Part shown: piece by piece, positions 1 through 64,000 of the stretch
Numbering within the stretch: position 1 is the stretch's first letter
How the letters are laid out: every line of letters begins with the position of its first letter
The notes under the pieces: generated by a model
What the model was told of the DNA's origin: nothing
What the model saw: only the letters and a program-made list of their open reading frames with translations
The model's database searches: none
Program-made: the position numbers and the translations under genes
Source of the DNA: Chitinophaga pinensis
GTDB taxonomy: Bacteria > Bacteroidota > Bacteroidia > UKL13-3
Direction: 5' to 3'
Length of the DNA: 64,000 nucleotides
NCBI GenBank assembly: GCA_945870425.1
Contig: CAMBSD010000009.1
Span: 50,180-114,179, forward strand

Positions 1-1
1 G

Positions 2-364
2 CACTTTAAAGCAAAGATTGACTCCGTTGAATATAATTTCAGCAATCCGAATTTATTAAAAAGAAGCCACAGACTTTACCTTGTTTCTATGGGTTATAGC
101 CCATCAGGCATGATTCTTATTGCACTGCCAGCCTTTGTTGATAGCATACCTAATAAACATTTTAGTTTGAATGAAAAACAAATGCACGCATGCTATTCAA
201 AAATAAATCGGACCATCTGCGAATTTGATTTTGATGAATTTGGAAATATTATTGGCAGCAGTGCTATGCAAGGATTTGGAAAAAATGACGATTGTATTCA
301 TAGCATTTTTTCTACTATTCCAACTTCAATTACTAATATGTATTTAGATAAAAAGCCGAAATAG
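2..364 (+). CDS. hypothetical protein, 5'-partial (frame stays open to the window start)
   Basis: The frame of the 89..364 ORF has no stop back to position 2. It ends 2 nt before the next gene. No recognisable motif. Confidence 0.3.
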   Translation, partial: HFKAKIDSVEYNFSNPNLLKRSHRLYLVSMGYSPSGMILIALPAFVDSIPNKHFSLNEKQMHACYSKINRTICEFDFDEFGNIIGSSAMQGFGKNDDCIHSIFSTIPTSITNMYLDKKPK

Positions 365-366
365 AT

Positions 367-705
367 TTGAAACCTGCAACCTATACTTTTTTTGAGAATG
401 TGTATGATGTAGTCAGGCTAATACCTTATGGTAGGGTAACAAATTATGGAGCAATAGCAGGCTATTTGGGCTCAGCACGAGGCAGCAGAATGGTTGGCTA
501 TGCCATGAATGCCGCGCATAGTTTAGTGCCTCCTATAGCTGCCCATAGGGTTGTAAATAGAACAGGATTACTAACTGGCAAACATCATTTTGGTGGAAAC
601 AGAATGCAAGAATTACTTGAATCCGAAGGAATTAAAATTAAAAATGACCAGGTGGTAAATTTTGAAAAGCTCTTTTGGGACCCCATGAAAGAACTAAGTA
701 TATAG
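367..705 (+). CDS. MGMT-family alkyltransferase-like protein (Atl type, lacks active-site Cys)
   Basis: TTG start. 'LIPYGRVTNYGAIAG...PPIAAHRVVNRTGLLTG' aligns with the MGMT C-terminal DNA-binding domain (IPYGE..Y..IA...PCHRV...G.LTGY). The PCHR cysteine is replaced by Ala. Confidence 0.7.
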   Translation: MKPATYTFFENVYDVVRLIPYGRVTNYGAIAGYLGSARGSRMVGYAMNAAHSLVPPIAAHRVVNRTGLLTGKHHFGGNRMQELLESEGIKIKNDQVVNFEKLFWDPMKELSI

Positions 706-751
706 ACAAAAACTTGGCTTAAACTCTATAAAGTTTATTTTTGCTCACATC

Positions 752-1546
752 ATGATAGAATTACAAGGAGATTTTAACAGGTACTTCAAACAACAATTAG
801 ATACTATTGAAGAGTTTGTCATACCTTTTATAGATGAAATAAAACCGGTTACCAAAGGATTACGATTTTTGGAGGTAGGTTCAGGCTACGGAGGTATATG
901 TAAGGCATTTGCCAATGCAGGTTGCCAAGTTACAGGTATTGAACTTTGGGATTATGCAAGTGATATTTCAAAAGGTTTTTTAAAAGAGGATATTGAAGCC
1001 GGTAAAATTGAAATTATTAACCGCAATGTATATGACATAAAAATTGGCGAACATGTTAAAGATTACTATGATATCATCTTGCTAAAAGATACCATAGAAC
1101 ATATACACGACCAAGAGAAATTCATGCAACATATCATTCATTTTTTAAAGCCAAATGGAGTGATATTTTTTGCTTTTCCACCCTGGTGTATGCCATTTGG
1201 CGGACATCAACAAAGTTTAGATAATAAGTTTCTCCACAAACTACCATACTTTCACTTGCTACCAAATTTCTTATACAGAGGTATGATGAAAATGGGAGGT
1301 GAAAGTGAAGGTCGTATCAGAGATACGATGGAAGTGAAAGAAACCCAAATTTCAATCAATCGTTTTGAAAAAATATCAAAAAAAGCGGGTTTCAAAATTA
1401 TAAAAAGAGAATTTTACCTTATTAATCCGAGTTATAAGCACAAGTTTGGCGCAACTCCTCGTAAGCAAATAAACTTACTATCAAGTATTCCCATTTTACG
1501 TGATTTTTTTACAACTACCTGTTATTATGTTTTAATGAAATCTTAG
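752..1546 (+). CDS. class I SAM-dependent methyltransferase
   Basis: Motif I 'LEVGSGYGG' plus downstream acidic/hydrophobic motifs typical of Rossmann-fold methyltransferases. Confidence 0.65.
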   Translation: MIELQGDFNRYFKQQLDTIEEFVIPFIDEIKPVTKGLRFLEVGSGYGGICKAFANAGCQVTGIELWDYASDISKGFLKEDIEAGKIEIINRNVYDIKIGEHVKDYYDIILLKDTIEHIHDQEKFMQHIIHFLKPNGVIFFAFPPWCMPFGGHQQSLDNKFLHKLPYFHLLPNFLYRGMMKMGGESEGRIRDTMEVKETQISINRFEKISKKAGFKIIKREFYLINPSYKHKFGATPRKQINLLSSIPILRDFFTTTCYYVLMKS

Positions 1547-1549
1547 CCT

Positions 1550-2086
1550 ATGAGTTATCCCTTTTTAAGTCAAATGAAAGAAATTCTTGCAACTCCCATT
1601 AACAAAGGTAAGGATGTGTGGATTGCAGATACAGCAAGGGTTTTTGGGCTTGTAAGTATTGGAGATGAGTGTAGTATTTGGTTTGGTGCTGTTTTGCGTG
1701 GTGATGCGGATAGCATTAGTTTAGGCAATAGGAGCAATGTTCAAGAGAATGCAGTGATTCATGTTGACCCAGGATTTCCAGCCATTATTGGAGATGATTG
1801 TATCATTGGTCATGGGGCCATTGTGCACGGGGCAAGTCTTGCCAATAATGTTTTGGTAGGCATGCATGCCACTATTCTAAATGGCGCTAAAATTGGTAAT
1901 TTTTGTATCATTGGCGCAAATGCATTGGTTACAGAAGGTACCATTATCCCCGATTATTCGCTAGTTTTAGGTTCACCAGCCAAAGTGGTGAAACAGCTAA
2001 GTGAAGAACAAATAGAAAAGGTGAAACGCAACGCCCAAGCCTATGTTGATTTAGCCAAGGAGTATTTAAATTATTGGGAGAATTAA
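1550..2086 (+). CDS. gamma-carbonic anhydrase / left-handed beta-helix (hexapeptide repeat) family protein
   Basis: Hexapeptide repeats (IGDDCIIGHGAIVHGASLANNVLVGMHATILNGAKIGNFCIIGANALV) and conserved His residues typical of the YrdA/PaaY family. Confidence 0.8.
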   Translation: MSYPFLSQMKEILATPINKGKDVWIADTARVFGLVSIGDECSIWFGAVLRGDADSISLGNRSNVQENAVIHVDPGFPAIIGDDCIIGHGAIVHGASLANNVLVGMHATILNGAKIGNFCIIGANALVTEGTIIPDYSLVLGSPAKVVKQLSEEQIEKVKRNAQAYVDLAKEYLNYWEN

Positions 2087-2157
2087 TAGCAATTGTCGGG
2101 GGTTTAAAGCTTTCATTTATTTATTGCCGTTGGTTTAAACCCACGGCAATAAATAAA

Positions 2158-3069
2158 CTAGTTCTTCAGCCACTTTAAAAAGAAAGGCAGTCTATTTAAT
2201 TTTAGTCGGTAATAATTAACCTTGTCAGAACCAAAACCTTTAAAAAATCTGGCTATGCTTTCAATTTCTGAGCCCTCAAAATCGAGAAACATATTGTGCC
2301 CTGCAAACTGATAGATGATATTATCAAACAAGAAATACATGGCACCATATTCTCTACCTAATTCATTGCCAGTTCCTATCATAAAAATCAATCTATTCTT
2401 GTAAGTTAGAAAGGCTACACTCGCAATCATGTCATTGTTTTTGGTGAATATGCCCTTTGAAAGCAACAATCCACGCTGATGAGCCTTTTCGAAAATCTTA
2501 ACCAAACTTTCATAGTTTTTTTCTTTCACACCTTTGGTTGAAAGGCCCTTATTTAGTTTATAAAATGCTACCACATCTGCATATGGAACAGTTTTTATTT
2601 CAAGGTCGAATCTCTTGGCTTTCTTAAGGTTTCTTTTAGTGTGAGATTCGTAGTTTTTCTGAATTTTATCGTAGTTTTTATCTAAATCTAGCAAGAAGTT
2701 TTTACGTTTTCTCAACTTCACTTTCAAATCGAGTATTTGATTTTGCTCGTTTAGATTTAAGTCAATGTATTTAAATCTTTTGGGTATAGCATGAACAAAT
2801 GAAATCATCATTTCTTGAGACAATTCATACTTAGCAAAAATGCCTAATTGTTGTGTAAAAAAAGGCTGATAGGCATATTTGATAAAATATTTTGTGGCAT
2901 GAGGCAAAGGCATTACAGCTCTGTAGTCGTCCATTACCAAAGCATCCCAACCAGGGCAAGCCGTATCTAAAAACCAAGAACAGCCATATACAAGTGGGTT
3001 AATAGCTTGTTCCATACACAAATCCCACTTGCCTTTGTCTATTTCAGTATGTTTTAGGTAATGTATCAC
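2158..3069 (-). CDS. hypothetical protein, possibly GNAT/FemAB-like acyltransferase fold
   Basis: 303 aa. The C-terminal region (LIFMIGTGNELGREYGAMYFLFDNIIYQFAG...) resembles CelD/BioF2-like GNAT domains. Weak assignment. Confidence 0.35.
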   Translation of the reverse strand: MIHYLKHTEIDKGKWDLCMEQAINPLVYGCSWFLDTACPGWDALVMDDYRAVMPLPHATKYFIKYAYQPFFTQQLGIFAKYELSQEMMISFVHAIPKRFKYIDLNLNEQNQILDLKVKLRKRKNFLLDLDKNYDKIQKNYESHTKRNLKKAKRFDLEIKTVPYADVVAFYKLNKGLSTKGVKEKNYESLVKIFEKAHQRGLLLSKGIFTKNNDMIASVAFLTYKNRLIFMIGTGNELGREYGAMYFLFDNIIYQFAGHNMFLDFEGSEIESIARFFKGFGSDKVNYYRLKLNRLPFFLKWLKN

Positions 3070-3322
3070 TTCGGGCGAAAATAGAGAAAATTTCGAAAGT
3101 GTGGCAAACCCCCTTCAGGCGATGGAGGTAAAGCTAGCGTAAGGCAAGGTAACAGACGGATAAGTTATTATTTAAGTTTTACATTAGATCTATGTTCACC
3201 TCTGTTATTCTAAAATGAATGAATTCTAAGCAAACCTTTCCTGTTTCTTATTGTTTCGATAAAATAATATTCACACTGAGGCAACCTTTTTACAAAAGCA
3301 CGTCTATATAGCAGTAAAAGGA

Positions 3323-3880
3323 ATGAAAGACTTTACCGAGCAGGAAATCATTTTAGGATGTGTAAAGGAAGACAGTCGATTTCAGCGATTGCTTTTTGAA
3401 AAGTACTACTCCAAAATGTTTGCTATTTGTATAAGGTTTTCGCAAAATGAAGAGGAAGCAAAAAATATTTTACAAGAAGGATTTATAAAAGCTTTTGAAG
3501 GGATAAAAAAGTTTAAAGCTGAAAGTAGTCTTAATACATGGTTAAGCAGAATTATGGTTAATCATTCCATTGACTGCTTGAAGAATCGAAACAAAAATTT
3601 GTTTTCATCCATTAGTGAAAATATGCTCACGATACCTGATTCAACTGAATTTGAAGAAGAATTAGTTAAAGATCTTTCACCAGAAGAGGCTCTGGATTTA
3701 CTTCAAAAATTACCCGATGGATACCGAACCATCGTTAATTTATATGCAGTGGAAGGACTCAGCCATAAACAAATAGGTGAAAACCTTGGTATTTCGGAAG
3801 GGACATCAAAATCTCAGCTTTCAAAAGCTAGGACGTTTTTAAAAAAATTAGTTAATAACCTAAACACTTATGTTGTATAA
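3323..3880 (+). CDS. RNA polymerase ECF-type sigma-70 factor
   Basis: Region 2 (FEKYYSKMFAICIRF..EEEAKNILQEGFIKAF) and region 4 HTH (YRTIVNLYAVEGLSHKQIGENLGISEGTSKSQLSKARTFLKK). Confidence 0.85.
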   Translation: MKDFTEQEIILGCVKEDSRFQRLLFEKYYSKMFAICIRFSQNEEEAKNILQEGFIKAFEGIKKFKAESSLNTWLSRIMVNHSIDCLKNRNKNLFSSISENMLTIPDSTEFEEELVKDLSPEEALDLLQKLPDGYRTIVNLYAVEGLSHKQIGENLGISEGTSKSQLSKARTFLKKLVNNLNTYVV

Positions 3881-5177
3881 CAACGAAGATGAGTATTTAA
3901 AAATATTTGCTGGCAAAATTAGCAAGTTAAACCCGAGGCAGCCAAGCAGCGATGAATGGACTGCCTTTGAAATGGCTTATCGTAAACATAAAAAACAAAA
4001 CAAAAAATGGCCATTGCTGCTATGGTTTGGCATTTTCTCTATGTTATGTGTGGGTCTGATTTATTTTTCAAATAATCAAAAAATTTCCATTGAAAAAGCA
4101 ATAGGAAATAACAGTTTAAAGGCTACATCTGAAAATAACGCAACAATAAATAAAAATACGAATAAAAAATTAATTGGAAATACTACCACTAAAGCTCAAA
4201 ATTTAAATCAAAATAAGGTTATAGATAGAAATGTTTCAGACTATGAAAACAAATCAAAACAAATTGAGAAATTGAAAAATCCTTTAAATAAAAAAGAAAT
4301 AATAAAAGTTTTGTCTAAGGTAGAACTATTATCTGAATCAAATACAAATAAGCCAGATGTAAAACTTAATGATAACATTTTGTTTGAACTAACTAGTCTA
4401 AAATTAAAGTCTTTTCAAATTTCAACTCCTCTAAAGAAAATAATTACAAGTACAAAGCCGACAAACAATGCGATAAATTCTATAAAAACAAATGTTTCGA
4501 ACAACATAACAAAATCAAGTCAAATTGCAAAATATTTTGAATTAGGAATATGTATTCAAAATAATAATTTCAAACAACTTGATTACCCATCTGATCAATT
4601 TTTTAAAGGAGTTGGATTGAATGTTGGTATGCATTTACAAAACAATTGGAGTATCAATTTAGGTATAAGCGCCTTGTATTTAAACCAGGTAAAAATAGAT
4701 AAGTTTGTTTTTCAAACAGAAGAACAACAAATAGAAAGAATCGATACTACCATAAAATATAACAATACTTACAACAGATTGATGATGGAGTTTGATACTG
4801 TTTTGAGTTATAAAAATGTGAATCATGAAGGTAGTTCCATCTATAAAAACGACATTGTATTTATACACTTACCATTTCAAGTTCGATATCATATTGGCAA
4901 TGAAAAACGAAGTGTTTATGTTGCAATTGGAGCATTAGGAACTATTACTTACCAATCACAAAACATTACGAAAAATATAGGTTTAAGTAATGAGGGTAAT
5001 CAATCTAAAGATACTTACAGCTTTATGTTTGCACCTACAATAGGATTGGGATGCCACCAAAAAATCTATAAAAATTGGGCACTTCATTTGGCTTCAAATT
5101 ACTCCAAATATTTAAATAGTAATCTTAATCAAACAAATACTTTTCAATTACAAACCGGTTTAAAATATAATTTCTAA
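3870..5177 (+). CDS. putative anti-sigma factor fused to an Asn/Lys-rich linker and a C-terminal outer-membrane beta-barrel-like domain
   Basis: Overlaps the sigma gene by 11 nt. It has a short cytoplasmic N-terminus, one TM helix (WPLLLWFGIFSMLCVGLIYF), a ~150-aa N/K-rich low-complexity stretch, and a C-terminal ~220 aa with alternating-hydrophobic beta-strand pattern ending in ...LKYNF. Confidence 0.5.
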   Translation: MLYNNEDEYLKIFAGKISKLNPRQPSSDEWTAFEMAYRKHKKQNKKWPLLLWFGIFSMLCVGLIYFSNNQKISIEKAIGNNSLKATSENNATINKNTNKKLIGNTTTKAQNLNQNKVIDRNVSDYENKSKQIEKLKNPLNKKEIIKVLSKVELLSESNTNKPDVKLNDNILFELTSLKLKSFQISTPLKKIITSTKPTNNAINSIKTNVSNNITKSSQIAKYFELGICIQNNNFKQLDYPSDQFFKGVGLNVGMHLQNNWSINLGISALYLNQVKIDKFVFQTEEQQIERIDTTIKYNNTYNRLMMEFDTVLSYKNVNHEGSSIYKNDIVFIHLPFQVRYHIGNEKRSVYVAIGALGTITYQSQNITKNIGLSNEGNQSKDTYSFMFAPTIGLGCHQKIYKNWALHLASNYSKYLNSNLNQTNTFQLQTGLKYNF

Positions 5178-5189
5178 AAAACAAAGAAT

Positions 5190-7448
5190 ATGAAAAATAA
5201 CGATTTAAAATCCATGATGAGCAAGAAGCTTGCATTAATGCTTCAACTTATTCTGCTATCATTCACAACAGTTTTGGCTCAATCTTGCCTTCCTAAATTT
5301 GACTATTACAAATCAGCCAAAAACATCGTATTTGTAAACCAATCAACAACTCCATTTGGTTTAGGCAACTATATTTGGAATTTTGGTGATGGCACTCCCT
5401 TAACTATTAACAACGAACATCAATTACACCACAAGTATGCCCAAACAGGCAGTTATAAAGTATGTCTTATAGATAGTTTTTGCCCAACAAATACTATGTT
5501 TTGCGATAGCATAAAAGTGGAAAATAGTAAAGAGGTTCAGGCTAGGTTTACTCATCAGGATTTCGGCAATGGATCTTTTATTTTCTTAAACTCAAGCAGT
5601 GCATCTTTATATCCAATTATTAGTTATCAGTGGGATTTTGGTGATGGTAACTTTAGTAATGACAGGGATGTAAAACACAATCATCACTCATCAGGACAAT
5701 ATATTGTTAGTCTGACAGTTTTAGATAGTGGTAATAATTTCGATATTTTTTACGACACAGTGAATACTTCAGTAATAGCTCCCTGCTATGCCGACTTTAA
5801 TTTTCAATATGTAAACAACCAGTTTGAATTTCAAAATCTTAGTTCTAGCCCAGACAGCATAGTAAGTTACCAATGGTATTTTGGAGATGCATCGAATGTT
5901 AATACGCAAGCCAATCCAACACATAGTTATAATGCTATTGGAAATTATACAGTTACTTTGGTAATGAAAAGCGCAACATGCAGCGACACCATTCAAAAAA
6001 CAATTTCTCAACCTGACACAGCATTATGCAAAATCAATTTAAGCAGCGCAATAAATTTCCAAAAAGTATTATTTACGGCTAAGTCAAATTCACCTGACCC
6101 CATTTTGGATAAATTCATAATTGATTATGGAGATAATAACCAAGAATTTATGGAAACCAATAGCATTTCACATATTTATAATGATACTGGGGTGTATAGA
6201 GTTTGCGTTCAGTCGTTTGTTAATCTTTGTGGGGTTGATCTTATTCAATGTGATACCATAAGAATTTCAAGTCTAACAGCCATTTGCAAAGCTGGTTTCG
6301 AGCTTTATGATTACGAATACACAGCTTCACTATACAATTCATCAATTGCTTATGGAAGTTCGGCACCTACTAACATAACCATTAATTGGGGAGATGGATT
6401 GATTTATTCGGGAACAGACAGTTTAGGCGTATTTAACCATACTTATGCCAATGAAGGTAGTTATAATGTTACTTTAACAATGAATAATTTAGGGGGCTGT
6501 AGTGACTCATTAACTAAAATTGTAAGTGTTGGACCAAACTATGTGCTAAGCGGAAAAATAACACAAGGAGGTTTACCTGCTTATTATGCTGGGGTATATA
6601 TTTATAGTTACGACTCAACATCTGGCTTATTATACAAAAGCACTTATACAAGCACGGACAATAACGGAAATTATGAGATAAAACTCAAAAAAGGTTATTA
6701 TCTGGTACAAGCGGATTTTGCTTTTGATCCTTTCAATAATGGATTTTATTTACCAACCTATTATAAAAATAAATTGAATTGGGATTTGGCAGATGTTCTT
6801 TATCTTCAAGCCAACCGAAGTGGCATTGATATTGACCTAATACCATATATTTATGACTCTACAGGCAACGGTAGCATTTCAGGTTTTGTTAAATATGGGA
6901 CGGGTGTGGTTGATCAAAATGGACCAATACAAGAAGGTAAACCTGCAGAAAAAATGTTAGTTTATTTAGTAGATGCAAGTGGCAAAACTGTAGCATATAC
7001 ACACACAAATACAGAAGGCCTTTTTGATTTCGGAAAAGTACCAATGGGTAATTACAAAGTATGGGGCGAAATGGCTGGAAAGCAAACTTTACCTGCCCAA
7101 GCCTCTATTAATAGTGCTGTAAATAATGTTTCTGGCATCAAAATAATTATTGGTAAAAACAGTTTGACAAGTTCAATTGGCCAGACAGCTAATATCATTG
7201 AACCTATTGAAGCCTCGATATATCCAAATCCAAGCAAAGGTCTTTTGAATATAGAATGTGCTAGCAAAAATTTAAGTTCAGTTCAGGTTTTTGATATAAC
7301 AGGACAACTAATACTTGAAAGCACTAATGAAAATGAAAATTCAAAAATGAGTTTAGATATTTCAAATAATAAAAATGGTTTGTATATAATTAAAATCAAT
7401 TCGGTTGAGGGAAACAGCATCATCAAAAAAGTTCTTAAACAAGACTAA
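5190..7448 (+). CDS. PKD-domain surface protein with T9SS type-A C-terminal sorting domain
   Basis: Signal peptide. Five PKD-like units (WNFGDGTP, WDFGDGNFS, WYFGDASN, DYGDNN, NWGDG). C-terminal 'IYPNPSKGLLNIE...VFDITGQLILES...NGLYIIKINSVEGNSIIKKVLKQD'. Confidence 0.8.
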   Translation: MKNNDLKSMMSKKLALMLQLILLSFTTVLAQSCLPKFDYYKSAKNIVFVNQSTTPFGLGNYIWNFGDGTPLTINNEHQLHHKYAQTGSYKVCLIDSFCPTNTMFCDSIKVENSKEVQARFTHQDFGNGSFIFLNSSSASLYPIISYQWDFGDGNFSNDRDVKHNHHSSGQYIVSLTVLDSGNNFDIFYDTVNTSVIAPCYADFNFQYVNNQFEFQNLSSSPDSIVSYQWYFGDASNVNTQANPTHSYNAIGNYTVTLVMKSATCSDTIQKTISQPDTALCKINLSSAINFQKVLFTAKSNSPDPILDKFIIDYGDNNQEFMETNSISHIYNDTGVYRVCVQSFVNLCGVDLIQCDTIRISSLTAICKAGFELYDYEYTASLYNSSIAYGSSAPTNITINWGDGLIYSGTDSLGVFNHTYANEGSYNVTLTMNNLGGCSDSLTKIVSVGPNYVLSGKITQGGLPAYYAGVYIYSYDSTSGLLYKSTYTSTDNNGNYEIKLKKGYYLVQADFAFDPFNNGFYLPTYYKNKLNWDLADVLYLQANRSGIDIDLIPYIYDSTGNGSISGFVKYGTGVVDQNGPIQEGKPAEKMLVYLVDASGKTVAYTHTNTEGLFDFGKVPMGNYKVWGEMAGKQTLPAQASINSAVNNVSGIKIIIGKNSLTSSIGQTANIIEPIEASIYPNPSKGLLNIECASKNLSSVQVFDITGQLILESTNENENSKMSLDISNNKNGLYIIKINSVEGNSIIKKVLKQD

Positions 7449-7471
7449 TGTATGATTGATTGTGAAAAATT

Positions 7472-7498
7472 GGGCTACCTACATGGTGGCCCTTTTTT
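7472..7498 (+). terminator. rho-independent terminator
   Basis: GGGCTACC-N5-GGTGGCCC stem (one mismatch) followed by TTTTTTG, 24 nt after the stop codon. Confidence 0.5.
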
Positions 7499-7865
7499 GT
7501 TTACTATAATGGGATTTGATAACAGCAATGTGATGAAATTCTTTGAGGCAATAAAGACATTCAATTATCCTAAAAACACATTACCTACAGCATGTACTTA
7601 ACTAAATGCTCGATAAAGGATTGAGGTGGATACGCTCAACACCAACAATGACAAATTGTAAAAGCCAAAGGCTATCATATAGGCTAACTAGCGGTACGCT
7701 AGGAGCGCAGAAGAGCCACCCCAAGTCATTTCTGGTGGCATCAAGGGTAATCCTGTTTTAAACAAAATAAAAGCTCCAACGATATTCGCAAATAAACCAA
7801 TCATCGAATAATACTGATAAATCATAAATTATATTTTATACAAATATATTGTTACTCCTCTCCCA

Positions 7866-9320
7866 TCAAAAATACATCTTACACACCGCTATCCCAGCCA
7901 ACACACAAACCAAATCCACCAAAAGCATAATGCTTAAAGTGTAACGTGAATCTTTGATATTAACTGAACCAAAATACAAAGCCACTACATAAAAAGTGGT
8001 TTCTGCAGCTCCCTGAAACAAGCATGATAGTTGCCCCGTAAGGCTATCAGCCCCGTATGTTTTCATGGCATCTAACATAAAACCTCGTGAACCTCCAGCA
8101 CTAAATGGTCGCATTATGGCAACAGGTATGGCATTGATAATTTGTGGGTCCACTTGAAAAACAGTCAACACCTTATTGATACCGCTCATTACAATAAACA
8201 TCAAACCTGAATTACGAAAAATACTCAAGGCAACCAGCATGGCCACCATATAAGGTAAAACCCTAACACCTGTCGTAAATCCATCTTTAGCACCATTCAC
8301 AAACGAATCGAAAATATTGGTTTCGTTGGCCTTAAAAACCTTTTCATGAAGTATGCTATAGGCTACTATTGCTAGGATAATAAACAATAATACTCCATTA
8401 CTGAGGTTACCCGTAAAATGGAATTTCTCAATTCCATTCAATTGGTTTACATAATATAAAATGAATCCAATCAATGCGCTCACGGATGTAATAAAGGCTA
8501 GTATCACCCAATTCACTAGATTGATGCGTTGTTTGATACTTACAAAAATTAAAGCCGCAAGGGTACCAATGAAAGATGTAATGATGCATGGAAGCATAAT
8601 ATCCGAAGGGTTTGCGGCATTCTGTGCCGCTCTATAACCAATGATGGATGTGGGAATAAGTGTTAAACCCGCTGCATGCAGACACAAAAACATAATTTGG
8701 CTATTGCTAGCCTTCTCTTTATCTTCATTTACATCCTGCATGCTTTCCATAGCCTTTAAACCAAAGGGTGTTGCTGCATTATCAAGGCCTAAAAAATTAG
8801 CTGCAAAATTCATTGTCATAAAGCCATAAGCTGCATGTCCTTTAGGCAATTCGGGAAATATGCGCACAAAAAAGGGTGTTAAAACTTTGGCCAATTTGGT
8901 AATGGCATTCGAATCACTCAACAAATGAAGCAAACCACAAAAGAAGGTAAGATAACCAATCAAGGGTAACCAAATATCCATAATGGCACTTTTGCAAGTT
9001 GGGAAAATCCCATCAGCCGATTGTTTTCCAATACAAACCTGAATGGTACCATTGTCTAATGATTGGTACAATGTATCGTTTTGCAAATAACCTGTGGGTT
9101 TATTCGCCAAAATCTTTGCATACAAGGCCGTGTCTTGAGTTTGAAAGCGCGTGGCAGGAAACTCAGCACTTACCAATGCATCATTTTGTTTGCCATTCAC
9201 CATTTGCGAAAGCGTATACATTTGCCCCGTAAACATCATGTAAAAAATATATACAATGCTGAGGGCGATGATATAAGACCAAAATCTGCTTAGTGCCATA
9301 AGAATAATTTTAAGTAGCAA
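7866..9320 (-). CDS. nucleoside-recognition (Gate) domain membrane protein, SpmA/SpmB-like fusion
   Basis: 484 aa, polytopic, two Gate-like halves. C-terminus 'TFYVVALYFGSVNIKDSRYTLSIMLLVDLVCVLAGIAV' resembles SpmB. Confidence 0.45.
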   Translation of the reverse strand: MLLKIILMALSRFWSYIIALSIVYIFYMMFTGQMYTLSQMVNGKQNDALVSAEFPATRFQTQDTALYAKILANKPTGYLQNDTLYQSLDNGTIQVCIGKQSADGIFPTCKSAIMDIWLPLIGYLTFFCGLLHLLSDSNAITKLAKVLTPFFVRIFPELPKGHAAYGFMTMNFAANFLGLDNAATPFGLKAMESMQDVNEDKEKASNSQIMFLCLHAAGLTLIPTSIIGYRAAQNAANPSDIMLPCIITSFIGTLAALIFVSIKQRINLVNWVILAFITSVSALIGFILYYVNQLNGIEKFHFTGNLSNGVLLFIILAIVAYSILHEKVFKANETNIFDSFVNGAKDGFTTGVRVLPYMVAMLVALSIFRNSGLMFIVMSGINKVLTVFQVDPQIINAIPVAIMRPFSAGGSRGFMLDAMKTYGADSLTGQLSCLFQGAAETTFYVVALYFGSVNIKDSRYTLSIMLLVDLVCVLAGIAVCKMYF

Positions 9321-9540
9321 TTTGGAAACTTTTTGTCAAAATGCTTCAAAAGTTTTAAACATGAGAGGTGCAATCCCTTTCAGCAAATTTTTGATTTTAA
9401 TTGTCAATCACTCAAAAGGCCTTGAAAATGCTTGTATAAAACCGCCTATCAACTATCAAACAACAACTAAGTACTAAACCCAAACAATATCAAGTAAAAT
9501 GTTATTTTCGCACACTAATTTTTAAAACAGAAAAACATAC

Positions 9541-10887
9541 ATGCAAACTTTTATTATGGTTGCCCAACTTATTACCGCACTATCTATATTGGTGGTAATT
9601 CACGAGTTAGGACACTTTTTAGCTGCTAAATTATTCAAAATCAGAGTTGATAAATTTTACCTCTTTTTCGATTTTCTTTTCCCAATGCCCAATATGCTTA
9701 AATTCTCTTTGTTTAAAATCAAAAAAGGAGATACTGAATATGGATTAGGTTGGTTCCCAATGGGAGGTTATGTACAAATAGCTGGAATGGTTGACGAAAA
9801 CATGAATACCGAACAATTGGCTCAACCTGCCGAACCATGGGAATTCAGAAGCAAACCAGCTTGGCAACGAATGATTGTGATGCTTGGTGGTATTATTTTT
9901 AATGTAGCTTTAGGTGTTTTCATTTTTGCCATGATGAGCTATTACTATGGCGAAAGATTTACCAAAAACGAATCTATCAAAAATGGTGTAGTGGCAAGTG
10001 CATTGGCCAAAGAAGTTGGTTTTGAAACAGGCGACAAATTAGTTTCGGTAAATGGAAAACCAATCGTTCATTTCGAAAAAGCATTTGGTAGCGATGAGTT
10101 ATTGGGCGACAAAACTGTTTATACGGTTGACCGTAATGGCGAAAGCAAGCAAATTGAATTGCCTGCTACTTTTCTTTCAAAATTTTCCGAAAACACAAAA
10201 GCAGAGTTTCTAACCCCTCGTCAAACTTTTTTCATAGCAGACTTGGTGCCGAGCGCCAATGCCGAAAAAGCAGGTTTGAAAGTGAATGATGTGATTTTAG
10301 CTGTTGATACCAACAAATTTGTATTCTTTGATGAGTTTCAACAATTGTTGCAAAACAAGAAAAACACAAAAAGTATGTTTACCATTCTTCGTAATACTGA
10401 TACACTAAGATTAGAAGTAGCTATTGATGAAAGTGGTAAAGTAGGCTTCAGACCTGATACCAAAGATTTTGCTTATGATACCATTCAATATGGATTTTTT
10501 ACATCATTGCCTGCTGGTTGGAACAAGGCAGTTGAAACCATCAGCAGTCAAATAAAAGGTTGGGGTAAAATTTTCAATGGAGATATCGCAGTAAACAAAG
10601 CTGTTCAAGGCCCTATTGGTATTGCCAAGTTTTATGGCGGTGAGTGGATTTGGAGTAGATTTTGGTTATTTACAGCGCTTATCTCATTAGGTTTGGCATT
10701 TGCTAACATATTACCCATTCCTGCTTTGGATGGAGGACATGTTGTGTTATTAATCATTGAAATGGTTACGGGCAAACCAATAAGTATTAAGATACAAGAA
10801 CGTGTTCAAACTGCAGGTATGATTATTTTATTATCTCTTATGGTGCTCATATTTGGTAATGATATTTGGCAATTGATAAAAAAATAA
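9541..10887 (+). CDS. rseP: RIP zinc metalloprotease RseP (site-2 protease)
   Basis: N-terminal HELGHF zinc motif, PDZ region, C-terminal 'ANILPIPALDGGHV' (LDG motif). Confidence 0.9.
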   Translation: MQTFIMVAQLITALSILVVIHELGHFLAAKLFKIRVDKFYLFFDFLFPMPNMLKFSLFKIKKGDTEYGLGWFPMGGYVQIAGMVDENMNTEQLAQPAEPWEFRSKPAWQRMIVMLGGIIFNVALGVFIFAMMSYYYGERFTKNESIKNGVVASALAKEVGFETGDKLVSVNGKPIVHFEKAFGSDELLGDKTVYTVDRNGESKQIELPATFLSKFSENTKAEFLTPRQTFFIADLVPSANAEKAGLKVNDVILAVDTNKFVFFDEFQQLLQNKKNTKSMFTILRNTDTLRLEVAIDESGKVGFRPDTKDFAYDTIQYGFFTSLPAGWNKAVETISSQIKGWGKIFNGDIAVNKAVQGPIGIAKFYGGEWIWSRFWLFTALISLGLAFANILPIPALDGGHVVLLIIEMVTGKPISIKIQERVQTAGMIILLSLMVLIFGNDIWQLIKK

Positions 10888-10905
10888 ATTTATTAGATAA
10901 TTGTG

Positions 10906-10942
10906 TAAAAAAGCCTGTGAAATTGTATTCACAGGCTTTTTA
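10906..10942 (+). terminator. rho-independent terminator
   Basis: AAAAAGCCTGTGAA-loop-TTCACAGGCTTTTT. Also read on the opposite strand. Confidence 0.6.
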
Positions 10943-11065
10943 ATTTCCATTTTATTTATGAGTTTCCTAAGACATTATCTATAAAGCTTAAATCGGGTTA
11001 TTACACAAAAGGTTTTGGAATATTAATGTAAAAGAACACATTTGTTATTACACAACAACTTAAAT

Positions 11066-13594
11066 ATGCAAAAATTAACAATTCTATCTCTAAGCATTTT
11101 GCTACTTGCTGCTTGCTCGGGAACAAAAAAGAGTACATCAGCTGCTGCTACAACTCCAACAAGTAGCATTTCAGATAAAGTAAAAGCTTGTAAAAAAAAT
11201 GAAGGTCTATTTACATTATTCCAAGATACTGTAAATGGCAGTGTTTATATGCTTTTGAAAAAAGAGCAGCTTGAAAAAGAGTATATCTATTTTTCATATA
11301 GTGCAGATGGTGTAGTGGCAGCAGGTCATTTCAGAGGAAGTTATAGAGATAACAAAGTATTTACTATAAAAAGATATTTTGATAAAATTGAATTCATAGT
11401 TCAAAACACAGGTTACTATTTTGATAAAAGCAACCCAGTTAGCAAAGCGGCAAATGCCAATATAAGCCCTGCTATTTTGGTTAATCAAAAAATCGTAGCA
11501 GAGGATGTTAAAAAAGGTGAAATATTACTTGATGCTAGTTCAATATTTTTGAGTGAAAGCATGTCTCAAGTTAAACCTACTCCATTCTTCGGATTGCCTC
11601 CAGGTTTTCAAATGTTCTCTTTAGGTGGCCTCAGCCGCGAAAAAACCAAGTTTGTAAGTTTGAAAAATTATGAAAAAAACACAGATATCGTAGTAGAATA
11701 TGTGTATGATAATCCTATGCCAACTGTGGGTGGTGGCAAAGAGGTAACAGATGAAAGAGCGGTTAGTATTTTCTTACAACATTCATTAATCGAAGCTCCT
11801 AAAAACAATTTCAAACCTCGTTTTGATGACCCTCGTATTGGCTATTTTAGCGAAGAAGTGGAAGATATGACTACAACCAATGCTACAGCTTATCATGATT
11901 TGATTCATAGATGGCATTTGGTAAAAAAAGACACGAATGCATCCTTATCAGAGCCCGTTGAACCTATTGTATGGTGGATTGAAAACACTACACCTTATGA
12001 ATTTAGAGCTACCATAAAAGAAGCAGGTGAAAAATGGAACTTAGCCTTTGAAAAAGCTGGTTTCAAAAATGCTGTAATTATTAAAGAACAACCTGATACC
12101 GCAACATGGGATGCAGGTGATATAAGATACAATGTGTTGCGCTGGACAAGTTCACCTCAGCCACCTTTCGGAGGCTATGGACCTAGTTTTGTTGACCCTC
12201 GTACAGGACAAATATTAGGAGCTGATATTATGTTGGAGTATATTTTTGTTACGAATAGACTTAAGCAAGAAGAACTATTTGATGCCAATAGTAGCCTTAA
12301 CAAACCAAACCCAATCAAATATAATAACTACTGCGATGCAAGTAATTACTTACATCAAACTTCATTGTTTGGTTTAAATGCGCTGCAAGCCAATGATATT
12401 AGTGATGTTGAAAAACGCGATTACATTAAACAATCTTTATACTACTTGGTGCTTCACGAAATGGGACATACCATGGGTTTGAATCATAATATGAAAGCAA
12501 GTCAAATGCTTAAACCAGCATTAATTCATAACAAAGAATTGATAAGAAACATTGGTTTGACAGCATCCGTAATGGATTATCCAGCAGTGAATTTATCATT
12601 AGATAAAAGCAAACAAGGCGATTATTTTACAACCCGACCGGGGCCTTATGATTTATGGGCAATTGAGTTTGGTTATTCTCAAGGATTGAATGATGAAGAT
12701 AAAGAAAAAGAGCGCATTGAAAAAATACTTTCACGGTCATCAGATACTTTACTGATTTTTGGTAACGATGCTGATGATATGCGTTCAGCTGGTAATGGAA
12801 TTGACCCCCGTATCAATGTGAATGATATGAGCGGAGATGCAATTGGGTATGGAATTGATCGTATCAAATTATCAAACCAACTATTTGGAAAAATTAAAAC
12901 CAAATACAGCAAAACAGGTCATAGCTATCAAGAACTTCGAATGGCTTATGGCATGACCCAAAGTGAATATTTCAACCAAGTAAATGTTATTTCAAGATAT
13001 ATTGGTGGTGTATATGTTGATAGGAGCTTTGTAGGACAAGCAGGTGCCAGCAAACCATTAATTCCAGTTGATTACAAAGAACAAAAAAGAGCTATGGAGG
13101 CCTTGAGTAATTTTGCTTTTGCTTCTAATGCATTCGCTGTTCAAAACGATTTATACAATTATCTACAAACACAACGAAGAGGTTTTAACTTTTTTGGTAC
13201 CAACGAAGATCCAAAAATTCATGCTCGTATAGTTTCATATCAAAGTATGATTTTGTCACACTTGCTCAATACAACCACATTAAAAAGAATGACCGATAGC
13301 AGGTTATATGGAAACAAGTATAGTGTCTTGGAAATGATGAACGATTTGACTAAAGCCTGCTTTGCCTCTGACGCGAGTAATCCGAACACATTTAGGCAAA
13401 ACCTTCATACACTTTACACTGAAAGATTAATATCGATATTTAAGTCTGGAGCCTACGATGCTCAATCACAAGCTGCAGCCTTAGCTCAATTAAAACAAAT
13501 ATTGAATTTTTGTAAAGCTGGAAGTAATGAGGAGGCCAAAGCTCATTATGCCAATCTAAAATTAAAAATTGATCAAGCAATGGCTCTAAAATAG
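11066..13594 (+). CDS. zinc-dependent metalloprotease lipoprotein (HEXXH)
   Basis: Lipoprotein signal 'MQKLTILSLSILLLAACSG'. 'VLHEMGHTMGLNHN' zinc-binding motif. Start moved to the Met preceding the lipobox; the ORF track begins at 11042. Confidence 0.75.
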   Translation: MQKLTILSLSILLLAACSGTKKSTSAAATTPTSSISDKVKACKKNEGLFTLFQDTVNGSVYMLLKKEQLEKEYIYFSYSADGVVAAGHFRGSYRDNKVFTIKRYFDKIEFIVQNTGYYFDKSNPVSKAANANISPAILVNQKIVAEDVKKGEILLDASSIFLSESMSQVKPTPFFGLPPGFQMFSLGGLSREKTKFVSLKNYEKNTDIVVEYVYDNPMPTVGGGKEVTDERAVSIFLQHSLIEAPKNNFKPRFDDPRIGYFSEEVEDMTTTNATAYHDLIHRWHLVKKDTNASLSEPVEPIVWWIENTTPYEFRATIKEAGEKWNLAFEKAGFKNAVIIKEQPDTATWDAGDIRYNVLRWTSSPQPPFGGYGPSFVDPRTGQILGADIMLEYIFVTNRLKQEELFDANSSLNKPNPIKYNNYCDASNYLHQTSLFGLNALQANDISDVEKRDYIKQSLYYLVLHEMGHTMGLNHNMKASQMLKPALIHNKELIRNIGLTASVMDYPAVNLSLDKSKQGDYFTTRPGPYDLWAIEFGYSQGLNDEDKEKERIEKILSRSSDTLLIFGNDADDMRSAGNGIDPRINVNDMSGDAIGYGIDRIKLSNQLFGKIKTKYSKTGHSYQELRMAYGMTQSEYFNQVNVISRYIGGVYVDRSFVGQAGASKPLIPVDYKEQKRAMEALSNFAFASNAFAVQNDLYNYLQTQRRGFNFFGTNEDPKIHARIVSYQSMILSHLLNTTTLKRMTDSRLYGNKYSVLEMMNDLTKACFASDASNPNTFRQNLHTLYTERLISIFKSGAYDAQSQAAALAQLKQILNFCKAGSNEEAKAHYANLKLKIDQAMALK

Positions 13595-13632
13595 TTAGGC
13601 TTTAGATCTATATTTGACTAATAATCAAATTC

Positions 13633-13669
13633 AAAAAACCTACTTAATATCAAATAAGTAGGTTTTTTT
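13633..13669 (+). terminator. rho-independent terminator
   Basis: AAAAAACCTACTTA-loop-TAAGTAGGTTTTTTT. Confidence 0.6.
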
Positions 13670-13742
13670 ATGGCCTTTGTAAATAATTTAATATCGGTAA
13701 AGAATAATTTTAAACATTAACGATAAATAATATATTTGTGGG

Positions 13743-14723
13743 GTGGAATGGAAAAACTACAATTATGAGTTTGAAGGCATTGATAAATACCTTAATCGCA
13801 TAGCAGAGAAAAAAACTCAGCTAGATGCTTTGCGTCCATTTCCGATGGCCTCCCTCAAAAATATAAAAGAAAATTTAACCTTGGAGTGGACGTATAATTC
13901 GAATAGTATCGAGGGAAATACTCTAACCTTGCAAGAAACCAAAATGGTAATTGAAGAAGGTTTTACCATCAAAGGGAAATCCTTGAGAGAACATTTTGAA
14001 GCCGTTAACCACCATGATGCCATTGAATTTGTTGAAAGTCTTGTTAGTAAAGATCATAAAATAAGTGATATGGATGTTTTAACAATTCATAGTTTGGTCT
14101 TGCAGAAAATTGAAAAGGAATTTGCAGGGAGATACAGAAATGCTGGTGTTAGAATATCAGGGGCAAATTTTGTTCCCCCAAATGCCCTAAAAGTGGATGC
14201 TTACATGACTGATTTAATCGATTGGTTAAATGATGACAGTATTTTAATTAATTCAGTTGTGAAGGCAGCCATTTTCCATCATCGTTTTGTGTGGATTCAT
14301 CCTTTCTTTGATGGCAATGGAAGAACGGTGAGGCTCGCCTATAATTTATACCTGATGAAACTTGGCTTTCCTCCTGCCATTATTTTAAAAAACGACAGAA
14401 AAAAATATTACGATTCGCTGAACAAAGCCAACAATGGAGATTATTCTAAATTGGTGCTTTTGGTTCTGCAAGCCCTAGAACGTTCAATGGATATCTATTT
14501 AGGTAATTTAACGAATACATACGATAATTACCAGCCAATATCGAATATAGTTAGTGAACCTGGCGTGCCTTATGGCCAAGAATATATTAGCTTATTGGCA
14601 AGGCAAGGAAAGATTGATGCCTTTAAAGAGGGTAAGAATTGGTATACTTCAAAAGATGCTCTGAATAGTTATATCATAAAACGTGAAAGAAAAAGAAGAA
14701 TAAAACCAAACCCAGAAAAATAA
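13743..14723 (+). CDS. Fic/DOC family protein (AMPylation-type Fido domain)
   Basis: Canonical Fic motif 'HPFFDGNGRTVR' (HPFx[D/E]GNGR). GTG start. Confidence 0.85.
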   Translation: MEWKNYNYEFEGIDKYLNRIAEKKTQLDALRPFPMASLKNIKENLTLEWTYNSNSIEGNTLTLQETKMVIEEGFTIKGKSLREHFEAVNHHDAIEFVESLVSKDHKISDMDVLTIHSLVLQKIEKEFAGRYRNAGVRISGANFVPPNALKVDAYMTDLIDWLNDDSILINSVVKAAIFHHRFVWIHPFFDGNGRTVRLAYNLYLMKLGFPPAIILKNDRKKYYDSLNKANNGDYSKLVLLVLQALERSMDIYLGNLTNTYDNYQPISNIVSEPGVPYGQEYISLLARQGKIDAFKEGKNWYTSKDALNSYIIKRERKRRIKPNPEK

Positions 14724-14757
14724 AGAAAGCCCGATTCATTGAATCGGGCTTTCTTTG
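14722..14757. terminator. bidirectional perfect-palindrome hairpin between fic and tRNA-Ser
   Basis: AAAGAAAGCCCGATTC-ATTG-GAATCGGGCTTTCTTT, a 16-bp stem with A-run and T-run flanks. It directly abuts the tRNA 3' end. Confidence 0.6.
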
Positions 14758-14843
14758 GCGGAGAGTTAGGGATTCGAACCACAGGTCCTGTAACAGACAA
14801 CAGTTTTCAAGACTGCCGCAATCGACCACTCTGCCAACTCTCC
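14756..14843 (-). tRNA. tRNA-Ser (anticodon TGA), class II with long variable arm
   Basis: Minus-strand reading: GGAGAGT acceptor, D-arm GCAG/TTGC, anticodon stem GCAGT/ACTGT with loop CTTGAAA (anticodon UGA), long variable arm, T-loop TTCGAAT, 3' ACTCTCC-G-CCA. CCA is encoded. Confidence 0.8.
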
Positions 14844-15403
14844 ATCTGCAAAAGTAAGGCTATGCTTTATTTTGACCAAATTTTTATGCTTATAAATAAA
14901 AAAATCCTACATAAAGGCAGGATTTTTACTGATTATCAAACCAAAATGATTTTAATTGAGAACAATCTTTTGAACCAATTGGCTATTCCCTACCCTTATT
15001 TTGATAAAGTAAATGGCAATATTCAAATCAAAATGACTGATTTAATAACCGTATCAGAAATATTCTCAAAACCATAGTTATGCATCACATGCAACACCAC
15101 AGGAATAATGTATTTAGGATGAGATGTTTTTAATGTTTTTTTTTAAGCTATTACTTCTTTATTGGCTCCGAGGTATTCAAACCAGACTTGGTCAAATTAA
15201 GCTCTTGATAAGCGAGATTGCTCGGGATTGGGGGAGAACTTACGGCTGCTTTAGCAAACTGTGCCAAATTTATTTGTTTGTGCTATGGCTCATGGCCATA
15301 ACACAAACAATAAACTGAACGTAATGATTATTATTTTCACAACTAAACCAATTCAGACTTTAACAATGCTAACCGATTTAATATTCAATCGAGAATTCTT
15401 AGT

Positions 15404-17611
15404 TTAGTTTAATACTACTTTTTGAGTCAATGTATTTTCTCCCACCATCATTTTGATGAAGTAAATACCACTATTTAGGTTCAAGTCAGATTTACTAATC
15501 TGTAACTCATGCTTACCTTCTGATTGCATGCCATTACTAAGTGTAGCAATTTGTTTACCTGCAATATCAAAAATAGCCACTTCAACATTTTCTTTAGTAT
15601 TTAAGCTATAGGACATAATAGCAGAAGAATTGAAAGGGTTTGGATATAAATTGAAACCTAATTGTTCTTTTAATAAGTCGTTGTTGATACTTGAAGCTAA
15701 ACCAACTTGCACTTCATCCAGGTAGAAGTTATTTCCACCTTCGTATGCCAATTCAATTCTGAATTTAACATTATTGAGTGCTGCACCAGTTGGCAATAAA
15801 GCACCATCCAATTTAACTTCTTTCCATTTGCTTTGATCAGCAGGAACAAAATAACTTGTATATGGAATAGGAGAAGTAGCTGAACTACCATTGGTTGCCG
15901 TAAATAATGCAGCACCTGAAACTACCTTTTTAGCTGTCCATGATTTACCACAATCAGTAGAATAAGAAACTCTTAACACATCAGGAGATGCAGTAATTGA
16001 CAATGGTGAGTATGTACCTTGTGCAAATGCATACTTGAATTTGAAGTATGGGGCAGCAGAACCTGACAAGTTGAATGATGGGGAAATAAAATAGAAACTT
16101 GTTTGAATAGCACTTGGATTAACAGGCAACATCATGCTATAATTTCCAGAGTATGGAACAGGTGTTCTAACCCAAGTTAATCTAGTTGAAGCATTTTCGT
16201 TTTCAAAATACCAACCATTTGATTGGAAGTCATTTAAATAGTCCCAATCTGCTGTATAAGCGCTTTTAGGCAAAGCAGCAGTAGCAGGTAATATGGTAAT
16301 GTAATTTTTATAAACAGTATCTCTTGAACCTGCTGGTCCTGTAACTTTCAATTTTACATCATATGTTCCCGGATTGGCATAAGTAATAGCAGGTGTAGTT
16401 GTGCTAAGCGCAGAACTGGTTGAAGCCGTGTATGTATTGGGTGTACCTCCGTCAAAAGTCCATTCCGCAGAAGTTATAGTACCATTATACGAAGTTTGAC
16501 GGAAAGTAAAAGAGTTATTTGCACATGCAGTAGTTGATGTTGAAACATTGTTTAAAGTAATACCAAATGATGGGATAGGTGTGCAAGGAGTTGCGGCATC
16601 TAAAACACCTGTTCTAACTAAATTATCAGCTGACCATAATTGTCTTCTATAGTAATCTAATGAATAGAACATTCTAGCTCTTTGCTCTAATGTAAACATT
16701 TTACTAGAACAAGGACCGTCAAAATAATCCATAATATTTTCTTGTTGATCTGGTAAATCAGGATTATCATTTGAACAAGTATTATAAAGAGGTAAACCAC
16801 ATTTATTGCCTCTACCTGTGTTCACTTGATTTGTGCTGTAAGTAAAATAAGTTGGAGGAGTATCAAAAATATTATCACCATTGATATCACAACTATCCCC
16901 TTCAAACGGATGAGATAATCCAAACCAATGACCAGCTTCATGAGCACCTGTTCCATCAGCTATGAATTGACCAGCAACTAGCAATATACCATCCGTATTA
17001 GCGGGACTGAAGCCAACAGGAAATTGGGCAAAACCACCCACTTGTTTTCCTCCAGACAGAACCGAACTCGCCACCCAAATATTTAGGTATCTTTTGGTAT
17101 CCCATGAAATCAATTTTTTAATTTCATTAGTTGCATTTGAAGTTTGCTCCGTTTGAGTGCGGGTGATACCTGTGGTACAATTTCCCTGAGGATCTTTTTT
17201 TGCTAATCTGAATTCTATGTCACTGCAATCGGCTACGAGATGCTGAAAAATTGGACGAACACTAGCTGCTTTATTACCTTTATAAAAATCGTTCATAAGA
17301 TTAATAGTAGCCTGCACTTGCGCATCTGAAAGATTTTCTGAGCCATAGTTGTGCATAATATGTATTACAACTGGAATGATATATTTGGGCTGTGCACTTT
17401 TTTTAAGAATGTTAGATTTTATTTCATCTTTATGCATTTCGCGGTATTGAGACCAACCTTGTTCAAATTGGTTTCTTTGTTGAATGTACTCATCTGGGTT
17501 GAGGTCTCTCAACGACTGATTATACTGTGTGGTTCCGCATTTAGGAGTTTGTGCACTGGCACCAAGGCAGAACACAATTAAAGCACTTAGAGTAATAATT
17601 ATATTTTTCAT
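15404..17611 (-). CDS. metzincin (M43/pappalysin-like) zinc metalloprotease with T9SS C-terminal sorting domain
   Basis: Signal peptide. 'HEAGHWFGLSHPFEGDSCD' (HExxHxxGxxH). C-terminal 'LYPNPFNSSAIMSYSL...VAIFDIAGKQIATL...GIYFIKMMVGENTLTQKVVLN'. Confidence 0.8.
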   Translation of the reverse strand: MKNIIITLSALIVFCLGASAQTPKCGTTQYNQSLRDLNPDEYIQQRNQFEQGWSQYREMHKDEIKSNILKKSAQPKYIIPVVIHIMHNYGSENLSDAQVQATINLMNDFYKGNKAASVRPIFQHLVADCSDIEFRLAKKDPQGNCTTGITRTQTEQTSNATNEIKKLISWDTKRYLNIWVASSVLSGGKQVGGFAQFPVGFSPANTDGILLVAGQFIADGTGAHEAGHWFGLSHPFEGDSCDINGDNIFDTPPTYFTYSTNQVNTGRGNKCGLPLYNTCSNDNPDLPDQQENIMDYFDGPCSSKMFTLEQRARMFYSLDYYRRQLWSADNLVRTGVLDAATPCTPIPSFGITLNNVSTSTTACANNSFTFRQTSYNGTITSAEWTFDGGTPNTYTASTSSALSTTTPAITYANPGTYDVKLKVTGPAGSRDTVYKNYITILPATAALPKSAYTADWDYLNDFQSNGWYFENENASTRLTWVRTPVPYSGNYSMMLPVNPSAIQTSFYFISPSFNLSGSAAPYFKFKYAFAQGTYSPLSITASPDVLRVSYSTDCGKSWTAKKVVSGAALFTATNGSSATSPIPYTSYFVPADQSKWKEVKLDGALLPTGAALNNVKFRIELAYEGGNNFYLDEVQVGLASSINNDLLKEQLGFNLYPNPFNSSAIMSYSLNTKENVEVAIFDIAGKQIATLSNGMQSEGKHELQISKSDLNLNSGIYFIKMMVGENTLTQKVVLN

Positions 17612-17691
17612 ATTTAATTAATTTCAGGTTAGCAAAATAACAATATTTATGTGTATGTCAATATCAAATTCAAATGGGTTGCATCATATTT

Positions 17692-18183
17692 TCATCTTTT
17701 TTTCTCCCACACCTCCAAATCGGATAATTTGCCTTCATAAATATTTAACCTAATGGCTGTGCAAATTTGATGAAAACCATGATTTCCAGCTGCTCCCGGA
17801 TTAATGTGCATCAAGTTATTTTTTTTATCGCGCATCACTTTCAAAATATGAGAATGTCCACAAATCATGATATCCGGTGTAGATATTTTTAGGATTTTTT
17901 TAAAAAGAGGGGAATATTTTTCGGGATAACCGCCAATATGAAGTATACAAACATTCAGACCTTGGTATGCAAACTGATTAACTTCAGGATAAATTAACCT
18001 AACATCTTGTCCATCAATATTCCCGTAAACAGAACGAATGGGTTTAAAATTTTCTAACTGTTTCACGGTATCGGCCGAACCCCAATCACCTGCATGCCAA
18101 ATCTCCTCACAATCAGCAAAAAATGTAAATAGACTCGAATCAATATATCCGTGTGTGTCTGATAATATTCCGATTTTTGGCAT
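17692..18183 (-). CDS. metallophosphoesterase (YfcE/MJ0936-like)
   Basis: 'IGILSDTHGY', 'GDWGS', 'GHSHIL' metal-binding motifs. Start set at MPKIGILSD; the ORF track extends to 18228. Confidence 0.75.
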   Translation of the reverse strand: MPKIGILSDTHGYIDSSLFTFFADCEEIWHAGDWGSADTVKQLENFKPIRSVYGNIDGQDVRLIYPEVNQFAYQGLNVCILHIGGYPEKYSPLFKKILKISTPDIMICGHSHILKVMRDKKNNLMHINPGAAGNHGFHQICTAIRLNIYEGKLSDLEVWEKKR

Positions 18184-18190
18184 TTTGATA

Positions 18191-18847
18191 ATGTCGTATA
18201 AAGTTGCAACATTGCACAATATTTTCAATCTTCAAATGAGTATTACTTTAATTATTATAATTTTCACATCGGCATTGAGTATTTTTTCATTTTATAATCC
18301 TGATGCCATGTACAAATTGATTCTAAATCCTTACCAAACTAAAAGCAGCAAGGACTGGTATCGTTTGGTGTCATCAGGGTTTATTCATGCGGATTGGATG
18401 CATCTTTTTGTAAATATGTTTGTGCTTTATAGCTTTGGCAATATTGTAGAGTACTATTACCATCAGATCTTTGGCGAAATTGCGATAACCACTTTTTTGA
18501 TGCTTTATATCTCTTCTATTTTTGCAGCTAATTTACCGACTTATTATAAATACCAAAATCATTCAGGTTATAATTCTCTTGGCGCATCAGGAGCAACATC
18601 AGCTGTTTTATTTGCATCCATATTGTTTCAACCATTTGCCAAAATTTATCTGTATTTTATTCCCATACCAGGTATAATGGCTGGGATTTTATATTTGTTT
18701 TACTCCTACTATATGGACAAGAAACAAGTAGACAATGTTAACCATGATGCACATTTTTGGGGAGCCCTTTATGGTGTTGCCTTTACAATTGTTCTTAAGC
18801 CTAAGGTAGTATTTATATTTTTAGACCAATTGGGTATTCATTTTTAA
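18191..18847 (+). CDS. rhomboid family intramembrane serine protease
   Basis: 'GASGATSAVL' (GxSG catalytic Ser) and a downstream His in a TM helix (HFWGALYG). Alternative start at 18236. Confidence 0.7.
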   Translation: MSYKVATLHNIFNLQMSITLIIIIFTSALSIFSFYNPDAMYKLILNPYQTKSSKDWYRLVSSGFIHADWMHLFVNMFVLYSFGNIVEYYYHQIFGEIAITTFLMLYISSIFAANLPTYYKYQNHSGYNSLGASGATSAVLFASILFQPFAKIYLYFIPIPGIMAGILYLFYSYYMDKKQVDNVNHDAHFWGALYGVAFTIVLKPKVVFIFLDQLGIHF

Positions 18848-19464
18848 AATAAAAAACCAATCCTAAAATCATAAGGACGTCCATAAAACGTATTGTTGGA
18901 ATCATACAGCACATTGTAAAGTAGCATTATATAGGTTCCGCTGCCAGAGCCATTTGAAGAATATCCTCCTCCTAGATATAAGTTATTATTCCAAAATGTC
19001 TTATCTACAAAATCAGCCTTGTATTTATCATAAACGGGTGTTTTAAAACTGATTCCTTGGTATTCAGTGTAAGCGAAAATATTTTCAATTACATTATATC
19101 TTGCAAATACACCAGGCCCAATTACGTGGTTAGTTAGTTCACGCTTGAATGTATTTACCCCATTTGATACTTCATAGGTTTGGGACGAATAAATATACAA
19201 TGGATCAACTCCCACAGAAAAGTTATCTGTTACCTTATAGCCAACAATAGGCTGAATTAGAAACAAGGAATAACCAGTAGAAAAACCACCACCCAAATTG
19301 CCACCAAAATATAACTTGTCGGCAAAGGATGACTTCTTAGCACCCTCGTATTGCTCAATTTTTGCTTGTTCGTCAGACTGCTGTTCATCAAGCTGCTGTG
19401 CTTTTCTTTGGGCCAAACATGGCAAAGTAAAGGCAATTATCAATAGTAGAAATAGCTTTTTCAT
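18844..19464 (-). CDS. outer-membrane beta-barrel protein (porin-like, PorT/OmpA-like)
   Basis: Signal peptide 'MKKLFLLLIIAFTLPCLAQ', alternating hydrophobic beta-strand pattern, terminal aromatic ...FRIGFLF. Confidence 0.55.
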   Translation of the reverse strand: MKKLFLLLIIAFTLPCLAQRKAQQLDEQQSDEQAKIEQYEGAKKSSFADKLYFGGNLGGGFSTGYSLFLIQPIVGYKVTDNFSVGVDPLYIYSSQTYEVSNGVNTFKRELTNHVIGPGVFARYNVIENIFAYTEYQGISFKTPVYDKYKADFVDKTFWNNNLYLGGGYSSNGSGSGTYIMLLYNVLYDSNNTFYGRPYDFRIGFLF

Positions 19465-19600
19465 GAATTGAATTTTGTACAAATAACGCAAAAATTATCC
19501 TGTCAAGGTATGTGAATTAGATTATGGACAAATTTATTACACAAATTTTGGTAATTAGCCTATACGACTATTACTTTGATGCTCATTTAAATAATACACC

Positions 19601-20677
19601 ATGAGCAAAATTCATAATTTTTCAGCTGGACCGGCCATATTACCTCAGGCCGCTATCGATGCAAGTGTTGAGGCATTGCAAAACTTTGCTGGCACGGGGT
19701 TATCCTTACTTGAAGTAAGTCATCGTAGTAAAGAATACGAAGCCGTTGTGGAAGAGGCCTGCCAGTTGGTAAAAGATATCCTTGGATTAAATGATGATTA
19801 TGCCGTAGTTTTTTTGCAAGGTGGAGCTAGTCTTCAATTTGATATGTTACCCATGAATTTTTTGGGTGAAAACGAAACCGCAGCCTATATTAATTCTGGT
19901 GTATGGGCTGGAAGAGCTATTAAAGAAGCAAAAATGTTTGGAAACGTAAATGTACTAGCTTCTAGTGAAGACAAAAATTTCTCATATTTACCTAAAGATT
20001 ATACGATTCCTTCAGATGCAAAATATTTTCATTGCACAAGCAACAACACCATTTATGGAACCGAAATGTTTGATTTCCCTGAAACCAATGGTGTGCCTTT
20101 GGTTTGTGATATGAGCTCAGATATTTTTAGCCGCCCATTTGATGCAACTAAATTTGACATGATATATGCAGGTGCGCAAAAAAATATGGGACCAGCTGGA
20201 ACAACCTTAATAATTATTAAAAAATCTTTCTTAGAAAAACGTACTTCAAGAAAGATTCCTACTATGCTTGATTATAAAATACATATTGATAATGGAAGTA
20301 TGTACAACACACCAAGTGTATTTGCGATATTTGTTTGTATGCACACATTGCGTTGGATAAAAGGTATGGGCCTTGAAGCCATGGAAGTGCGTAATAAAGA
20401 AAAAGCAGATTTATTATATGCTGAAATTGACAGAAATTCATTGTTCGTTGGAACAGTAGCTCAGGAAGACAGAAGTAGAATGAATGTGAACTTTGTGCTA
20501 AATGACAAATCGATGGAAGATGAGTTTTTGAAACTTTGTAAAGCGCGTAATCTAAGTGGTTTAAAAGGTCATCGTTCAGTAGGTGGATTAAGAGCAAGTT
20601 TATACAATGCTTTGGAATTAGAGAGTGTGCAAGCTTTGGTTGATACCATGAAAGAATTTGAAGAAAGTAAAAAATAA
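19601..20677 (+). CDS. serC: phosphoserine aminotransferase
   Basis: 'FSAGPA(I)LP' N-terminus and PLP-lysine region 'YAGAQKNMGPAG' typical of SerC. Confidence 0.9.
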   Translation: MSKIHNFSAGPAILPQAAIDASVEALQNFAGTGLSLLEVSHRSKEYEAVVEEACQLVKDILGLNDDYAVVFLQGGASLQFDMLPMNFLGENETAAYINSGVWAGRAIKEAKMFGNVNVLASSEDKNFSYLPKDYTIPSDAKYFHCTSNNTIYGTEMFDFPETNGVPLVCDMSSDIFSRPFDATKFDMIYAGAQKNMGPAGTTLIIIKKSFLEKRTSRKIPTMLDYKIHIDNGSMYNTPSVFAIFVCMHTLRWIKGMGLEAMEVRNKEKADLLYAEIDRNSLFVGTVAQEDRSRMNVNFVLNDKSMEDEFLKLCKARNLSGLKGHRSVGGLRASLYNALELESVQALVDTMKEFEESKK

Positions 20678-20762
20678 TTTTAAATGATAAATTATAAATA
20701 TTGAATTAATAATTGTTAAACCAATTAAGCCTTCAACTTTGTAATTTTTTAATAAAAAAGAA

Positions 20763-21728
20763 ATGACAAAAATATTAGCAAATGATGGCATTGATGCCAA
20801 TGGAAAATCAATTTTAGAAGCAGCAGGATTTGAGGTAGTAACGCAAAAAGTGGCACAAGAAAATTTGGCTACAGAACTGAAAAACTATGATGCCATATTG
20901 GTTCGCAGCGCAACTAAAGTGCGCAAGGATTTGATTGATGCTTGCCCTAATTTAAAACTGATTGGTAGAGGGGGTGTTGGTATGGATAACATTGATGTGG
21001 AGTATGCCAAACATAAAGGTATTAAAGTGGTAAACACACCTGCCTCTTCGAGCATTTCGGTGGCAGAATTGGTATTCACTCATATTTTTACGGGAGCTCG
21101 TTTTATTCAAATTACAAACCGAGTTATGCCAGAAAAAGGCAATACTGAATTTGGGAATTTGAAAAAAATCGCATCTGAAGGTATCGAGTTAAAAGGCAAA
21201 ACCATGGGTATCTATGGCTTTGGAAGAATAGGTCAAGAAGTAGCCAAAATAGCAGTTGGATTAGGTATGAAGGTGCTTGCCTTCGATCCCTTTGTTAGCA
21301 ATATTGACTTGAGTCTTGACTTACCGGCATTGGGACAGAACTCTCGTATTAAAGTAACGATTAATACAGTAAGCGAAGAATCGGTTGTATTACATAGCGA
21401 CTTCATCACATTTCATGTGCCATTCAACGAAGGAGACAAAGCCATTGTGTATGCTCCTAAAATGGCTAAGATGAAGCGTGGTGTTGGTTTAATAAACTGC
21501 TCAAGAGGTGGAGTAATAAGTGAATCAGATTTGTTAGCGGCACTTAACTCAGGTCAAGTTGCCTTTGCAGGTCTTGATGTATTTGAAAAAGAACCACCGA
21601 TTAACATGGATATATTAGCTCATCCACATGTGTCGCTCAGCCCGCATATAGGTGGAAGTACCAAAGAAGCACAAAACAGAATAGGTCTAGAAATGGCCGA
21701 AAAAGTAATAGAGTTTTTTAAAAAATAA
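20763..21728 (+). CDS. serA: D-3-phosphoglycerate dehydrogenase (2-hydroxyacid dehydrogenase family)
   Basis: NAD-binding 'GIYGFGRIGQEVA', catalytic-region His (DFITFHVP). Adjacent to serC. Confidence 0.8.
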   Translation: MTKILANDGIDANGKSILEAAGFEVVTQKVAQENLATELKNYDAILVRSATKVRKDLIDACPNLKLIGRGGVGMDNIDVEYAKHKGIKVVNTPASSSISVAELVFTHIFTGARFIQITNRVMPEKGNTEFGNLKKIASEGIELKGKTMGIYGFGRIGQEVAKIAVGLGMKVLAFDPFVSNIDLSLDLPALGQNSRIKVTINTVSEESVVLHSDFITFHVPFNEGDKAIVYAPKMAKMKRGVGLINCSRGGVISESDLLAALNSGQVAFAGLDVFEKEPPINMDILAHPHVSLSPHIGGSTKEAQNRIGLEMAEKVIEFFKK

Positions 21729-21736
21729 ACGAAGAA

Positions 21737-21765
21737 GCGCAAACCCAAAAAGTTTGCGTTTTTTA
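21737..21765 (+). terminator. rho-independent terminator after serA
   Basis: GCGCAAAC-CCAAAAA-GTTTGCG followed by TTTTTT. Confidence 0.6.
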
Positions 21766-21806
21766 TGAATTATTGCATAGCTTTGATAGCATTTAAATAC
21801 AAAATC

Positions 21807-22544
21807 ATGGAAAATAATAGAAGAAATTTTTTAAGAATATCGGCCTTATTGGGACTAGGATCATTTGCTAGCTCAGGTATAGCTAAGAATTTCATGGAAG
21901 ATGAATTATCAGCACCTGTTCAAGCTGTGCCGGGTGTTTATGAATTACCAAAACTAGATTACGCTTACGATGCTTTAGAGCCATTCATAGATGCCAAGAC
22001 AATGGAAATCCACTACAGCAAGCATCATCAAACTTATGTAAATAAGCTAAACGAAGCATTGGAAAAAGAGCCTAGTTTAAAGAAAATGCAACTTGACCCA
22101 ATGCTAAAGTCAATTAAATCTTTACCAGAAAGCGTGCGAACAGCTATTCGTAACCATGGTTGTGGACATTGGAATCACAGCTTTTTTTGGAAGAACTTAA
22201 AAAAGGGCACAAATCCATCAGCAAGAATGATGGGTGTTATCCAAAACTCATATGGAAGCTTAGATAATTTTAAAGCTGAGTTTGAAAAAGCAGGAACGGG
22301 TTTATTTGGCTCAGGGTGGGTATGGGTAATTAATAATTTTGGTACAATAACTATAACTACTACACCAAATCAAGACAACCCATTAATGGATATTGCCGAA
22401 AAGCAAGGAAAACCGGTTATTGCTTTAGATGTGTGGGAACACGCATATTACCTAAAACACCAAAACAAAAGAGCTGATTATGTGAAGAATTTTTGGAGTG
22501 TTCTTAACTGGGAACAAGCTGAAAAAAATATGTTTGGAGGATAA
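21807..22544 (+). CDS. Fe/Mn superoxide dismutase with Tat-type signal peptide
   Basis: 'NRRNFLRISALLGLG' twin-arginine leader. 'HYSKHHQTY', 'DVWEHAYY' metal ligand motifs. Start placed after the terminator. Confidence 0.9.
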   Translation: MENNRRNFLRISALLGLGSFASSGIAKNFMEDELSAPVQAVPGVYELPKLDYAYDALEPFIDAKTMEIHYSKHHQTYVNKLNEALEKEPSLKKMQLDPMLKSIKSLPESVRTAIRNHGCGHWNHSFFWKNLKKGTNPSARMMGVIQNSYGSLDNFKAEFEKAGTGLFGSGWVWVINNFGTITITTTPNQDNPLMDIAEKQGKPVIALDVWEHAYYLKHQNKRADYVKNFWSVLNWEQAEKNMFGG

Positions 22545-22559
22545 TCAAATCAACTTAGA

Positions 22560-22928
22560 ATGAATATTAACGATACAGCAAAAGCTATACACAGCATTAA
22601 TGTAGAAAAAGGATTTTGGGAAAACCCAAGAAATAAAGGTGAATTGCTCATGTTGGTGGTTAGTGAATTAGCTGAAGCACTTGAAGCAGATCGTAAAAAT
22701 CGTTATTCAATAAACAACCCTAAAGATATAACGGCATTGGCAAGTGATGTAGACTTTAACAATGCTTTTAGCAAATTAGTTAAAGACACTTTTGAAGATG
22801 AAATTGCTGATGCTGTAATTCGCTTATTTGATATGTCGGCTGGTTTGGGCATTGACCTTGAAAGTCATATTATGGCTAAGCTTAGGTATAATGCCAATAG
22901 ACCCAAAATGCATGGTAAAAAATATTGA
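22560..22928 (+). CDS. MazG-like nucleotide pyrophosphohydrolase domain protein
   Basis: Small all-alpha protein with 'LMLVVSELAEALEADRKN' EExxE-like motif. Family assignment is tentative. Confidence 0.45.
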   Translation: MNINDTAKAIHSINVEKGFWENPRNKGELLMLVVSELAEALEADRKNRYSINNPKDITALASDVDFNNAFSKLVKDTFEDEIADAVIRLFDMSAGLGIDLESHIMAKLRYNANRPKMHGKKY

Positions 22929-22946
22929 TGTAAATCACACTCTTGT

Positions 22947-23966
22947 TTAAGTAATTTTAAATCCATCAAATAAATTACTTCTTACTTTAATTTCTCCTGT
23001 AACAAATTTATTGAAGTTACTTAAATCGGCTTGTTTGTAGTTATTTAATGGTTGAAGTGTTTCTTCGTCAAAAATGCCAGCAGCTTCAATCAATGCCTGA
23101 GCCACATTGTATTGAGGCAACATTTTACCATCATCTATTTTGATGCAAACTCCCATTTGCTCCTGCAATAGACTCATGCAAAAAACACCCTCTGCTCCTG
23201 TTTTACCAATAATTCTAGAACCACATATTTTCATCATGTCACTGCAATAGCGCTTACTTCCAGCCACCATAAATGGATAGGTTGACATTGCTTGAACGAT
23301 TGTATCACATGCAAATCGCCTTTCAGTTGAATAAGAATCAGTATTAACTATGTTTTTAAAAGCCAAGGCTTGGTTATAAACAGGTATTGAATATACCGGT
23401 GCCGAACATCCATCCAATGCTGTCACCATCTGGGTTTGTGGGTATTCATAAACCTCCTCAACATATTGCAAAATAAGGGTTTGAATGGGATGATTAGGAT
23501 TCAAATAATCATCAATCTCAGCGTCCAATAACTTACACAAAGCCAACATTCCTGCATGTTTACCACTGCAATTGTTATGTATATGATGAGGCTTTTCACT
23601 TTTTCGGATAAGTTCATCTGCATCTATCTTTGAGGTAGGATATTGAGGACCACAATTCAAATTTTCTTTGTCTAAACCAATCTTTTGCAAAATGGAGTTA
23701 ACTACCCTTAAATGCTCAGGCTCAGCATTATGAGAACCGCACATAACAGCTATCTCCTCTAGTGTAAAGTCAAACTTTTCCATACCACCGAGCTCCAACA
23801 GAGGCATAACCTGTATAAGTTTCATGGCACTTCTAGGGTAGCAAATTTGTTGAATATCTCCTTCGGAATAAATGATGTTTCCATTTCTATCCACTATGCA
23901 TACAACACCTCTGTGAAAACTCTCAAGCACTTTGTTACGATATACTTCTACTAATATAGGGTTCAT
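22947..23966 (-). CDS. L-asparaginase II family protein (Rhizobium etli AnsA/ReAV type, beta-lactamase-like fold)
   Basis: Ser-x-x-Lys 'RSAMKL' near the N-terminus. Cys/Lys cluster 'HNNCSGKHAG' and 'LDGCSAP' match the zinc site of ReAV-type asparaginases. Called from memory, not searched. Confidence 0.45.
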   Translation of the reverse strand: MNPILVEVYRNKVLESFHRGVVCIVDRNGNIIYSEGDIQQICYPRSAMKLIQVMPLLELGGMEKFDFTLEEIAVMCGSHNAEPEHLRVVNSILQKIGLDKENLNCGPQYPTSKIDADELIRKSEKPHHIHNNCSGKHAGMLALCKLLDAEIDDYLNPNHPIQTLILQYVEEVYEYPQTQMVTALDGCSAPVYSIPVYNQALAFKNIVNTDSYSTERRFACDTIVQAMSTYPFMVAGSKRYCSDMMKICGSRIIGKTGAEGVFCMSLLQEQMGVCIKIDDGKMLPQYNVAQALIEAAGIFDEETLQPLNNYKQADLSNFNKFVTGEIKVRSNLFDGFKIT

Positions 23967-24108
23967 AGGATTGATTATAAATCATGGCAAATAAAAGAAG
24001 TTTCTGATAAATTCGTTCCAATAAAATATGTTCAAGTTTAGCTATCAACCAACAACAACCCATTAACAACTATGTAATTGCATATTTTTTGATTAAAATT
24101 GCAGCTAT

Positions 24109-25008
24109 ATGCCTGTGCAAAGCCCTGTATTATTTCTGATATTCAATCGTCCTGATAAAACTAAACAGGTGTTTGAAGCTATTAGGCAGGCGCAACCAGC
24201 ACAACTGTTTGTGGCTGCTGATGGGCCTAGAAAAGACAGACAAGAGGAGCAAGAACTTTGCAAACAAACCCGTGAAATTATAAATGCAATTGACTGGAAA
24301 TGTGAGTTAAAAACACTTTATCGTTCAGAGAATTTAGGTTGTAAAATAGCAGTTAGCAGTGCTATCAACTGGTTTTTTGATAATGTAGAAGAGGGAATCA
24401 TTTTGGAAGATGATTGTCTTCCAAACCAGAGTTTCTTTCATTTTTGCGATACTTTATTAAATCACTATCGTGATGATGAGAGAATTATGCATATCGGAGG
24501 TAGCAATTTTCAAGATGGACAAATAAGGGGTGATGGGTCTTACTATTTTTCTATGTATAACCACATTTGGGGCTGGGCAACTTGGAAAAGAGCCTGGAAA
24601 TATTATGATATAGAAATGTTGAGTTATAATAATTTTGTTGAAAGCAACAAGATTGATAGCTTATTTAACATTTCTAGAGAGAAAAAATATTGGAAAGAAA
24701 TTATTAAAAAGGTAAAGGAAAACCAAATTAATACTTGGGACTATCAATGGACTTATAGTATTTGGACAAATGGGGGTTTAAGCATTCTGCCGAACCAAAA
24801 TTTAATAAAAAATATTGGATTCGATAGTCAAGGAACTCATACCAATAATAATGGAAATATTTTCAGTAAAATGAAATCAACTGAAATAAATGGATCACTG
24901 GTACATCCTCAAATTATGATCAAAGATAATGAAGCAGACACATTTGCTTTTAATCTTTACTTTTATCCAAAATTACTTAATCTAGTTATCAACAAATTAA
25001 TAAAATAG
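24109..25008 (+). CDS. GT-A fold glycosyltransferase (GnT-I/HlpA-like)
   Basis: 'LFLIFNRPD', acidic 'ILEDDCLP' DxD-like motif. Confidence 0.5.
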   Translation: MPVQSPVLFLIFNRPDKTKQVFEAIRQAQPAQLFVAADGPRKDRQEEQELCKQTREIINAIDWKCELKTLYRSENLGCKIAVSSAINWFFDNVEEGIILEDDCLPNQSFFHFCDTLLNHYRDDERIMHIGGSNFQDGQIRGDGSYYFSMYNHIWGWATWKRAWKYYDIEMLSYNNFVESNKIDSLFNISREKKYWKEIIKKVKENQINTWDYQWTYSIWTNGGLSILPNQNLIKNIGFDSQGTHTNNNGNIFSKMKSTEINGSLVHPQIMIKDNEADTFAFNLYFYPKLLNLVINKLIK

Positions 25009-25011
25009 AAT

Positions 25012-25929
25012 TTGAAATCCCTATTAAACAAAATAAAAAATGTAAAGAACTTGGTTCAATTTTACCGTGAGGAGCTAGATAAATCTAAAATCCTTGCTGC
25101 CAAATCTTTGATTAATAATTTCAAACATACGGATAGAGACTTTAATTTTTCAGACATAGAATTCTCTGTATTCTCCCAATGGGGTGATGATGGAATTATT
25201 CAATATCTTATTCATAAATTGAATATTTCAAATAAAACTTTTATTGAATTTGGCGTAGGAAACTATTTAGAAGCAAATACCCGATTCTTGCTAATCAATA
25301 ATAATTGGAAAGGTTTGATTTTTGATGGCTCTGAGAAAAACATAAACTTTGTTAAGAACGACTCTATATATTGGAAGTATAATTTGACTGCGAAACATTT
25401 ATTTATAACAAAAGAAAATATTAACCATGAAATAAAGAACTGTGGATTCGAAGGTGAGATTGGCATATTGCATATTGATATTGACGGTAATGACTTTTGG
25501 ATATGGGATGAAATTAACGTAGTAAATCCAGAAATTGTTATTATGGAATATAATAGTGTTTTCGGCAACAACGCTGCTATAACCGTACCTTATGACAAAA
25601 ACTTCTATGTTACAAATGCCCATTACAGCAATTTATTTTTTGGGGCATCTTTAAAAGCTATGTGCTTTTTAGCAGAAAAGAAAAACTATAGTTTTGTTGG
25701 CAGTAATACGAATGGAAATAACGCATATTTTGTTAGAAATGACAAATTAAAATCTATCCAAAAAATTACTGCTGATGAAGGTTATTACGAAATAAATGCA
25801 AGACAAAACAGAAACGAAAATGGGGAGCTAACTTTTAAATCAGACCATGAAATGATTAAAGCTTGCAAAGACTTGAATGTAATTAATGTAGAGACAAATG
25901 AGTTAGTTCCACTTAAAAATTATTTATAG
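25012..25929 (+). CDS. hypothetical protein (possibly FkbM-like methyltransferase)
   Basis: 'FIEFGVGNYLEANTRF' weakly resembles the FkbM motif. Tightly spaced with flanking genes. Confidence 0.3.
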   Translation: MKSLLNKIKNVKNLVQFYREELDKSKILAAKSLINNFKHTDRDFNFSDIEFSVFSQWGDDGIIQYLIHKLNISNKTFIEFGVGNYLEANTRFLLINNNWKGLIFDGSEKNINFVKNDSIYWKYNLTAKHLFITKENINHEIKNCGFEGEIGILHIDIDGNDFWIWDEINVVNPEIVIMEYNSVFGNNAAITVPYDKNFYVTNAHYSNLFFGASLKAMCFLAEKKNYSFVGSNTNGNNAYFVRNDKLKSIQKITADEGYYEINARQNRNENGELTFKSDHEMIKACKDLNVINVETNELVPLKNYL

Positions 25930-25933
25930 TAAA

Positions 25934-26827
25934 ATGTATCAATTTATTTTCAACCAATTAATTTCAAATATTCCTTTAAAGAGCTATAAATTCAAATTTT
26001 ATATGGTCTTAAGAAATTTAGTTGGGAAGTTTTTTAACCCTAAAATTTCATACAAATTAGGTGCATATGACATTATAATTCCAATAACTCACGACCTACC
26101 AATAAATATTAAAATCTATCCAGAATACAATCAAAACCTAGGCAAAATTGCTAAAGCTATTGAAGAAAAGTATCCATCAAATTCAATAATTGACGTAGGC
26201 GCAAACATTGGCGATTCAGTCGCAATAATTCATAAATATGTTAAGTCTCCTATTCTATGTATTGAAGGAAATGATTTGTATTTACCTTTATTGAGAGCAA
26301 ACACATCTTCATTAACAAATGTATGTATTGAAGATTCGTTTGTTGGTGATGAGGAAGTTGTTGTAAGCACGCACAGTAGCCTTGGCACGGCATTCATAGA
26401 GAAATCTTCTGGAGATGGAATAAAGGTAAAGAAAATTAGCACAATACTAGATAAACACCCAACTTTCAAGAATTCAAAATTATTCAAAACTGATACGGAC
26501 GGATTTGATAATAAAATTTTAAAAGGAGCTAAAGCCTATTTCAATGAAATCAAACCTATCATTTTCTTTGAATATGACCCTTATTTCCTATCAAAGCAAA
26601 ATGAAATCGGATATGATATATTTGGATACCTAAATAATCTAGGATATTCAGACTTAATGTTGTTTGAAAATACAGGCAGGTACATTTTTACTATAAATAC
26701 AGAACTAGAAAGAGAATTGGTCGAATTGCATAACTATTTTAATCAAAATGGTGAAAAATATATGGATATATGTGCAATTCATGAAAATGATAAAGATATT
26801 ATTCAAAAAATAATTAAACTTTTATAA
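25934..26827 (+). CDS. FkbM family methyltransferase
   Basis: 'IIDVGANIGDSVAI' FkbM signature. Confidence 0.6.
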   Translation: MYQFIFNQLISNIPLKSYKFKFYMVLRNLVGKFFNPKISYKLGAYDIIIPITHDLPINIKIYPEYNQNLGKIAKAIEEKYPSNSIIDVGANIGDSVAIIHKYVKSPILCIEGNDLYLPLLRANTSSLTNVCIEDSFVGDEEVVVSTHSSLGTAFIEKSSGDGIKVKKISTILDKHPTFKNSKLFKTDTDGFDNKILKGAKAYFNEIKPIIFFEYDPYFLSKQNEIGYDIFGYLNNLGYSDLMLFENTGRYIFTINTELERELVELHNYFNQNGEKYMDICAIHENDKDIIQKIIKLL

Positions 26828-26852
26828 TTTTGATTATTAAACATTTCCTATT

Positions 26853-29357
26853 ATGAAAAACCGTTTGCCAATATTCATCATTTTTATTTGGCTACTAGTA
26901 AGTAATAGCTATTCTCAATTTTGTCCATATGCTAGCTTAACAAGTAAACCAAATTTGGTTGTTAATGGAGATTTTGAATTAGACAATACTGGCTTTACAT
27001 CACAATATACTTACATTCCTAGCACAACTTTGTTATATGAAGAGAAATATACTTTTACAACAAATGCCAATTTAGTTCATTTTGCGTGGACGGGACCATC
27101 AAGAAGTGGTACAGGAAAATTTATGGCAATAAATGGTGCAGGCATACCTTTATTTTTTTGGAATGAAACAATCACTGTAAAACCAAATACGAATTATCGA
27201 TTTTCTACTTGGTTAAAAAATCTTGCCATAAAACCTCAATATCAAGGTTTAGCGCCTGCGCAAATTGAGCTCTGGATAAACAATCAAAAAGTATTTAATA
27301 CAATTACTCTTGTTGATTACCCAGATGTTTGGAAACTATTAGATACAATTTGGAATTCTGGTTCAAATACAACAGCTCTACTAGGAATAAAAACCGTTTC
27401 TACAAATGGTAATGGTTGTGATTTTGGTATGGATGATGTTGAGTTCAAAGAATGTTCTTGCACCTCAACATCATTATCGGCCACAAACTCAACCACCATA
27501 TGCTTAGGAGACACAATACAGCTTAACGCTACTCCAGGTTTAAGCGGTGGAACATACCTTTGGATTCCAGGATTTACGTTAAATGATTCTACCTCAAAAT
27601 CCCCCAAAGGGAGGCCATTAATAAATACAACTTATACTGTTACCTATACATTAGCAGGATGTTCAACAACTACAAGTGTTCCTGTTAACGTTACCCAAGT
27701 GTCCTCCAATGCAGGCTTAGATAAAAATATATGCTTAGGTGATAGTGTTCAGTTAAATGGTTCAGCAATTGGTGCTTTTAAATGGAAACCCACTACTTAT
27801 ATGAGCGATTCGAATCTTATCAGTCCATATGTGAAGCCACCCAGCAGCATTAGCTATATTTTAACATCTAGTCAAGGAGCCTGTTCACGTGTTGATACTG
27901 TTAAGGTAAACGTTTCGAATGCTTCTGCTTATGCTGGTTTAGATAAACATATTTGCTTGGGAGATAGTATACAATTAGACGGGGTGGCAACAGGCAGTTT
28001 TACTTGGCAGCCCACCACTGCTATGAGCAATCCAACCCAAATAAAACCCTATGTGAAACCCGTAAGTGATACCAAATATATTTTAAAAGCTAGTTTTGGT
28101 TCATGTGTTCAAAGAGATACCGTTGATGTGCTTGTCTCTCAAGTTTTGGCCAATGCGGGCAAGAATCTAACCGTTTGTTTAGGTGATAGTGTGCAATTGC
28201 AAGGCACGGCATTGGGTAATGTTACTTGGCAGCCAAGCACCTTTTTAAATAACCCAAGTTTAACCCAACCTTATAGCAAACCCAAAACAAATATTGATTA
28301 TATATTGACGGCTACAAATGGCACATGCGTGCAAAAAGATACGGTAAGCGTAAGTCTGTTTACCAATGCCTCGGCCAATGCAGGTGCAGATCAACGTATC
28401 TGTTTAGGGTCAGGAGTATTCCTGAATGCAGCTACAGCAAATACTTATGAGTGGACACCGCCCTATTTTATTACCAATAGCAATTCTCAAAACCCATTTG
28501 TAAATCCATTAGTAGATACTACCTATTATTTAAAAATTAGTATGGGCTCTTGTTTTGGATTTGATACTGTAAAAGTAAAAGTAGTGCCTATACCAAGCGT
28601 AAAAGCAAGTGATGACACAAAAGTTTGCTTGGGAGACTCGGTGCAGCTAAATGCCCAAGTTAGCAGCCCTGCTAAATGGGTTTGGAGATCACAAGTTCAA
28701 TTATCAGATAGCAATATTCTAAATCCAAAAGCTAAAATCACGCAGAGTTCTATTTTTATAATCATAGCTAGTGATACCTCAAAACTGTGCTATGCTTCTG
28801 ATACAATGATTGTAGACCCATATCCAGTGGTAAAAGCAATTTATTCTGCAGATACATATAGTGGCGAAGGTCAATTAAAACCTGTTTTTGATAATACCAG
28901 TCAGAATGCCACAAAATACACTTGGTTGTTTGGAGATAGTTTGAACAGCAATTCAAAAGACAAGAATCCAGATTTTACATTTATAAGACCAGGCGTTTAT
29001 AAAGTAAAGCTAATTGCACAAAACGATTATGGCTGTAAAGATTCAATAACGAAAGAATTTACCGTATTGCCTGCGGGTAAATTATACATACCAAATGCTT
29101 TCACCCCAAATGGAGATATGTTTAATGAGGTGTTTAAGTTTGTATATCCTGAATCAGCTTACAAAAAGGTGGAGATGACGATTTACAATCGCTGGGGTGG
29201 CTTTATTTACGAAACATCTATGCCAGGCGGCAAATGGTGGGATGGAACATTTGAAGGAACTCCATGCTCGGTGGATGTATATTTCTATGTAGCTAAGGCC
29301 ATTAAAATTAATGGTGAAGTAAATGATTATCATGGTACGATAACTTTGCTGAGATAA
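26853..29357 (+). CDS. gliding motility-associated C-terminal domain (T9SS type-B/CHU_C) surface protein with CBM-like N-domain and ~8 tandem repeats
   Basis: Signal peptide. N-terminal 'NGDFELDNTGF...DFGMDDVEFKEC' (CBM4/9-like). About 8 repeats of ~75 aa 'ICLGDSVQLNG...W(Q/K)PTT..S'. PKD unit 'WLFGDS'. C-terminal 'LYIPNAFTPNGDMFNEVFKF...TIYNRWGGFIYE' type-B sorting domain. Confidence 0.8.
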   Translation: MKNRLPIFIIFIWLLVSNSYSQFCPYASLTSKPNLVVNGDFELDNTGFTSQYTYIPSTTLLYEEKYTFTTNANLVHFAWTGPSRSGTGKFMAINGAGIPLFFWNETITVKPNTNYRFSTWLKNLAIKPQYQGLAPAQIELWINNQKVFNTITLVDYPDVWKLLDTIWNSGSNTTALLGIKTVSTNGNGCDFGMDDVEFKECSCTSTSLSATNSTTICLGDTIQLNATPGLSGGTYLWIPGFTLNDSTSKSPKGRPLINTTYTVTYTLAGCSTTTSVPVNVTQVSSNAGLDKNICLGDSVQLNGSAIGAFKWKPTTYMSDSNLISPYVKPPSSISYILTSSQGACSRVDTVKVNVSNASAYAGLDKHICLGDSIQLDGVATGSFTWQPTTAMSNPTQIKPYVKPVSDTKYILKASFGSCVQRDTVDVLVSQVLANAGKNLTVCLGDSVQLQGTALGNVTWQPSTFLNNPSLTQPYSKPKTNIDYILTATNGTCVQKDTVSVSLFTNASANAGADQRICLGSGVFLNAATANTYEWTPPYFITNSNSQNPFVNPLVDTTYYLKISMGSCFGFDTVKVKVVPIPSVKASDDTKVCLGDSVQLNAQVSSPAKWVWRSQVQLSDSNILNPKAKITQSSIFIIIASDTSKLCYASDTMIVDPYPVVKAIYSADTYSGEGQLKPVFDNTSQNATKYTWLFGDSLNSNSKDKNPDFTFIRPGVYKVKLIAQNDYGCKDSITKEFTVLPAGKLYIPNAFTPNGDMFNEVFKFVYPESAYKKVEMTIYNRWGGFIYETSMPGGKWWDGTFEGTPCSVDVYFYVAKAIKINGEVNDYHGTITLLR

Positions 29358-29536
29358 TTATTTTTCATTATCAATAACTACAGAAAAATTGCGTTCATTG
29401 CAGAGGGCACAATGAAATTACTTTATTAATCCTTGTTCTATTTCTCAATTATATTTACTGATAAAGCATAGCTTTTCAGACAAATAGCGATAAAACCAAT
29501 AATTAGCTTATCTTTGCAGCTTAATTTATAAATTCT

Positions 29537-31372
29537 TTGAATAACTTTGAACAATTAGGTGTTCAGCAGTCCATCTTACAAGCAATTGGAGAACTGGGTT
29601 TTGAAACCCCAACACCTATACAGGAACAGTCGATACCTGTATTTTTAGAAAACGGACGCGACATTTTAGGATTAGCCCAGACGGGTACAGGAAAAACAGC
29701 CGCATTTGGCCTGCCTATTTTGCAATTAATCGATTTCAGCAATAAGCAAACGCAAGCTTTGGTTATCTGCCCAACACGCGAATTATGTATACAAATTACA
29801 CGCGATTTAAAGGCTTACAGTAAATACATTAACAATGTGAACATTGTTTCGGTGTATGGTGGAGCAAGTATTACAGGTCAAATAAGTGACATAAGGAGAG
29901 GTGCGCAAATTATTGTGGCCACCCCAGGTCGTTTAATGGATTTGATGAACCGCAATGCGGTAAACATTAAAACCATTGGTTATGTAGTGCTTGATGAAGC
30001 AGATGAAATGCTTAATATGGGCTTTGAAGAGGATGTTGAGTTTATCTTAGCAGAAACCCCAGCAGAAAAACGTGTTTGTTTGTTTAGTGCTACTATGCCT
30101 AAGCAAATTCGTAACATCGCTAACCGCTACATGAGCAATCCTTTCGAGATTTCGGTAGGAAAAGCTAATTCTGGTAACATCAACATTACCCATCAGTATT
30201 CAATCGTTCATGCGCGTGATAAATACGCAGCATTGAAACGTTATGTTGACTACAATAGCGATAATTTGTATTGTATCATTTTTTGTACTACCAAAAATGA
30301 AACGCAAGACATTAGTGATAAACTGATTAAAGACGGCTACAATGCAGATTGTTTGCATGGAGATTTAAGTCAAGCACAGAGAGAAAAGGTAATGAACCGT
30401 TTCCGTCATCATGCCATTAAAATTCTTTTGGCAACTGACGTAGCAGCTCGTGGTATCGATGTGAGTGCATTAACCCACGTAATTCATTTCCATTTACCAG
30501 ATGATATCGAGAATTATACACACCGAAGCGGGCGTACAGGCCGTGCGGGCAAAACGGGTGTTTCATATACCTTACTTCACATGCGTGAAGGTGGCAGACT
30601 GAAAGACATCGAAAGAATGGCAAGTGTCAAATTTGAAAAAATATTGATACCAAGTGCTGAAGAAGTGCGCGACAAAAAATTAATGGCATTTACAGATACC
30701 ATCTTAAATACTGAAATCGAAGAGAACATCTTTGACGAAAAAGTAATGGCAAGCCTTGAAACATTGATGCAATTTGAAAAAACAGAATTGTTACAAAAGT
30801 TTCTTTCCCTGGAGTTAAGACGCTTTAGCGTTGACTTTACAAATGCTCCTGACTTAAATATTAACGAAAGATCAACACGCGAAGGTGCAAGTGCATCAAC
30901 ATTTGGTGGAGGCGTTCGTTTGTTTGTTAGCGTTGGTAAAAAAGACGGTTTTGATATCAGAAACTTCAAAGACTATGTAGCTGAAAAAGCTGCTATTAGT
31001 TGGAAAAAAATCAGGGTTGATGTAAGTGGCGTTTATAGCTTTATTGATGCACAACAAGAAGATGTTGAAGCAATCATGAGTGGTTTGAATGGCCAAATGC
31101 ACAATGGACGTGTGGTAAGAGTTGAAGTAAGTGGCGACAAGCAAGGTGGATCAGGGAATGGAAGAGGAGGCTCTAGAGGCGGTTCTCGTGGCGGAAGTGG
31201 ATACGGTGGTGGTGAGAGAAGACGCAGTAGCGGTGGTGAAGGTGGAGGAGAAAGAAGACGCTCATCTGGTGGTGGATTCAGCAGCGGAGGTGGAAGCTAC
31301 GGTGGCGGTGGAGAAAGAAGACGCAGTAGCGGTGGAGAAGGTGGCGAAAGACGCAGAAGAAGCAGTTACTAA
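29537..31372 (+). CDS. DEAD-box ATP-dependent RNA helicase (DeaD/CsdA-like) with Gly/Arg-rich repeat tail
   Basis: TTG start. Q-motif, 'AQTGTGKT', 'DEAD', 'SAT', 'HRSGRTGRAG', DbpA-like RNA-binding region, then four copies of a GGERRRSSGG repeat. Confidence 0.9.
   Translation: MNNFEQLGVQQSILQAIGELGFETPTPIQEQSIPVFLENGRDILGLAQTGTGKTAAFGLPILQLIDFSNKQTQALVICPTRELCIQITRDLKAYSKYINNVNIVSVYGGASITGQISDIRRGAQIIVATPGRLMDLMNRNAVNIKTIGYVVLDEADEMLNMGFEEDVEFILAETPAEKRVCLFSATMPKQIRNIANRYMSNPFEISVGKANSGNINITHQYSIVHARDKYAALKRYVDYNSDNLYCIIFCTTKNETQDISDKLIKDGYNADCLHGDLSQAQREKVMNRFRHHAIKILLATDVAARGIDVSALTHVIHFHLPDDIENYTHRSGRTGRAGKTGVSYTLLHMREGGRLKDIERMASVKFEKILIPSAEEVRDKKLMAFTDTILNTEIEENIFDEKVMASLETLMQFEKTELLQKFLSLELRRFSVDFTNAPDLNINERSTREGASASTFGGGVRLFVSVGKKDGFDIRNFKDYVAEKAAISWKKIRVDVSGVYSFIDAQQEDVEAIMSGLNGQMHNGRVVRVEVSGDKQGGSGNGRGGSRGGSRGGSGYGGGERRRSSGGEGGGERRRSSGGGFSSGGGSYGGGGERRRSSGGEGGERRRRSSY
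31199..31369 (+). repeat. in-frame tandem repeat encoding a Gly/Arg/Ser-rich tail (GGERRRSSGGEGG, 4 copies)
   Basis: Direct repeats visible at nucleotide level (ggtgg(a/c)ga(a/g)agaagacgc(a/t)(g/c)tagcggtgg...). Confidence 0.7.
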
Positions 31373-31383
31373 TCAAAATACAT

Positions 31384-31424
31384 AAAACAGAAAAGCTCGC
31401 CAATTGGCGAGCTTTTCTGTTTTA
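31384..31424 (+). terminator. rho-independent terminator after helicase
   Basis: AAAACAGAAAAGCTCGCCAATTGGCGAGCTTTTCTGTTTT, a perfect palindrome with U-tract. Confidence 0.7.
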
Positions 31425-31516
31425 TGGAATAATCAACACTTTTTTATTAATTGATTTTAACTTATCACTTAAAATAATACCTTGCATTTACGTTTTACTT
31501 TAATAACAGAAATAAT

Positions 31517-34500
31517 ATGAAAAGAATCTTTACACTCACATTTTCATTATTGATATTGTTTTGTAATTCTACAATGGCTCAAAATGCCATACAAGCAGGT
31601 AACAGACAATATCCAATACCTAACAGGAATCACACTAAAAGTTCTCCAATTTTCACAGGATTGAACAAAACTAGCACTTGCTCGGCTGATACCATTGAAT
31701 ATACTATCTACAAAGCAACTGCACTAAATACCATCAACATAAATTCAACCACAAGCGCTGGAACGGGATACCAGTGGTTTCCTGCACCACAAGCCATTAC
31801 AGTTAGTGGATTCAACTTTTTTGCTTTCCTAAGCAGTTTGGCTGGTATCCAAAGCCAATCTGTAACACTTAGTATTTACAATGCAGGTATTGATTCAATG
31901 CCAAGTGGTGCTGCTCTTAGAAGTGTTACCATGAATATTGACACTGTTTTGGGTAATGGAAGTTTAGGAGCCATACTCAAAAGAGCTATTTTCACTACGC
32001 CTGCCACCATCACTAATCCAAATGGTTATGTATTAGCAATTGAAAATACAAGTGGTAATCAACTAAATGTAGTTACTAATAGTTGGAATAATTTGGATGG
32101 CGGAAGTGAATGGTGTGCATCTGTCAAATTATTTGGAACAAATACAAGATCATATAATATAAATATTGGCGGCACTCCTTATGATGCCGACTTTTTAATG
32201 TTTCCAATCGTTACATATTCACTTACAGCAGATTTTACTCACACACCAGCTTGTTTTACACCAGGTAACCCAGTTACTTTCACCAATACATCATCAGCAA
32301 TTAATAATAGCAGATTTTATAATCTAAGAAAACTTTTTGGAAATTATCCTCTTACTTACACATGGGACTTTGGTAATAGCACTGGAGGAAATGCGGTGGA
32401 TACGAATGTAATTTATGCTTCAGGTGGAACTTATAACGTAAAATTAACCGACTCCATAGAAGGTTATTATAGATATTGCACAGATAATAAATCTTTAGGC
32501 ATCAGCTCCTCTGCGCCTGCGCCAAATGCTGGAGGAGGAGGAAGCTACTGTATAGGTTCAACATTGAGTTTGACTTGTGCCACTGTGACTGGATCTACTT
32601 ACTATTGGACTGGGCCTAATGGCTATACATCCACCGCTCAAAATCCTACAAGAACAAACTTTAGTAGTTTAATGGCCGGACAATATGATGTTATGACCAT
32701 TAATGGAACTTGTTCATCGGCTGTCGCAAGTGTAATTGTTGCAGCCGTTTTACCACCAATCGCTACAAGCAATACACCCGTTTGTTTTGGTCAAACATTA
32801 AACCTAACAGCGTCATTAGTGCCAGGTGGCACCTATGCATGGACTGGTCCAAATGGATTTACGTCAAGTGCGCAAAGTCCTAATCGAACAAATTTGACTG
32901 CGGCTGATACCGGATTATACATCTTAAATGTTTCCTTGCCTGGATGTTCTTTCAACCCAGTCACAACTAGAGTTGCTGGATTGGCTATACCTGCAACACC
33001 AACCGTTGGCAATGCTCAAAGTTTATGTGAAGGTGAAGGTCTATCATTAAGCGCTCAAGGAACCTATGTAAATCCTACATTCAATTGGAATGGGCCAAAC
33101 AACTATTCTTCTAATATACAAAATCCAAGCATTAGTGCTACAACACTTAGCAATTCTGGCACATATAATGTTACTGTTACGGTGAATGGATGTACATCAT
33201 CTAGCGCAAGCACCAATGTTACAATCAATCCTAAACCAAGTGCACCAACAGTAGGAAGCAATGGTGCTTTGTGTGCTGGTCAAACTTTAAGTTTATCTGC
33301 AAGTGCTATAGCCAACGCAACTTATAATTGGTCTGGCCCAAATAATTTTACTTCAACACAACAAAATCCAAGCAGAATCAGCATGACAACTGCTGACGCA
33401 GGTTTGTATTCAGTAATCGCAACTGTAAATGGTTGTAGCTCTGTATCCGCTAGCATTACAATCAGTGTAAGTGCATCTGCACCTTCACCAACAGCATCAA
33501 GTAATTCACCTGTATGTGCAGGACAATCATTAACCTTATTTGCTTCAAATGTAGCAGGAGCCAATTATTCATGGACTGGACCAAACGGCTTTACTTCTAA
33601 TGCACAAAATCCAGTAATTACCAATGTAACTTCAGCTGGTGCTGGTGCATATAGCGTTACTGCAGCTACTGCCACTTGCGGAACTTCTCCAGCTTCTACC
33701 GTAAATGTTACAATTAATGCTTTAACAATTACACCTATTGCATCAAATGCAGGCCCTGCATGCGAAGGCTCATCAACTAGTTTAAGCATTACTACCATCA
33801 ATGGAGCAACCTATGGATGGGTTGGGCCAAATGCCTACGTTTCGGCTAGTCAAAATCCTAATTTGAACAATGTAACCAAAGCAATGGCTGGAACTTATAC
33901 TGTAACCATCAGCACTTCACAATGCGGTGCGGTTGGTTCATATTCTACAATATTAGCAGTAAAACAAAAACCTGTTGTTACCTCGGTATTTAATAACTCC
34001 CCACTATGTGCAGGCGATACTTTATAAGTTTCTGTTAACGGAACAAATACTAGCAGCAGTGCCACCTTTGCATGGACAGGACCAAATAGCTACGCATCAA
34101 GTGGAAAATCAATTGTAATAAATAATGTTAGTTCAGCTAATGATGGTACCTATTCGGTTACTGCGACAGATTCAGGTTGTACATCTGCCTCTTTCAGCAC
34201 TGGTTTTATTGTTAAACCAAAACCAACAGCACCTGTAAGTTCAAACAGTTCACCGCAATGCGAAGGTACTAAACTTGATTTAACTGCATCATTAATTAGT
34301 AATGCTACTTATGTATGGTCAGGACCAAATAATTTCACTAGCACACAGCGCAACCCGAGCATCAATGCCATAGCTAAAGCTGGCGAAGGTACCTACAAAG
34401 TATACTGTGTGGTGAATGGATGTAAATCGGTTGAAGAGGCTACCAATGTAGTCATTAATATAAAACCGGCATCACCTGTTATTTCTAACAACAGCCCTTA

Positions 34501-35461
34501 CTGCGAGCGTAGCAACGTGAGCCTAACAGTGCCTGCGGTTTCGGGTGCTACTTATAGCTGGACAGGACCAGTCAACTTTACTTCAACCAATCAAAACGTT
34601 TCATTGATTTCGGCTATTCCAGTTCAATCAGGAACCTACAGCTGTGTAATGACTGTGGCAGGCTGTGTAAGCGATGCAGGTACTACTGAATTGTTAGTTA
34701 CTCCATTGCCAACTGCTCCTACCCTATCAAGTTTCCCTGTTAACAAATTATGTGCTGGAGATAGCTTGCAACTATTCGCTTCTTTTACTGATTTAGCAAC
34801 ATACAGTTGGACTGGCCCAGCAGGATTCGTTTCGGCATTGCGCAATCCAACCATCAAAAATACCAACCAAGCTTATTCAGGAACGTATTCTGTAGCCATA
34901 ACCAAAGGTGCCTGTACTTCGCAACCAGCTAATATTACCATCACCGTGAACCCAACTCCAAATACAGGCAATATCTCAGGATTGGCTAATGTATTTAAAT
35001 TAGATACGGTTTCATACATGGTGAATGGATTACAAGGATCGTCATTCGATTGGAATGTAACGGGTGCTAATATAACGTTGGGTGCGGGTTCAAACAAAGT
35101 ACAAGTAAAATGGTTGACTGTGGGCACTGAAACCATTAAAGTAAAAGAAACATCTGACCAAGGTTGTTTGGGTGTTGAAAAATCATTTGCAGTAAACGTA
35201 GTACCTACAACAAGTGTGAATGAATTGCATGCCAATGCTGATGTGGTAGTATATCCAAACCCAATGAATGAATCCTTAACTGTGAGTATGTTGAGCAATC
35301 ACAAATTGCAATCAGCCACTATTTATGATTTAATTGGAAATGAAATCATCACTAGCAATAAATCAGATATAGATGTAAGTCATTTGCAAAATGGTGTTTA
35401 CGTTATCAGAATAAAAGATAATAATGGAAATACTTATAGCCAAAAAGTAATTAAAAACTAA
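31517..35461 (+). pseudogene. giant T9SS (type-A) surface adhesin with at least 13 tandem ~80-aa Ig-like repeats, interrupted by one in-frame TAA at 34028-34030
   Basis: A single frame is open from 31517 to 35461 except TAA at 34028. The track splits it into 31517..34027 and 34409..35461 (GTG). Repeats 'C.G..L.L.A.....(Y/F).W(S/T)GPN(G/N)(F/Y)(T/S)S..QNP'. C-terminal 'VYPNPMNESLTVS...IYDLIGNEII...NGVYVIRIKDNNGNTYSQKVIKN'. Confidence 0.75.
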
Positions 35462-35482
35462 GGCTAAAAATATTCTTAGACA

Positions 35483-35514
35483 AAGGCTGCTTCTTCAGAG
35501 GCAGCCTTTTTTTT
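35483..35514 (+). terminator. rho-independent terminator
   Basis: AAGGCTGCTTC-TTCA-GAGGCAGCCTT followed by TTTTTTTT. Confidence 0.6.
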
Positions 35515-35632
35515 AGATTAATTTTCAGGGAAAAGATAATTGAGATTTTAATGAATCGTTCAGAAATGCTTCAAAAAAATGTCGAAAATTTCTTCCCGAA
35601 CTTCTTTATATATTCTGATGCATGCAAAACAA

Positions 35633-36835
35633 TTAGTTGCTAAACTCATGACCCATTTTGTCTCTTTTGGTTTCAAGGTATTTTTTGTTGTGCGGATTCG
35701 ACTTTACTTCCAAAGCCACATTTTCAACTATCTCGAGTCCATATCCAATTAAGCCCGCACGTTTGGTAGGATTATTGGTCATCAATCGCATTTTGGTTAT
35801 GCCAATATCTCTCAATATTTGTGCACCTACACCATAGTCGCGTTCATCCATTTTAAAGCCCAATTTAATATTGGCTTCAACAGTATCAAAACCTTGCTCT
35901 TGCAGCTTATAAGCTTTTAATTTATTGACAAGCCCAATGCCTCTGCCTTCTTGGTTTATGTACAATACCACACCTTTACCTTCTTTCTCAATCATCTCCA
36001 TAGCCTTTTTCAATTGATCGCCACAATCGCAACGCATACTATGGAAAATATCACCTGTAACACAACTGCTGTGCACGCGCACTAATACGGGCTCTGATTC
36101 TTTCCACTCCCCTTTTTGTAATACCACATGCTCCTCGCCTGTATCTATTTGTCGGTAGGCCGAAAGAACAAAGTGTCCATATTCAGTTGGCATATCCACC
36201 GAAATCACACGTTGGATTAAACTTTCTTTTTGCAACCTGTATGAAATCAAATCCTTGATGGTTATTAATTTCATGTTATGCTTTTCGGCCACCTCCATCA
36301 ATTGTGGCAAACGAGCCATTGAACCATCTTCATTCAAAATTTCCACAATACATCCTGCAGGTTCAAAACCTGCCAAACGAGCTAAATCAATAGCAGCTTC
36401 TGTATGTCCAGCCCTGCGAAGCACACCTTCTGGCTTGGCTTTTAATGGAAATATATGTCCTGGCTTGCCTAATTCTTCTGGCTTTGTAGCAGGATCAATT
36501 AAAGCTTGTAGGGTTTTAGCCCTGTCTTGTGCAGAGATTCCCGTAGTACAGCCCTTACCTAATAAGTCAACAGAAACAGTGAAAGGTGTTTCGTGTAAGG
36601 TGGTATTATCATTCACCATCAACTCCAATTTCAATTCTTCACAACGACTTTCAATCAGTGGCGCACATATCAGTCCCCTACCCTCTTTAGCCATAAAATT
36701 GATGATTTCTGGAGTAACATTACGCGCGGCAGTTACAAAATCACCTTCGTTTTCACGGTCTTCATCATCAACCACTATCACCATTTTACCATTTTTTATG
36801 TCTTCAATGGCTTCTTCAATTGTATTAAATTTCAT
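35633..36835 (-). CDS. ribBA: bifunctional 3,4-dihydroxy-2-butanone-4-phosphate synthase / GTP cyclohydrolase II
   Basis: 'DEDRENEGD' DHBP synthase motif. '[18 protein letters not shown]' GTP cyclohydrolase II zinc-Cys motif. Confidence 0.9.
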
Positions 36836-36889
36836 TCTTTGGTATATTTTTGATTTGGAATCGGGCTCGAAATTAGGATTTAGCGAGCA

Positions 36890-38086
36890 TTAAACATGAT
36901 GATAAAAGTCTAATGTTTGCTTTGTAATAAGTTTGTTATTGTATAAATGTTTGGCCAAGTCACGAGCATTACTGCCCAATTCAATTATTTTTTGCGGATT
37001 GTTTATAAGCAGACTTAAGGCCATGATAAAAGAATCTGCATCATTAACAATCATGAGCTCTTTATTGTTTTCTACCTCTATGCCTTGCACACCAAGGGGT
37101 GTGGTTACAATACATTTTGATAGAGCCATTCCCTCTAAAATTTTGACACGGATGCCACTTCCTGAAAACAAAGGAACTATTTGTATGGACTTGGATTGCA
37201 TAAAGGCAATGGCATCTTCTACCTCGCCTAATACAATAATATTGCCTCCATGGTATTTCTTAAAATAGTCGGGCATGTTACGGCCTGCTATATAAAATTT
37301 AAGTTGGGGAAATTGAAGCGTAAGTTTTTGCCACACATTTTCGATAAACCACACAACCGCCTCTTGGTTAGGCATCCAATCCATGCTGCCAATATGAAAC
37401 AAACTTGGCATTTCAAGATGGCTATGATCTGGCTTCAAACGTTGCATATCAATTCCCACGGGAGCAATATGAACAGGTTTATAACAGCCCAAAGCGTTAA
37501 ACACATTCGCATCTTGTTGGGTAACACAAGTCAATCCATCAAATTTATTAAGCTGTGCTACTTCAAAGCTTTTCAATCTCCTTGAAAGTACTTCTAGGTA
37601 CCATTTCTTTATAGGATTCTTTTCAATATCGGCAAGGCTTTGCCATATTTCATACTCTACATTGTATTGACGTAGAACGCACTTTGCGTGACTATATTTT
37701 CTGACCACATCAAGGTAAGGTGCAACAAAAACACTTTCAAAAACAATCACATCAAACTCCTTCTCTCTGCACAATTTCTCCAAAAGCCTTTCGAAATCTT
37801 GGCTAATAAACCTAACCACATGATAGGATTCTTTTGAAAAAAGTAAGTTTTTGAGGGCATCTACTGGATTAATTCTATTATCAATATAGGATAAATGAAT
37901 GTCTGCTAATTCTCTTACTTCTATTGGCAATTTATCGAGCTCTACAAAGTGTTTCGAAGTATTTAAAACTGCCAAAGTCAAATCAACACCGGCATCATGG
38001 TAGCCTTTGGTAAAATTATAATAACCCAATGCACCACCATCTTTCAATGGCCAAGGAAAACGATTGATGATTTGCAGAATTTTCAT
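36890..38086 (-). CDS. glycosyltransferase family 4 (GT-B)
   Basis: N-terminal 'KILQIINRFPWPLKDGGA', C-terminal EX7E-like region (EGMALSKCIVTTPLG). Confidence 0.75.
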   Translation of the reverse strand: MKILQIINRFPWPLKDGGALGYYNFTKGYHDAGVDLTLAVLNTSKHFVELDKLPIEVRELADIHLSYIDNRINPVDALKNLLFSKESYHVVRFISQDFERLLEKLCREKEFDVIVFESVFVAPYLDVVRKYSHAKCVLRQYNVEYEIWQSLADIEKNPIKKWYLEVLSRRLKSFEVAQLNKFDGLTCVTQQDANVFNALGCYKPVHIAPVGIDMQRLKPDHSHLEMPSLFHIGSMDWMPNQEAVVWFIENVWQKLTLQFPQLKFYIAGRNMPDYFKKYHGGNIIVLGEVEDAIAFMQSKSIQIVPLFSGSGIRVKILEGMALSKCIVTTPLGVQGIEVENNKELMIVNDADSFIMALSLLINNPQKIIELGSNARDLAKHLYNNKLITKQTLDFYHHV

Positions 38087-38094
38087 TCTTCAGA

Positions 38095-39531
38095 CTAAGC
38101 GTGTTTGATTCTAAAAATACGTTTAAACAAATTAACCCATGCCGATTTATCAAGCAATTGCGAGTCGTTTGAGGCTTGAAAGGTAAGAAATAATCCGAGT
38201 GGTAAAAGAACCGCAATAGGCATCCACATGCCATCCAAAGGAGTCCAAGCAAGGGTTTTGGCCGCTTTCTCACCCGTTAATGACACAATATGAAAGCCTA
38301 AATAAAGTAATACTGAAATAACAATAGGCAATCCAAAACCTCCTTTACGAATGATAGAGCCCAAAGGTGCTCCGATAAAAAACATGACAAAACAAGCCAC
38401 TGCCAAGGTAAGTTTTCTGTGCCATTCAATTTTATGTCTTGCCCTCAATTTGGTTAAATCATCAAACTCAGAAATTGAATAGTCTAGCATATTTTTTACT
38501 GCGCGTGCATTGTTTGCCGCATTTATGATGGCTACACTTTTGTCTACATCCGTAAAATGTGACATCACATTAGAGTCAGCCAAGGCAATATGATGGGTTT
38601 TGTAATTTCTTAAATAATTTGAATCATTTTCGCTTGGTAGCCACTGACAATAGGGCTGCGCCAAAGTCTTTAAATAAAGTGATTTCATGATGGCAACACT
38701 GTCCAATGAATCACTGTTATGTCCTAATTGCACGATATTAAGCATCTCGAAATGATGCTTAAATAAACTTTCATCTGTTCGGTTAAACTTAAAATTGTTT
38801 AAGTCAAAAGCAATTTGTTCTTGAGAAAAACTTGCCTTTGTATGCGGATAGGAATTAAAATAGCCTTGCTGTTTTTCCATTTCCTCGTATCGAGCACCAT
38901 CATACAATTTGAAAAACAAAAAACGCTTGTCCTCACTCATGCCCATGGTGCCGCGTTTGGCTGTAATGATAACTGGGTAGGTATTATTCTCACGTTGATC
39001 ATAAATCATGATGTCATACATCTCCTGCGTAGTCTTGTCCTTCTTGCCCACGCGCATGGTAATTCCTTCGATACCCGTATAAAATACACCTTCAGTGATG
39101 GCTAAAGAAGGTTTTTGTTGCCTTACATCATACAATAATGAACTGCGTTTAAGATTAGCCTGAGGGATTAAAATATTAGAAACAAAAAAAGCGAAAAGAG
39201 ATATGCCTACCATCACCAACATCATAGGTCTAAAAATTTTCATGGTAGATATGCCTGCCGCCTTAGCAGCTACTAGCTCATAGCTCTCGCCTAGGTTACC
39301 AAATGTCATGATAGAGGCTAATAATACCGAAAGAGGCAATGCCTGCGGAATAAGACTGGCAGAAAAATAAAACATCAATTCAGCAATAACTGTCCAGTCT
39401 AATCCTTTGCCCACCAGCTCATCTACATATAGCCAAACCACCTGCATTAGCAGGATAAACATAACTATTACAAACGTGGGGAAGAACGATTGTAAAAAAC
39501 TACGGACTATTAAAACATTAAATTTCTTCAT
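38095..39531 (-). CDS. LptF/LptG family (YjgP/YjgQ) LPS export permease
   Basis: N-terminal 'LIVRSFLQSFFPTFVIVMFILLMQ' and overall 6-TM plus periplasmic-domain architecture. Confidence 0.7.
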   Translation of the reverse strand: MKKFNVLIVRSFLQSFFPTFVIVMFILLMQVVWLYVDELVGKGLDWTVIAELMFYFSASLIPQALPLSVLLASIMTFGNLGESYELVAAKAAGISTMKIFRPMMLVMVGISLFAFFVSNILIPQANLKRSSLLYDVRQQKPSLAITEGVFYTGIEGITMRVGKKDKTTQEMYDIMIYDQRENNTYPVIITAKRGTMGMSEDKRFLFFKLYDGARYEEMEKQQGYFNSYPHTKASFSQEQIAFDLNNFKFNRTDESLFKHHFEMLNIVQLGHNSDSLDSVAIMKSLYLKTLAQPYCQWLPSENDSNYLRNYKTHHIALADSNVMSHFTDVDKSVAIINAANNARAVKNMLDYSISEFDDLTKLRARHKIEWHRKLTLAVACFVMFFIGAPLGSIIRKGGFGLPIVISVLLYLGFHIVSLTGEKAAKTLAWTPLDGMWMPIAVLLPLGLFLTFQASNDSQLLDKSAWVNLFKRIFRIKHA

Positions 39532-39574
39532 TCAATTTTATAAAAGCTTTTATTTGTATGAAAAGTAAAAAGCG

Positions 39575-40156
39575 ATGCAAAATTCATCAATTAAACTTAC
39601 AAACAAAGAATTTGAATTAATTCTCGATACAGAATATCCCTTACTCAAAAAAAATGCCATTGACAAAATACAAGCACATTTGCACGAGTTGGGAGCGCAA
39701 CTTATTGCAAACACACTTATTACAAGACCCTTACCTGCGAAAAGCTTCAAAATAAGCAAAGGAGAAAATTATTTGAATTTGCCCTACCTAGTGCTCGATT
39801 TGCCCAAAATTGGTGGTAACCATTTCCCTATTCTCTGTCGAACCCTATTTTGGTGGGGTAAATATTTTTCTTTCAATGTGTTTATCAGAAAAGAGATATA
39901 CGATATGGCTAGCTTTGAAAAAAAGCTTAAAATATGCGATTCGGATGGTATTCACTTATTGCTAAGTGACAAAATTTGGCAACAAGATTTGGATACTGAA
40001 GATTATAACCAAGTATCAAAATGGCCTGAAAATATAATAACCGAAGGACCCTATTTGAAACTATCTATCAAACATCCGATTGAAGAAATAGATACTTTAT
40101 TTGAAAAAGCTACCTATTATTATGGACTTATCCTATCCTGCCTAAACCAAGAATAA
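39575..40156 (+). CDS. hypothetical protein
   Basis: 193 aa, no recognisable motif. Stop overlaps the next start (TAATG). Confidence 0.4.
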   Translation: MQNSSIKLTNKEFELILDTEYPLLKKNAIDKIQAHLHELGAQLIANTLITRPLPAKSFKISKGENYLNLPYLVLDLPKIGGNHFPILCRTLFWWGKYFSFNVFIRKEIYDMASFEKKLKICDSDGIHLLLSDKIWQQDLDTEDYNQVSKWPENIITEGPYLKLSIKHPIEEIDTLFEKATYYYGLILSCLNQE

Positions 40157-40536
40157 TGAAACTAGATTACATCAATAACATCAACGAGTTTGGAGATAAG
40201 ATTGTGCGATTGTATAACTTTGATGCGGCCGAGGCCAAGGCCTTCAGCGAATCCATAAGTATGCACATCATAAGAAACAAGTCTAATTTTAATCTGGATT
40301 CCGCAACATATATTCAAACTCAAAATTGCCAATTGAGCCTATGTTTATCAGATGAAGATGAGGGGATCATAAGCCTTAAACCAAGGGAATTTGTTTGCAA
40401 TCTCACTTTATCATCTTACCACAAAATGCTTTTATTGATTCAACCTTTTTGTCTGAAAGAAATGAAAAGCTACCAATTTTTATACGAGGATATTGATAAC
40501 CCCATAGATTTTTTATTTTCACCTAGTGGTAAATAA
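40156..40536 (+). CDS. hypothetical protein
   Basis: 126 aa, translationally coupled to the upstream ORF. Confidence 0.4.
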   Translation: MKLDYINNINEFGDKIVRLYNFDAAEAKAFSESISMHIIRNKSNFNLDSATYIQTQNCQLSLCLSDEDEGIISLKPREFVCNLTLSSYHKMLLLIQPFCLKEMKSYQFLYEDIDNPIDFLFSPSGK

Positions 40537-40609
40537 AGCACCTTATTTAAATGAAGCTAAGCATAATCTATTCTTTGTTTTATAGCCATTTTATTCATTA
40601 TTTGCAGAT

Positions 40610-41968
40610 ATGCTAAAAAAGATAATCTATCTTTTGTTGTTGTTTAGTTTGGTTGCATGCGATGCCACCAAGCCTTTTATGAGTCAGGCGCAAACAGACA
40701 TGCAAGACAAAAACTACAATGAAGCTGCCAACAACTATTACAATATCCTGTTACTAAAGCCCAAAAATCCTCTGGCTATGGCAGGCCTCAAAACATCAGC
40801 ACAATTTGTGCTCTATGGAAAATTTGAAAAATTCAGTCAGCTTGTAATTGAAAACAATGTGCCTGATGCAGTGAAGCAATACCAATACAACCAAAAATAC
40901 TATAACCGTGTGAAAAGTGTTGGGGTTGATATAAATTGGCCTACGATGTATAACGAGGTGTATGAAGATATTAAAGACGAATACATAACAAAACTTCACT
41001 ATAGCAGCCTTGAACTCATCAACCAAAGAAAATACGAAAAGGCAGAAGAGCAATTTACACAAATAGCCGAACTTGATTCAAGCTACAAGGAGGTCACAGT
41101 GGTAAGAATGAGCAGCGTGCTAGAACCTCTTTATCAGCGTGGTTTAAGGATGATGAAAAACCAGAATTATAAGGAGGCTTATTTCAGTTTCGAGAAGGTA
41201 TTAGAATACGATACCAAATATAAAGATAGCCAAAATTTGAAAGCAGATGCCTTAGAAAAAGCAACCATCACCATTGGGGTTTTACCTATGGGCAATCAAA
41301 CAAAATTAGATAAGGAAGAAAACCTACTATACAGCCAACTTGCAAATAAGATTCAGCAAATACCAAATCCTTTTATCAAAGTGCTTGACAAATTGGGCAT
41401 TGAAAGCAGATTGAAAGATAAACAACTTGAATTAGCTGCTTTTTTAAATCCTGCTACTGCCGTCAAAACGGCTGAAGGTATTGGTTTAAAATACTTGTTA
41501 TTCTCTTCTCTTGATAATGCACAAGTTGATAATTTCAATCCAAGTAATGAAATGAAAGTAGCTTATGAAGCCATCAATGAAAACGTACAAAAGGGAAGGA
41601 ATGGTGCCTATCAATTTGTAACACGTTTTAAAAAGGTAAATTATACTGAGACTTATCAGATGCGAAGGGTGGCCTATAAAGTAAATTATCGTTTGGCAAA
41701 TATCCTTACACTTGAAACTGAAATAGCAGATTCAGTTGAGATTGAACAAAAGGATGAACAAACCATAGGTAAATATGAAGGTGAATTTCAAAACCTTTAC
41801 CCATTTTTACCTGCAGGCGATTTTATGCCTGAAACACCCACTGCGTGGCGAAATCAATTTACTGAAACCAAAAGAAACCTACTTAGTATTTCCATTTTGA
41901 GCACAAATTGTAGCCAAGCTGTAATTGAAAGAATAGTAGCTGATATCAGCTTTTATATAAATAAGTAA
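40610..41968 (+). CDS. lipoprotein with TPR-like helical repeats
   Basis: Lipobox 'LFSLVACDA'. Helical repeat-like N-terminal half (YNEAANNYYNILLLKPKNPLAMAG). Confidence 0.45.
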   Translation: MLKKIIYLLLLFSLVACDATKPFMSQAQTDMQDKNYNEAANNYYNILLLKPKNPLAMAGLKTSAQFVLYGKFEKFSQLVIENNVPDAVKQYQYNQKYYNRVKSVGVDINWPTMYNEVYEDIKDEYITKLHYSSLELINQRKYEKAEEQFTQIAELDSSYKEVTVVRMSSVLEPLYQRGLRMMKNQNYKEAYFSFEKVLEYDTKYKDSQNLKADALEKATITIGVLPMGNQTKLDKEENLLYSQLANKIQQIPNPFIKVLDKLGIESRLKDKQLELAAFLNPATAVKTAEGIGLKYLLFSSLDNAQVDNFNPSNEMKVAYEAINENVQKGRNGAYQFVTRFKKVNYTETYQMRRVAYKVNYRLANILTLETEIADSVEIEQKDEQTIGKYEGEFQNLYPFLPAGDFMPETPTAWRNQFTETKRNLLSISILSTNCSQAVIERIVADISFYINK

Positions 41969-42027
41969 AAAACCATTAGGTTTGCAAAACAGCATAAAAC
42001 AATACAAACACTAAAAATACAAACACT

Positions 42028-43032
42028 ATGAGCGATTTTAATGTAGTTACCCTCGGCCAATTTATTATTGACAAGCAGGTTGAGTTTCCTTATGCAAAGG
42101 GAGAATTATCAAGGCTTTTAAGAGATATTGGTATTGCAGCCAAAATAATAAGCCGCGAGGTAAACAAAGCAGGTCTTACTCAAATTTTAGGTGAACATGG
42201 AAGCACCAATGTGCAAGGTGAAGATGTAAAAAAACTCGACATCATTGGAAACGAAATGTTCATTTGGGCGCTCAGCAAAGGGGGCGAAGTTTGTGTGATG
42301 GCAAGTGAAGAGAATGATGACATCGTGCCTTTAGAAGGTACATATTCTAAAAATGGAAAATATGTTATTTGTATCGACCCTTTGGATGGCTCATCAAACA
42401 TTGATGTGAATGTTTCTATCGGAACCATTTTCTCTATCTATCATCGCGTATCTGAGCCTGGTACCGACCCTACTATCAATGATGTATTACAAGCTGGAAA
42501 CAAGCTAGTGGCTGCCGGTTATGTGGTATATGGTACTTCTACCATGCTGGTGTATAGCACAGGCAAAGGGGTAAATGGATTTACCTTAGATCCTTCAATT
42601 GGTGAATTCTGTTTATCGCACCCTGATATTAAAACCCCTGCTGATGGAAAAATATATTCAATCAACGAGGGCAATGCTGCCGAATTTCCCGAAGGCATCA
42701 AAAACTATTTGAATTGGGTAAAAGAAACCGACAAAGCAACAAGCCGTCCATACTCGGCACGTTATATTGGCTCTATGATTGCGGATTTCCATAGAAACCT
42801 ACTCAAAGGTGGGGTGTTTATTTACCCTCCAACTGCAAAATCACCTAATGGAAAGTTGCGCTTAATGTTTGAGTGTATTCCGATGAGTTTTATTGCTGAG
42901 CAAGCAGGCGGAAAATCAACTACATCAAAAGAAAGAATCTTAGATATTGAACCATCAGAACTGCATCAACGTGTGCCAATCATTATGGGTTCGCCTAATA
43001 TGGTTGATAAAGTACTTGAGTTTATGAAATAA
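42028..43032 (+). CDS. fbp: fructose-1,6-bisphosphatase class I
   Basis: 'MSDFNVVTLGQFII', 'DPLDGSSNIDVN' metal-binding motif, 'GKLRLMFE'. Confidence 0.9.
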   Translation: MSDFNVVTLGQFIIDKQVEFPYAKGELSRLLRDIGIAAKIISREVNKAGLTQILGEHGSTNVQGEDVKKLDIIGNEMFIWALSKGGEVCVMASEENDDIVPLEGTYSKNGKYVICIDPLDGSSNIDVNVSIGTIFSIYHRVSEPGTDPTINDVLQAGNKLVAAGYVVYGTSTMLVYSTGKGVNGFTLDPSIGEFCLSHPDIKTPADGKIYSINEGNAAEFPEGIKNYLNWVKETDKATSRPYSARYIGSMIADFHRNLLKGGVFIYPPTAKSPNGKLRLMFECIPMSFIAEQAGGKSTTSKERILDIEPSELHQRVPIIMGSPNMVDKVLEFMK

Positions 43033-43201
43033 TCATTTTCAGCACAGAATACCAATTATCCGTCTTGTGAGACAGATACTAGCGGGCTTGACTACGGATT
43101 TAATATGAAAACGAATTTGTTTTCTAAACCAACCCGTTTCGGAGACACTACTGTTCATCATACATCCCTAGAGCGCTCTATTGACTCTAAGGATAGTTGT
43201 G

Positions 43202-43618
43202 TTAATTGTTAGTATCAGAATTTACTGAATTTTGCTTTGGGTGGTATTTGGGATTAAACAATAGTTTATATTGCATACTTTGACTTCCAAAATTTATAAG
43301 TAAGCCTAGCGGAAAATCATAAGCAACAGTGTAGTTTTTAGCTTGTGCAATATGAACATTTTCCAAGTTTACTAAGGCTTTTATTTCAACTACTATTTTA
43401 CCTTCCACAATAAAGTCAGCTCTTCTGATTCCAACTTCCATGTCTTCGTAATACACGGTTTGTTCTTGCTCCCTTTGGAAAACCAATCCTTGTTTTTTAA
43501 ATTCAATGGCAAGACATCGCTGGTATATTACCTCTTGGAAACCTGGCCCCATAATATTATGTACCTTCATAGCACAACCAATTATTTTATAAGTTAACTC
43601 ATCTTTTTCCATGTACAC
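43202..43618 (-). CDS. GxxExxY family protein (PD-(D/E)XK-like)
   Basis: 'GPGFQEVIYQ' GxxExxY signature. Confidence 0.8.
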   Translation of the reverse strand: MYMEKDELTYKIIGCAMKVHNIMGPGFQEVIYQRCLAIEFKKQGLVFQREQEQTVYYEDMEVGIRRADFIVEGKIVVEIKALVNLENVHIAQAKNYTVAYDFPLGLLINFGSQSMQYKLLFNPKYHPKQNSVNSDTNN

Positions 43619-43727
43619 ATAGTTCAGTTAATTATCTCGTTATGCAAATTCTGATTCAGACCTTCTTCACCCAATCTTTAGAGGATATTTGGTATTACTT
43701 CTTTTTTTATTCAACTGTCGAGGTCAG

Positions 43728-44522
43728 TTAAGGCCTAACCGCCAGCACACCGTTATTGCTATTAATATCCAATAAAGGATAATCATTAAAATCAACTGAA
43801 GCATCTCCGTTTAGGTCATTCGCATCATATCCCAATATGCCATCATTGCTTGCTATATCAAGTGCAGGGTAATCATTAAAATCTACGGAACCATCTTGTG
43901 TAATGTCGCCACTATACATCGCAAAAACACCATTACCCATATTTGATAAGTTATCGCCAAAAGCTTTGTTAGCTGCATTGCTAAAATTATAAGATGCCCC
44001 CAAAGCAGTAATATTTACTGGACTTGCACTCCAAGTTTCAATGCTATTGCGATGTTTTACTACAATAAAGTATGCATTGCCAATAGCACTTGCAGGAATC
44101 AATACCTTAGCTGTTCCATCTGTATTTACAAGGGCATTACAAGAATAAATAGAATCATAAGGTGCATGGCTGCTGTGTAGTTTAACCTGTATGATGTCCG
44201 ACACTGTTTTTTCAGTTAATACACCTGGGGTATTAAACAAACTTTGCATTTTTGAATTGCCCACATAATAGCCTTCAATAAAAGCTGTAAGGTTTATATA
44301 CACACCCGTATCAATGCTTTCAGGCTGCTGATAACCTTGTGTAAGCATACTGGTATGATTACCCAAAGTAGCATTAAAGGTTTCACCTATGGTGGCACTT
44401 AGGTTAATATTTCCATTACTGAAATATGAACCTGCCACAGGTTGAGCCTTGCGGGTGATAGTTTGCGAGTATGAAACTTTAACAATAATAATTGATAAAA
44501 TGAATAGTATATTTTTTTTCAT
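43728..44522 (-). CDS. secreted protein with duplicated C-terminal dockerin-like Ca-binding repeats
   Basis: Signal peptide ending SYSQ. C-terminal 'GDITQDGSVDFNDYPALDIA' and 'NDLNGDASVDFNDYPLLDIN' (DxNxDGxVDxxDY F-hand pair). Confidence 0.55.
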   Translation of the reverse strand: MKKNILFILSIIIVKVSYSQTITRKAQPVAGSYFSNGNINLSATIGETFNATLGNHTSMLTQGYQQPESIDTGVYINLTAFIEGYYVGNSKMQSLFNTPGVLTEKTVSDIIQVKLHSSHAPYDSIYSCNALVNTDGTAKVLIPASAIGNAYFIVVKHRNSIETWSASPVNITALGASYNFSNAANKAFGDNLSNMGNGVFAMYSGDITQDGSVDFNDYPALDIASNDGILGYDANDLNGDASVDFNDYPLLDINSNNGVLAVRP

Positions 44523-44534
44523 AATAAGATTAGT

Positions 44535-44918
44535 TTATTGAATAATGTTGTACTCAATTATAGAAACAACATAACTTCGTCCTGCACCAGCCCAACCTAA
44601 ATAATCTCCGGATTGTAACCAAATTGTTTCTTTAATTACAGATAATGAAATTACATTGTTATTACCATAATTTATTTCTCTCGCAACATTGCTATAACAA
44701 GCATTATTTATTGTTAAACAACCTGATAAATTATTACTAAAATCGCGCCCTCCACTAATGCCCATAGATTCAATTTTCCATACTTTAACGCTAGGCACTG
44801 TATCGAATGTAGTAGTTGTAATACCAGTAAAAGTTCTTACCCTATTAAACTGCAAATTCCCTTGCGCATACGAAGCCATTGAAAATAATAGAATCGCAAT
44901 TGTTATTGTTTTTTTCAT
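44535..44918 (-). CDS. small secreted protein, paralog of 44930..45400
   Basis: Start set at 'MKKTITIAILLFSMASYAQGNLQFNRV'. Shares N-terminal (about 85% nt identity) and C-terminal (IIEYNII / AIEFNIV) segments with the neighbour. Confidence 0.55.
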   Translation of the reverse strand: MKKTITIAILLFSMASYAQGNLQFNRVRTFTGITTTTFDTVPSVKVWKIESMGISGGRDFSNNLSGCLTINNACYSNVAREINYGNNNVISLSVIKETIWLQSGDYLGWAGAGRSYVVSIIEYNIIQ

Positions 44919-44929
44919 ATTTTTTATAA

Positions 44930-45400
44930 TTATGGAACGATGTTGAATTCTATAGCTGAAATTAACATACCTGTGCCTTGTACAATTGAAATAACTTCTC
45001 CTGCCTTTAACCATACTGACGGTGCACCAAAACCACCCAATACTGGGGTATCCAATGTTGCTGGACATTGGCTGCACTGACCTTGAGGTGCAATAGTACT
45101 ATTATTAAGCTGGGTTAAATTATATTTTAACCCAGCTACTGAAGCAATTTCAAATGTATTGTGGGTATAATAACAATAATCACTACCCGATTGCCATATA
45201 CAATTAGTATATGGCAATTTAACTGTTAAATTATTCCCAGATCCTGTTGAAGTTATCTTCAAAACTTTCCCAGCAGGAACAGTATAAGTATCTCCGTTTT
45301 TTATATTTAAAACCTGATTAAACTGTAAATTACCTTGCGCATATGAAGCCATTGAAAACAGCAGCATTGCTATGGTTATAATTTTTTTCATGTTATTCAT
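44930..45400 (-). CDS. small secreted protein, paralog of 44535..44918
   Basis: 'MKKIITIAMLLFSMASYAQGNLQFNQV...', Cys-containing middle region. Confidence 0.55.
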   Translation of the reverse strand: MNNMKKIITIAMLLFSMASYAQGNLQFNQVLNIKNGDTYTVPAGKVLKITSTGSGNNLTVKLPYTNCIWQSGSDYCYYTHNTFEIASVAGLKYNLTQLNNSTIAPQGQCSQCPATLDTPVLGGFGAPSVWLKAGEVISIVQGTGMLISAIEFNIVP

Positions 45401-45402
45401 AA

Positions 45403-45852
45403 TTAAAATCCATCAGATAAATAAAGCATGGTATTGGCATTAGAGCCTTTGCTTGTGCCAGAAAATATGGAATAAGGAACACTCATCAATTGCTGCACAC
45501 CCATAAATGAGTAGTTGTTACCTGTAGCAGTGGTGTCTAATTCAACTTGCAAAAATTTTGAATTATTGCCCCAATTTACACCTGCCAAAGTTCCTGTAAT
45601 GGCCGTTCCCATGCCCACATTTAGGTTAAACATACCCAAGGCATTGGTGGTGGTGGTATGGGTTTCTTTAAAAGCAACCGTGCCTGTAGCCACACTATCC
45701 AAAATACTAAAGCGTACTTTAATAGCTGTATTGGTTAGTGCTTGTCCGTTGGCTTTTCTTGCAGCCGCTTGGTAAGGTATGCCAAGCGGTGCTTGGGCAT
45801 ACGTTTTTGCAAATCCTAGAATTGCAATTAATGTGTAGATTATTTTTCTCAT
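45403..45852 (-). CDS. small secreted protein, first gene of the cluster
   Basis: Signal peptide 'MRKIIYTLIAILGFAKTYAQ'. No known motif. Confidence 0.5.
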   Translation of the reverse strand: MRKIIYTLIAILGFAKTYAQAPLGIPYQAAARKANGQALTNTAIKVRFSILDSVATGTVAFKETHTTTTNALGMFNLNVGMGTAITGTLAGVNWGNNSKFLQVELDTTATGNNYSFMGVQQLMSVPYSIFSGTSKGSNANTMLYLSDGF

Positions 45853-45990
45853 TGTATTGATTTGTATAGCGTTACTGTTTTTTTTAACACCTATCCTTTA
45901 CAAAGGAAATAAAATAATCATCATTTACAAGCGATTATTTATCTTAAATTAAATAAATTTAACTTTATTATACATAATGTTATCGTAATA

Positions 45991-46362
45991 TTGCACATGC
46001 ACATAGGCTTACGTATTAAGATAGCTAGAATTAGTAAAGGATTTAAACAAGAGGATCTAGCTGAACGGATAAATAAAACCCGTCCCCTCATCTCCAGTAT
46101 TGAACAAACTGGTAAAGTTAATCATTATACCTTGAAGAAAATATGCGAGGTATTAGAAATTGATATAAACGAATTGGAAAACTCGGTGGTTTCTGAACCG
46201 TCTGCGCTGTTTTTAAGTAAGCAGCCTAACTTTAATAGTCTTAATTCCAGAATAAAGGAAATAGAGGAAGATAATAAAAACCTAAGATCGCTTATTTTGG
46301 CTCAATCAGAACTAATAAAAGACCAAAAAGATTTTATCAATAAACAAAAAAAGAATACATAA
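45991..46362 (+). CDS. XRE-family helix-turn-helix transcriptional regulator
   Basis: HTH_3-like 'IGLRIKIARISKGFKQEDLAERINKTRPLISSIEQ', coiled-coil-like tail. Divergent from the secreted-protein cluster. Confidence 0.7.
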   Translation: MHMHIGLRIKIARISKGFKQEDLAERINKTRPLISSIEQTGKVNHYTLKKICEVLEIDINELENSVVSEPSALFLSKQPNFNSLNSRIKEIEEDNKNLRSLILAQSELIKDQKDFINKQKKNT

Positions 46363-46431
46363 ATTTCCAATTGGTAATTTATGTTTATCTGCTCTCAGAA
46401 TGGTAGCTTTGCCAAGCAATTGTAAAAGTTT

Positions 46432-47526
46432 CTATTCTTGTTTTTCTATATGAATGGTTTGGGTTGGATAAGCAAAACTACAATGGTTATTTTCTACGAT
46501 ATGCATAATTTTTAAGTTTAGCATTTCTTTTACTTCTATCATCTTTTCAAACTCGTTGCTGTTTACATAATAGATCACCAATATGTTAAGCGAACTGCTG
46601 CCAAACTCTGTAAACCTTACATTGGTTTCATCGCAGGTATCAGGGTGTGCATCTATCTCGGTTTTTATTTGTTCTATAATGTTGAGTATGTTTTCTGACT
46701 TAGCTCCATAGGTCAGTTGCAAACTAAACCTCACACGCCTTTGGGTACTTTGGGTGATATTGTTTAGCGCAGCATCTACCATTTTTTTGTTGGGCACGGT
46801 AAGCAAGCTGCGGTCTAAAGTCCTAACGCGTGTAGTCCTAAATCCAATTTTTTCAATATTGCCTTTTATCTCACCTGCTTCAACCAAATCGCCTACACTA
46901 AAGGGTTTGTCTAAGTAAATAATAAAGGAGCCAAACAAGTTGGCAATCGTATCCTGAGCAGCAAGAGCCACAGCCAATCCTCCAATACCCAAACTGGCAA
47001 TCAGAGCGGTAATGTTTACTTCAAAAGCTTGTGCTAGAATCACAAAAAACGAAATGATAATGGCCAAAACCTTCGACAGTTCTTTGATAAACCTAACCAA
47101 ATCTTTACTCACTTCGGTATCCTCACTATGGATAAAAACGTAAGAAATAAAATCAAATACACGCAAAACTATGCGCGTAAAAACTACGATAAGGGCAATT
47201 TCAAATAGGGCTTCAATCAACCAACGAACACCAAATTTCTCAATAGGGTCAATGTCCCAAATGACTGGAAAATGTAACCTGTCCAAAGCAAAATATACCA
47301 CTAATACGGTGATAAACTGCTCAACCGGTTTTAAAAATAGGGTAACAAAAACCTCAGAATAACGGTTGTGGGCAATGCCTTTGACAAAGCGAAAACTTTG
47401 GCGGCTGATGATGCGTGCCGAAACCCTTTTTAACAAAAAGCCTAGCAACAATATGCCAAAGGCAATGAGATATTGGTAGAGGGTATTATCTAAAAAAACC
47501 TGATTATAAAATTCTGCCGTAAACAT
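46432..47526 (-). CDS. mechanosensitive ion channel, MscS family
   Basis: TM3-like 'AVALAAQDTIANLFGSFIIYLDKPFSVGDLVE' followed by beta-domain 'GNIEKIGFRTTRVRTLDRSLLTVPN'. Confidence 0.8.
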   Translation of the reverse strand: MFTAEFYNQVFLDNTLYQYLIAFGILLLGFLLKRVSARIISRQSFRFVKGIAHNRYSEVFVTLFLKPVEQFITVLVVYFALDRLHFPVIWDIDPIEKFGVRWLIEALFEIALIVVFTRIVLRVFDFISYVFIHSEDTEVSKDLVRFIKELSKVLAIIISFFVILAQAFEVNITALIASLGIGGLAVALAAQDTIANLFGSFIIYLDKPFSVGDLVEAGEIKGNIEKIGFRTTRVRTLDRSLLTVPNKKMVDAALNNITQSTQRRVRFSLQLTYGAKSENILNIIEQIKTEIDAHPDTCDETNVRFTEFGSSSLNILVIYYVNSNEFEKMIEVKEMLNLKIMHIVENNHCSFAYPTQTIHIEKQE

Positions 47527-47598
47527 ACCGCAAATATAGGGTTGAATTTGAGAATGAGGGAATATGAAAATGTGCTTATGGGATATTCAAAACCTACA

Positions 47599-47717
47599 CA
47601 AGTGTTAAGCGAAGCGTCACTTGCAAATAGAAAGATTAAAATTTTGTAACTTTTATATAGCAATCATATCACAAAAAGGATGGCTTCATACAATAAATGT
47701 CAGGTGGAAACACGTGA
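47599..47717 (+). repeat. interspersed element, copy 1 (5'-truncated, degenerate terminal hairpin)
   Basis: At least 85% identical to 50351..50488 and 51493..51632 over the core AGTGTTAAGCGAAGCGTCACTTG...GTCAGGTGGAAACAC. Confidence 0.6.
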
Positions 47718-47757
47718 TAGAACTAGTAAAGAAAACTACTTTCAAATATCTTCGATA

Positions 47758-48309
47758 TTAGTAAATAACCTTGCAATTGCCTGCGGCTATTAAGTTACTC
47801 CAATCCGCCAACTTAATATTTTCAGTTCCACAATCAGAATAGAGGACTTCCAGCGAGTTTTCCGAAACGCCAGTTATACAGAAAACATTACCAACACCAG
47901 CAGATAAAAACATATAAACTTTTATTCCATTAAGTTCTGTAATTAACTCATGAATTATAAATTGACCAGAGGACTTTAATCGTTCAATTATAAATCTTTC
48001 AGCGTCATTCACATTAACTTTTGCAGGTTTTTCCTCATCAACTAATCGAGGTTGTTCTGCCCTTTTTTTTGTCAGGAACTGAGGTATCCCTGCTTTAATA
48101 ATAGAATCAACAAGCCTTTTATTCTCATTAGCCTGATATAAGGAATCTACAGCATAAATTGAATCCTTTAGCTTTTGTTCATTTTTCATTTTTAATTGTC
48201 TTTCATCACTACCACATCCACATAATATTAATGATAATAATAACAATTGAAAAATTGATAAAAATTTGCGATTATATTTGAAAGAATTATTTAAAAATTT
48301 AAGCCTCAT
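47758..48309 (-). CDS. lipoprotein, unknown function
   Basis: Lipobox 'LILCGCGS'. No known motif. Confidence 0.5.
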   Translation of the reverse strand: MRLKFLNNSFKYNRKFLSIFQLLLLSLILCGCGSDERQLKMKNEQKLKDSIYAVDSLYQANENKRLVDSIIKAGIPQFLTKKRAEQPRLVDEEKPAKVNVNDAERFIIERLKSSGQFIIHELITELNGIKVYMFLSAGVGNVFCITGVSENSLEVLYSDCGTENIKLADWSNLIAAGNCKVIY

Positions 48310-48506
48310 TTTCGAATAGGTGTTAAAAGTTTGAAATGCTATTATTTTCTCAACTTTGGTTAACTGGCATTTCTGGGATTTCAGTAGTGCCAGTTTTAGT
48401 AGTTACAATTGTAAAGCTAGCATTTAAATGCCTTATACCTGAGACTTCCATTATTAGAAAATAATAAAAACTAAAAAACAGTTTTATATAACAATTGTCC
48501 TGTTTT

Positions 48507-49085
48507 CTAATTTAAAAACAACCTCTCAATTAATAGGTCATAAAAGGCATATAATTCGCACCCAATTAACAAACTAAATAAACCAACACTTATTACTTCG
48601 TAGATATTATCAGAAAAAATTCCTGACCTTAAATCTCTAATTACTATTGAAGAGTAAATAAATTCAAATAGAAAATATACCCCAACAAGTATTGTTCCCC
48701 ACAATCCAAGTCCAATATGTTTACTTACTTGTTCGATATCATATTGAAAAATAAACTTATTGACTACAAAAAAAATAATTAAAAACAAGATAGTTTGTGC
48801 ATAAGAAAAATAAGCATTTTTGTTCAGAAGAGCAGAAATAATCAAATAGAATGATAATATTGGAATAAGGTACAAAACATAAACTTTATTGTAAATAATA
48901 TCGGTTTTATAATCTGCACCTATAAGTTCACCTATAAGTTGATTTGACTCATTTACAAGTGTCAAAAGATCCCATGCAGAAGCTTTAAAAATCCATGGCA
49001 AAAAGAAAAATAATAGCAATAAAAGACTTGAAATTATAACTTTTAAATTCTTAATTTGAATGTTTTGTGATTCACTATTATTCAT
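48507..49085 (-). CDS. polytopic membrane protein, unknown function
   Basis: Start set at MNNSESQ. Four or five predicted TM helices. Confidence 0.45.
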   Translation of the reverse strand: MNNSESQNIQIKNLKVIISSLLLLLFFFLPWIFKASAWDLLTLVNESNQLIGELIGADYKTDIIYNKVYVLYLIPILSFYLIISALLNKNAYFSYAQTILFLIIFFVVNKFIFQYDIEQVSKHIGLGLWGTILVGVYFLFEFIYSSIVIRDLRSGIFSDNIYEVISVGLFSLLIGCELYAFYDLLIERLFLN

Positions 49086-49176
49086 ATTTTCGTTGTTAAC
49101 TGTATTTTTAAATCTATTTATTGCTATAGTTGTAAATTTTATTTCAAAGATTATTTCATATATATATATATTGATA

Positions 49177-49749
49177 CTAAATCTCATAAATTTGGTACCT
49201 ATTTAATTTGTATATCTCATGCCCTTTTGGAAACACTATAGGTTGTGATAAAATGTTTAAGTTTTTGAATTCAAAACTCACGTTGAATAAGGGTTCAGTT
49301 CCTAAACCTGCTACAATCTGGTTAAACATCTTTACATCAGCATTTGCTGCTTTTACTTGTTTGCGCATTTGCTTAATCCAGCCCTTAGCATAAAACTGAT
49401 TTTGAATAGTATGATTTTCATCTACAAAATATTCCCATTTTTTAAGTGTAGCAATATGCAAGCGTTCTTTGGTCTGCTTATTTAGGGTATATAAAATAAG
49501 TTCTTAAGGAAAGTTTCTTAGTTTAGTACTTTTTGCAACACCTTGTAAAAAGGCATATTTCATCCCATTAATTAAAGTGGATTGATCAAACAACCATTCT
49601 TCAAAACCAAAATGGTGTTTGCCTTCAAAACAATCTGGATTACTGCTTTTACCGGCTAATCCAGTAGGCATTTTCCAATTTTTTGAATTAAACGTAAGGC
49701 GAGTATATTGCATAATAATAATAAATTTTTTGGCAATCGATAAATTCAA
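49177..49749 (-). pseudogene. hypothetical protein interrupted by in-frame TAA (49504-49506)
   Basis: Track ORFs 49504..49749 and 49177..49461 are in the same frame, separated by one TAA plus 14 sense codons. Confidence 0.45.
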
Positions 49750-49945
49750 TAAGTATTAGTTTTATAATTTTTTTTATTATTAATTAGAAAACAAATTTAA
49801 CAGGGCAATAGGTCTATTCAAATTATATTTGGTAGTTTTATTTTACTTTTAAGTATTTTATTTATACTTTTAGTTATATTTGTTTAATAAAATTAGTAAA
49901 TCAACTACCTTAAGAATTATGCATACAAAAACAAAATCAGATCAG

Positions 49946-50334
49946 ATGAAACGTTCAGAAGAACTGCGCATTGGAAAAAAATAAAACAACTGAGAGAACT
50001 AAAAAACTTTTCTCAGGAGTATATGGCTTCTCATTTAAAAATGAGTGTACCCGGATATGGTAGAATTGAAAGAAATGAGGTAGATGTTAGTATTGAGAGG
50101 GCAAATCAAATTGCAAATGTTTTAGGAATTAGTTTAACTGAATTAATCAGCTTTGACGAGAAATATATATTTAATAATTATGCTAATAACCAAAATGCTT
50201 TTGTTATTAATAGTGAATTACACCAAGTTGATAAAAAGACCTTAATAGAATTAGTTGATTACCTTAAACAACAACTACAATTAAAAGATGAGTTAATAAA
50301 AGAATTGGTACTTGGTAAAAAAAATATCAAGTAA
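49946..50334 (+). pseudogene. XRE-family HTH regulator with frameshift in A7 homopolymer
   Basis: ATG at 49946 gives 'MKRSEELRIGKK' and stops at TAA. With one extra A in the A7 run (49975-49981) it reads '...IGKKIKQLRELKNFSQEYMASHLKMSVPGYGRIERNE...', a complete HTH. The track ORF 50023..50334 lacks helix 1. Confidence 0.55.
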
Positions 50335-50350
50335 GTGTAAAATGTTTTCC

Positions 50351-50488
50351 TTCCTCGCTTTCGCATTTGTTAAGCGAAGCGTCACTTGTAAATAGAAAGA
50401 TTAAAAGTTTGTAACTTTTATATAGCAACCATATCATATAAAGGATTGCTTCATACAATAAATGTCAGGTGGAAACACCTGACACCAC
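50351..50488 (+). repeat. interspersed element, copy 2 (full core)
   Basis: CCTCGCTTTCGCA-N-TGTTAAGCGAAGCG hairpin, AT-rich middle, GTCAGGTG-GAAA-CACCTGAC hairpin. An imperfect hairpin with T-tract follows at about 50513-50550. Confidence 0.65.
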
Positions 50489-50566
50489 TACAAAATAAAA
50501 TCAATATTTACAAAGAAGACGTCCATTTAAGACAACTTCTTTATTTGGTATAATTTATAGTTTAGT

Positions 50567-50745
50567 TTAAGAGTCTTTTGCTTTTCTTGATTTTCTATAA
50601 TATAAAATTAATGGAAGAAAACCGAAAATTATATGTAATATAGATAGCCTAAATTCATTATAAGTAAAATAGCTAAGATATACAAATCCAGCATTACCCA
50701 ATATTGTTATTATTATAACAACAATTAAATTTAGCTTCCCCATAA
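50567..50745 (-). CDS. small hydrophobic protein (59 aa, 2 TM), overlaps the upstream stop
   Basis: 'MGKLNLIVVIIITILGNAGFVYLSYFTYNEFRLSILHIIFGFLPLILYYRKSRKAKDS'. ATG overlaps the upstream ORF's last codons. Not in the ORF track (<60 aa). Coordinates approximate. Confidence 0.3.
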
Positions 50746-51348
50746 TACATAACTGAGTTGAAGTATCTGGAGTGCATTAACAAAAGACTGTTTCTCAGTT
50801 ACAGATAATTCAAATCCACTAACATTATTAATCAAAGCACCTAAATTATCTACCCATTGATCTTGATCAGCACCTTGAATACTATCAAAAGTATCTGATA
50901 CCGTTTCTGAATCTAAAGTGTTTAATGGTATGACATTTGTGGTAGCAACCATCCATTCATCAACAGTTGACATATCTTGAGCCAAAGCTGAAGCTATAAT
51001 GTCATCAAAATATGATTGAGTTATTGCTTCTAATCCAGCAGTCCAATCTGGTCTAACCTGACAAGCAATTGGAATTATAATATCATAGGTTACTGAAGTA
51101 TTTCCAGCCGCAAAAAACTGCTCACAAGTTAAATTGTGATTTATACCTGTATTATCTGTTGTGCTGGGTATTAGGTGAACTACAGGTGAATCAATACTCC
51201 ATCCATCTGATGCTTTCTTATCTGAGTAATATGCTGTTGAAGCCGCAGCTGCAATTGCAAAACTTAAAAAGCCTGTTTCAGCTGATAGTAAACCTGCTAA
51301 ATAATCGCATGATGCAATAGCGTTTTTTTGGTCTCTTGTTAATGCCAT
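50731..51348 (-). CDS. acidic hypothetical protein, no signal peptide
   Basis: 205 aa, D/E-rich C-terminal half. No known motif. Confidence 0.5.
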   Translation of the reverse strand: MALTRDQKNAIASCDYLAGLLSAETGFLSFAIAAAASTAYYSDKKASDGWSIDSPVVHLIPSTTDNTGINHNLTCEQFFAAGNTSVTYDIIIPIACQVRPDWTAGLEAITQSYFDDIIASALAQDMSTVDEWMVATTNVIPLNTLDSETVSDTFDSIQGADQDQWVDNLGALINNVSGFELSVTEKQSFVNALQILQLSYVLWGS

Positions 51349-51492
51349 AATAGTTTTTTTTAATTATTAAACGCCCTGTAAGATTAATTTAATTGCGCAC
51401 AAGGCCTGTTAAAATAACATTATTTTACAGTTATGCTTATGAGATAATAATTAATGTGATTTTATAATTTATTCCGATGCTTTCCAATGCAT

Positions 51493-51702
51493 TCCCTCGC
51501 TTTCGCAAGTGTTAAGCGAAGCGTCACTTGTGAATAGAAAGATTAAAATTTTGTAACTTTTATATACCAATCATATCATATAAAGGATGGCTTCATACAA
51601 TAAATATCAGGTGGAAACACCTGACACCACCACTAGGTGGAAACATCTGACTTCACCACTTCACCTGACTTCACCACTAAAACATCTGACATCACCACTA
51701 AC
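51493..51702 (+). repeat. interspersed element, copy 3, extended by a 12-13-nt tandem microrepeat
   Basis: Same core as copies 1 and 2. Then about five CTGAC(A/T)(C/T)CACCAC-like units (51620-51702). Track ORF 51587..51790 lies inside this element. Confidence 0.65.
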
Positions 51703-51739
51703 AAAAAAAGCCCATCGTTCAATGAACGATGGGCTTTTT
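51703..51739. terminator. bidirectional rho-independent terminator
   Basis: AAAAAAAGCCCATCGTTCA-ATGAACGATGGGCTTTTT, a 12-bp perfect stem with A and T tracts on both sides. Confidence 0.7.
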
Positions 51740-51818
51740 ATTTATGTTAAAAGCAATCATACCGAACTGATATTTGTAATAGACCAATAAATTTGGTCTA
51801 ACAACTATCTAATCGGTA

Positions 51819-54071
51819 TTAGTACAACATTACTTTTTTAACGATTGATTTGTTTTCGTTTTCAACCAATACTACATAAACCCCTTTTTGGCTCATGTTT
51901 ACAGCATATGTATCGCTGCTAGTGGTACCTTCGCTTAGCACGCGGCCTAGCATATCGGTTACCGTTACTTTAGCTTTTGATGCATTGTCTAATTGCACCA
52001 CTATTTCACTAGTTTCTTGGTTAGTATAAATTCTAGCAAAATCAGTGTTCAACTCATTCACACCATTAATAATACCTGGCATATAAGTCATATTGGTAAA
52101 GTTGATACCATACACCCACAATGGATTATCAATAAATGGATTTCTGTTTTTCTGAATCGAAGAAATGTATTCATGACGCGCTATTTCTAATTCACTAGGT
52201 GGATCTTGTCGGTGCCATTTCATTAACACAGCAGTATCTTGTGCAAATTTACCACCGCTTAAGCCCCAATTTTGGCTGTAAGCACCATTGTAGCAAGTGG
52301 CCATATAAAACAAGGCACGGGCTAAATCTCCTTTGTGCTCATCGCGTGGTTCCCACACTGTTTTGTTGTTGGCATCTTTACCTAATTTTCCATATCCTGA
52401 AGGAGAAGTAGAGGTAAGGGTTACCACTTCACCAAAAGCATTGTTTGATCTAGTTAGGTTGGCATTGATTTGGTCGGTAGGAAACAAATGGTGCTGATCA
52501 TTATATTCAGGAAAATCTTTTCCATTAGGTGCTTGTGGCCACGTATTAGGATCCATATTGCTAGGCATCCAGCTTTGAGCGAATGTATGTTCTCTTGTCA
52601 ATGTTCCTGTTGAGCTTGATGCATTCCACCAAACAAATGGCTCAGAATAAACATAAGGCATATTGGTATACACGCAATACACGACTTTCTTACCACCAGT
52701 GGTATCTTTAGCCAACCAATTGTTTATTAATGTAGTGGTATAATTGCTATAAAAAATTGTATCGTGCGTATTGATTTTAGCTGAAAGCTCCGTTAAGAAA
52801 CTTGCCTTTCTTGGATCAAGACTTGCATAGTAGCTACCCGCATTTGAACCAGTAGTAGTTACAACCCCAGTCATAGGACTAGTGATTAAATAATTTTCGA
52901 AACTAGCAGGGCCATTGAAAGGAAATACAGCATAATGGTATACAGAATTAGCCAAAACATAAGTAGGTTTGAAAGTGGTATCAGCACCCACATAAGCCAC
53001 TTGCGCATCACCAATATTATCTCCTTTGCTATAGGTTTGACCATCCACGGGTACTTCATTTACAGCAGCATCATTTTTTCTTAATACCAGATACTTGTCT
53101 GACTTGTTTGCAGGTGGAAAAATATTTACAGAGTAAGTATATGCTTTAACGCCACCAAAAGTAATATTGTTTATTTTTTCGGTTGGTTCGGTAGCTAAAT
53201 TACCACCTATACCATACAACTTGAAGTTGAAAGGATTTTTTTCAGTATCTGAATTGCTAATGGCTAATGTAGCTTTTCTGGAACCTATGCTAGTGGTAGA
53301 AAAATTAACATTGAAGGTAGCTGATGAATTAGCCAATACATAAGCTGGAGCCGCACTCACAGAGAAATCAGCCGCAGCAGTGCCTGTAAAGTTCATACCG
53401 GTGATGAATAAAGTATCTAAGGTACCTTTATTCTCAATGGTAAACTGTGTGCTAGCTGTTTTTCCTATTAATGCAGTGCTACCATTTACCACATCAGCGC
53501 CTGCCAATTTCACATTGATGGTAGCCAAAGGCGATGCAGGTGCGCTAGCCAATGTAACATTATCTAAAGACACGTTTGAACCAGATTGTTTGTCAAGGTA
53601 AAAAAATCTGATATATCTGCTAGTAGATTTCGGGTTATCTGTAATGCTAGCAAATGCATTTGTTAAATCAGCTGCTGTGAAAGTGCGTAAATCAGTCCAT
53701 GTATTTCCATCTGCAGACTCTTGTGTTTTAAAAGTTCCAGCAAACGCAGGCGCTGGAGAAATACCAGTACCTTTAATATAATAACTTAAAGCACCCGGCT
53801 TATCTGTAAACCATATTTTCACATACTCACCTGTTTGGTCTAAGCGACATGCAGCATTGCCATCTTGGCCACTAGCATAGGTAAATCCTAGAACGGAGAT
53901 ATCCAACTTGGTTGACCAGCCTGTTGGGCCCGGATATTCAGGACCTGTAGGATTACTTGATGTAGACCCCGTAGGTGAAGGATTCACAAAGCTCCATGCT
54001 GTAGGCAATGTGGTTTGTGCATAGCTACTTAATGTCACAAAAATTGCCAAAATTGTAATAATTTTTTTCAT
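51819..54071 (-). CDS. secreted endonuclease I family (EndA/NucM/Vvn-like) nuclease with T9SS C-terminal sorting domain
   Basis: Signal peptide 'MKKIITILAIFVTLSSYAQ' (start set here). 'EHTFAQSW', 'DQHHLFP...N.TRSN' Endonuclease I catalytic motifs. C-terminal 'VTVTDMLGRVL...GVYVVLVENENKSIVKKVMLY'. Confidence 0.75.
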   Translation of the reverse strand: MKKIITILAIFVTLSSYAQTTLPTAWSFVNPSPTGSTSSNPTGPEYPGPTGWSTKLDISVLGFTYASGQDGNAACRLDQTGEYVKIWFTDKPGALSYYIKGTGISPAPAFAGTFKTQESADGNTWTDLRTFTAADLTNAFASITDNPKSTSRYIRFFYLDKQSGSNVSLDNVTLASAPASPLATINVKLAGADVVNGSTALIGKTASTQFTIENKGTLDTLFITGMNFTGTAAADFSVSAAPAYVLANSSATFNVNFSTTSIGSRKATLAISNSDTEKNPFNFKLYGIGGNLATEPTEKINNITFGGVKAYTYSVNIFPPANKSDKYLVLRKNDAAVNEVPVDGQTYSKGDNIGDAQVAYVGADTTFKPTYVLANSVYHYAVFPFNGPASFENYLITSPMTGVVTTTGSNAGSYYASLDPRKASFLTELSAKINTHDTIFYSNYTTTLINNWLAKDTTGGKKVVYCVYTNMPYVYSEPFVWWNASSSTGTLTREHTFAQSWMPSNMDPNTWPQAPNGKDFPEYNDQHHLFPTDQINANLTRSNNAFGEVVTLTSTSPSGYGKLGKDANNKTVWEPRDEHKGDLARALFYMATCYNGAYSQNWGLSGGKFAQDTAVLMKWHRQDPPSELEIARHEYISSIQKNRNPFIDNPLWVYGINFTNMTYMPGIINGVNELNTDFARIYTNQETSEIVVQLDNASKAKVTVTDMLGRVLSEGTTSSDTYAVNMSQKGVYVVLVENENKSIVKKVMLY

Positions 54072-54158
54072 ATGTATTTTTATTCGAACCGCAATCTTAC
54101 TAAAATAATTTGATGTATAAATTATCAAAGCATTATTTATGTTTGTTTTTACATAGTT

Positions 54159-55439
54159 ATGAAAGAAGATTTAATACAATTTCTATGGGAGCAGAAGTTT
54201 TTTGCGGGCAAAGAACTTACTTGCACTAATGGTCAGAGGCTTTATGTAAGTCATACTGGTACTAAAAATACAGACGTGGGCCCAGACTTTTTTAATGCTA
54301 GATTAAAAATAAATGACCTCGAATGGGCTGGAAATGTAGAAATTCATGTTAAAACCAGTGATTGGTTTCGACACAAGCATCAACATGATAAACGATACGA
54401 AAATGTTATTCTTCATGTGGTGTATGAAGATGATGTAGTACTAAAGGATATGGATGGAAAATTATTACCCACCCTTGAAATCAAAAAGCTATTGCCACCT
54501 TCACTTGTTGCCAAGCATAATGATCTGATGCAAAAGCAAAGCATTATCCCATGCCAACAAGTTTTTGCAAAACCTAATGAAATAAAGCTAAACCTATGGC
54601 TAGAGAGGGTGTTGATTGAAAGATTAGAAAAGAAAACAGACTACATCAATGAACTTTTAAGAAAATCTGAAAACAATTTTGAGCAGTGCTTCTATCAAAT
54701 TACAGCTAGGTATTTTGGGCAAAAAATAAATGCACAAGCATTTGAAATGTTGAGTCAAAATTTACCCCTTCTAGTTATAGCCAAACACAAAAATAATCTA
54801 AGCCAAATAGAGGCACTGGTGTTAGGAACAGCAGGCTTTTTAGATGGTCAATTTGAAGATGATTACATAAGCATTTTGAAAAAAGAGTATGGGTACCTAA
54901 AGCATAAATTCAACTTGCAAAGCTTAGACAAAAGTATATGGAAATTTGCTCGCACGCGCCCTGCCAATTTTCCCACCGTGAGGTTGCTTCAGTTTGCATT
55001 GTTTCTTTATCAAAACAGCCAATTGCTATCAAAAATTATGAAAGCTGAAAAGCTTACAGATATAATGCCTTTCTTCCAATTAAAGTTTAATCATAAAATC
55101 AATTTGGAGGCCCTTCACAACAAGGGACAAAAGACAAGTGAAAGAGAATTCAATCTTGGTGAAAGCACCATAGAAAGCATCATTATCAATGCAGTAATAC
55201 CGATGTTATTTGCATATGGAAAAATTCAAAACCTACCCGAGATAAGCGATAAGAGTCTTGATTGGTTGCAACAAGTGTCTGCTGAACAAAACAGCATCAC
55301 AAAAATGTGGGAATCCTTTGGCTTAATAGCTAAAAATGCCTGGCAAAGTCAGGCGCTAATAGAGCAAAAAAACAACTATTGTGATAAACTTAAATGTTTA
55401 AAATGTATTATTGGAAAAGAAATTTTATTAGACAAATGA
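54159..55439 (+). CDS. DUF2851 family protein
   Basis: N-terminal 'LIQFLWEQKFF...G..L.V...G..N.D.GPDFFNA...I...EW.G.VEIHV..SDW..H.H' matches the DUF2851 signature as I recall it. Confidence 0.7.
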   Translation: MKEDLIQFLWEQKFFAGKELTCTNGQRLYVSHTGTKNTDVGPDFFNARLKINDLEWAGNVEIHVKTSDWFRHKHQHDKRYENVILHVVYEDDVVLKDMDGKLLPTLEIKKLLPPSLVAKHNDLMQKQSIIPCQQVFAKPNEIKLNLWLERVLIERLEKKTDYINELLRKSENNFEQCFYQITARYFGQKINAQAFEMLSQNLPLLVIAKHKNNLSQIEALVLGTAGFLDGQFEDDYISILKKEYGYLKHKFNLQSLDKSIWKFARTRPANFPTVRLLQFALFLYQNSQLLSKIMKAEKLTDIMPFFQLKFNHKINLEALHNKGQKTSEREFNLGESTIESIIINAVIPMLFAYGKIQNLPEISDKSLDWLQQVSAEQNSITKMWESFGLIAKNAWQSQALIEQKNNYCDKLKCLKCIIGKEILLDK

Positions 55440-56002
55440 GAATAGTTTTATTGATTATCAGCTTTAATTTTATAGTATTTTTTGCCCAGTCGCAAAACCA
55501 ATTAATCAATATTGTCCACTCGCAAACGGGTAAAATTATCGAAGTAAAACTTGGGGACAGAATGACCATACAATATCATGGATATAATGGGCAATTGTCA
55601 TTTATAAAAGACGAAGTTACTGGTGCTGACGATAGTTGCATATACATAGGTAGAAGCTATGAAGGTGTTTCAGAGAAAATTAGTCAACGCTTGCAAAAAA
55701 ATGGGAAAGGGTACCAAAGCATAATTAAATATAAAGACATTGTGCAATTTAGAAGAGAATCAATGGGACGCAACTTGTTAAAAAGTTCTGTTTTAGGTCT
55801 TCCAATCGCATTTGGCTCTTACTTGCTTGTGAGCGATTATTTAAAATACCAGCAATCGGCTAGTTCGTTTGAGCAGTTTTTGGTTGTAACCGCGATTGGC
55901 TTGACCTCTGTATCCTTACCTAAATTGCTTTTACCCGAAAATTTGAAGCACAAAGTTGGAAATGAATGGTCGTTTGTGTCAATAAATAAATTTATTCCAT
56001 AA
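55436..56002 (+). CDS. hypothetical membrane protein
   Basis: ATG overlaps the upstream stop (ATGA). N-terminal hydrophobic segment plus one C-terminal TM helix. Confidence 0.4.
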   Translation: MRIVLLIISFNFIVFFAQSQNQLINIVHSQTGKIIEVKLGDRMTIQYHGYNGQLSFIKDEVTGADDSCIYIGRSYEGVSEKISQRLQKNGKGYQSIIKYKDIVQFRRESMGRNLLKSSVLGLPIAFGSYLLVSDYLKYQQSASSFEQFLVVTAIGLTSVSLPKLLLPENLKHKVGNEWSFVSINKFIP

Positions 56003-56061
56003 CACAGTTGAATATGTGCCAATAAAAACAATACATTTGAACATTAATTTATAATTGCATC

Positions 56062-56280
56062 ATGCAAAACCTTAAGTATTTTGTAGAAAAGCATGTTTTC
56101 GGGGTATGTTCATACTTAGGTGAACGCTTTGGTATCTCGGGTGCTCGCATTAGGTTATATTTTATTTACACTTCGTTTATTACCATGGGTTCCCCCATTA
56201 TTATTTATTTGATATTGGCTTTTTGGATTAATATCAAAAAGTACACACGTCACCATCGAAATACCACTTGGGATATTTAA
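56062..56280 (+). CDS. PspC-domain membrane protein
   Basis: 'FGVCSYLGERFGISGARIRLYFI' PspC domain followed by a TM helix. Its 3' end overlaps the histidine kinase start. Confidence 0.7.
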   Translation: MQNLKYFVEKHVFGVCSYLGERFGISGARIRLYFIYTSFITMGSPIIIYLILAFWINIKKYTRHHRNTTWDI

Positions 56281-57371
56281 CCATGAGTCAGATAAAACCT
56301 CGTGTTATCTTTATTATTGTTTCACTTTATGTTTTAGCTGCTTTCACTTGGTGGACACTTGCTCACATCAGAGCTCATTCTGAAATAGCAGCGTTGAAAA
56401 AGCAACAAATCTTTGAAAAAGTAAAGGAAGCCAAACTGCTTATTGAAAATAATAATCTTGTGGGACAAACTCAAATTGATTCTTTAATTCAGCGCTCGTA
56501 TCCATATTTAAACTTAGAATATTATCACACCAATCATGAGTATACAATCACTCCAAAGAAGGATGCCATTGCAGAGCATGATTTATATACAAAAAGAAAA
56601 ACTTGGCAATATGTGGGCGAAGGCTTGGTGATGATGATATTATTGTTTTGGGGAATGTTGGTTATCTATAGCACGTTTTCAAAAAATATTAGGCTCAATA
56701 AACAACAAAACAATTTCTTACTTTCTATTACGCATGAATTGAAAACACCTATTGCTTCTGTTAAATTATACATCGAAACACTACTCAAACGTGATTTGGA
56801 TAAAGAAAAAACCACCACCATCCTAAAAAATTCGCTGCTAGATATGAAGAGATTGCAAATTTTGGTTGAAAACCTTTTGTTGTCTGCCCAAATAGAGAGT
56901 AAAAAGTTTGATTTGAGTTTGTTGGAAAACAATTTATCAGATTTACTTAATCAGATTATTGACAAATATGCTACACCTAGAGGAATTGAAGGCAGACTCA
57001 TAAAAAAAATTCAAGAAGAAATTTATGTGGATTGTGATAAAATGGCTATTGAAATGCTTCTCACAAATCTGTTAGACAATGCCATTAAATATTCTCCTAC
57101 GAATAGCTCTATTCAAATCGAACTATCACATTCGGACAATAAAACCATTTTATTAGTGAAAGATGAAGGTGAAGGCATTTCAGCAGCTGATAAAAAAGCT
57201 GTTTTTCGAAAATTTTACCGGTCTGGTGATGAAAATACCAGGAAATCTAAAGGAACTGGATTGGGTTTATTTATAATCAAAAACATTGTACAACTACATA
57301 AGGCTCAAGTAGAAATACTTGATAATAGTCCCAAAGGAACCATTTTTAAAATAATTTTTAACAAAATTTAA
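56268..57371 (+). CDS. sensor histidine kinase (intramembrane-sensing type)
   Basis: Two TM helices with a short loop. H-box 'ITHELKTPIAS', N-box 'LLDNAIKYS', G-boxes 'DEGEGI', 'GTGLGLFIIKNIV'. Confidence 0.85.
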   Translation: MGYLTMSQIKPRVIFIIVSLYVLAAFTWWTLAHIRAHSEIAALKKQQIFEKVKEAKLLIENNNLVGQTQIDSLIQRSYPYLNLEYYHTNHEYTITPKKDAIAEHDLYTKRKTWQYVGEGLVMMILLFWGMLVIYSTFSKNIRLNKQQNNFLLSITHELKTPIASVKLYIETLLKRDLDKEKTTTILKNSLLDMKRLQILVENLLLSAQIESKKFDLSLLENNLSDLLNQIIDKYATPRGIEGRLIKKIQEEIYVDCDKMAIEMLLTNLLDNAIKYSPTNSSIQIELSHSDNKTILLVKDEGEGISAADKKAVFRKFYRSGDENTRKSKGTGLGLFIIKNIVQLHKAQVEILDNSPKGTIFKIIFNKI

Positions 57372-57434
57372 TTTAATTGCTGCAACGAATTTATCATGAC
57401 TTATGTCAAAGTATCAATTAAACCGTAGTACATT

Positions 57435-58127
57435 ATGAATAGCAGGATTTTAGTTGTTGAAGACGAAGAAAATATTCAACATGCATTGAAACTAAACCTC
57501 GAACTAGAGGGTTATAATGTAGTTGTTTGTGGAAATGGTAACGATGCCACTCGACTTTTCAGGGAGCAACGTTTCGATTTAGTAGTATTAGACATTATGC
57601 TACCAGGAATGGATGGTATAACGGTATGCGAAAATATCCGCCTTTTTGATGGTGATGTTCCTATTATGTTTCTTTCGGCTAAAAACGCAGCCAGTGATAA
57701 AGTATTAGGACTAAGAAAAGGTGGAGATGACTACCTTACAAAACCATTTGACCTTGAAGAACTGCTTATTAGGGTGAATAAATTGGTTGAAAAAAGCAAG
57801 AAAATACAACACACAGATATTCCTCAAGTGTATCATTTTGGACATAATTGGATAAATTTTGAAAATCTAGAAGCTCATGGTGTTGTTGGTAAAATTGCAT
57901 TAACCAAAAAAGAAAGCAAATTGATGAGAATGCTTATCGAAAATAGAAACAATGTAATTAGCAGGGAGCATATTCTAAAAGTAGTATGGGATTATACAGT
58001 CATACCTAACACCAGAACGATAGATAATTTCGTTTTATCCTTAAGAAAATATTTTGAAGATGACCCTAAAAACCCCCGATATATAAGATCTGCTAGAGGT
58101 GTGGGGTATCGATTTGTTGTAGAATAA
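57435..58127 (+). CDS. OmpR-family response regulator
   Basis: Receiver 'ILVVEDEE...VVLDIMLPGMDG...LSAK', winged-helix C-terminus 'RSARGVGYRFV'. Confidence 0.9.
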   Translation: MNSRILVVEDEENIQHALKLNLELEGYNVVVCGNGNDATRLFREQRFDLVVLDIMLPGMDGITVCENIRLFDGDVPIMFLSAKNAASDKVLGLRKGGDDYLTKPFDLEELLIRVNKLVEKSKKIQHTDIPQVYHFGHNWINFENLEAHGVVGKIALTKKESKLMRMLIENRNNVISREHILKVVWDYTVIPNTRTIDNFVLSLRKYFEDDPKNPRYIRSARGVGYRFVVE

Positions 58128-58157
58128 AAATACCTTTTCAAATAATAACAAATAATA

Positions 58158-58197
58158 AGGGAGGCCTATAATCTTTAGTGCCTCCCTTTGCTATTTT
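58158..58197 (+). terminator. rho-independent terminator
   Basis: AAGGGAGGC-N13-GCCTCCCTT followed by a T-rich tract. Confidence 0.55.
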
Positions 58198-58293
58198 ATG
58201 GGATTTGAGTTTTCAACAAACGTGTAGGTATAAATATAAATTTATTACTTTTTGTAGTCTTAAAATAATCTAATTTTGTGTTACGCAAAAATC

Positions 58294-59763
58294 ATGCTAA
58301 AACAAGGTTTACAACAAAAGCTTCAACAAAAATTATCTCCACAACAGATACAATTTATTAAGTTACTTCAACTTAGTACAGTTGACTTTTTGCAAAGAGT
58401 AGATTTGGAAATGATTGAAAACCCTGCCTTACTTGGTGCTAAGGATGAGGATGCTTTGCCTTCAGAAGACCCAAAAGCTGAAACTGAATCCACAACGGAT
58501 ATAGAAGAAGACAGATCCATAGATGATTATATGATGGATGAAGCATACGATGTAAAAGAGTATGTGAATGATGAATATGAACCTGATGGTTTCCACCTAA
58601 GTGATGAAGGAGATGAGGAACGCAAAGAAACACCCATAACTGAAACCGAATCATTTCACCAACATGTTCAAGAGCAATTTAATTCCATAGCCGAAGATGA
58701 TAGAGAACTTGTGATAGGCACTCAAATTATTGGAACCATTGACGATGATGGCTATTTAAGACGCCCATTAGAAGCGATAATTAACGATTTAGCTTTTGCT
58801 CAAAACATAGAGGCCCAAATACCTGAAATGGAAATTTGCCTTCAAAAAATACAGAAATTAGACCCTGCGGGAATTGGAGCAAGAAACCTTCAGGAGTGTT
58901 TGATTATCCAATTAAAAAGAAAAGATTTTTACAACCGAGCCATCGAATTGGCCATAGATATTCTTGAAAATCACTTCGATGATTTTATCAAAAAACATTA
59001 TGATAAACTCATTAAACAACTAAAAATAAACGAAGAACAACTAAAAGCTATCATCCAAATTATCACCAAACTAAATCCTAAGCCGGGCGATAGTATTAGC
59101 AGTGCAAGGGCACAATACATTACCCCTGATTTTATTTTGATAAATGACGATGGTAAAATATCTGTATTATTAAATTCTCGTAATGCCCCAGATTTAAGAA
59201 TTAGCCGCTCGTATATGGAAACTTTGAAAGGTTTTGATGAGGCTAAAAACCCAACAAGGGAGCAAAAAGAATCTGTACAATTTATCAAGCAAAAGTTAGA
59301 TGGGGCCAAGTGGTTTATTGACAGCATCAAACAAAGGCAAAACACCTTGCTGCATACTATGAATGCCATCTTGCAATACCAAAAAGCTTATTTCGAAGAG
59401 GGTGACGAGACAAAGCTTCGACCAATGATTTTAAAAAATATTGCAGAGGTTACCAATCTTGATATTTCTACCATTAGCCGTGTGGCAAACAGCAAATATA
59501 TTGAAACCGATTGGGGTGTAATTCCGCTTAAATTTTTCTTTAGTGAAGGTATCAGCACCGATGATGGTGAAGAGGTGAGCAGCAGAGAGGTAAAAAAAAT
59601 ATTGAAAGATGCCATTGAAGCTGAGGATAAAAACAAGCCGTTACCTGATGAAAAACTGATGGATATATTGAAGGAAAAGGGCTATAACATTGCCCGTAGA
59701 ACCATTGCCAAATACAGAGAGCAGTTAAATATTCCTGTTGCCCGCCTACGAAGAGAAATGTAG
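58294..59763 (+). CDS. rpoN: RNA polymerase sigma-54 factor
   Basis: Gln-rich N-terminus (LQQKLQQKLSPQQIQF), HTH, C-terminal RpoN box 'ARRTIAKYRE'. Start set at the 2nd Met. Confidence 0.9.
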   Translation: MLKQGLQQKLQQKLSPQQIQFIKLLQLSTVDFLQRVDLEMIENPALLGAKDEDALPSEDPKAETESTTDIEEDRSIDDYMMDEAYDVKEYVNDEYEPDGFHLSDEGDEERKETPITETESFHQHVQEQFNSIAEDDRELVIGTQIIGTIDDDGYLRRPLEAIINDLAFAQNIEAQIPEMEICLQKIQKLDPAGIGARNLQECLIIQLKRKDFYNRAIELAIDILENHFDDFIKKHYDKLIKQLKINEEQLKAIIQIITKLNPKPGDSISSARAQYITPDFILINDDGKISVLLNSRNAPDLRISRSYMETLKGFDEAKNPTREQKESVQFIKQKLDGAKWFIDSIKQRQNTLLHTMNAILQYQKAYFEEGDETKLRPMILKNIAEVTNLDISTISRVANSKYIETDWGVIPLKFFFSEGISTDDGEEVSSREVKKILKDAIEAEDKNKPLPDEKLMDILKEKGYNIARRTIAKYREQLNIPVARLRREM

Positions 59764-59770
59764 TTTTAAC

Positions 59771-60538
59771 TTATTTCGAGAATATTTTTCTTGAGTTTTC
59801 AGTAGTTATTTCAGCCACTTTGGCTATACCAACACCTTTCAATTCTGCTAATTTCTTTGCAATATCAATAATGAAAAAACTCTCATTACGTTTGCCCCTA
59901 TGAGGCACTGGAGCGAGGTACGGAGAATCAGTTTCCAAAACAAGATGCTCTAAATCAATGGCTTCAATGGCCTTATCCAAGCCACTGTTTTTATATGTTA
60001 ACACACCTCCTATGCCGAGATAAAAACCTAATTCCACAACCTTATGTGCTTCTTCAGCATTGCCACTAAAACAATGAAAAATGCCTCGAAGTTTAGGGTG
60101 TTTCATTTCTTCCAATAAGGTTATTAAATCGGTGTTTGAATTTCTCGAATGAATAACAATGGGCAAGTCCTGCTGAATAGCCCATTGGCATTGTTTTCTG
60201 AAGGCTGTTATTTGCTGATCTTTGAATTCAGTTGACCAAAAATAGTCTAAACCAATCTCTCCAACTGCATAAAACTTTCTTTTTTTAAACCAATTTTGAA
60301 TCTGAAAAAGTTGCGCCTCAAAATTGGCATCAACCGAACAGGGGTGAAGACCCATCATAGGGTAACAGTTTTCGGGAAATTGCCACACCAAATCAAGCAT
60401 GGGCTGAATGCTAGCCGTTTCAATATTGGGTAAAAAAAAACGAGTCACCCCATTTTTGATGGCCTTTTCAATGCTTTCTTTTCTGTCATTATCAAATTCT
60501 GAAGCATATAAATGGGTGTGGGTATCCGTAAAAATCAT
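59771..60538 (-). CDS. TatD family hydrolase (metal-dependent DNase)
   Basis: 'FTDTHTHL' and downstream His/Asp/Glu metal-ligand pattern (GEIGLDY, HSR, HCFSG, ETDSPY). Confidence 0.85.
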   Translation of the reverse strand: MIFTDTHTHLYASEFDNDRKESIEKAIKNGVTRFFLPNIETASIQPMLDLVWQFPENCYPMMGLHPCSVDANFEAQLFQIQNWFKKRKFYAVGEIGLDYFWSTEFKDQQITAFRKQCQWAIQQDLPIVIHSRNSNTDLITLLEEMKHPKLRGIFHCFSGNAEEAHKVVELGFYLGIGGVLTYKNSGLDKAIEAIDLEHLVLETDSPYLAPVPHRGKRNESFFIIDIAKKLAELKGVGIAKVAEITTENSRKIFSK

Positions 60539-60611
60539 GTGGCAAAAGTAAATAACATATTTTTATTTAGTTTGAGATTTTATCTGCAAATTTGCCACTC
60601 CATTTTTACAT

Positions 60612-62879
60612 ATGAATCAATCTATTCCATCGGGCAATTTAGCCACACTTGAACAAGCACAGCAATTAGGTCTTAGACCAGAAGAATTTGAAAAAATTAA
60701 AGAAATTTTAGGTCGCACACCCACTTTTACCGAAATGAGTATTTACTCGGTAATGTGGAGCGAACATTGTTCGTATAAAAATTCAATTGTTTGGCTAAAA
60801 ACATTGCCTAAAAAAGGGGAAAAAATGTTGGCCGAAGCAGGTGAAGAAAATGCAGGTTTGATTGATATTGGCGATGGATTGGCATGTTGTTTTAAAATTG
60901 AAAGTCATAATCACCCAAGTGCGATTGAGCCATACCAAGGTGCGGCAACCGGGGTAGGCGGAATAAACCGCGATATTTTTTCGATGGGTGCTCGCCCCAT
61001 TGCGCAACTAAATTCATTGCGCTTTGGAAATATAGAAAACGAAAGAACCAAATGGTTGGTTCGTGGCGTAGTTAAAGGAATTGGAAATTATGGAAATGCT
61101 TTTGGTATCCCAACTGTAGGTGGTGAAGTGTATTTTGACGATTGCTATCAAATTAACCCTCTGGTAAATGCTATGAGTGTTGGCATTGCCAAAGTTGGCA
61201 AAACAGTTTCTGCTATAGCCGAAGGCGTTGGTAATCCCGTTTATATATTTGGTTCAGCTACGGGTAAAGACGGAATTCATGGGGCTGCATTTGCAAGTAA
61301 AGACATTTCCGAAGATTCAGCTAAAGATTTACCTTCCGTTCAAGTAGGCGATCCTTTCTGGGAAAAATTAATTTTGGAAGCTAGCATGGAATTACTTGAA
61401 ACTGATGCCATTGTTGGAATGCAAGATATGGGTGCTGCGGGAATTACTTGCTCAACTAGCGAGATGAGTGCAAAGAGTGGAACAGGAATGAAAGTGTGGT
61501 TGGATAAAGTTCCCATGCGCCAAGAAGGCATGAAAGATTGGGAAATTCTTTTATCAGAAAGCCAAGAGCGTATGTTGGTGATTGTAAAAAAAGGAATGGA
61601 AGCCCAAGTTGAAAAAGTATTAGAAAAATGGGATTTAACTTATAATATTATCGGTGAAGTAACTGATTCAGGTCGTGTTCAATATTACATGAACGATGAA
61701 TTACGTGCTGATATTCCAGGAGAAAGTTTGGTTTTAGGTGGTGGTGCTCCCGTTTATCACCGCGAATACACAGAGCCAAAATACTTTAAAGAAATTGCTC
61801 AGTTCGACATGAACGACATACCGGATTTATCTTTTACTGAAAATAATTCATCTGAGAAATCTGTGCAATCTGTGGCCAAATTCTTAGCTGCTCACCCAAA
61901 TATTGCATCGAAAAGATGGGTGTATAACCAATATGATAGCATGGTAGGAACTATTAACCAAACTACCAATGCGCCAAGTGATGCCTCTGTAGTAAAAGTT
62001 AAAGGAACCGACAAATCAATTGCTATGACAGTTGATTGTAACAGCCGTTTTGTTTGGGCTGACCCATTTGTAGGCGGACAAATTGCAGTTGCAGAAGCAG
62101 CTCGTAATTTGGTTTGTGCGGGTGCTGAACCTGCGGCCATTACCAATTGTTTAAACTTTGGAAATCCTTATAACCCTGAAGTGTATTACCAATTTGTATA
62201 TGCTATAAAAGGCATGGGCGAAGCTTGTAAAAAGTTTGATACACCTGTTACAGGTGGAAACGTAAGTTTTTATAACCAAAGCAGCGATAATGATGCCGTT
62301 TTCCCAACTCCAACCATTGGAATGGTAGGATTAATTGGCGATAACAAAAAACACATGACCATGGATTTTAAAAATGCAGGTGATGTAATTTATATGTTAG
62401 GTAATAGCAAAAACGATATCGGTTCATCGCATTATTTAGCGCACTACCACAAAGTACAATATTCGCCAGCACCATACTTTAACTTAGACGAAGAACATCA
62501 ATTACATAAAGCATTGTTGGGTTTAATAAATGGTAATCATATTGAATCGGCACACGATGTAAGTGAAGGTGGATTGTTTATTACTTTACTAGAAAGCGCC
62601 ATGCACAGAAACTTAAGTTTTGATGTTTCGACTCCGCTCAACAAGCAAAACTTAAGAACTGATGCTTTCTTATTTGGAGAAGCACAAGGACGTGCAGTCA
62701 TTTCAGTAAAATCTAATAATTGTATTCAAGTTGAAAGTTACTTAAGTGGTTTAAACATGCCGTTTGAAAAACTAGGAACAGTTACTGAAAATACAATTCA
62801 GGTAAATGAAGTAAACTTTGGTAAAACAGCTGATTTTGCAAACATTTACAACAATTCATTAGCTGAAAAATTAGCTTAA
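60612..62879 (+). CDS. purL: phosphoribosylformylglycinamidine synthase subunit PurL
   Basis: 755 aa, duplicated AIR-synthase-like domains. 'ESHNHPSAIEP', 'GGNVSFYNQ'. Confidence 0.9.
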   Translation: MNQSIPSGNLATLEQAQQLGLRPEEFEKIKEILGRTPTFTEMSIYSVMWSEHCSYKNSIVWLKTLPKKGEKMLAEAGEENAGLIDIGDGLACCFKIESHNHPSAIEPYQGAATGVGGINRDIFSMGARPIAQLNSLRFGNIENERTKWLVRGVVKGIGNYGNAFGIPTVGGEVYFDDCYQINPLVNAMSVGIAKVGKTVSAIAEGVGNPVYIFGSATGKDGIHGAAFASKDISEDSAKDLPSVQVGDPFWEKLILEASMELLETDAIVGMQDMGAAGITCSTSEMSAKSGTGMKVWLDKVPMRQEGMKDWEILLSESQERMLVIVKKGMEAQVEKVLEKWDLTYNIIGEVTDSGRVQYYMNDELRADIPGESLVLGGGAPVYHREYTEPKYFKEIAQFDMNDIPDLSFTENNSSEKSVQSVAKFLAAHPNIASKRWVYNQYDSMVGTINQTTNAPSDASVVKVKGTDKSIAMTVDCNSRFVWADPFVGGQIAVAEAARNLVCAGAEPAAITNCLNFGNPYNPEVYYQFVYAIKGMGEACKKFDTPVTGGNVSFYNQSSDNDAVFPTPTIGMVGLIGDNKKHMTMDFKNAGDVIYMLGNSKNDIGSSHYLAHYHKVQYSPAPYFNLDEEHQLHKALLGLINGNHIESAHDVSEGGLFITLLESAMHRNLSFDVSTPLNKQNLRTDAFLFGEAQGRAVISVKSNNCIQVESYLSGLNMPFEKLGTVTENTIQVNEVNFGKTADFANIYNNSLAEKLA

Positions 62880-62900
62880 TTTTATTTGCCCGTATTCTAT

Positions 62901-62936
62901 AAAAGCTTGACATTGAAAAGTGTCAAGCTTTTTTTA
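62901..62936 (+). terminator. rho-independent terminator after purL
   Basis: AAAAGCTTGACA-TTGAAAAG-TGTCAAGCTTTTTTT. Confidence 0.65.
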
Positions 62937-62946
62937 TCTTAAAATT

Positions 62947-63129
62947 ATGCTATTAAAAAAACAAATAATAGAAGCCATAGAAAACATGCCGAATGAATCG
63001 AGTACAGAAGATGTAATAGAACGCATCATTTTTATTCAAAAAATTTAGCAAGGAATTAGCGATGTTCAGAAAAACAATGTAGTTAACGAAGATAAAATTG
63101 ATTATTTAATTGACGAATGGTCGAAATAA
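62947..63129 (+). pseudogene. putative TA antitoxin (addiction-module component-like) with in-frame TAG at 63046-63048
   Basis: One frame reads 'MLLKKQIIEAIENMPNESSTEDVIERIIFIQKI*QGISDVQKNNVVNEDKIDYLIDEWSK'. Its position directly upstream of a RelE/ParE toxin fits an antitoxin. Confidence 0.45.
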
Positions 63130-63150
63130 AATGGACTAATAAATCTATAA

Positions 63151-63399
63151 ATGGATTTGAAAAGTATCTTTGAATATATTGCTCAAGATTCAAAAAAATA
63201 TGCTAGTTTACAAGTAAAAAAGATTAAAGAAAGAACTAAACAATTTAAAATACAACCTCTTTCAGGTCGAGTTGTCACTGAATTTGATGATTTAAATATT
63301 AGAGAACTTATTGAAGGCAATTATCGAATTGTTTATATGATATACGAACAAAAAATATTCATTTTAACAGTAGATCACTCAGCTAAATTATTAAGCTAA
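63151..63399 (+). CDS. RelE/ParE family toxin (N-terminally short)
   Basis: 'IFEYIAQDSKKYASLQVKKIKERTKQFKIQPLSGRVV...YRIVYMIYEQKIFILTVDHSA' matches the ParE/RelE fold pattern. A stop lies immediately upstream of the ATG, so it is about 10-15 aa shorter than usual. Confidence 0.55.
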   Translation: MDLKSIFEYIAQDSKKYASLQVKKIKERTKQFKIQPLSGRVVTEFDDLNIRELIEGNYRIVYMIYEQKIFILTVDHSAKLLS

Positions 63400-63458
63400 T
63401 TTTTACAACCAGTAATTCAAAAGAACTTTCTGTTCACGCGAAAACTATAAAGCGAAAT

Positions 63459-64000
63459 TTATACTTCCCCTAAATACTTCTTCAAAAAAAACTCTAAGCT
63501 ACAAACCCAAATATTTTTTATTGGATAAGTGTCGCTGCTTGGTGTAATTACATAGTTTTTGGTGGTACCCAAATCGTCTATACAATTATAAAACCCTCGA
63601 CTAATAGTAGGTGCATTCGATAATTTTATTTCAATACATGCCACAGGCTGATTGGCTTTAACCAATATCACATCTACCTCTGCACCATTTTGAGTTCTGT
63701 AATAATATATATCCATTCCTTCGGGTCTACTAGCATAAATTTGTTGAATAACATATCCTTCCCACGAAGCACCAATAATTGGATGACTTTGCAAAGTATC
63801 ATTATCCGTTATTCTGTTTACATAATGTACAATGCCACTATCTTTTACATACACCTTTGGGGCTTTAACCATTCGTTTATTGGTATTGGCAGTAAAAGCT
63901 TGTAACCTATGAACTAAAAATGCTCCTTCTAAAAACTCAAAATAGCGATTCGCAGTTGGAGCACTTACACCTAATGAATTGGCATACATTTCGGCCTTCC
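63459..64000 (-). CDS. AAA+ ATPase with DUF4143 domain, C-terminal part (gene continues past the window end)
   Basis: C-terminal 'LQAFTANTNKRMVKAPKVYVKDSGIVHY...' resembles DUF4143. The frame is open to position 64000. Confidence 0.5.
   Translation of the reverse strand, partial: KAEMYANSLGVSAPTANRYFEFLEGAFLVHRLQAFTANTNKRMVKAPKVYVKDSGIVHYVNRITDNDTLQSHPIIGASWEGYVIQQIYASRPEGMDIYYYRTQNGAEVDVILVKANQPVACIEIKLSNAPTISRGFYNCIDDLGTTKNYVITPSSDTYPIKNIWVCSLEFFLKKYLGEV

Follow-up and report, generated by a model that had tools for sequence, protein, structure and literature searches.

A premature stop codon in a conserved T9SS cargo gene with GhpA-type repeats: a probable strain-specific null allele

Two neighboring open reading frames lie end to end on the forward strand of a 64-kb stretch of DNA (64,000 nucleotides, hereafter the window), separated by a few hundred nucleotides. 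They raise the question of whether this locus encodes two proteins or a single interrupted one and, in the latter case, whether the interruption is a technical error, a regulated or tolerated feature of the gene, or a true loss of function. The host is an uncultured freshwater Bacteroidota bacterium.

One interrupted reading frame

Translation of 31517..35461 (+) gives a single frame, 1315 codons long, whose one internal stop is a TAA; past it there are no further stops and no frameshifts. This bears out the original prediction that the two listed ORFs and the gap between them form one continuous frame of about 1315 codons, carrying one stop and no frameshift. The in-frame TAA is thus present as predicted, though at 34025-34027 (codon 837) and not at 34028-34030; the listed ORF end of 34027 already counts the stop. 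The stretch between the ORFs (34028..34408) measures 381 nt, against the 380 nt first given. Across this gap the repeat motif C.G..L ... [FY].W.GPN.[FY].S..QNP ... GC.S continues, again as predicted. Given the regional base composition, the 477 codons that stay open past the TAA have a chance probability of about 1e-14, and chance as their source is excluded. The second listed ORF, 34409..35461, which begins at a GTG, results only from the way ORFs are listed and is no separate gene. The gene and its interruption are laid out as follows.

31517..35461, + strand: whole gene, 1314 sense-codon positions and the natural stop, interrupted at codon 837
34025..34027, + strand: premature TAA, codon 837; CAA (Gln) in relatives, hence C>T at 34025
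34028..35458, + strand: 3' part, predicted to be untranslated; codons 838-1314, with the remainder of repeat 7, repeats 8-10, the pre-sorting domain and the sorting domain

From translations, profile matches and structural models, the intact gene is predicted to encode a signal peptide, a lectin-like head, a PKD domain, a rod of ten Ig-like domains, a further beta-sandwich and a type A sorting domain.

31517..31579, + strand: putative signal peptide, aa 1-21, MKRIFTLTFSLLILFCNSTMA followed by Q22; read by eye from the translation
31580..32230, + strand: N-terminal beta-sandwich head (lectin or jelly-roll-like), ~aa 22-238
32231..32509, + strand: PKD domain, ~aa 239-331
32513..34960, + strand: 10 Ig-like repeats of ~81 aa; every repeat has a pair of conserved Cys and a [FY].W.GPN motif
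33971..34216, + strand: repeat 7, which carries the lesion, aa 819-900
34973..35203, + strand: beta-sandwich preceding the sorting domain, ~aa 1153-1229; AlphaFold2 pLDDT above 90
35249..35458, + strand: T9SS type A C-terminal sorting domain, aa 1245-1314; PF18962, TIGR04183

Inspection of translations indicated that the putative Sec signal peptide is conserved among orthologues. At the other end, Pfam Por_Secre_tail (PF18962) matched codons 1245-1312 with 50.3 bits (cut-off 27), and TIGR04183 scored 42.5 bits (cut-off 23) on an intact orthologue (P0001). Together with the repeats, these scores support the predicted identity as a T9SS-secreted multi-Ig surface protein. Its repeat number had been overestimated: only 10 repeats bear the W.GPN motif, at a period of 234-255 nt (~81 aa), and the originally proposed figure of at least 13 is reached only by adding the head, the PKD domain and the pre-sorting domain. 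AlphaFold2 modelled the post-stop stretch as Ig-like domains with a pLDDT of 90.7. Neither the N-terminal head nor the pre-sorting beta-sandwich had a match in Pfam. The TAA sits six codons past the first Cys (C831) of repeat 7 and divides signal peptide and sorting domain, which are joined on one polypeptide in all relatives.

The locus among its relatives and neighbors

We compared codon 837 with the same site in close relatives, taking every protein that covers it from two 90%-identity clusters and from their near relatives. All 22 carry Gln there, and the window holds the only truncated allele (one of 23 sequenced alleles is off). In three intact alleles read as DNA (L027, L028 and L029) the codon is CAA, and the 78-nt context is otherwise identical to that of the window. 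The 31-mer of the TAA allele is GATACTTTATAAGTTTCTGTTAACGGAACAA, and its counterpart carries CAA. The lesion context, ACTTTA[C>T]AAGTT, is that of a substitution in non-repetitive surroundings, and we read the change as a strain-private CAA>TAA transition (Gln837 to stop). Over 3945 nt, the window allele differs from its nearest intact alleles at 24-33 positions. Further afield, a set of 49 distant orthologues (33-96% identical, 1311-1343 aa) has a sense residue at the site throughout (K 20, R 16, Q 6, L 3, S 2, V 1, I 1), the same range of lengths being that of intact orthologues in general. According to the original prediction, a sense codon such as CAA in orthologs would make this an ordinary intact gene; outside this strain the gene is indeed ordinary and unbroken, but within it the stop appears real.

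Comparison with L003 gave dN/dS values of 0.092 for the part before the stop and 0.077 for the part after it, which point to strong constraint over the whole length of the gene. The lesion appears to be recent, since no secondary lesions have accumulated downstream of it and divergence from L027 within the gene (0.61%) is about that of the flanks (0.64%). Changes private to the window comprise two synonymous and four non-synonymous downstream of the stop, and four and two, respectively, upstream (Fisher p = 0.57, on small counts); of the four non-synonymous ones past the stop, V972 and S1260 are shared with other sequenced relatives. An exact degenerate-pattern scan around the site in JGI metagenomes returned 0 matches, and a protein-seeded scan of JGI metagenomes returned relatives of at most 46% identity, which carry no allele information.

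The surroundings of the gene are as follows.

31381..31426, no strand assigned: perfect 46-nt palindrome (23-nt arms, no loop), terminator-like, between a DEAD-box helicase gene and the surface-protein gene
35482..35509, + strand: terminator-like hairpin and T-run, 21 nt past the natural stop
35633..36835, convergent: ribBA, the next gene downstream
5190..7448, 15404..17611, 26853..29357 and 51819..54128: other cargo genes with sorting domains

The upstream palindrome is predicted to separate the helicase and surface-protein transcription units. With terminator-like hairpins on both sides and a convergent downstream neighbor, the surface-protein gene is monocistronic, and the stop would for that reason affect no other gene. 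Among the window ORFs that were scanned, no core T9SS components were identified. The four further cargo genes with sorting domains suggest that the T9SS is encoded elsewhere in the genome.

Weighing the explanations of the stop

Given these results, we consider it very probable that a conserved T9SS cargo gene has been lost here through a genuine, recent mutation confined to this strain, leaving a null allele. This was one of the options in the original prediction, and it is the one favored by the conserved Gln, the closeness of the intact alleles and the recurrence of the TAA in two assemblies (see below). In the intact protein, established T9SS biology suggests that the sorting domain would hand the protein to the T9SS, after which it would be attached to the surface or released. 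In the window allele, one C>T at 34025 turns Gln837 from CAA to TAA near the start of repeat 7, and translation would end after 836 residues. The 836-aa product would presumably still enter the periplasm, now lacking its sorting domain, and would be unable to cross the outer membrane, so that it would be non-functional or degraded; by analogy with T9SS cargo of other species, we infer periplasmic retention and loss of function. Nor would the 3' 1.4 kb give a protein of any use, since it lacks a signal peptide and an ATG close to the stop.

The artefact explanation traces the TAA to an error of sequencing or consensus calling, or to a minority variant fixed by the assembler, in an organism that carries CAA and an intact gene. 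It draws on the CAA (Gln) of the relatives, on the metagenomic source of the assembly, and on the size of the difference, a single base being the smallest possible error. Two assemblies, however, carry the same TAA and match the window with 100% identity: an ENA MEGAHIT contig (277 kb; ERZ27280289) and the Logan assembly of ERR5863100. These products of different assemblers agree over 8.6-14.5 kb, though they may come from the same sample or reads and would then be independent in software only; a third contig on record encodes the same 836-aa product. Searching the literature under the run and assembly accessions gave no hits on where the samples came from. Substitution errors seldom outlast an Illumina consensus. 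Elsewhere in the 64-kb window every long ORF looks intact, those of the further T9SS cargo genes included, with no second broken gene seen, and the assembly is therefore not generally error-ridden. Mis-assembly through repeats had been raised on the premise of highly repetitive DNA in units of about 240 nt. That premise did not hold: Tandem Repeats Finder reported nothing in the region, and the repeat cores share 60-79% identity over 34-50 nt (the longest pair, 127 nt, 71%). Copies this divergent make collapse or a chimera unlikely, and we rejected repeat-driven mis-assembly. Taken together, a technical origin of the TAA seems improbable.

Two biological alternatives, both raised in the original prediction, fare less well. 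Surface adhesins are frequent targets of on/off switching, and for Flavobacterium psychrophilum a phage defence has been described in which genes linked to gliding and the T9SS undergo single point mutations that can revert (PMC9804748), so that the stop could be one state of a programmed, reversible surface-antigen switch. The lesion, however, is a base substitution without a homopolymer or short tandem repeat, only one of the 23 sequenced alleles is off, and the substitution would revert only at the ordinary mutation rate, unlike a programmed switch. No inverted repeats flank the promoter region; an invertible promoter was rejected, the sole upstream inverted repeat being the terminator palindrome. 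We regard phase or antigenic variation as very unlikely. Less credible still, to the point of being barely tenable, is an interrupted gene that remains functional, whether by low-level readthrough or suppression of the TAA or through two halves acting as separate products. The downstream frame is perfectly preserved and models as well-folded domains, yet after a recent mutation nothing else would be expected. The stop is absent in every relative, which argues against a conserved recoding site, and TAA is the commonest terminator of the region (29 of 40 long ORFs). Local RNA folding was no better than that of shuffled sequence (z = +1.05), giving no stimulatory structure. A search of the window for a suppressor tRNA found only a normal tRNA-Ser(TGA), and an Rfam scan of the whole window returned tRNA only. 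With stop-codon usage, tRNA content and RNA folding all negative, recoding was rejected. The downstream part, with no signal peptide and no ATG for ~200 codons, could not reach the T9SS alone.

Such a recent null allele is an ordinary gene loss and implies no new mechanism. As to its cause, the allele may reflect drift or hitch-hiking, or it may have been selected because an exposed surface structure is lost with it, for instance in phage escape. An annotation should join the two ORFs into a single entry, marked as a pseudogene or null allele of this conserved T9SS cargo gene, and should not list two proteins. The locus also records an uncharacterised family of constant-length surface proteins with GhpA-type repeats in uncultured freshwater Bacteroidota. 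As a natural knockout beside near-identical intact strains, it could be used to probe the protein's role, provided that the population can be tracked through time.

Comparison with known surface proteins

The window allele resembles phage-selected Flavobacterium mutants (PMC9804748) in that a single point mutation would abolish an exposed surface function that close relatives keep. It differs from them in its evidence, phage resistance and reversion having been shown experimentally there, whereas the present case is read from sequence. Among surface proteins, SprB and other large T9SS Ig-/PKD-repeat adhesins likewise combine a signal peptide, beta-sandwich modules and a sorting domain (discussed in 10.1101/2024.01.29.577165), and matches to Pfam Ig_7 ('CHU_C associated') are common to both. 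The protein described here is much smaller, however, its sorting domain is of type A (TIGR04183) whereas SprB is associated with type B, and no gliding-motility genes lie near its gene.

The closest comparison is with the grappling-hook protein GhpA from Aureispira sp. CCB-QB1 (bioRxiv 10.1101/2024.01.29.577165; structures in PDB 9flp and related entries), which has 5898 aa, 52 stem repeats and a hook module of ~1400 aa. A phmmer comparison with GhpA gave 1502 bits over 15 stretches, and one single repeat matched at least 19 GhpA repeats. In Foldseek, the model of codons 839-1314 matched GhpA fragments with E = 1e-28 and a TM of 0.65 at 25-32% identity. The two proteins share the same type of Ig-like stem repeat with its conserved Cys, as well as a Sec signal peptide and a C-terminal T9SS sorting domain, and both would form cell-surface rods of Bacteroidota with a distinct N-terminal tip. 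They differ in scale (1314 aa and 10 repeats here) and in their tips, a ~215-aa beta-sandwich and a PKD domain standing in place of the hook module. Nor does a PorP/PorE-like ghpB or ghpC lie beside the present gene, whose neighbors are the DEAD-box helicase gene and ribBA. GhpA forms a heptameric hollow rod used in prey capture, whereas the present protein is known from sequence and monomer models.

The 1311-1343-aa family could be a miniature, fixed-length (10-repeat) relative of GhpA that catches particles or cells via its lectin-like tip in planktonic freshwater Bacteroidota, and the TAA allele, instead of reflecting drift, could be an escape variant under selection (for example through loss of a structure that phages use as receptor or that grazers recognise), maintained in the population at some frequency and revertible by one T>C. 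We offer this joint proposal as a speculation with rather slim chances of being correct. At the level of the repeats, the surface protein is a homologue of GhpA, and not its orthologue.

Reading frame and domains of the surface-protein gene

Translation of 31517..35461 on the forward strand gave a single 1315-codon frame with one internal stop and the natural terminal stop, confirming the original prediction of one continuous frame carrying a single in-frame TAA and no frameshift. The TAA lies at 34025-34027 (codon 837; context GAT ACT TTA TAA GTT TCT), three bases upstream of where it had been placed, because the listed ORF end of 34027 already includes the stop. Beyond it, 477 codons remain open (chance probability about 1e-14 from local base composition), and since this stretch also holds recognisable domains, the continuity of the frame across the TAA is not due to chance. 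The second listed ORF, 34409..35461, begins at an internal GTG, has no signal peptide and does not represent a separate gene; the annotation should be corrected by merging the two ORFs into one disrupted gene. The encoded protein carries the following features:

N-terminus, MKRIFTLTFSLLILFCNSTMA followed by Q: putative Sec signal peptide (by inspection)
aa 242-311: PKD domain (Pfam)
repeated matches: Ig_7 / Ig_2 (Pfam)
aa 1245-1314: type A T9SS sorting domain, TIGR04183 (NCBIfam)
extreme C-terminus: Por_Secre_tail (Pfam, 50.3 bits; cut-off 27)

Gln after the Sec signal peptide is the Bacteroidota 'Q-rule', which this N-terminus fits. The [FY].W.GPN motif occurs in 10 copies spaced 234-255 nt apart (~81 aa); the protein therefore has ten repeats, and the predicted count of at least 13 should be dropped. 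A predicted model of codons 839-1314 (pLDDT 90.7) placed a further beta-sandwich at about aa 1153-1229, with a short linker leading from it to the sorting domain.

Origin of the internal stop

The exact 836-aa product is recorded on three contigs, two of them readable. Over 14.5 kb of an ENA MEGAHIT contig (277 kb, ERZ27280289) and 8.6 kb of a Logan contig from run ERR5863100, the sequence matches the window at 100% identity, TAA included. Two assemblers thus agree on the stop, possibly from one and the same sample; a literature search with the two accessions gave no hits.

Queried with the full-length reconstruction, the protein search returned intact 1314-aa proteins at 99, 99, 95, 89, 89 and 84% identity and one intact 1311-aa relative at 70%. 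Gln occupies the site in all 22 retrieved sequences that cover it (...SPLCAGDTL-Q-[VI]SVN...). The codon is CAA in the intact alleles of three near relatives (L027, L028 and L029), where the surrounding 78 nt are otherwise identical to the window, and also in the more divergent relatives L003 and L009. Among 49 aligned orthologues (identity down to 33%, all 1311-1343 aa), the residue in the stop column is K, R, Q, L, S, V or I, with no stop in any sequence. Together, the Gln/CAA of the relatives and the sense residue in every orthologue indicate that the lesion is a strain-private C>T transition that turned CAA into TAA; the disrupted allele is one of 23 sequenced. The proposed orthologue comparison found a sense codon in relatives, but the TAA in the window strain appears to be real. 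Of the explanations originally offered, recent nonsense mutation is the one favoured by CAA in relatives versus TAA in this strain only, and the interruption is most likely ordinary nonsense pseudogenisation.

The other explanations fared less well. Mis-assembly through highly repetitive DNA is rejected: Tandem Repeats Finder reported no tandem repeats, the repeat cores share only 60-79% identity with each other (so that 'highly repetitive' no longer applies), and the constant length of the orthologues argues against a dynamic array. A generally poor assembly and an altered genetic code are likewise rejected, given TAA ending 29 of the 40 long ORFs in the window, the other same-frame ORF pairs there being ordinary adjacent genes, and full-length domain matches in every other scanned ORF. 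Low-level readthrough of the TAA is unsupported, as the stop is not conserved in relatives, the surrounding RNA has no more stable a fold than shuffled sequence (z = +1.05) and the sole tRNA within the window is Ser(TGA). Phase or antigenic variation is also unsupported, the lesion being a substitution in a non-repetitive context and the only inverted repeat upstream a 46-nt perfect palindrome resembling the terminator of the helicase gene.

Age and predicted consequences of the disrupted allele

Over 3945 nt, the gene differs from those of L027 and L028 at 24 and 33 positions, and mismatch density against L027 is no different within the gene (0.61%) from that across 8 kb of flanks (0.64%). 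Against L003, Nei-Gojobori dN/dS came to 0.092 before the stop and 0.077 after it, indicating strong long-term constraint on either side. Window-private changes comprise four synonymous and two non-synonymous upstream and two and four downstream (Fisher p = 0.57), at most a hint of relaxation downstream; two of the four non-synonymous downstream changes (V972, S1260) are present in other sequenced relatives too. No second stop or frameshift occurs in the gene, and the sequence comparison fits a very recent nonsense event. Divergence from L003 is uneven over 29292-35533 (helicase gene DNA 96.4% identical, adhesin gene 84.6%), with adhesin dS of 0.86 in codons 1-836 and 0.46 in codons 838-1314, which points to faster turnover or recombination over the surface protein's N-terminal two thirds.

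The gene is flanked by two elements:

31381-31426: terminator-like hairpin before the gene
35482-35509: terminator-like hairpin after the gene; the next gene, ribBA, is convergent

Given these hairpins and the convergent ribBA, other genes should be free of polar effects. The first, just past the helicase gene, is a perfect 46-nt palindrome with 23-nt arms and no loop (CATAAAACAGAAAAGCTCGCCAA/TTGGCGAGCTTTTCTGTTTTATG); it scores as a minus-strand terminator and probably terminates in both directions.

T9SS cargo with a signal peptide but no sorting domain reaches the periplasm and is neither exported nor anchored, reportedly on the basis of CTD-deletion work in Porphyromonas gingivalis and Flavobacterium johnsoniae. 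The truncated product keeps the signal peptide without the sorting domain and would be expected to share this fate. The 836-aa fragment would retain the head, PKD domain and six repeats, with Cys831 unpaired, and should be non-functional. Drift or hitch-hiking is the default explanation for the TAA allele. By analogy, an exposed surface rod could plausibly have been lost under pressure from phages; in F. psychrophilum, phage resistance arises when gliding and T9SS-linked genes acquire single, reversible mutations (PMC9804748). No close relative turned up in scans of the JGI metagenome collection.

Neighbouring loci and comparison with GhpA

Window positions 24109-29452, compared with L027 2050-3937, form a strain-variable cassette in whose flanks the window and this intact-allele strain share 99.4% identity. 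Nothing in L027 matches window 24620-29452 at the nucleotide level, and the two shared genes reach only 65% and 53% protein identity. Extra in the window are genes for an FkbM-type methyltransferase (25934..26827) and for a PKD-domain protein that carries a type B T9SS sorting domain (26853..29357). The cassette resembles a glycan or surface-modification island that has been exchanged. In L003 (MAG EUL_060 of a related species, JBBALJ010000095.1), 5.7 kb at 2144-7850 with four minus-strand ORFs (149, 635, 608 and 252 aa) separates the helicase gene from an intact 1314-aa orthologue; this gap is only 144 nt in the window. Three further T9SS type A cargo genes are intact:

5190..7448 (+): protein with four PKD domains
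15404..17611 (-): M43 metallopeptidase with PKD domain
51819..54128 (-): Endonuclease I with Ig-like domain

The genome thus relies heavily on T9SS secretion. An outer-membrane beta-barrel protein gene (3870..5177, +) directly upstream of the four-PKD gene may form a candidate anchor-and-cargo pair with it. A Fic/DOC-family protein gene (13743..14723, +) adjoins the tRNA-Ser(TGA) gene (14756-14843, -).

Clear homology links the repeats to those in the stem of GhpA, the T9SS-secreted grappling-hook protein of Aureispira sp. CCB-QB1 and the closest solved structure. A phmmer comparison gave 1502 bits across 15 stretches, one repeat by itself matched at least 19 GhpA repeats, and the model of codons 839-1314 superposed on GhpA cryo-EM fragments (E = 1e-28, TM 0.65, 25-32% identity). 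GhpA is described as a heptameric rod made up of Ig-like domains; it has disulfides and O-glycans and is anchored via the PorP/PorE-like GhpB/C (10.1101/2024.01.29.577165). In design and working, the predicted protein resembles a small T9SS surface adhesin whose repeats are of the GhpA type. With 10 repeats to the 52 of GhpA, a different tip and a gene that lacks ghpB/C neighbours, it is no orthologue of GhpA.

Follow-up and report, generated by a model that had tools for sequence, protein, structure and literature searches.

A self-contained gene cassette of Bacteroidota that may encode a MAT-type surface fibre in separate pieces

Results

Four secreted proteins are encoded in a compact, self-contained block

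Inspection of the window, that is, the whole 64,000 nt stretch of DNA analysed here, found four co-directional genes, designated A, B, C and D, which are separated by intergenic gaps of 2–12 nt, with gene A lying 880 nt upstream of gene D within one operon-like block (Table 1). Each encoded protein starts with a hydrophobic N-terminal signal peptide that ends in A/S-Q, and these predicted signal peptides fit the 'Q-rule' described for signal peptidase I substrates of Bacteroidetes (PMC5837995). The four-gene secreted cluster proposed by an earlier sequence-only reading was thus borne out, as four tightly spaced minus-strand ORFs with signal peptides in all four. Regarding the gene starts, relatives of B begin at its fourth codon, and the 127 aa of C are counted from MKKTIT; the ORF lister prolongs C to an upstream GTG.

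Table 1. Genes and protein features of the cassette (positions within the window; residues within the named protein).
Feature	Position (nt)	Strand	Description
Gene A	45403–45852	minus	149 aa; signal peptide, then the base (N-terminal) domain of MAT-type fibres as a stand-alone unit
C-terminal tail of A, GSNANTMLYLSDGF	45406–45447	minus	Conserved ...Y-x-x-DGF-COOH; B-family proteins are proposed to dock here
Gene B	44930–45400	minus	156 aa; small secreted jelly-roll (B family), a putative exchangeable tip of the fibre
Gene C	44535–44918	minus	127 aa; shorter paralogue of B
Gene D	43728–44522	minus	264 aa; DNterm behind the signal peptide, then beta-sandwich and dockerin-like pair; would serve A as surface adaptor/anchor
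DNterm, D residues 20–70	44313–44465	minus	Motif Q.I...V.A.AG.Y.SN....LS.T.GET....L.....LTQGFQQP
Beta-sandwich of D, residues 72–190	43953–44309	minus	Motif KHRNSIETWS; translation checked
Dockerin-like duplicated F-hand pair, D residues 203–256	43755–43916	minus	Profile, Pfam and DNA repeat; translation checked

On a related contig, DNA homology was found to span exactly positions 43721–45814 of the window with 85% identity, and the flanks were unlike. Homology limited to this interval suggests that the cassette is self-contained and may move as a unit. In close relatives the A–D genes are kept together, and the genomic contexts of the cassette differ; at one locus (L004) it is found near RteC/HTH_17 genes. 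An XRE gene with an HTH domain is indeed present in divergent orientation to the cassette (45991–46362), and the cluster had been placed under its control, yet this gene was absent from every related locus checked, and the regulatory link was therefore dropped. GxxExxY and MscS neighbours were sought in all related loci and none was found, and a promoter/terminator scan, by a method ill-suited to Bacteroidota promoters, stayed at background level.

Gene A resembles the base domain of MAT-type fibres

[quoted passage not shown] A domain of this description was found at the same place in A. Residues 10–86 of A align with model positions 2–79 of NCBIfam NF053851 (Bdello_MAT_N), a subfamily_domain model of Bdellovibrio, at E 8.9e-11 and 41.9 bits, which falls short of the curated cut-off of 60 bits. 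Across Pfam, NCBIfam and PHROGs, this was the one informative match obtained for A–D. All nine longer A relatives tested matched the same model (27.9–47.3 bits). The A-family HMM matched A itself at 9e-86, and a single-sequence search of A against the PDB gave nothing.

The longer relatives (286–1967 aa) bear collagen, Peptidase_S74, Lcl_C or Kelch parts. A itself ends 14 residues past its domain, without a shaft or variable C-terminal tip, and in other A-family members the covalent tips (Lcl_C, S74 fibres) start at exactly the point where A stops. The stand-alone form, together with its tail, is conserved in >20 clusters. As judged from these profile matches and alignments, A corresponds to the base (N-terminal) domain conserved in MAT-type fibres, with shaft and tip missing. 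The likeness to the described MAT proteins (PMC10769870) extends from the ~130-aa domain, shared by A and its relatives, to the collagen-like shafts of these relatives and to their ends, which are either S74-chaperone or non-S74, including C-type-lectin-like tips, and so correspond to the two MAT subfamilies. In contrast to MAT, A comes from Bacteroidota rather than Bdellovibrio and scores under the NF053851 cut-off, it consists of the base domain alone with the presumed tips B and C separately encoded behind their own signal peptides, and the Bacteroidota fibres come with a conserved partner gene of the DNterm family.

The phage-like Peptidase_S74 and collagen repeats on the A relatives, as well as the varied genomic contexts with RteC/HTH_17 genes near one copy, could also be taken to mean that the cluster is a prophage remnant of degraded tail-fibre genes without a cellular role. 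We consider this extremely unlikely, as Sec signal peptides are found on all four proteins, T9SS CTDs occur in the partner family, and stand-alone A with its tail is so widely conserved. A relatives were found on only 2 of 2.9 million viral contigs, and a PHROGs search of A–D gave no significant match, on which grounds a prophage origin was rejected.

DNterm proteins are encoded beside fibre genes

In gene D, which has 437 homologues, the signal peptide is followed by a ~50-aa domain with the signature T-x-G-E ... L-T-Q-G-F-Q-Q-P, designated DNterm, in which residues Q, T, G and QG..Q are invariant (alignment A3). No model in Pfam or NCBIfam covers it, and its AF2 pLDDT in D was 35–41. A DNterm profile retrieved 5869 cluster representatives at E≤1e-3, and most family members are ~160 aa long and end in a T9SS type-A CTD. 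Among the top 149 DNterm proteins, 100 consist of DNterm plus a T9SS type-A CTD and 23 of DNterm plus DCmod, the latter term denoting the beta-sandwich and dockerin-like pair of D taken together. Thus, DNterm precedes a strictly C-terminal DCmod in the branch of D and a T9SS type-A sorting domain in most members of the family.

An A-family gene was found to adjoin the DNterm gene in 58 of 80 metagenome loci sampled through DNterm plus T9SS-CTD proteins, mostly immediately downstream, and in 24 of the 29 loci of that sample that were at least 5 kb long. For short D-type genes, an A-family neighbour was present in 8/9 genome loci, whereas none was found in 69 DNterm-free loci (648 kb; Fisher p 4e-10). 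When sampling started from A, a DNterm plus CTD gene was found directly upstream at locus L177. None of 56 complete A-family ORFs carried a T9SS CTD or DCmod, and a Rosetta-stone check of the 149 representatives found no DNterm-A fusion protein. By profile and neighbourhood, DNterm defines a very large protein family that is encoded beside MAT-like fibre genes throughout Bacteroidota. Because CTD-bearing DNterm proteins adjoin fibre genes, and the fibre genes have no CTD of their own, the link between A and D is assigned to DNterm and not to the dockerin.

The C-terminal module of D contains a dockerin-like pair

The beta-sandwich of D was modelled by AF2 with pLDDT 83–93, and Foldseek against the PDB returned weak transthyretin, Ole e 1 and DUF3823-like matches only (best E 3.7e-3). 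Behind it, the duplicated Ca-binding segment that had been noticed earlier proved real both in DNA, as a 75% identical direct repeat (43750–43806 / 43840–43896) with 90-nt spacing, and in protein, as a tandem of ~22–30-aa segments whose 12-residue Ca-binding loops follow the dockerin pattern D-x-[DNT]-x-D-G/A-x-V-D-x-x-D (residues 206–217 and 236–247), in which D206, D210, D214, D217, D236, G239, D240, V243, D244 and D247 are invariant among 20 homologues (alignment A1).

When the D-family profile was searched against the PDB, dockerins were the best matches (5lxv_B, E 5.8e-5; 2vn6_B, 1.1e-4; CelS and others, ranging to 1e-2). In Pfam, Dockerin_1 (PF00404) matched 13/20 D relatives, with a best E of 4.8e-7, and ranked above EF-hand and FG-GAP; thrombospondin-3, the alternative that the sequence-only reading had asked to be weighed, matched none of the 20 family members. 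The D protein of the window alone had no Pfam match at E≤1 and reached E 1.4 against 5lxv_B, and AF2 predicted only short helices (223–226 and 253–256; pLDDT 54–75) in this part, where a dockerin would have, behind each loop, an F-hand alpha-helix with the residues that touch cohesin. Hence the proposed identity with a dockerin F-hand pair held for the family profile and the Pfam relatives and failed for the window protein taken singly, and the tail is best described as a predicted dockerin-type Ca-binding pair at the profile level, that is, dockerin-like. With type I dockerins (PF00404; 5lxv_B, 2vn6_B, 1daq) it shares the two tandem F-hand loops with Asp at 1, 5, 9 and 12, and the repeated use, within one genome, of a duplicated pair as the very C-terminus of diverse proteins. 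Unlike them, it has a Pro two residues past each loop and only short predicted helices, it is always fused behind a transthyretin-like sandwich, no cohesin partner was found for it, it sits on adhesin-like rather than carbohydrate-active proteins, and the window copy misses the Pfam model. Dockerins have been reported in Bacteroidetes before (PMC6487960).

DCmod ends ≤3 aa from the stop codon in 108/108 copies, and none of 112 DCmod ORFs also bears a T9SS CTD. It is found on >100 other large Bacteroidota proteins, and ~69 of the loci with DCmod contain none of the genes A, B and C; it occurs on adhesin-like proteins, from 260 to >2200 aa long, in which no further CTD is present and whose genomes use T9SS. 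DCmod proteins are encoded, for example, by the cultivable Flavobacterium sp. XGLA_31 and CYK-55 (loci L070 and L079), and the MAG EUL_060 is rich in the module. Within the DNterm family, DCmod replaces Por_Secre_tail.

No T9SS CTD was detected in A–D by Pfam or NCBIfam at E≤1, by TIGR04183, TIGR04131/CHU_C and NF033708, or by a local type-A CTD model, and the local model matched four other ORFs of the window (5190–7448, 15404–17611, 34409–35461 and 51819–54128), so the earlier statement that the cluster differs from its neighbours in this respect holds. Since none of the four proteins has a recognised outer-membrane export signal, their surface location is assumed. Compared with T9SS type-A cargo (TIGR04183 / PF18962), to which most DNterm proteins belong as small members, D agrees with these proteins in its N-terminal domain and its genomic partner, but carries DCmod in place of the CTD, and type A, B or C signals are lacking from all of A–D.

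These features raise the question whether DCmod on its own directs export or sorting, as an additional CTD class of T9SS or of another outer-membrane route, through which D and a complex bound to DNterm would be secreted; the dockerin-like pair would in that case act in recognition or anchoring instead of scaffold assembly. Its strictly C-terminal position, its exclusion of the type-A CTD in close members, its occurrence on CTD-less adhesin-like proteins of T9SS genomes and its taking the place of Por_Secre_tail all speak for such a role, as does the fact that only types A, B and C have been recognised so far in the T9SS literature (PMC10202324), where a dockerin-type CTD or piggy-back secretion was sought and neither was found. 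On the other hand, DCmod is unlike the type A, B or C CTD models, and in the distant DNterm proteins P0324 and P0347 the sandwich lies upstream of a normal T9SS CTD, which shows that the sandwich can be a passenger and weakens the case for DCmod as a pure sorting tag. No conserved shuttle or receptor gene was found among the neighbours of DCmod genes, where only response regulators and sensor-like proteins recur. Moreover, C-terminal placement is usual for dockerins that are no export signals, as those of cellulosomal enzymes. We therefore regard DCmod as a sorting signal in its own right as rather unlikely.

B-family genes accompany stalks that end in DGF

The DGF tail is present in all stand-alone A orthologues, and that of the window was confirmed by translation. 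Across 176 loci and the window, 9/9 ORFs ending in DGF lie directly upstream of B-family genes, and these DGF-ended stalks are of three types, namely A alone, A plus collagen, and PTL_trimer. Conversely, B-family genes were found only downstream of stalk proteins ending in ...DGF, and the family is missing from most DNterm/A loci.

B and C share 64% identity across their first 53 residues (BLASTP, E 2e-15), and the 94-nt 5′ ends of their genes are 82% identical; the B-family HMM match was 4e-31. The AF2 model of B is a beta-sandwich/jelly-roll (pLDDT 87), and in the B family the first and last strands are conserved, the centre is hypervariable, and up to five paralogues stand in tandem. B and C are paralogous secreted small jelly-rolls with constant ends and a variable middle. 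The B-family profile had no match in the PDB, cohesin included, and fold searches found no close structural relative of B among solved structures or viral models; assigning B to a fibre tip is therefore an argument by analogy. The long tail fibres of T2/T6-type phages, in which gp37 carries the separately encoded distal adhesin gp38, provide the analogue: there, the conserved end of a trimeric stalk takes up a receptor-binding protein that is small, variable and translated on its own, as is proposed here for A and B/C. The two systems show no relation in sequence or in detected fold, and they differ in that A–D are Sec-exported cellular proteins for which the docking of B/C is inferred.

In the sequence-only reading, A, B and C had been suggested as cohesin-like partners of the dockerin of D, and a miniature cohesin-dockerin assembly, with A, B and/or C as the receptor of the D tail, would agree with the dockerin-like tail, with the cohesin-like size and jelly-roll sandwich of B, and with the conservation of the four genes together in close relatives. 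The beta-sandwich expected for the small proteins was found in the B model, but no cohesin signal accompanied it: cohesin (PF00963) matched none of A, B and C in Pfam at E≤1, the nine-stranded jelly-roll fold of the cohesin type was not found, and A resembles the MAT N-terminal domain. Nor do the families of A and B follow a dockerin-bearing partner, as both also occur beside CTD-bearing DNterm proteins. A-family genes pair with DNterm proteins bearing either a T9SS CTD or the dockerin module, and B genes track DGF stalks also when the DNterm protein ends in a T9SS CTD, as at locus L091, where a DNterm plus Por_Secre_tail protein takes the role of D and its neighbours are five B paralogues and an A-collagen-DGF protein. 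Together with the >100 DCmod proteins in loci without A, B and C genes, these observations make a cohesin-dockerin assembly very unlikely.

Instead of being tips, B and C might be accessory secreted factors (chaperones, inhibitors/immunity proteins, or independent small adhesins/toxins) that travel with the DGF-tailed stalk genes. B and C have a signal peptide each, the fold is not tied to a tip domain by any structure, solved or viral, and most DNterm/A loci do without the family. The fusion evidence is weak as well: at locus L096 an A domain and a B-like domain (Bfam i-E 1.6e-5) lie in one frame with a stop codon between them, possibly an A-B fusion, conditional on stop-codon read-through. 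Against an accessory role, B genes and the DGF tail co-occur without exception over three stalk types, constant framing strands around a hypervariable centre and up to five tandem paralogues are what would be expected of exchangeable binding modules, and the covalent tips of other A-family members (Lcl_C, S74) begin where A stops. An accessory role thus seems unlikely to us, and tips are the preferred assignment of B and C.

Discussion

Taken together, we propose that the block 43728–45852 is a self-contained, MAT-type modular surface-fibre (adhesin) cassette that is encoded in pieces, with D as the adaptor, A as the base and B/C as the tips, a reading to which we give about an even chance of being right, and in which the links among A–D are based on gene neighbourhood and domain swaps. 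As the fibre has no sorting domain of its own, D is taken to be the adaptor that it is missing. DNterm of D would bind the fibre base domain A, and the complex would be placed or held on the cell surface by the C-terminal module of D. In this module, Ca2+ would be bound by the dockerin-like pair, whose attachment partner would be a surface receptor common to all DCmod proteins rather than A, B or C. B and C would dock onto the DGF tail of A, probably as alternative tips.

A broader version of this model, which we put forward tentatively and hold to be well short of probable, is that DNterm may be the carrier or anchor of CTD-less MAT fibres at the outer membrane, with the T9SS type-A CTD and DCmod interchangeable behind it; that DCmod may be a further sorting/anchoring signal on hundreds of large Bacteroidota adhesins; and that DGF stalks and B jelly-rolls may represent non-covalent tip swapping.

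Two of the elements found here are undescribed in current domain libraries, namely a strictly C-terminal dockerin-containing module on many large surface proteins, which alternates with the type-A sorting domain of T9SS within one family, and a small jelly-roll family tied to the conserved ...DGF stalk end. Should the roles proposed above prove false, the cluster would nonetheless be a clear-cut case of a conserved cassette whose function is unknown. Should they prove true, they would account for the arrival and retention of fibres lacking sorting signals at the surface, and for tip exchange that needs no gene fusion. The DNterm family provides a specific and very widespread partner gene beside MAT-like fibre genes in Bacteroidota, and thereby turns the question of what holds these fibres at the surface into a direct binding experiment.

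Four minus-strand genes form a discrete cassette of secreted proteins

The cluster of secreted proteins picked out by the sequence-only reading was confirmed as a minus-strand cassette of four genes, A, B, C and D, with intergenic gaps of 2-12 nt and, at the start of each protein, a signal peptide with an A/S-Q end, the Bacteroidetes Q-rule pattern of signal peptidase I substrates (PMC5837995). L001, the closest long contig, has the same four genes; its DNA homology to the window was confined to window positions 43721-45814 (85% identity), with unrelated flanks. The four genes therefore constitute a discrete cassette, and the A-B-C-D order is kept in close relatives. Neither Pfam nor NCBIfam matched a T9SS sorting domain in any of A-D, whereas a local model of the type-A T9SS C-terminal sorting domain (CTD), built from 30 CTDs, found one at the end of four other ORFs in the window (i-E 1e-15 to 2e-4). 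This indicates that the host organism uses T9SS, and bears out the proposal that the four proteins are routed unlike other secreted proteins of the window. Three types of CTD, A, B and C, have been described (PMC10202324). The cassette had also been placed under an XRE regulator; this gene lies outside the cassette, and because no homologue of it was found in any related locus, the regulatory link is unsupported. The gene directly after D, of the GxxExxY / PD-(D/E)XK_3 family, is not kept beside the cassette in other loci.

Positions of features in the window and in fetched related loci (L-numbers)
Feature	Sequence	Position	Strand	Remark
Gene A	window	45403-45852	minus	149 aa
Gene B	window	44930-45400	minus	156 aa
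Gene C	window	44535-44918	minus	127 aa from ATG of MKKTIT
Gene D	window	43728-44522	minus	264 aa
N-terminal domain of D (DNterm)	window	44313-44465		D residues 20-70
Direct repeat, tail of D	window	43750-43806 / 43840-43896		57 nt, 75% identical
Palindrome in gene B	window	45108-45137		15 + 15 nt, 93% complementary
XRE-type HTH protein	window	45991-46362	plus	long coiled C-terminal half; divergent from gene A
GxxExxY / PD-(D/E)XK_3 gene	window	43202-43618	minus	TIGR04256, E 7e-38
ORF ending in type-A CTD	window	5190-7448	plus	local CTD model
ORF ending in type-A CTD	window	15404-17611	minus	local CTD model
ORF ending in type-A CTD	window	34409-35461	plus	local CTD model
ORF ending in type-A CTD	window	51819-54128	minus	local CTD model
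Stand-alone A, DGF end, before B-family gene	window, L001, L004-7			
A + collagen protein, DGF end, then five B paralogues	L091/L093			
PTL_trimer protein, ...CDGF end, before B-family gene	L095	5541-5930		130 aa
Two longer PTL_trimer + Fib_succ_major proteins	L095	10108-12399		
Second small secreted family	L091	4942-5238		~100 aa
Second small secreted family	L091	6391-6690		~100 aa
Second small secreted family	L095	6403-6744		~100 aa
A-domain ORF continuing into B-like sequence	L096	402-1304		in-frame stop 936-938
Expanded cassette	L004	1386-12456		

Protein A resembles the base domain of MAT-type fibres

Protein A matched NF053851, the NCBIfam model of the Bdellovibrio MAT fibre N-terminal domain, with an E value of 8.9e-11 and 41.9 bits against a curated cut-off of 60, and the same model was matched by all nine longer A relatives tested. 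MAT fibres are mosaic adhesive trimers known from Bdellovibrio. The N-terminal domain of these fibres resembles no known structure and presumably attaches to a surface element that has yet to be identified; additional kinds of tip domain may be in use in other bacteria (PMC10769870). The nine longer relatives carry collagen repeats, Peptidase_S74, Lcl_C (C-type-lectin-like), Kelch or YadA-like parts, the same S74 / non-S74 architecture as in MAT fibres, while A consists only of the base domain and a 14-residue tail, GSNANTMLYLSDGF, kept in all stand-alone orthologues. Among 56 distinct complete ORFs of A-family fibres, none carried a T9SS CTD or DCmod, the C-terminal module of D (residues 72-264). 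A relative was present in 2 of 2.9 million viral contigs, one of which has a DNterm + CTD gene directly upstream; the A family is cellular.

The N-terminal domain of D is paired with fibre genes

Protein D comprises a signal peptide, DNterm, a sandwich and a dockerin-like pair. DNterm, with the motif ...T.GE...LTQGFQQP, had a pLDDT of 35-41 and is nevertheless conserved over thousands of protein clusters; folding may require a partner, or an alignment of 20 sequences may have been too shallow. A DNterm profile found 5869 proteins at E<=1e-3 among 1.84 billion representatives. The best 149 of these had a modal length of ~160 aa, and 104 matched Pfam Por_Secre_tail; by the local models, 100 combined DNterm with a T9SS CTD, 23 combined it with DCmod and 20 had DNterm only, with a few others. 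All 30 sampled ~160-aa members matched TIGR04183, and no NCBIfam model covered their DNterm. Thus, D belongs to a large family of small proteins, with DCmod in place of their usual type-A CTD.

In the 80 genome loci fetched via DCmod, an A-family gene was found in the flank of 8/9 loci with short DNterm + DCmod proteins, compared with 0/69 loci without DNterm (648 kb; Fisher p 3.8e-10). When metagenome loci were sampled via DNterm + T9SS-CTD proteins, independently of A, an adjacent A-family gene was present in 58/80 and, among those of at least 5 kb, in 24/29, usually immediately downstream of the DNterm + CTD gene, with two or three pairs in a row in some loci. More distant D orthologues (L003, L008-L010) immediately follow a lone A + Lcl_C gene. 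These counts indicate that the conserved functional pair is a DNterm protein and a fibre with a MAT-type base domain, a link that does not depend on the dockerin. Neither the DNterm family nor its fibre pairing was found in the domain libraries or literature searched.

In L004-L007 an A + Lcl_C gene is added, giving an expanded cassette of A, B, a short B-like gene, A + Lcl_C and D; a 983-aa LamG protein ending in DCmod adjoins the cluster, as do RteC and HTH_17 genes, of the kind commonly carried by conjugative elements of Bacteroidota, and a PKD protein of >4300 aa follows.

B-family genes follow proteins with a DGF tail

Proteins B and C are paralogues from a family of 111-206-aa proteins without any Pfam domain, in which nearly invariant first (QGNLQFNQV...VPAGKV.KIES) and last (PIWLKAGE...ISAIEFNIVP) strands enclose a hypervariable centre. 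The AF2 model of B was confident and all-beta (pLDDT 87); the family profile found nothing in the PDB, and Foldseek of B against viral models gave nothing significant. B-family genes are much rarer (0/80 DNterm-sampled loci), and in the fetched loci and the window they occurred only downstream of proteins ending in ...Y-x-x-DGF; conversely, all DGF-ending ORFs in 176 loci and the window (9/9) precede B-family genes. Neither the literature searched nor the domain libraries described this arrangement. In L091 the DNterm protein carries a T9SS CTD, and the B family therefore does not depend on the dockerin either.

In L096, an A-domain ORF is followed, after an in-frame stop, by B-like sequence (YTVPANEH*KILNFIES...FPIWLEP...) weakly matching the B model (i-E 1.6e-5), which we take as no more than a hint; the stop could mark a pseudogene, arise from a sequencing error or be read through. 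The PTL_trimer domain (PF26696) in L095 comes from precomputed Pfam annotation, the local Pfam copy giving no PF26696; the same locus holds a CHU_C protein with a type-B CTD and a PorP/SprF gene. A second small secreted family (...GGGHIIVPQQEIWELDRVFVNGGDAYSIQ...YYIAEMELL...), absent from the window, is interleaved with B paralogues, and the coding sequence of gene B holds a spacer-free palindrome (AGCTGGGTTAAATTA / TATTTTAACCCAGCT).

The dockerin-like tail of D is part of a strictly C-terminal module

The tail of D consists of two copies of the segment D-x-[TN]-x-D-[GA]-x-V-D-F-N-D-Y-P-x-L-D, seen in the DNA as a direct repeat, with acidic loop positions invariant across 20 homologues. The window protein alone fell below Pfam Dockerin_1 (PF00404) and reached E 1.4 against a Ruminococcus dockerin structure, while a profile of the 20 homologues ranked solved dockerins at the top (5lxv_B, 5.8e-5; 2vn6_B, 1.1e-4; then CelS, CelL and others), above EF-hand proteins. 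PF00404 was matched by 13/20 homologues (best E 4.8e-7), against fewer and weaker matches to EF-hand and FG-GAP, and thrombospondin-type-3 repeats, raised as a possible better fit, matched none. AF2 gave the dockerin-like part low confidence (pLDDT 54-75) and short helices only. Judged by sequence, the tail is probably a divergent dockerin-type F-hand pair of borderline membership. Dockerins have been described before, both outside cellulosomes and in Bacteroidetes (PMC6487960). The cohesin-dockerin-type assembly originally suggested is thus supported only in part: its dockerin-like tail stands, but none of A, B or C is supported as a cohesin partner, as both the DNterm-fibre link and the B family are independent of the dockerin.

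The preceding sandwich (residues 72-190) was modelled confidently as transthyretin-like (pLDDT 83-93), with weak fold matches. DCmod recurs at the end of many Bacteroidota proteins of 260 to >2200 aa with fn3, LamG, Cadg, PKD and similar domains, in Chitinophagales, Flavobacteriales and Saprospiraceae, and several copies per genome are possible. In the fetched loci it ended <=3 residues from the stop codon in 108/108 complete copies, and a type-A CTD was found on 0/112 DCmod ORFs and on 32 other ORFs of the same loci; such a strictly C-terminal module that swaps with a T9SS CTD was absent from the literature searched and from the domain libraries. No known outer-membrane signal is present in any of A-D, and DCmod itself could be an outer-membrane export signal, which we consider rather unlikely: two distant DNterm proteins, P0324 (564 aa) and P0347 (862 aa), carry DNterm, a DCmod-like sandwich whose Ca-loop region is degenerate, further domains and a normal type-A CTD, so that the sandwich at least is not C-terminal in all lineages and can be a passenger domain. 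The flanks in L011-L090 revealed no recurrent neighbour gene as a DCmod receptor or shuttle; response regulators lay near DCmod-ended genes in 14 of these loci, and TPR or Y_Y_Y-type sensor proteins in 7-8.

A proposed split surface fibre

The cluster is best classified as a new, split version of a surface fibre whose kind is known, accompanied by a partner family that had not been described. We propose that DNterm binds the fibre base domain and that the small protein, through its C-terminal module (DCmod here, a T9SS CTD in most lineages), would supply surface delivery, anchoring or both, which the fibre lacks. B and C may serve as alternative tips, recruited non-covalently by the DGF tail of A, perhaps in the manner of phage fibres whose distal adhesin is encoded by a gene of its own, and the dockerin-like pair would bind Ca2+ as well as a receptor that all DCmod proteins share. 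What the parts are is on much firmer ground than these predicted interactions, and we give the overall picture of split fibre, DNterm adaptor, B/C tips and DCmod receptor an even chance of being right. With this cluster it becomes possible to test directly how MAT-type fibres are kept at the surface.

What the first reader, a model, noticed from the sequence alone, without database searches (positions are those of the whole stretch)
47599..51739. Three same-orientation copies of a ~140-nt interspersed element with a conserved GAAA-tetraloop hairpin
Copies at about 47599-47717, 50351-50488 and 51493-51632 are 85-95% identical at the nucleotide level while all flanking sequence is unrelated. The shared core has a 5' imperfect hairpin (CGCTTTCGCA-N8-GCGAAGCG), a conserved AT-rich segment (TTTGTAACTTTTATATAGCAA) and a perfect 8-bp stem with GAAA loop (GTCAGGTG-GAAA-CACCTGAC). 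The GNRA-type loop and the compensatory-looking decay of this hairpin in truncated copy 1 fit an RNA element. The core is followed by a terminator-like hairpin in copy 2 and by microrepeats plus a strong terminator in copy 3. All copies are intergenic, in the accessory block, and each lies immediately 3' of a minus-strand gene. The apparent mini-ORF (MASYNKCQVET..., track ORF 51587..51790) is conserved only because the DNA is. Candidates are a small-RNA gene family, a MITE-like element or a regulatory 3'-UTR element. I could not match it from memory to any named family; the Flavo-1 RNA motif of Flavobacteria is worth checking.
Basis: seen in the sequence. Interest (0 to 1): 0.72.

Follow-up and report, generated by a model that had tools for sequence, protein, structure and literature searches.

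The report
Composite REP repeats, not RNA genes
The three repeats are real, but each is a fusion of two different DNA hairpin repeats (REPs) of the kind spread through genomes by RAYT transposases, so this is an uncharted member of a known class and not a new RNA gene.

Summary
There are three same-orientation copies, 85-94% identical, with unrelated flanks and no Rfam match.

The interpretation changes. The 5' third is a REP hairpin (REP-A). It has a GCT foot, a 10-bp stem (TTCGCAAGTG/CACTTGTGAA) and a 13-nt cap, TTAAGCGAAGCGT, that holds the d(GCGAAGC) mini-hairpin. Its 19-nt core occurs in 59 genome loci, 57 of them from Bacteroidota or Balneolota. The outer stem covaries strongly. Copies flank RAYT transposase genes in inverted orientation; the genes hit NCBIfam NF047646 and fit Quentin subclass 2.6. 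A second covarying hairpin (hp2) follows REP-A.

The "GAAA tetraloop" hairpin is a second, unrelated REP family (REP-B), read here on the opposite strand as GTGG-TGTCAGGTG-TTTC-CACCTGACA. It occurs in more than 120 metagenome loci, forms inverted doublets, and flanks its own RAYT genes.

The full 140-nt unit (REP-A, hp2, linker, inverted REP-B) was found only at this one hypervariable intergenic locus, in four related genomes. There the units form tandem arrays, with accessory gene blocks sitting between them.

It is a BIME-like REP mosaic: a new member of a known kind, of modest interest.

The parts
47588..47730 (+). Composite unit, copy 1. It is degenerate: the REP-A foot and outer stem are lost, and REP-B carries 2 mismatches.
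   Evidence: (54.9 bits)
50352..50495 (+). Composite unit, copy 2. The REP-A stem carries mismatches (CATTTG / CACTTGTAAA). hp2 and REP-B are perfect.
   Evidence: (57.4 bits)
51494..51637 (+). Composite unit, copy 3. REP-A is intact. REP-B has one change at its first base.
   Evidence: (69.5 bits)
51499..51534 (+). REP-A of copy 3: GCT foot (51499-51501), 10-bp stem (51502-51511 / 51525-51534) and 13-nt cap TTAAGCGAAGCGT holding GCGAAGC. The equivalent stem-loops are 50360-50392 in copy 2 and 47595-47627 in copy 1.
50403..50419 (+). hp2, the second hairpin: AAAAGTT-TGT-AACTTTT. The equivalents are 47638-47654 and 51545-51561, each with one mismatch.
50464..50488 (-). REP-B of copy 2. On the minus strand it reads GTGG foot, TGTCAGGTG, TTTC, CACCTGAC. 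The equivalents are 47699-47718 (degenerate) and 51606-51630.
51609..51701 (-). Micro-repeats: tandem partial copies of the REP-B foot plus left arm (GTGGTGAnGTCAGrTG...).
   Evidence: (D2). The same feature lies 5' of a RAYT-B gene in L145.
51705..51739 (.). Bidirectional intrinsic terminator (16-bp stem) of the endonuclease gene. It is not part of the repeat.
   Evidence: It is conserved in L068.
47731..50351 (.). A 2.6-kb accessory block of about 27% GC lying between units 1 and 2. It is absent from the related genomes RGVD01, L068 and L147.
50496..51493 (.). A 1.0-kb block (58-aa and 205-aa ORFans) between units 2 and 3. It is shared with RGVD01 and absent from L068 and L147.

Best explanation
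Each copy is a BIME-like mosaic of two different REP (repetitive extragenic palindrome) families, with their feet pointing outward. On the plus strand lies REP-A: a C-rich lead, a GCT foot, a 10-bp stem, and a cap holding the d(GCGAAGC) mini-hairpin. REP-A is followed by its companion hairpin hp2 (AGTT-loop-AACT core). A linker of about 45 nt follows. On the minus strand lies REP-B (GTGG foot, 9-bp stem, TTTC loop).

Shown: both hairpins belong to large families with covarying stems. Members of each family flank RAYT (REP-associated tyrosine transposase, Y1/HUH) genes in inverted orientation. The units occur as tandem arrays that differ between related genomes.

Inferred from work on E. coli TnpAREP: a cognate RAYT binds the folded single-stranded DNA hairpin, cleaves beside the foot (REP-A keeps a conserved CT there) and rejoins strands. 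This would amplify, move and recombine the units.

In this window the copies look like passive, decaying remnants. Only copy 3 has an intact REP-A, and there is no RAYT gene within the 64 kb. The units lie 3' of minus-strand genes, so the REP-B hairpin plus its T-rich tail may also act as a terminator or a 3'-end stabiliser.
For: REP-A distribution. Its 19-mer core gives 59 genome loci, where I estimate about 4 by chance. Of these, 57 are Bacteroidota or Balneolota.

REP-A structure. The stem is 90.9% paired, with 75 compensatory cells against 28 +/- 3.9 in shuffles (0 of 500 shuffles reach the observed value). Pair types at the outermost pair are GC 27, CG 11, UA 9 and AU 8.

REP-A and RAYT. 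Twelve of 59 loci carry a gene that hits NF047646 (REP-associated tyrosine transposase) at 100-105 bits against a cutoff of 80. The genes also hit Pfam Y1_Tnp and, weakly, PDB 4ER8. Eight of 9 complete genes are flanked by inverted REP-A copies. Two more were fetched through protein homologues.

RAYT class. The motifs NHVH, WQ and YIH[NK]NP and a length of about 183 aa fit subclass 2.6 of Quentin 2018. That paper describes flanking 'atypical secondary structures', and its Table S1 lists close analogues: F. litoralis CTGGCGCAAGGT..ACCTTGTGC, and P. saltans with the loop TTAAGTGAAACGT.

hp2. It is present after 44 of 67 REP-A copies against 19% in shuffles, and its basal stems covary.

Cap. The variants keep GCG-N(1-2)-AGC, which is the mini-hairpin consensus.

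Of 34 variant hairpins, 29 are perfectly complementary, through the swaps AGG/CCT, GGA/TCC, GGT/ACC and GGG/CCC. There are 28 inverted doublets. RAYT genes (99-108 bits to NF047646) are flanked by inverted REP-B in L094 and L145 and lie adjacent to REP-B in 4 more loci.

Turnover. Tandem arrays and copy-number differences occur between genomes that are about 87% identical. Copies within a genome are more alike than positional orthologues.
Against: No RAYT gene lies in the 64-kb window, and I could not show that the host genome has one.

The full 140-nt composite was found only at this single locus, in four related genomes. Genome-wide interspersion is therefore shown only for its two REP parts separately.

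REP-A lacks the canonical GT[AG]G foot.

No subclass 2.6 RAYT has been tested biochemically, so cleavage at the CT foot is an analogy.

Transcription of the element cannot be excluded.

The origin of the 45-nt linker is unresolved.
Confidence: 0.85

Rival explanations
1. A family of small-RNA genes or a cis-acting 3'-UTR RNA element whose function depends on the GAAA-tetraloop hairpin.
For: The hairpins are stable: the z-score is -5.9 for copy 2. Copies 2 and 3 are followed by hairpin plus T-run structures. Every copy lies in the 3' region of a gene. In some relatives hp2 contains TAACTTTG, which fits the Bacteroidota -7 box TAnnTTTG (the consensus is from my own knowledge).
Against: There is no Rfam match, including Flavo-1, down to E = 10. 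Both hairpins are members of RAYT-flanking DNA repeat families. These occur in both orientations, in inverted doublets and in head-to-tail arrays. The GAAA loop is TTTC in the foot-first orientation. Changes in the window copies are one-sided and destabilising. The REP-A cap follows a DNA-specific mini-hairpin rule. No sigma-70-type promoter enrichment was seen (28 found against 26.3 expected).
Confidence: 0.07
2. The copies are attachment sites or cassette boundaries of integrated accessory DNA. On this reading each gene block arrived with, or was inserted at, a repeat by site-specific recombination.
For: Gene blocks always sit exactly between complete units, and they differ among four related genomes. 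The blocks are low-GC ORFans.
Against: There is no integrase or recombinase in or near the blocks. Units also occur in tandem with nothing between them (RGVD01 A-B and L147). The repeat parts are ordinary REP families that occur elsewhere without cassettes. Within-genome homogenisation also fits homologous recombination between REP units.
Confidence: 0.06
3. A conserved mini-protein gene (MASYNKCQVET..., ORF 51587-51790).
For: An ORF caller annotated a 67-aa product on the source contig.
Against: The ATG is ATT in copy 2. In the related copies the frame reads M-A-L-stop (RGVD_A) or has no start (RGVD_C, L147). The copy-3 ORF runs through the micro-repeats and the terminator.
Confidence: 0.01

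Closest known systems
REP sequences flanking subclass 2.6 (Bertels group 5) RAYT/TnpAREP genes of Bacteroidetes (Quentin et al. 2018, PMC6006769, Table S1)
   Same: The associated transposase has the subclass signature (NHVH, WQ, YIH[QN]NP, about 180 aa). The REP lacks GT[AG]G and has a GCT/CT foot and a GGCGCAAG-type stem, as in F. litoralis, S. linguale and Z. galactanivorans. The P. saltans REP has the same stem plus a 13-nt TTAAG...CGT cap. The B. baltica entry contains AGTCT...AGACT hairpins like hp2.
   Different: The exact REP-A (CAAGTG stem with TTAAGCGAAGCGT cap) is not in their table. Its core is identical across at least three classes and a sister phylum. The companion hp2 and the GCG-N-AGC cap rule are not described in that paper.
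E. coli REP/BIME and TnpAREP (Ton-Hoang et al. 2012, PMC3333891; PDB 4ER8)
   Same: Both are mosaics of REPs in opposite orientation joined by linkers and amplified in tandem. Both are extragenic and lie 3' of genes. A Y1/HUH enzyme acts on the folded single-stranded DNA, and a CT dinucleotide is needed at the cleavage site. The published model also allows capture of flanking genes.
   Different: In the window unit the two REPs belong to unrelated families with different cognate RAYTs. The foot motifs differ. Head-to-tail arrays are common here but rare for classical REPs (Di Nocera 2013, PMC3733652). There is no biochemistry for these families.
REPINs (Bertels and Rainey)
   Same: REP-B in metagenomes, and REP-A in Cytophagales, form inverted feet-outward doublets with fixed spacing.
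   Different: The window unit pairs two non-complementary REPs, so it cannot fold into the long REPIN hairpin.
IS200/IS605 subterminal hairpins and MITEs
   Same: Both are non-autonomous, hairpin-defined DNA mobilised in trans by a Y1 transposase.
   Different: There are no terminal inverted repeats of one sequence and no target-site duplication. The associated gene scores as RAYT (105 bits) and falls below the cutoff for IS200 (30 bits against 55).
Flavo-1 and other Rfam Bacteroidota RNA motifs
   Same: Both are intergenic hairpin-rich repeats in Bacteroidota.
   Different: There is no match at the gathering threshold or at E <= 10.

Membership tests
REP (RAYT-associated repetitive extragenic palindrome) | A short palindrome able to form a stem-loop, with the stem maintained by compensatory change | tested here: met
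   REP-A: 90.9% paired, 75 compensatory cells against 28 in shuffles, 0/500. REP-B: 29 of 34 variant hairpins are perfectly complementary through 3 alternative stems.
REP (RAYT-associated repetitive extragenic palindrome) | A conserved unpaired foot next to the stem (canonically 5' GT[AG]G) | tested here: inconclusive
   REP-B has GTGG in window copies 2 and 3, but nTGn in general. REP-A has a conserved (G/A)CT foot, not GTAG. Quentin 2018 reports the same for subclass 2.6.
REP (RAYT-associated repetitive extragenic palindrome) | Copies flank a RAYT gene in inverted orientation (a REPtron) | tested here: met
   REP-A: 8 of 9 complete genes in the genome loci, plus L184 and L188. REP-B: L094 and L145. 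The genes hit NF047646 above its cutoff.
REP (RAYT-associated repetitive extragenic palindrome) | Many extragenic copies within one genome | tested here: inconclusive
   There are at least 17 REP-A copies in 7 loci of the related MAG RGVD01. Only 3 lie in this 64-kb window, and the rest of the host genome was not available.
REP (RAYT-associated repetitive extragenic palindrome) | A cognate RAYT encoded in the same genome, and cleavage of the REP by it | not testable with these tools
   No RAYT lies in the window.
BIME-like mosaic | Two REPs in opposite orientation joined by a conserved linker, with the unit repeated in tandem | tested here: met
   The unit architecture is shown. Tandem units occur in RGVD01 (A-B) and L147.
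REPIN | Two inverted copies of the same REP that can pair into one long hairpin | tested here: not met
   REP-A and REP-B are unrelated in sequence. The folds show separate hairpins only.
MITE | Terminal inverted repeats and a target-site duplication | tested here: not met
   No inverted-repeat ends and no duplicated flanks were found.
Rfam RNA families (including Flavo-1) | A covariance-model score at or near the gathering threshold | tested here: not met
   The only hit at the gathering threshold in the whole window is a tRNA. At E <= 10, all but three sub-threshold chance hits in the region fall on the terminator at 51666-51847, and none falls on the repeats.
Intrinsic terminator | A GC-rich hairpin followed by a T-run on the transcribed strand | tested here: inconclusive
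   REP-B on the minus strand plus TATTGTAT was flagged for copies 2 and 3. The tail is weak, and there are no expression data.

The most novel reading that the evidence does not exclude
The tandem array of composite REP units between the MscS and endonuclease genes may act as a landing pad. RAYT-type single-strand cleavage and strand transfer at the outward-facing feet would capture or exchange whole accessory gene blocks between units. That would give an integron-like cassette site without an integrase. It would explain why four related genomes carry 0, 0, 1 and 2 different blocks between their units, each placed exactly at unit boundaries.
Probability: 0.1. Interest if true: 0.65.

Novelty: new member of a known kind. 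Interest (0 to 1): 0.3.

Why it matters
It removes a candidate 'new RNA family' and files it correctly as REP/RAYT-type DNA. The work gives three things that could interest people who study HUH/Y1 enzymes.

1. A REP core (stem plus a GCG-N-AGC mini-hairpin cap) stays identical across classes of Bacteroidota, while the cognate RAYT proteins are only about 55-60% identical. This is a clean substrate for testing how the untested subclass 2.6 enzymes recognise DNA.

2. The companion hairpin hp2 travels with REP-A.

3. A natural locus exists where units of two REP families are fused, amplified and interleaved with gene blocks. This bears on the proposal that RAYT activity can capture flanking genes.

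For annotation, these repeats break assemblies and generate false small ORFs.

Tried and rejected
Rfam at the gathering threshold over the whole window, and at E <= 10 over the region, gave nothing on the repeats.

Its 3' arm was fixed by my search pattern, so covariation could not be tested.

The mini-ORF is rejected because its start and frame are not conserved.

The idea that the whole 140-nt unit is one interspersed element is rejected. The 3' module accompanies REP-A only at the syntenic locus.

The idea that the linker is a vestige of the RAYT 5'UTR and start codon (ATGGCTTCATAC against ATGAGTAGATCCTAT in L061) rests on a resemblance too weak to claim. The REPtrons of closer RAYT homologues (L184, L188) did not settle it.

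An empty-site comparison at the RGVD01 REP array after the FBPase gene failed because synteny ends there, so there is no clean target site.

BLAST of the unit against plasmids and phages gave no match.

Pfam and PADLOC on the inter-unit genes found only an HTH_3 domain.

A sigma-70-type promoter scan was not informative.


Full report
OBSERVATION. The three copies are real. The repeat finder gives a 139-nt family at 47588-47726, 50353-50491 and 51495-51633, with 86% and 94% identity to copy 2. A MAFFT alignment shows that similarity stops at both ends. The internal 21-mer and the GAAA hairpin each match three times, against 0.01 and 0.00 expected. All copies are intergenic. Each lies 28-186 nt beyond the stop of a minus-strand gene. 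The window comes from a metagenome contig (ENA ERZ27280289, 277 kb). In an independent sample, Logan contigs break inside the copies, which is how repeats behave in assembly. Rfam finds nothing on the repeats at the gathering threshold or at E <= 10, including Flavo-1. Nearly all the weak hits fall on the terminator at about 51666-51847.

THE 5' HAIRPIN IS A REP.
- Distribution. One genome-collection scan with the invariant 19-mer TTAAGCGAAGCGTCACTTG returned 59 loci, where I estimate about four by chance. All but two (L007 and L013, which score poorly with the model) come from Bacteroidota classes (Cytophagia, Flavobacteriia-labelled MAGs, Saprospiria) or from Balneolota.
- Structure. The aligned flanks show that the true structure is a 10-bp stem around a 13-nt cap: xxCGCAAGTG-TTAAGCGAAGCGT-CACTTGYGx'x'. 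On 68 distinct copies the stem is 90.9% paired. It has 75 doubly changed cells against 28 +/- 3.9 in shuffles (0 of 500), and slid controls reach at most 50% paired. The outermost pair occurs as GC 27, CG 11, UA 9 and AU 8.
CGCTTTCGCA/GCGAAGCG is paired in only 72% of cells. Its left arm changes freely while the right arm stays constant.
- Foot. Directly 5' of the stem a CT is conserved (C in 62 of 68 copies, T in 60 of 68), preceded by a C-rich run.

ASSOCIATION WITH RAYT.
- In 12 of the 59 loci a gene of about 183 aa lies next to the hairpin. It hits NCBIfam NF047646 'REP-associated tyrosine transposase' at 100-105 bits (cutoff 80). It scores below the cutoff for IS200, hits Pfam Y1_Tnp, and weakly hits PDB 4ER8, the E. 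coli TnpAREP.
- A covariance model built from the hairpin shows that 8 of 9 complete genes are bracketed by copies in inverted orientation, with the 5' copy on the same strand as the gene. L061 shows the whole unit.
- The protein family is large, with 3553 relatives at E <= 1e-40, and sources name it RayT. Two homologues fetched through the protein search (L184, L188) have the same REP-hp2 ... hp2'-REP' flanks. L188 also has a tandem duplication of the gene's 3' end together with its REP.
- The motifs NHVH, WQ and YIH[NK]NP and the length match subclass 2.6 of Quentin et al. 2018 (group 5 of Bertels 2017). That subclass is described as mostly Bacteroidetes and as flanked by 'atypical secondary structures' without GT[AG]G. 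Their Table S1 lists close analogues, such as F. litoralis CTGGCGCAAGGT-TCT-ACCTTGTGC and P. saltans with a TTAAGTGAAACGT loop, but not this sequence.

CAP AND SECOND HAIRPIN. The cap contains GCGAAGC, the extraordinarily stable DNA mini-hairpin (Tm 76.5 C; consensus GCGNAGC or GCGNNAGC). The 19-mer was fixed by my search. Among 38 model hits that lack it, 20 still keep GCG-N(1-2)-AGC: GCGAAGC 8, GCGTAGC 4, GCGCAGC 3, GCGAAAGC 3, GCGATAGC 1 and GCGTTAGC 1. Variation thus falls where the DNA motif allows it, which points to a single-stranded DNA structure. About 10 nt downstream, 44 of 67 copies carry a perfect hairpin of at least 5 bp, against 19% of shuffles. Nearly all have an AGT(T/C)-loop-(A/G)ACT core and covarying basal pairs.

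THE GAAA HAIRPIN IS A SECOND REP FAMILY.
- The 3' 70 nt accompany REP-A only at the syntenic locus of a related MAG.
Read on the other strand, the motif is foot (GTGG, GTGC, ATGA ...) - TGTCAGGTG - TTTC - CACCTGACA.
- Of 34 non-query hairpins of this form in those loci, 29 are perfectly complementary through three alternative stems. There are 28 adjacent inverted pairs, 27 of them feet-outward, spaced mostly at about 30 or 62 nt.
- Six loci have a RAYT-like gene within about 150 nt. The L094 and L145 proteins hit NF047646 at 99 and 108 bits and are bracketed by inverted REP-B copies. L145 also has tandem partial foot-plus-arm copies like the window's micro-repeats at 51609-51701.
- REP-A and REP-B are otherwise independent. 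They co-occur only in this clade and in L089.
- The hairpin changes among the window and related copies are all one-sided, so the 'compensatory decay' is not supported.

THE UNIT AND ITS LOCUS. The unit is foot-REP-A, hp2, a linker of about 45 nt, then REP-B-foot, with the feet pointing outward. DNA folds recover the separate hairpins. Four related genomes (85-89% nucleotide identity) differ at this one intergenic site:
- L068: MscS, one unit (with REP-B doubled), terminator, endonuclease.
- L147: three tandem units.
- RGVD01: two tandem units, a 1-kb block, a third unit.
- This window: unit, 2.6-kb low-GC block, unit, 1-kb block, unit.
The blocks encode ORFans, with only one HTH_3 domain recognised. 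Copies within a genome resemble each other more than their positional orthologues do (c2-c3 91.6% against c3-C 81.8%). This indicates turnover or gene conversion. In the window only copy 3 keeps an intact REP-A (69.5 bits, against 57.4 and 54.9 for the others). No RAYT gene lies within the 64 kb.

MECHANISM. The sequence families, the covariation, the RAYT linkage and the array polymorphism are shown. The rest is inferred from E. coli TnpAREP: recognition of folded single-stranded REPs, a requirement for CT at the cleavage site, tandem amplification, and possible capture of flanking genes. On that analogy a cognate RAYT cuts beside the foot and rejoins strands. A secondary role as a terminator or 3'-end stabiliser for the upstream minus-strand genes is possible. 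REP-B plus its T-rich tail was flagged as terminator-like on the minus strand for copies 2 and 3.

VERDICT. This is a BIME-like mosaic of two RAYT-associated REP families. It is not an RNA gene and not a coding ORF. It is a new member of a known kind. The composite was seen at one locus only, and the presence of a RAYT in the host genome could not be tested.

Noticed in passing
window 46432-54128; L052, L068, L147: The intergenic site between the MscS-type channel gene and the endonuclease/T9SS gene is hypervariable among four related genomes. It holds 1-3 composite REP units, with 0-2 accessory gene blocks between them, always placed exactly between complete units.
   Followed up: partly
window 49177-49749 (-): The 81-aa and 94-aa ORFs are one reading frame interrupted by a single TAA. 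This is a likely pseudogene inside the 2.6-kb low-GC block.
   Followed up: partly
L012 6893-7230, against window 43033 onward: The related MAG RGVD01 has a head-to-tail array of about 4.5 REP-A+hp2 units (81-nt period) just after the FBPase gene. The window has no REP there, and synteny ends at that point.
   Followed up: partly
L188 2550-2870: The 3' end of a RAYT-A gene (about 150 nt of coding sequence) is tandemly duplicated together with its inverted hp2+REP-A. This is a natural example of REP-linked duplication that captures adjacent sequence.
   Followed up: no
L184 1840-1925 and 2960-3030: A RAYT-A REPtron is surrounded by two other hairpin repeat types. One is TGTTGTCAGGAA-TTGC-TTCCTGACAACA. 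The others are REP-B-like GTCGG..GAAA/CCCGAC hairpins. Several REP families therefore cluster together in other genomes too.
   Followed up: no
L089 6535-6610: A REP-A-like variant with a different stem (TTGGTG-TTTAAGCGAAGCGC-CACCAA) lies 17 nt from a REP-B copy in an unrelated metagenome contig.
   Followed up: no
L147 about 685-690: One unit's REP-B is cut off just after its loop (…ATCAGGTGGAAAC) and joined directly to the 5' lead of the next REP-A. The junction lies within the hairpin, which suggests recombination or cleavage there.
   Followed up: no
window 43728-45852 (-): A run of four small secreted-looking paralogous ORFs (149-264 aa, with signal-peptide-like N-termini) lies next to the variable region.
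   Followed up: no
window 17311-17365 (+): A weak REP-A model hit (16 bits, E = 0.09). It is probably noise.
   Followed up: no

Follow-up and report, generated by a model that had tools for sequence, protein, structure and literature searches.

A gene for an XRE-family regulator in the DNA analysed here (a stretch of 64,000 nucleotides from the genome of an uncultured freshwater Bacteroidota, hereafter the window) carries a one-base deletion that shortens a run of eight adenines to seven and thereby breaks the reading frame. We read the lesion as a real, recent and strain-specific loss-of-function frameshift, possibly a leaky one, at an unremarkable, mutation-prone A8 run in an accessory, probably autoregulated regulator, and put the probability of this reading at roughly 0.6. 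The phenomenon as such is ordinary. We take it for ordinary recent gene decay and not for a designed switch, because close relatives keep A8 and because the adjacent gene carries a premature stop.

The frameshifted gene and its product

The elements at the lesion are the following (positions are those of the window):

49919..50334, plus strand: XRE-family (HTH_3) regulator gene, frameshifted; start ATG 49919 or 49946, stop TAA 50332-50334
49975..49981, plus strand: A7 homopolymer resulting from a one-base deletion; A8 (GGA AAA AAA ATA, i.e. G-K-K-I) in all close relatives
49982..49984, plus strand: premature TAA created by the frameshift, directly 3' of the A heptamer
50023..50334, plus strand: residual ORF of 103 aa

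The first-pass annotation had described an A7 tract with an early stop in the frame that begins at ATG 49946, and this was borne out to the exact coordinate. Positions 49940-49990 read ...CAG ATG AAA CGT TCA GAA GAA CTG CGC ATT GGA AAA AAA TAA..., the homopolymer is exactly seven A long, and the zero frame from ATG 49946 yields MKRSEELRIGKK before it meets the premature TAA. The accompanying suggestion that the frame is restored by adding or removing one A stood for the addition only: with one A inserted a protein of 129 aa results that ends at TAA 50332-50334, whereas removal of one A fails and removal of two (A5, minus one Lys) succeeds. As had been proposed, the restored protein does contain an HTH, with a Pfam match to HTH_3 (PF01381) over residues 13-67 that scores 48.5 bits against a cut-off of 23. 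In terms of the two alleles, A8 encodes an in-frame protein of 138 aa, whereas A7 leads to a stop after 12 or 21 codons, counted from ATG 49946 or ATG 49919, respectively.

What remains of the gene is the fragment that had been predicted as its only possible product: the 103-aa ORF is the sole one with a canonical start left in the downstream frame, and it begins inside helix 2 of the HTH. An alternative in-frame start that would preserve helix 1 was rejected, as there is no canonical one; between the stop codon that ends at 49899 and position 50023 the downstream frame holds no ATG, GTG or TTG. Gene callers accordingly report the 103-aa ORF as the product of the A7 haplotype, and a weak match to HTH_3 is on record for it. 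The same gene contains a second A8 run (50317-50324, GGT AAA AAA AAT), which is intact in every strain. No second disabling lesion was found within the regulator of the window beyond the frameshift, and the promoter/operator region is intact.

The restored translation is 98% identical to P0001, and its best match in the species-representative genome collection has 91% protein identity. There are 57 homologues at E<=1e-3, nearly all of them intact and 127-138 aa long, with a highly conserved HTH region; the named sources are uncultured freshwater Bacteroidota ('Flavobacteriia', 'Bacteroidia', Crocinitomicaceae). In close orthologues, which have 138 aa, the annotated start lies nine codons upstream (MHTKTKSDQ-MKRSEEL..., equivalent to ATG 49919); distant orthologues begin at the position of ATG 49946, in the 129-aa form. 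PADLOC returned generic 'control protein', CapH and HTH matches for the regulator. The nearest solved relatives, both marginal, are an Rgg-type regulator (5jub) and SinR (1b0n, residues 18-124, E about 2e-3). The intact regulator at 45991..46362, which had been called a paralog in the first-pass annotation, is a distant XRE-family relative, of which 61 aa in the HTH align at 33% identity (pairwise E=3e-4). Recent paralogy was rejected: the two belong to the same superfamily and are alike in the HTH only.

Distribution and authenticity of the A7 allele

Five conspecific loci (L001, L002, L003, L004 and L056; 97-98.6% nt identity) have A8 and an intact 138-aa gene. L001 is a 3.25-Mb JGI contig and L056 an independent JGI contig; apart from the length of the tract, L001-L004 match the window exactly over the 160 nt that surround it. 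Further away, the orthologues L005-L008 read GGA AAA AAA AT-, again A8 with the gene intact, L023 reads GGT AAA AAA ATA and thus has A7, yet in frame, and in L010, L022 and L024 the run is interrupted by AAG AAA. Compared in this way, A8 goes with an intact gene at nine related loci, and the frameshifted A7 is confined to one haplotype, as against at least nine A8 loci examined. Truncated members amount to one in six of the 90% cluster and to about one or two among the 57 homologue clusters, the second being the N-terminally short L009. The picture is that of a recent pseudogene, with the ORF disrupted relative to 57 intact homologues and the frameshift present in the window haplotype only. 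Besides the frameshift, the regulator of the window differs from that of L056 by a synonymous change at 50098 and a D->V replacement at 50228; at the latter, mostly acidic site the orthologues all have D, E or T. Judged from these alignments, the change from A8 to A7 is a derived deletion in a single strain lineage.

The gene that faces the regulator is also broken:

49177..49749, minus strand: divergent neighbour, from a hypothetical family of 179 aa (P0064); its reading frame is cut by a TAA at 49504-49506

It appears as two ORFs (81 and 94 aa) because this TAA splits the 179-aa gene. The corresponding codon is AAA (Lys) in L056 and L004, so that we are dealing with a nonsense substitution; L056, L004, L022 and 16 homologues from the database have the gene without interruption. 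The family consists of hypothetical proteins only, which share the N-terminal motif YTRLTFN..W..P.G...FGFEEWLF. The nonsense substitution resides on the same contigs as A7 and may be unrelated to the lesion in the regulator.

A loss of one base from a homopolymer is the classic type of sequencing or assembly error, and the organism might really have A8 and an intact gene, with one A dropped from the consensus. The 103-aa ORF is on record from three contigs, and the two that were retrieved both carry A7: an ENA contig (277 kb, with the k141 naming of MEGAHIT, which implies short reads) that is 100% identical to the window over 20,312 nt, and a Logan contig (run ERR5863100) that is 100% identical over 2,754 nt. 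An assembly slip is unlikely because contigs from these two assemblers, each identical to the window, have the same A7; they may nevertheless share one sequencing run or data set. A systematic homopolymer sequencing error was rejected, as no break was seen in the long ORFs of the window, which reach 850 aa, and none of the 47 runs of 6-7 nt differs in length from L001 over the approximately 18 kb aligned. Among A/T runs of at least eight, two of nine differ from L001, and both are A8->A7 contractions in the window, as an error that drops bases would produce. One of these, the intergenic run at 51703-51709, is a real polymorphism because the independent JGI contig L056 has A7 there as well, against A8 in L001. 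A further run, at 49768-49775 in the divergent promoter region, is T8 in the window and T9 in L056. By these comparisons, runs of at least eight are clearly mutable in this population in general. When a +/-1 indel was simulated at every run of at least six in the window, no other convincing split gene emerged; the three matches from the scan all lie inside larger ORFs of another frame or of the opposite strand. The stop in the adjacent gene, being a substitution, cannot be a homopolymer artefact. With A7 in two assemblies and the runs of 6-7 nt unaffected, the sequencing indel that had been offered as one explanation is unlikely.

Possible phase variation or recoding, and probable decay

The tract was originally put forward as a candidate slipped-strand switch. 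In such a reversible A8/A7 contingency system mispairing would turn the regulator, and with it its targets, ON and OFF, and the window would show the OFF state. It does share properties with the simple-sequence contingency loci of Campylobacter, Haemophilus, Neisseria and Helicobacter: the mononucleotide run lies in the 5' part of the coding region, where a change of +/-1 toggles the frame, and both tract lengths occur in the species. The length polymorphism of runs of at least eight (the two of nine, and T8/T9 at 49768) would make the change revertible in principle, and the remaining gene and the operator boxes are intact. A8 has also been kept in five lineages despite change in about a third of the synonymous codons, a retention that is uninformative because these lineages are related and only that third has changed.

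The length of the tract can be accounted for by codon choice. In codon usage computed from twelve long ORFs of the window, AAA makes up 0.84 of Lys codons and GGA 0.32 of Gly codons, all Ile codons start with A, and the chance of A8 at G-K-K-I from codon usage alone is about 0.23; the tract is neither longer nor better conserved than such usage predicts, and in four orthologues it is interrupted by AAG or by GGC/GGT. For known contingency loci an A8 poly-A run is short. The window (35% G+C, 64 kb) holds 47 A/T runs of seven and 16 of at least eight, and nothing singles out the A7/A8 tract from the latter. Because such runs are common here, the tract alone is unremarkable; what is notable is the broken conserved ORF. 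Also at odds with a switch are the restriction of the OFF state to one haplotype, the scarcity of truncated homologues, the irreversible nonsense substitution in the adjacent gene of that same haplotype, and the nature of the gene, which encodes a cytoplasmic regulator, in contrast to the surface and restriction-modification genes of the known loci. Positive support for the slipped-strand proposal was not obtained, with codon usage explaining the tract, interruptions in three orthologues and one OFF allele among about 60 clusters, and we regard reversible phase variation as improbable.

The gene might alternatively be functional as it stands, as a down-tuned regulator that is made through recoding, either by -1 ribosomal frameshifting or by insertion of an A during transcription. 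Read from ATG 49946 or 49919, the zero frame passes through GG-A-AAA-AAA-TAA, in which the seven adenines form a perfectly in-phase -1 slippery heptamer (X_XXY_YYZ, here A_AAA_AAA), and the product of a -1 slip, ...G K K I K Q L R..., is exactly the wild-type protein. A putative stimulatory structure follows:

49990..50016, plus strand: predicted 9-bp hairpin (CUGAGAGAA / UUUUCUCAG, 9-nt loop), 8 nt past the heptamer

Folding of 49982-50045 gives -14 kcal/mol (z=-3.5). The site resembles the -1 sites A_AAA_AAG and A_AAA_AAA of dnaX, IS elements and pDEST17 attB1 in its heptamer, in the adjacent zero-frame stop and in the hairpin at +8 nt (PMC1851650). C-AAA-AAA gave 25-60% -1 frameshifting in E. 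coli expression constructs (PMC1851650), and indels that are offset by low-level frameshifting are a recognised class (PMC5009743).

The window site nevertheless differs from those of the dnaX, IS and pDEST17 type in that it stems from a recent mutation and in that neither the arrangement nor the stimulatory structure is conserved. A two-frame arrangement was not found in any of the orthologous loci examined, all of which are single-frame, and because no orthologue shares it the site is not one of programmed recoding. The hairpin arises from two stretches of three codons, CTG-AGA-GAA (L-R-E) and TTC-TCT-CAG (F-S-Q), which are reverse complements of each other; it is lineage-specific, being weak or absent in most orthologues. 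A conserved frameshift-stimulating hairpin was accordingly rejected in favour of a by-product of these codons, and the structure is fortuitous. As to transcription, the genes with poly(A) indels that are rescued by slippage (tssM1, endosymbiont genes) are like ours in being otherwise intact and in having their frame restored by one extra A in the mRNA. They differ in length of the run: the documented runs have about 9-11 A, with 11 A in the rescue tract of Citrobacter rodentium tssM1 (PMC4256274), whereas the window run of seven is at or below the length at which the RNA polymerase of E. coli slips appreciably, which is at least 7 T and still more for A residues (PMC6260861). Given the slippage lengths in E. 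coli and the longer tracts of known rescues, transcriptional slippage is the less likely route. That the A7 allele yields a working regulator through either route is quite improbable.

A related proposal, likewise doubtful, is that A7 is a tuned hypomorph, in which the -1 cassette would supply the unaltered wild-type repressor in a small and constant amount. If so, repression would be partly lifted both at the promoter of the regulator itself and at the variable gene cassette beside it, and slippage between A7 and A8 could shift the population between full and low repressor dosage. A leaky frameshift, if true, would represent a small natural case of a compensated indel in a Bacteroidota regulator.

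Decay, the remaining option of the first-pass annotation, fits best, with a derived deletion, its restriction to one haplotype, a linked nonsense change in the neighbour and a D->V replacement at a mostly acidic residue. The course of events may have been as follows. A run that the genome-preferred codons for G-K-K-I had made eight A long would have contracted to seven by replication slippage, after which translation from either ATG would end after 12 or 21 residues in the A7 lineage. As helix 1 and some of helix 2 are missing from the leftover 103-aa ORF, DNA binding should be lost. The gene would then be a pseudogene of recent origin or, at most, a hypomorphic allele of weak function, in which the heptamer and the hairpin might let a minority of ribosomes make the exact wild-type protein; such leakiness is plausible in view of the frameshifting in E. 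coli constructs and of the predicted hairpin. With few other changes relative to L056 and with the operators intact, long-term decay does not follow, and the A7 allele could also be a transient OFF state. Losses are seen in distant relatives too. In L013, a MAG of the Chitinophagales, the regulator at 1080-1500 is a multi-lesion pseudogene that has acquired several stops and frameshifts, one of them at the homologous poly-A site, and in L009 (5980-6370) no canonical start codon precedes the helix-2 Met of the homologue. On account of these two cases, the regulator has been lost repeatedly and the family is evidently dispensable.

For annotation this means that the locus should be described as an XRE regulator with a frameshift, either a pseudogene or a hypomorph and specific to the strain; to call it a protein of 103 aa or a switch for phase variation would be wrong. 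It also calls for some caution: Lys-rich motifs give rise to numerous A8 runs in AT-rich genomes, and that one of these should now and then suffer a frameshift is no more than the background to be expected.

Operator-like boxes and the variable locus

Two operator-like boxes precede the gene:

49844..49855, strand not assigned: operator-like palindrome O1, TACTTTTAAGTA, 5+2+5; conserved upstream of orthologues
49865..49876, strand not assigned: operator-like box O2, TACTTTTAGTTA, 21 nt from O1; conserved upstream of orthologues

Versions of O1 and O2 with the same spacing precede every orthologue of the regulator, even where protein identity falls to about 50%, and the pseudogene of L013 as well. 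Within the 64 kb, exact matches are limited to O1 and O2 themselves, and matches with one mismatch occur at chance level. The -7 promoter consensus of Bacteroidota is TAnnTTTG, and TATATTTG (49875-49882), which overlaps O2, fits this pattern. From the conserved paired boxes over a promoter-like element we infer that the regulator is autoregulated and that it faces the divergent promoter too.

The intact protein would have an N-terminal HTH_3 and a helical C-terminal tail, like SinR; it probably binds O1 and O2, overlapping its own promoter in the divergent intergenic region, and when bound would keep down transcription of its own gene and, probably, of the divergent one. Loss of the regulator should then de-repress its own promoter and perhaps that of the neighbour. 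Likeness to SinR-type XRE (Cro/CI) repressors lies in the N-terminal HTH_3, which is above the Pfam threshold in the restored protein, in the helical, Leu/Lys-rich character of its C-terminal tail, and in the pair of palindromic boxes, spaced by 21 nt, around the promoter of its gene, as would be expected for an autoregulated dimer or tetramer. The similarity of the restored protein to SinR is marginal, however, a SinI-like partner gene is lacking beside the regulator of the window, and the family does not extend beyond uncultured freshwater Bacteroidota and lacks a neighbour that is conserved from locus to locus. Nearly every orthologous locus has a divergent gene from another family, and this gene varies between strains too; searches of the regulator's neighbours with Pfam and PADLOC gave nothing significant. 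A conserved partner (toxin, restriction enzyme or defence gene) was not found.

The regulator lies within a strain-variable segment between core genes for an MscS-type channel (46432-47526) and a T9SS-tagged endonuclease (51819-54128). A direct repeat of 139 nt occurs in this segment at 47588-47726, 50353-50491 and 51495-51633 (R1 to R3); the copies are 86-94% identical and the repeat is absent elsewhere in the window. The regulator is divergent from minus-strand genes and repeat copy 2 begins just past its stop codon, as the first-pass annotation had it:

50353..50491, strand not assigned: repeat copy 2, immediately 3' of the regulator gene; terminator-like minus-strand hairpin at 50486-50461

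The repeat is strongly structured (minus strand z=-4.0), with the terminator-like hairpin GGTGTCAGGTG-TTTC-CACCTGACATT. Rfam returned only sub-threshold matches for the repeat and its region, located at the terminator near 51700-51800, and no covariation was detected for the repeat structure, the copies being too similar. By eye, one GTTAAGC core-like motif in the repeat might recall integron attC sites, although no such identity is claimed.

The repeat copies bracket cassettes that differ between conspecific strains (numbers in square brackets are protein lengths in aa, the asterisk marks the interrupted gene):

Window: R1-[183, 226, 179*]-XRE-R2-[58, 205]-R3
L056: R1-[183, 186, 179]-XRE-R2
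L001: R1-[337]-XRE-R2
L002: an additional cassette past R2

R2 and R3 flank a 1.1-kb insertion that is missing from L001 and L056. This locus, in which cassettes bracketed by a structured 139-nt repeat sit beside a conserved, probably autoregulated regulator, may be the more interesting object.

Several minor observations concern the same region. The inserted cassette at 50567-51348, which is specific to the window, encodes a 205-aa protein and a predicted membrane peptide of 58 aa, with no family match. At 51609-51699 three to four tandem units of 26 nt (AGGTGGAAACACCTGACACCACCACT) extend the 3' end of repeat copy 3; their copy number is strain-variable, with one fewer in L001, and a canonical terminator follows at about 51700-51745. 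Small secreted paralogs whose signal peptides resemble one another (MKKIITIAMLLFSMASYAQGNLQFN...) form a tandem array at 43728-45852, and a portion of this array (about 44530-45275) is highly divergent or replaced among the window, L001 and L056.
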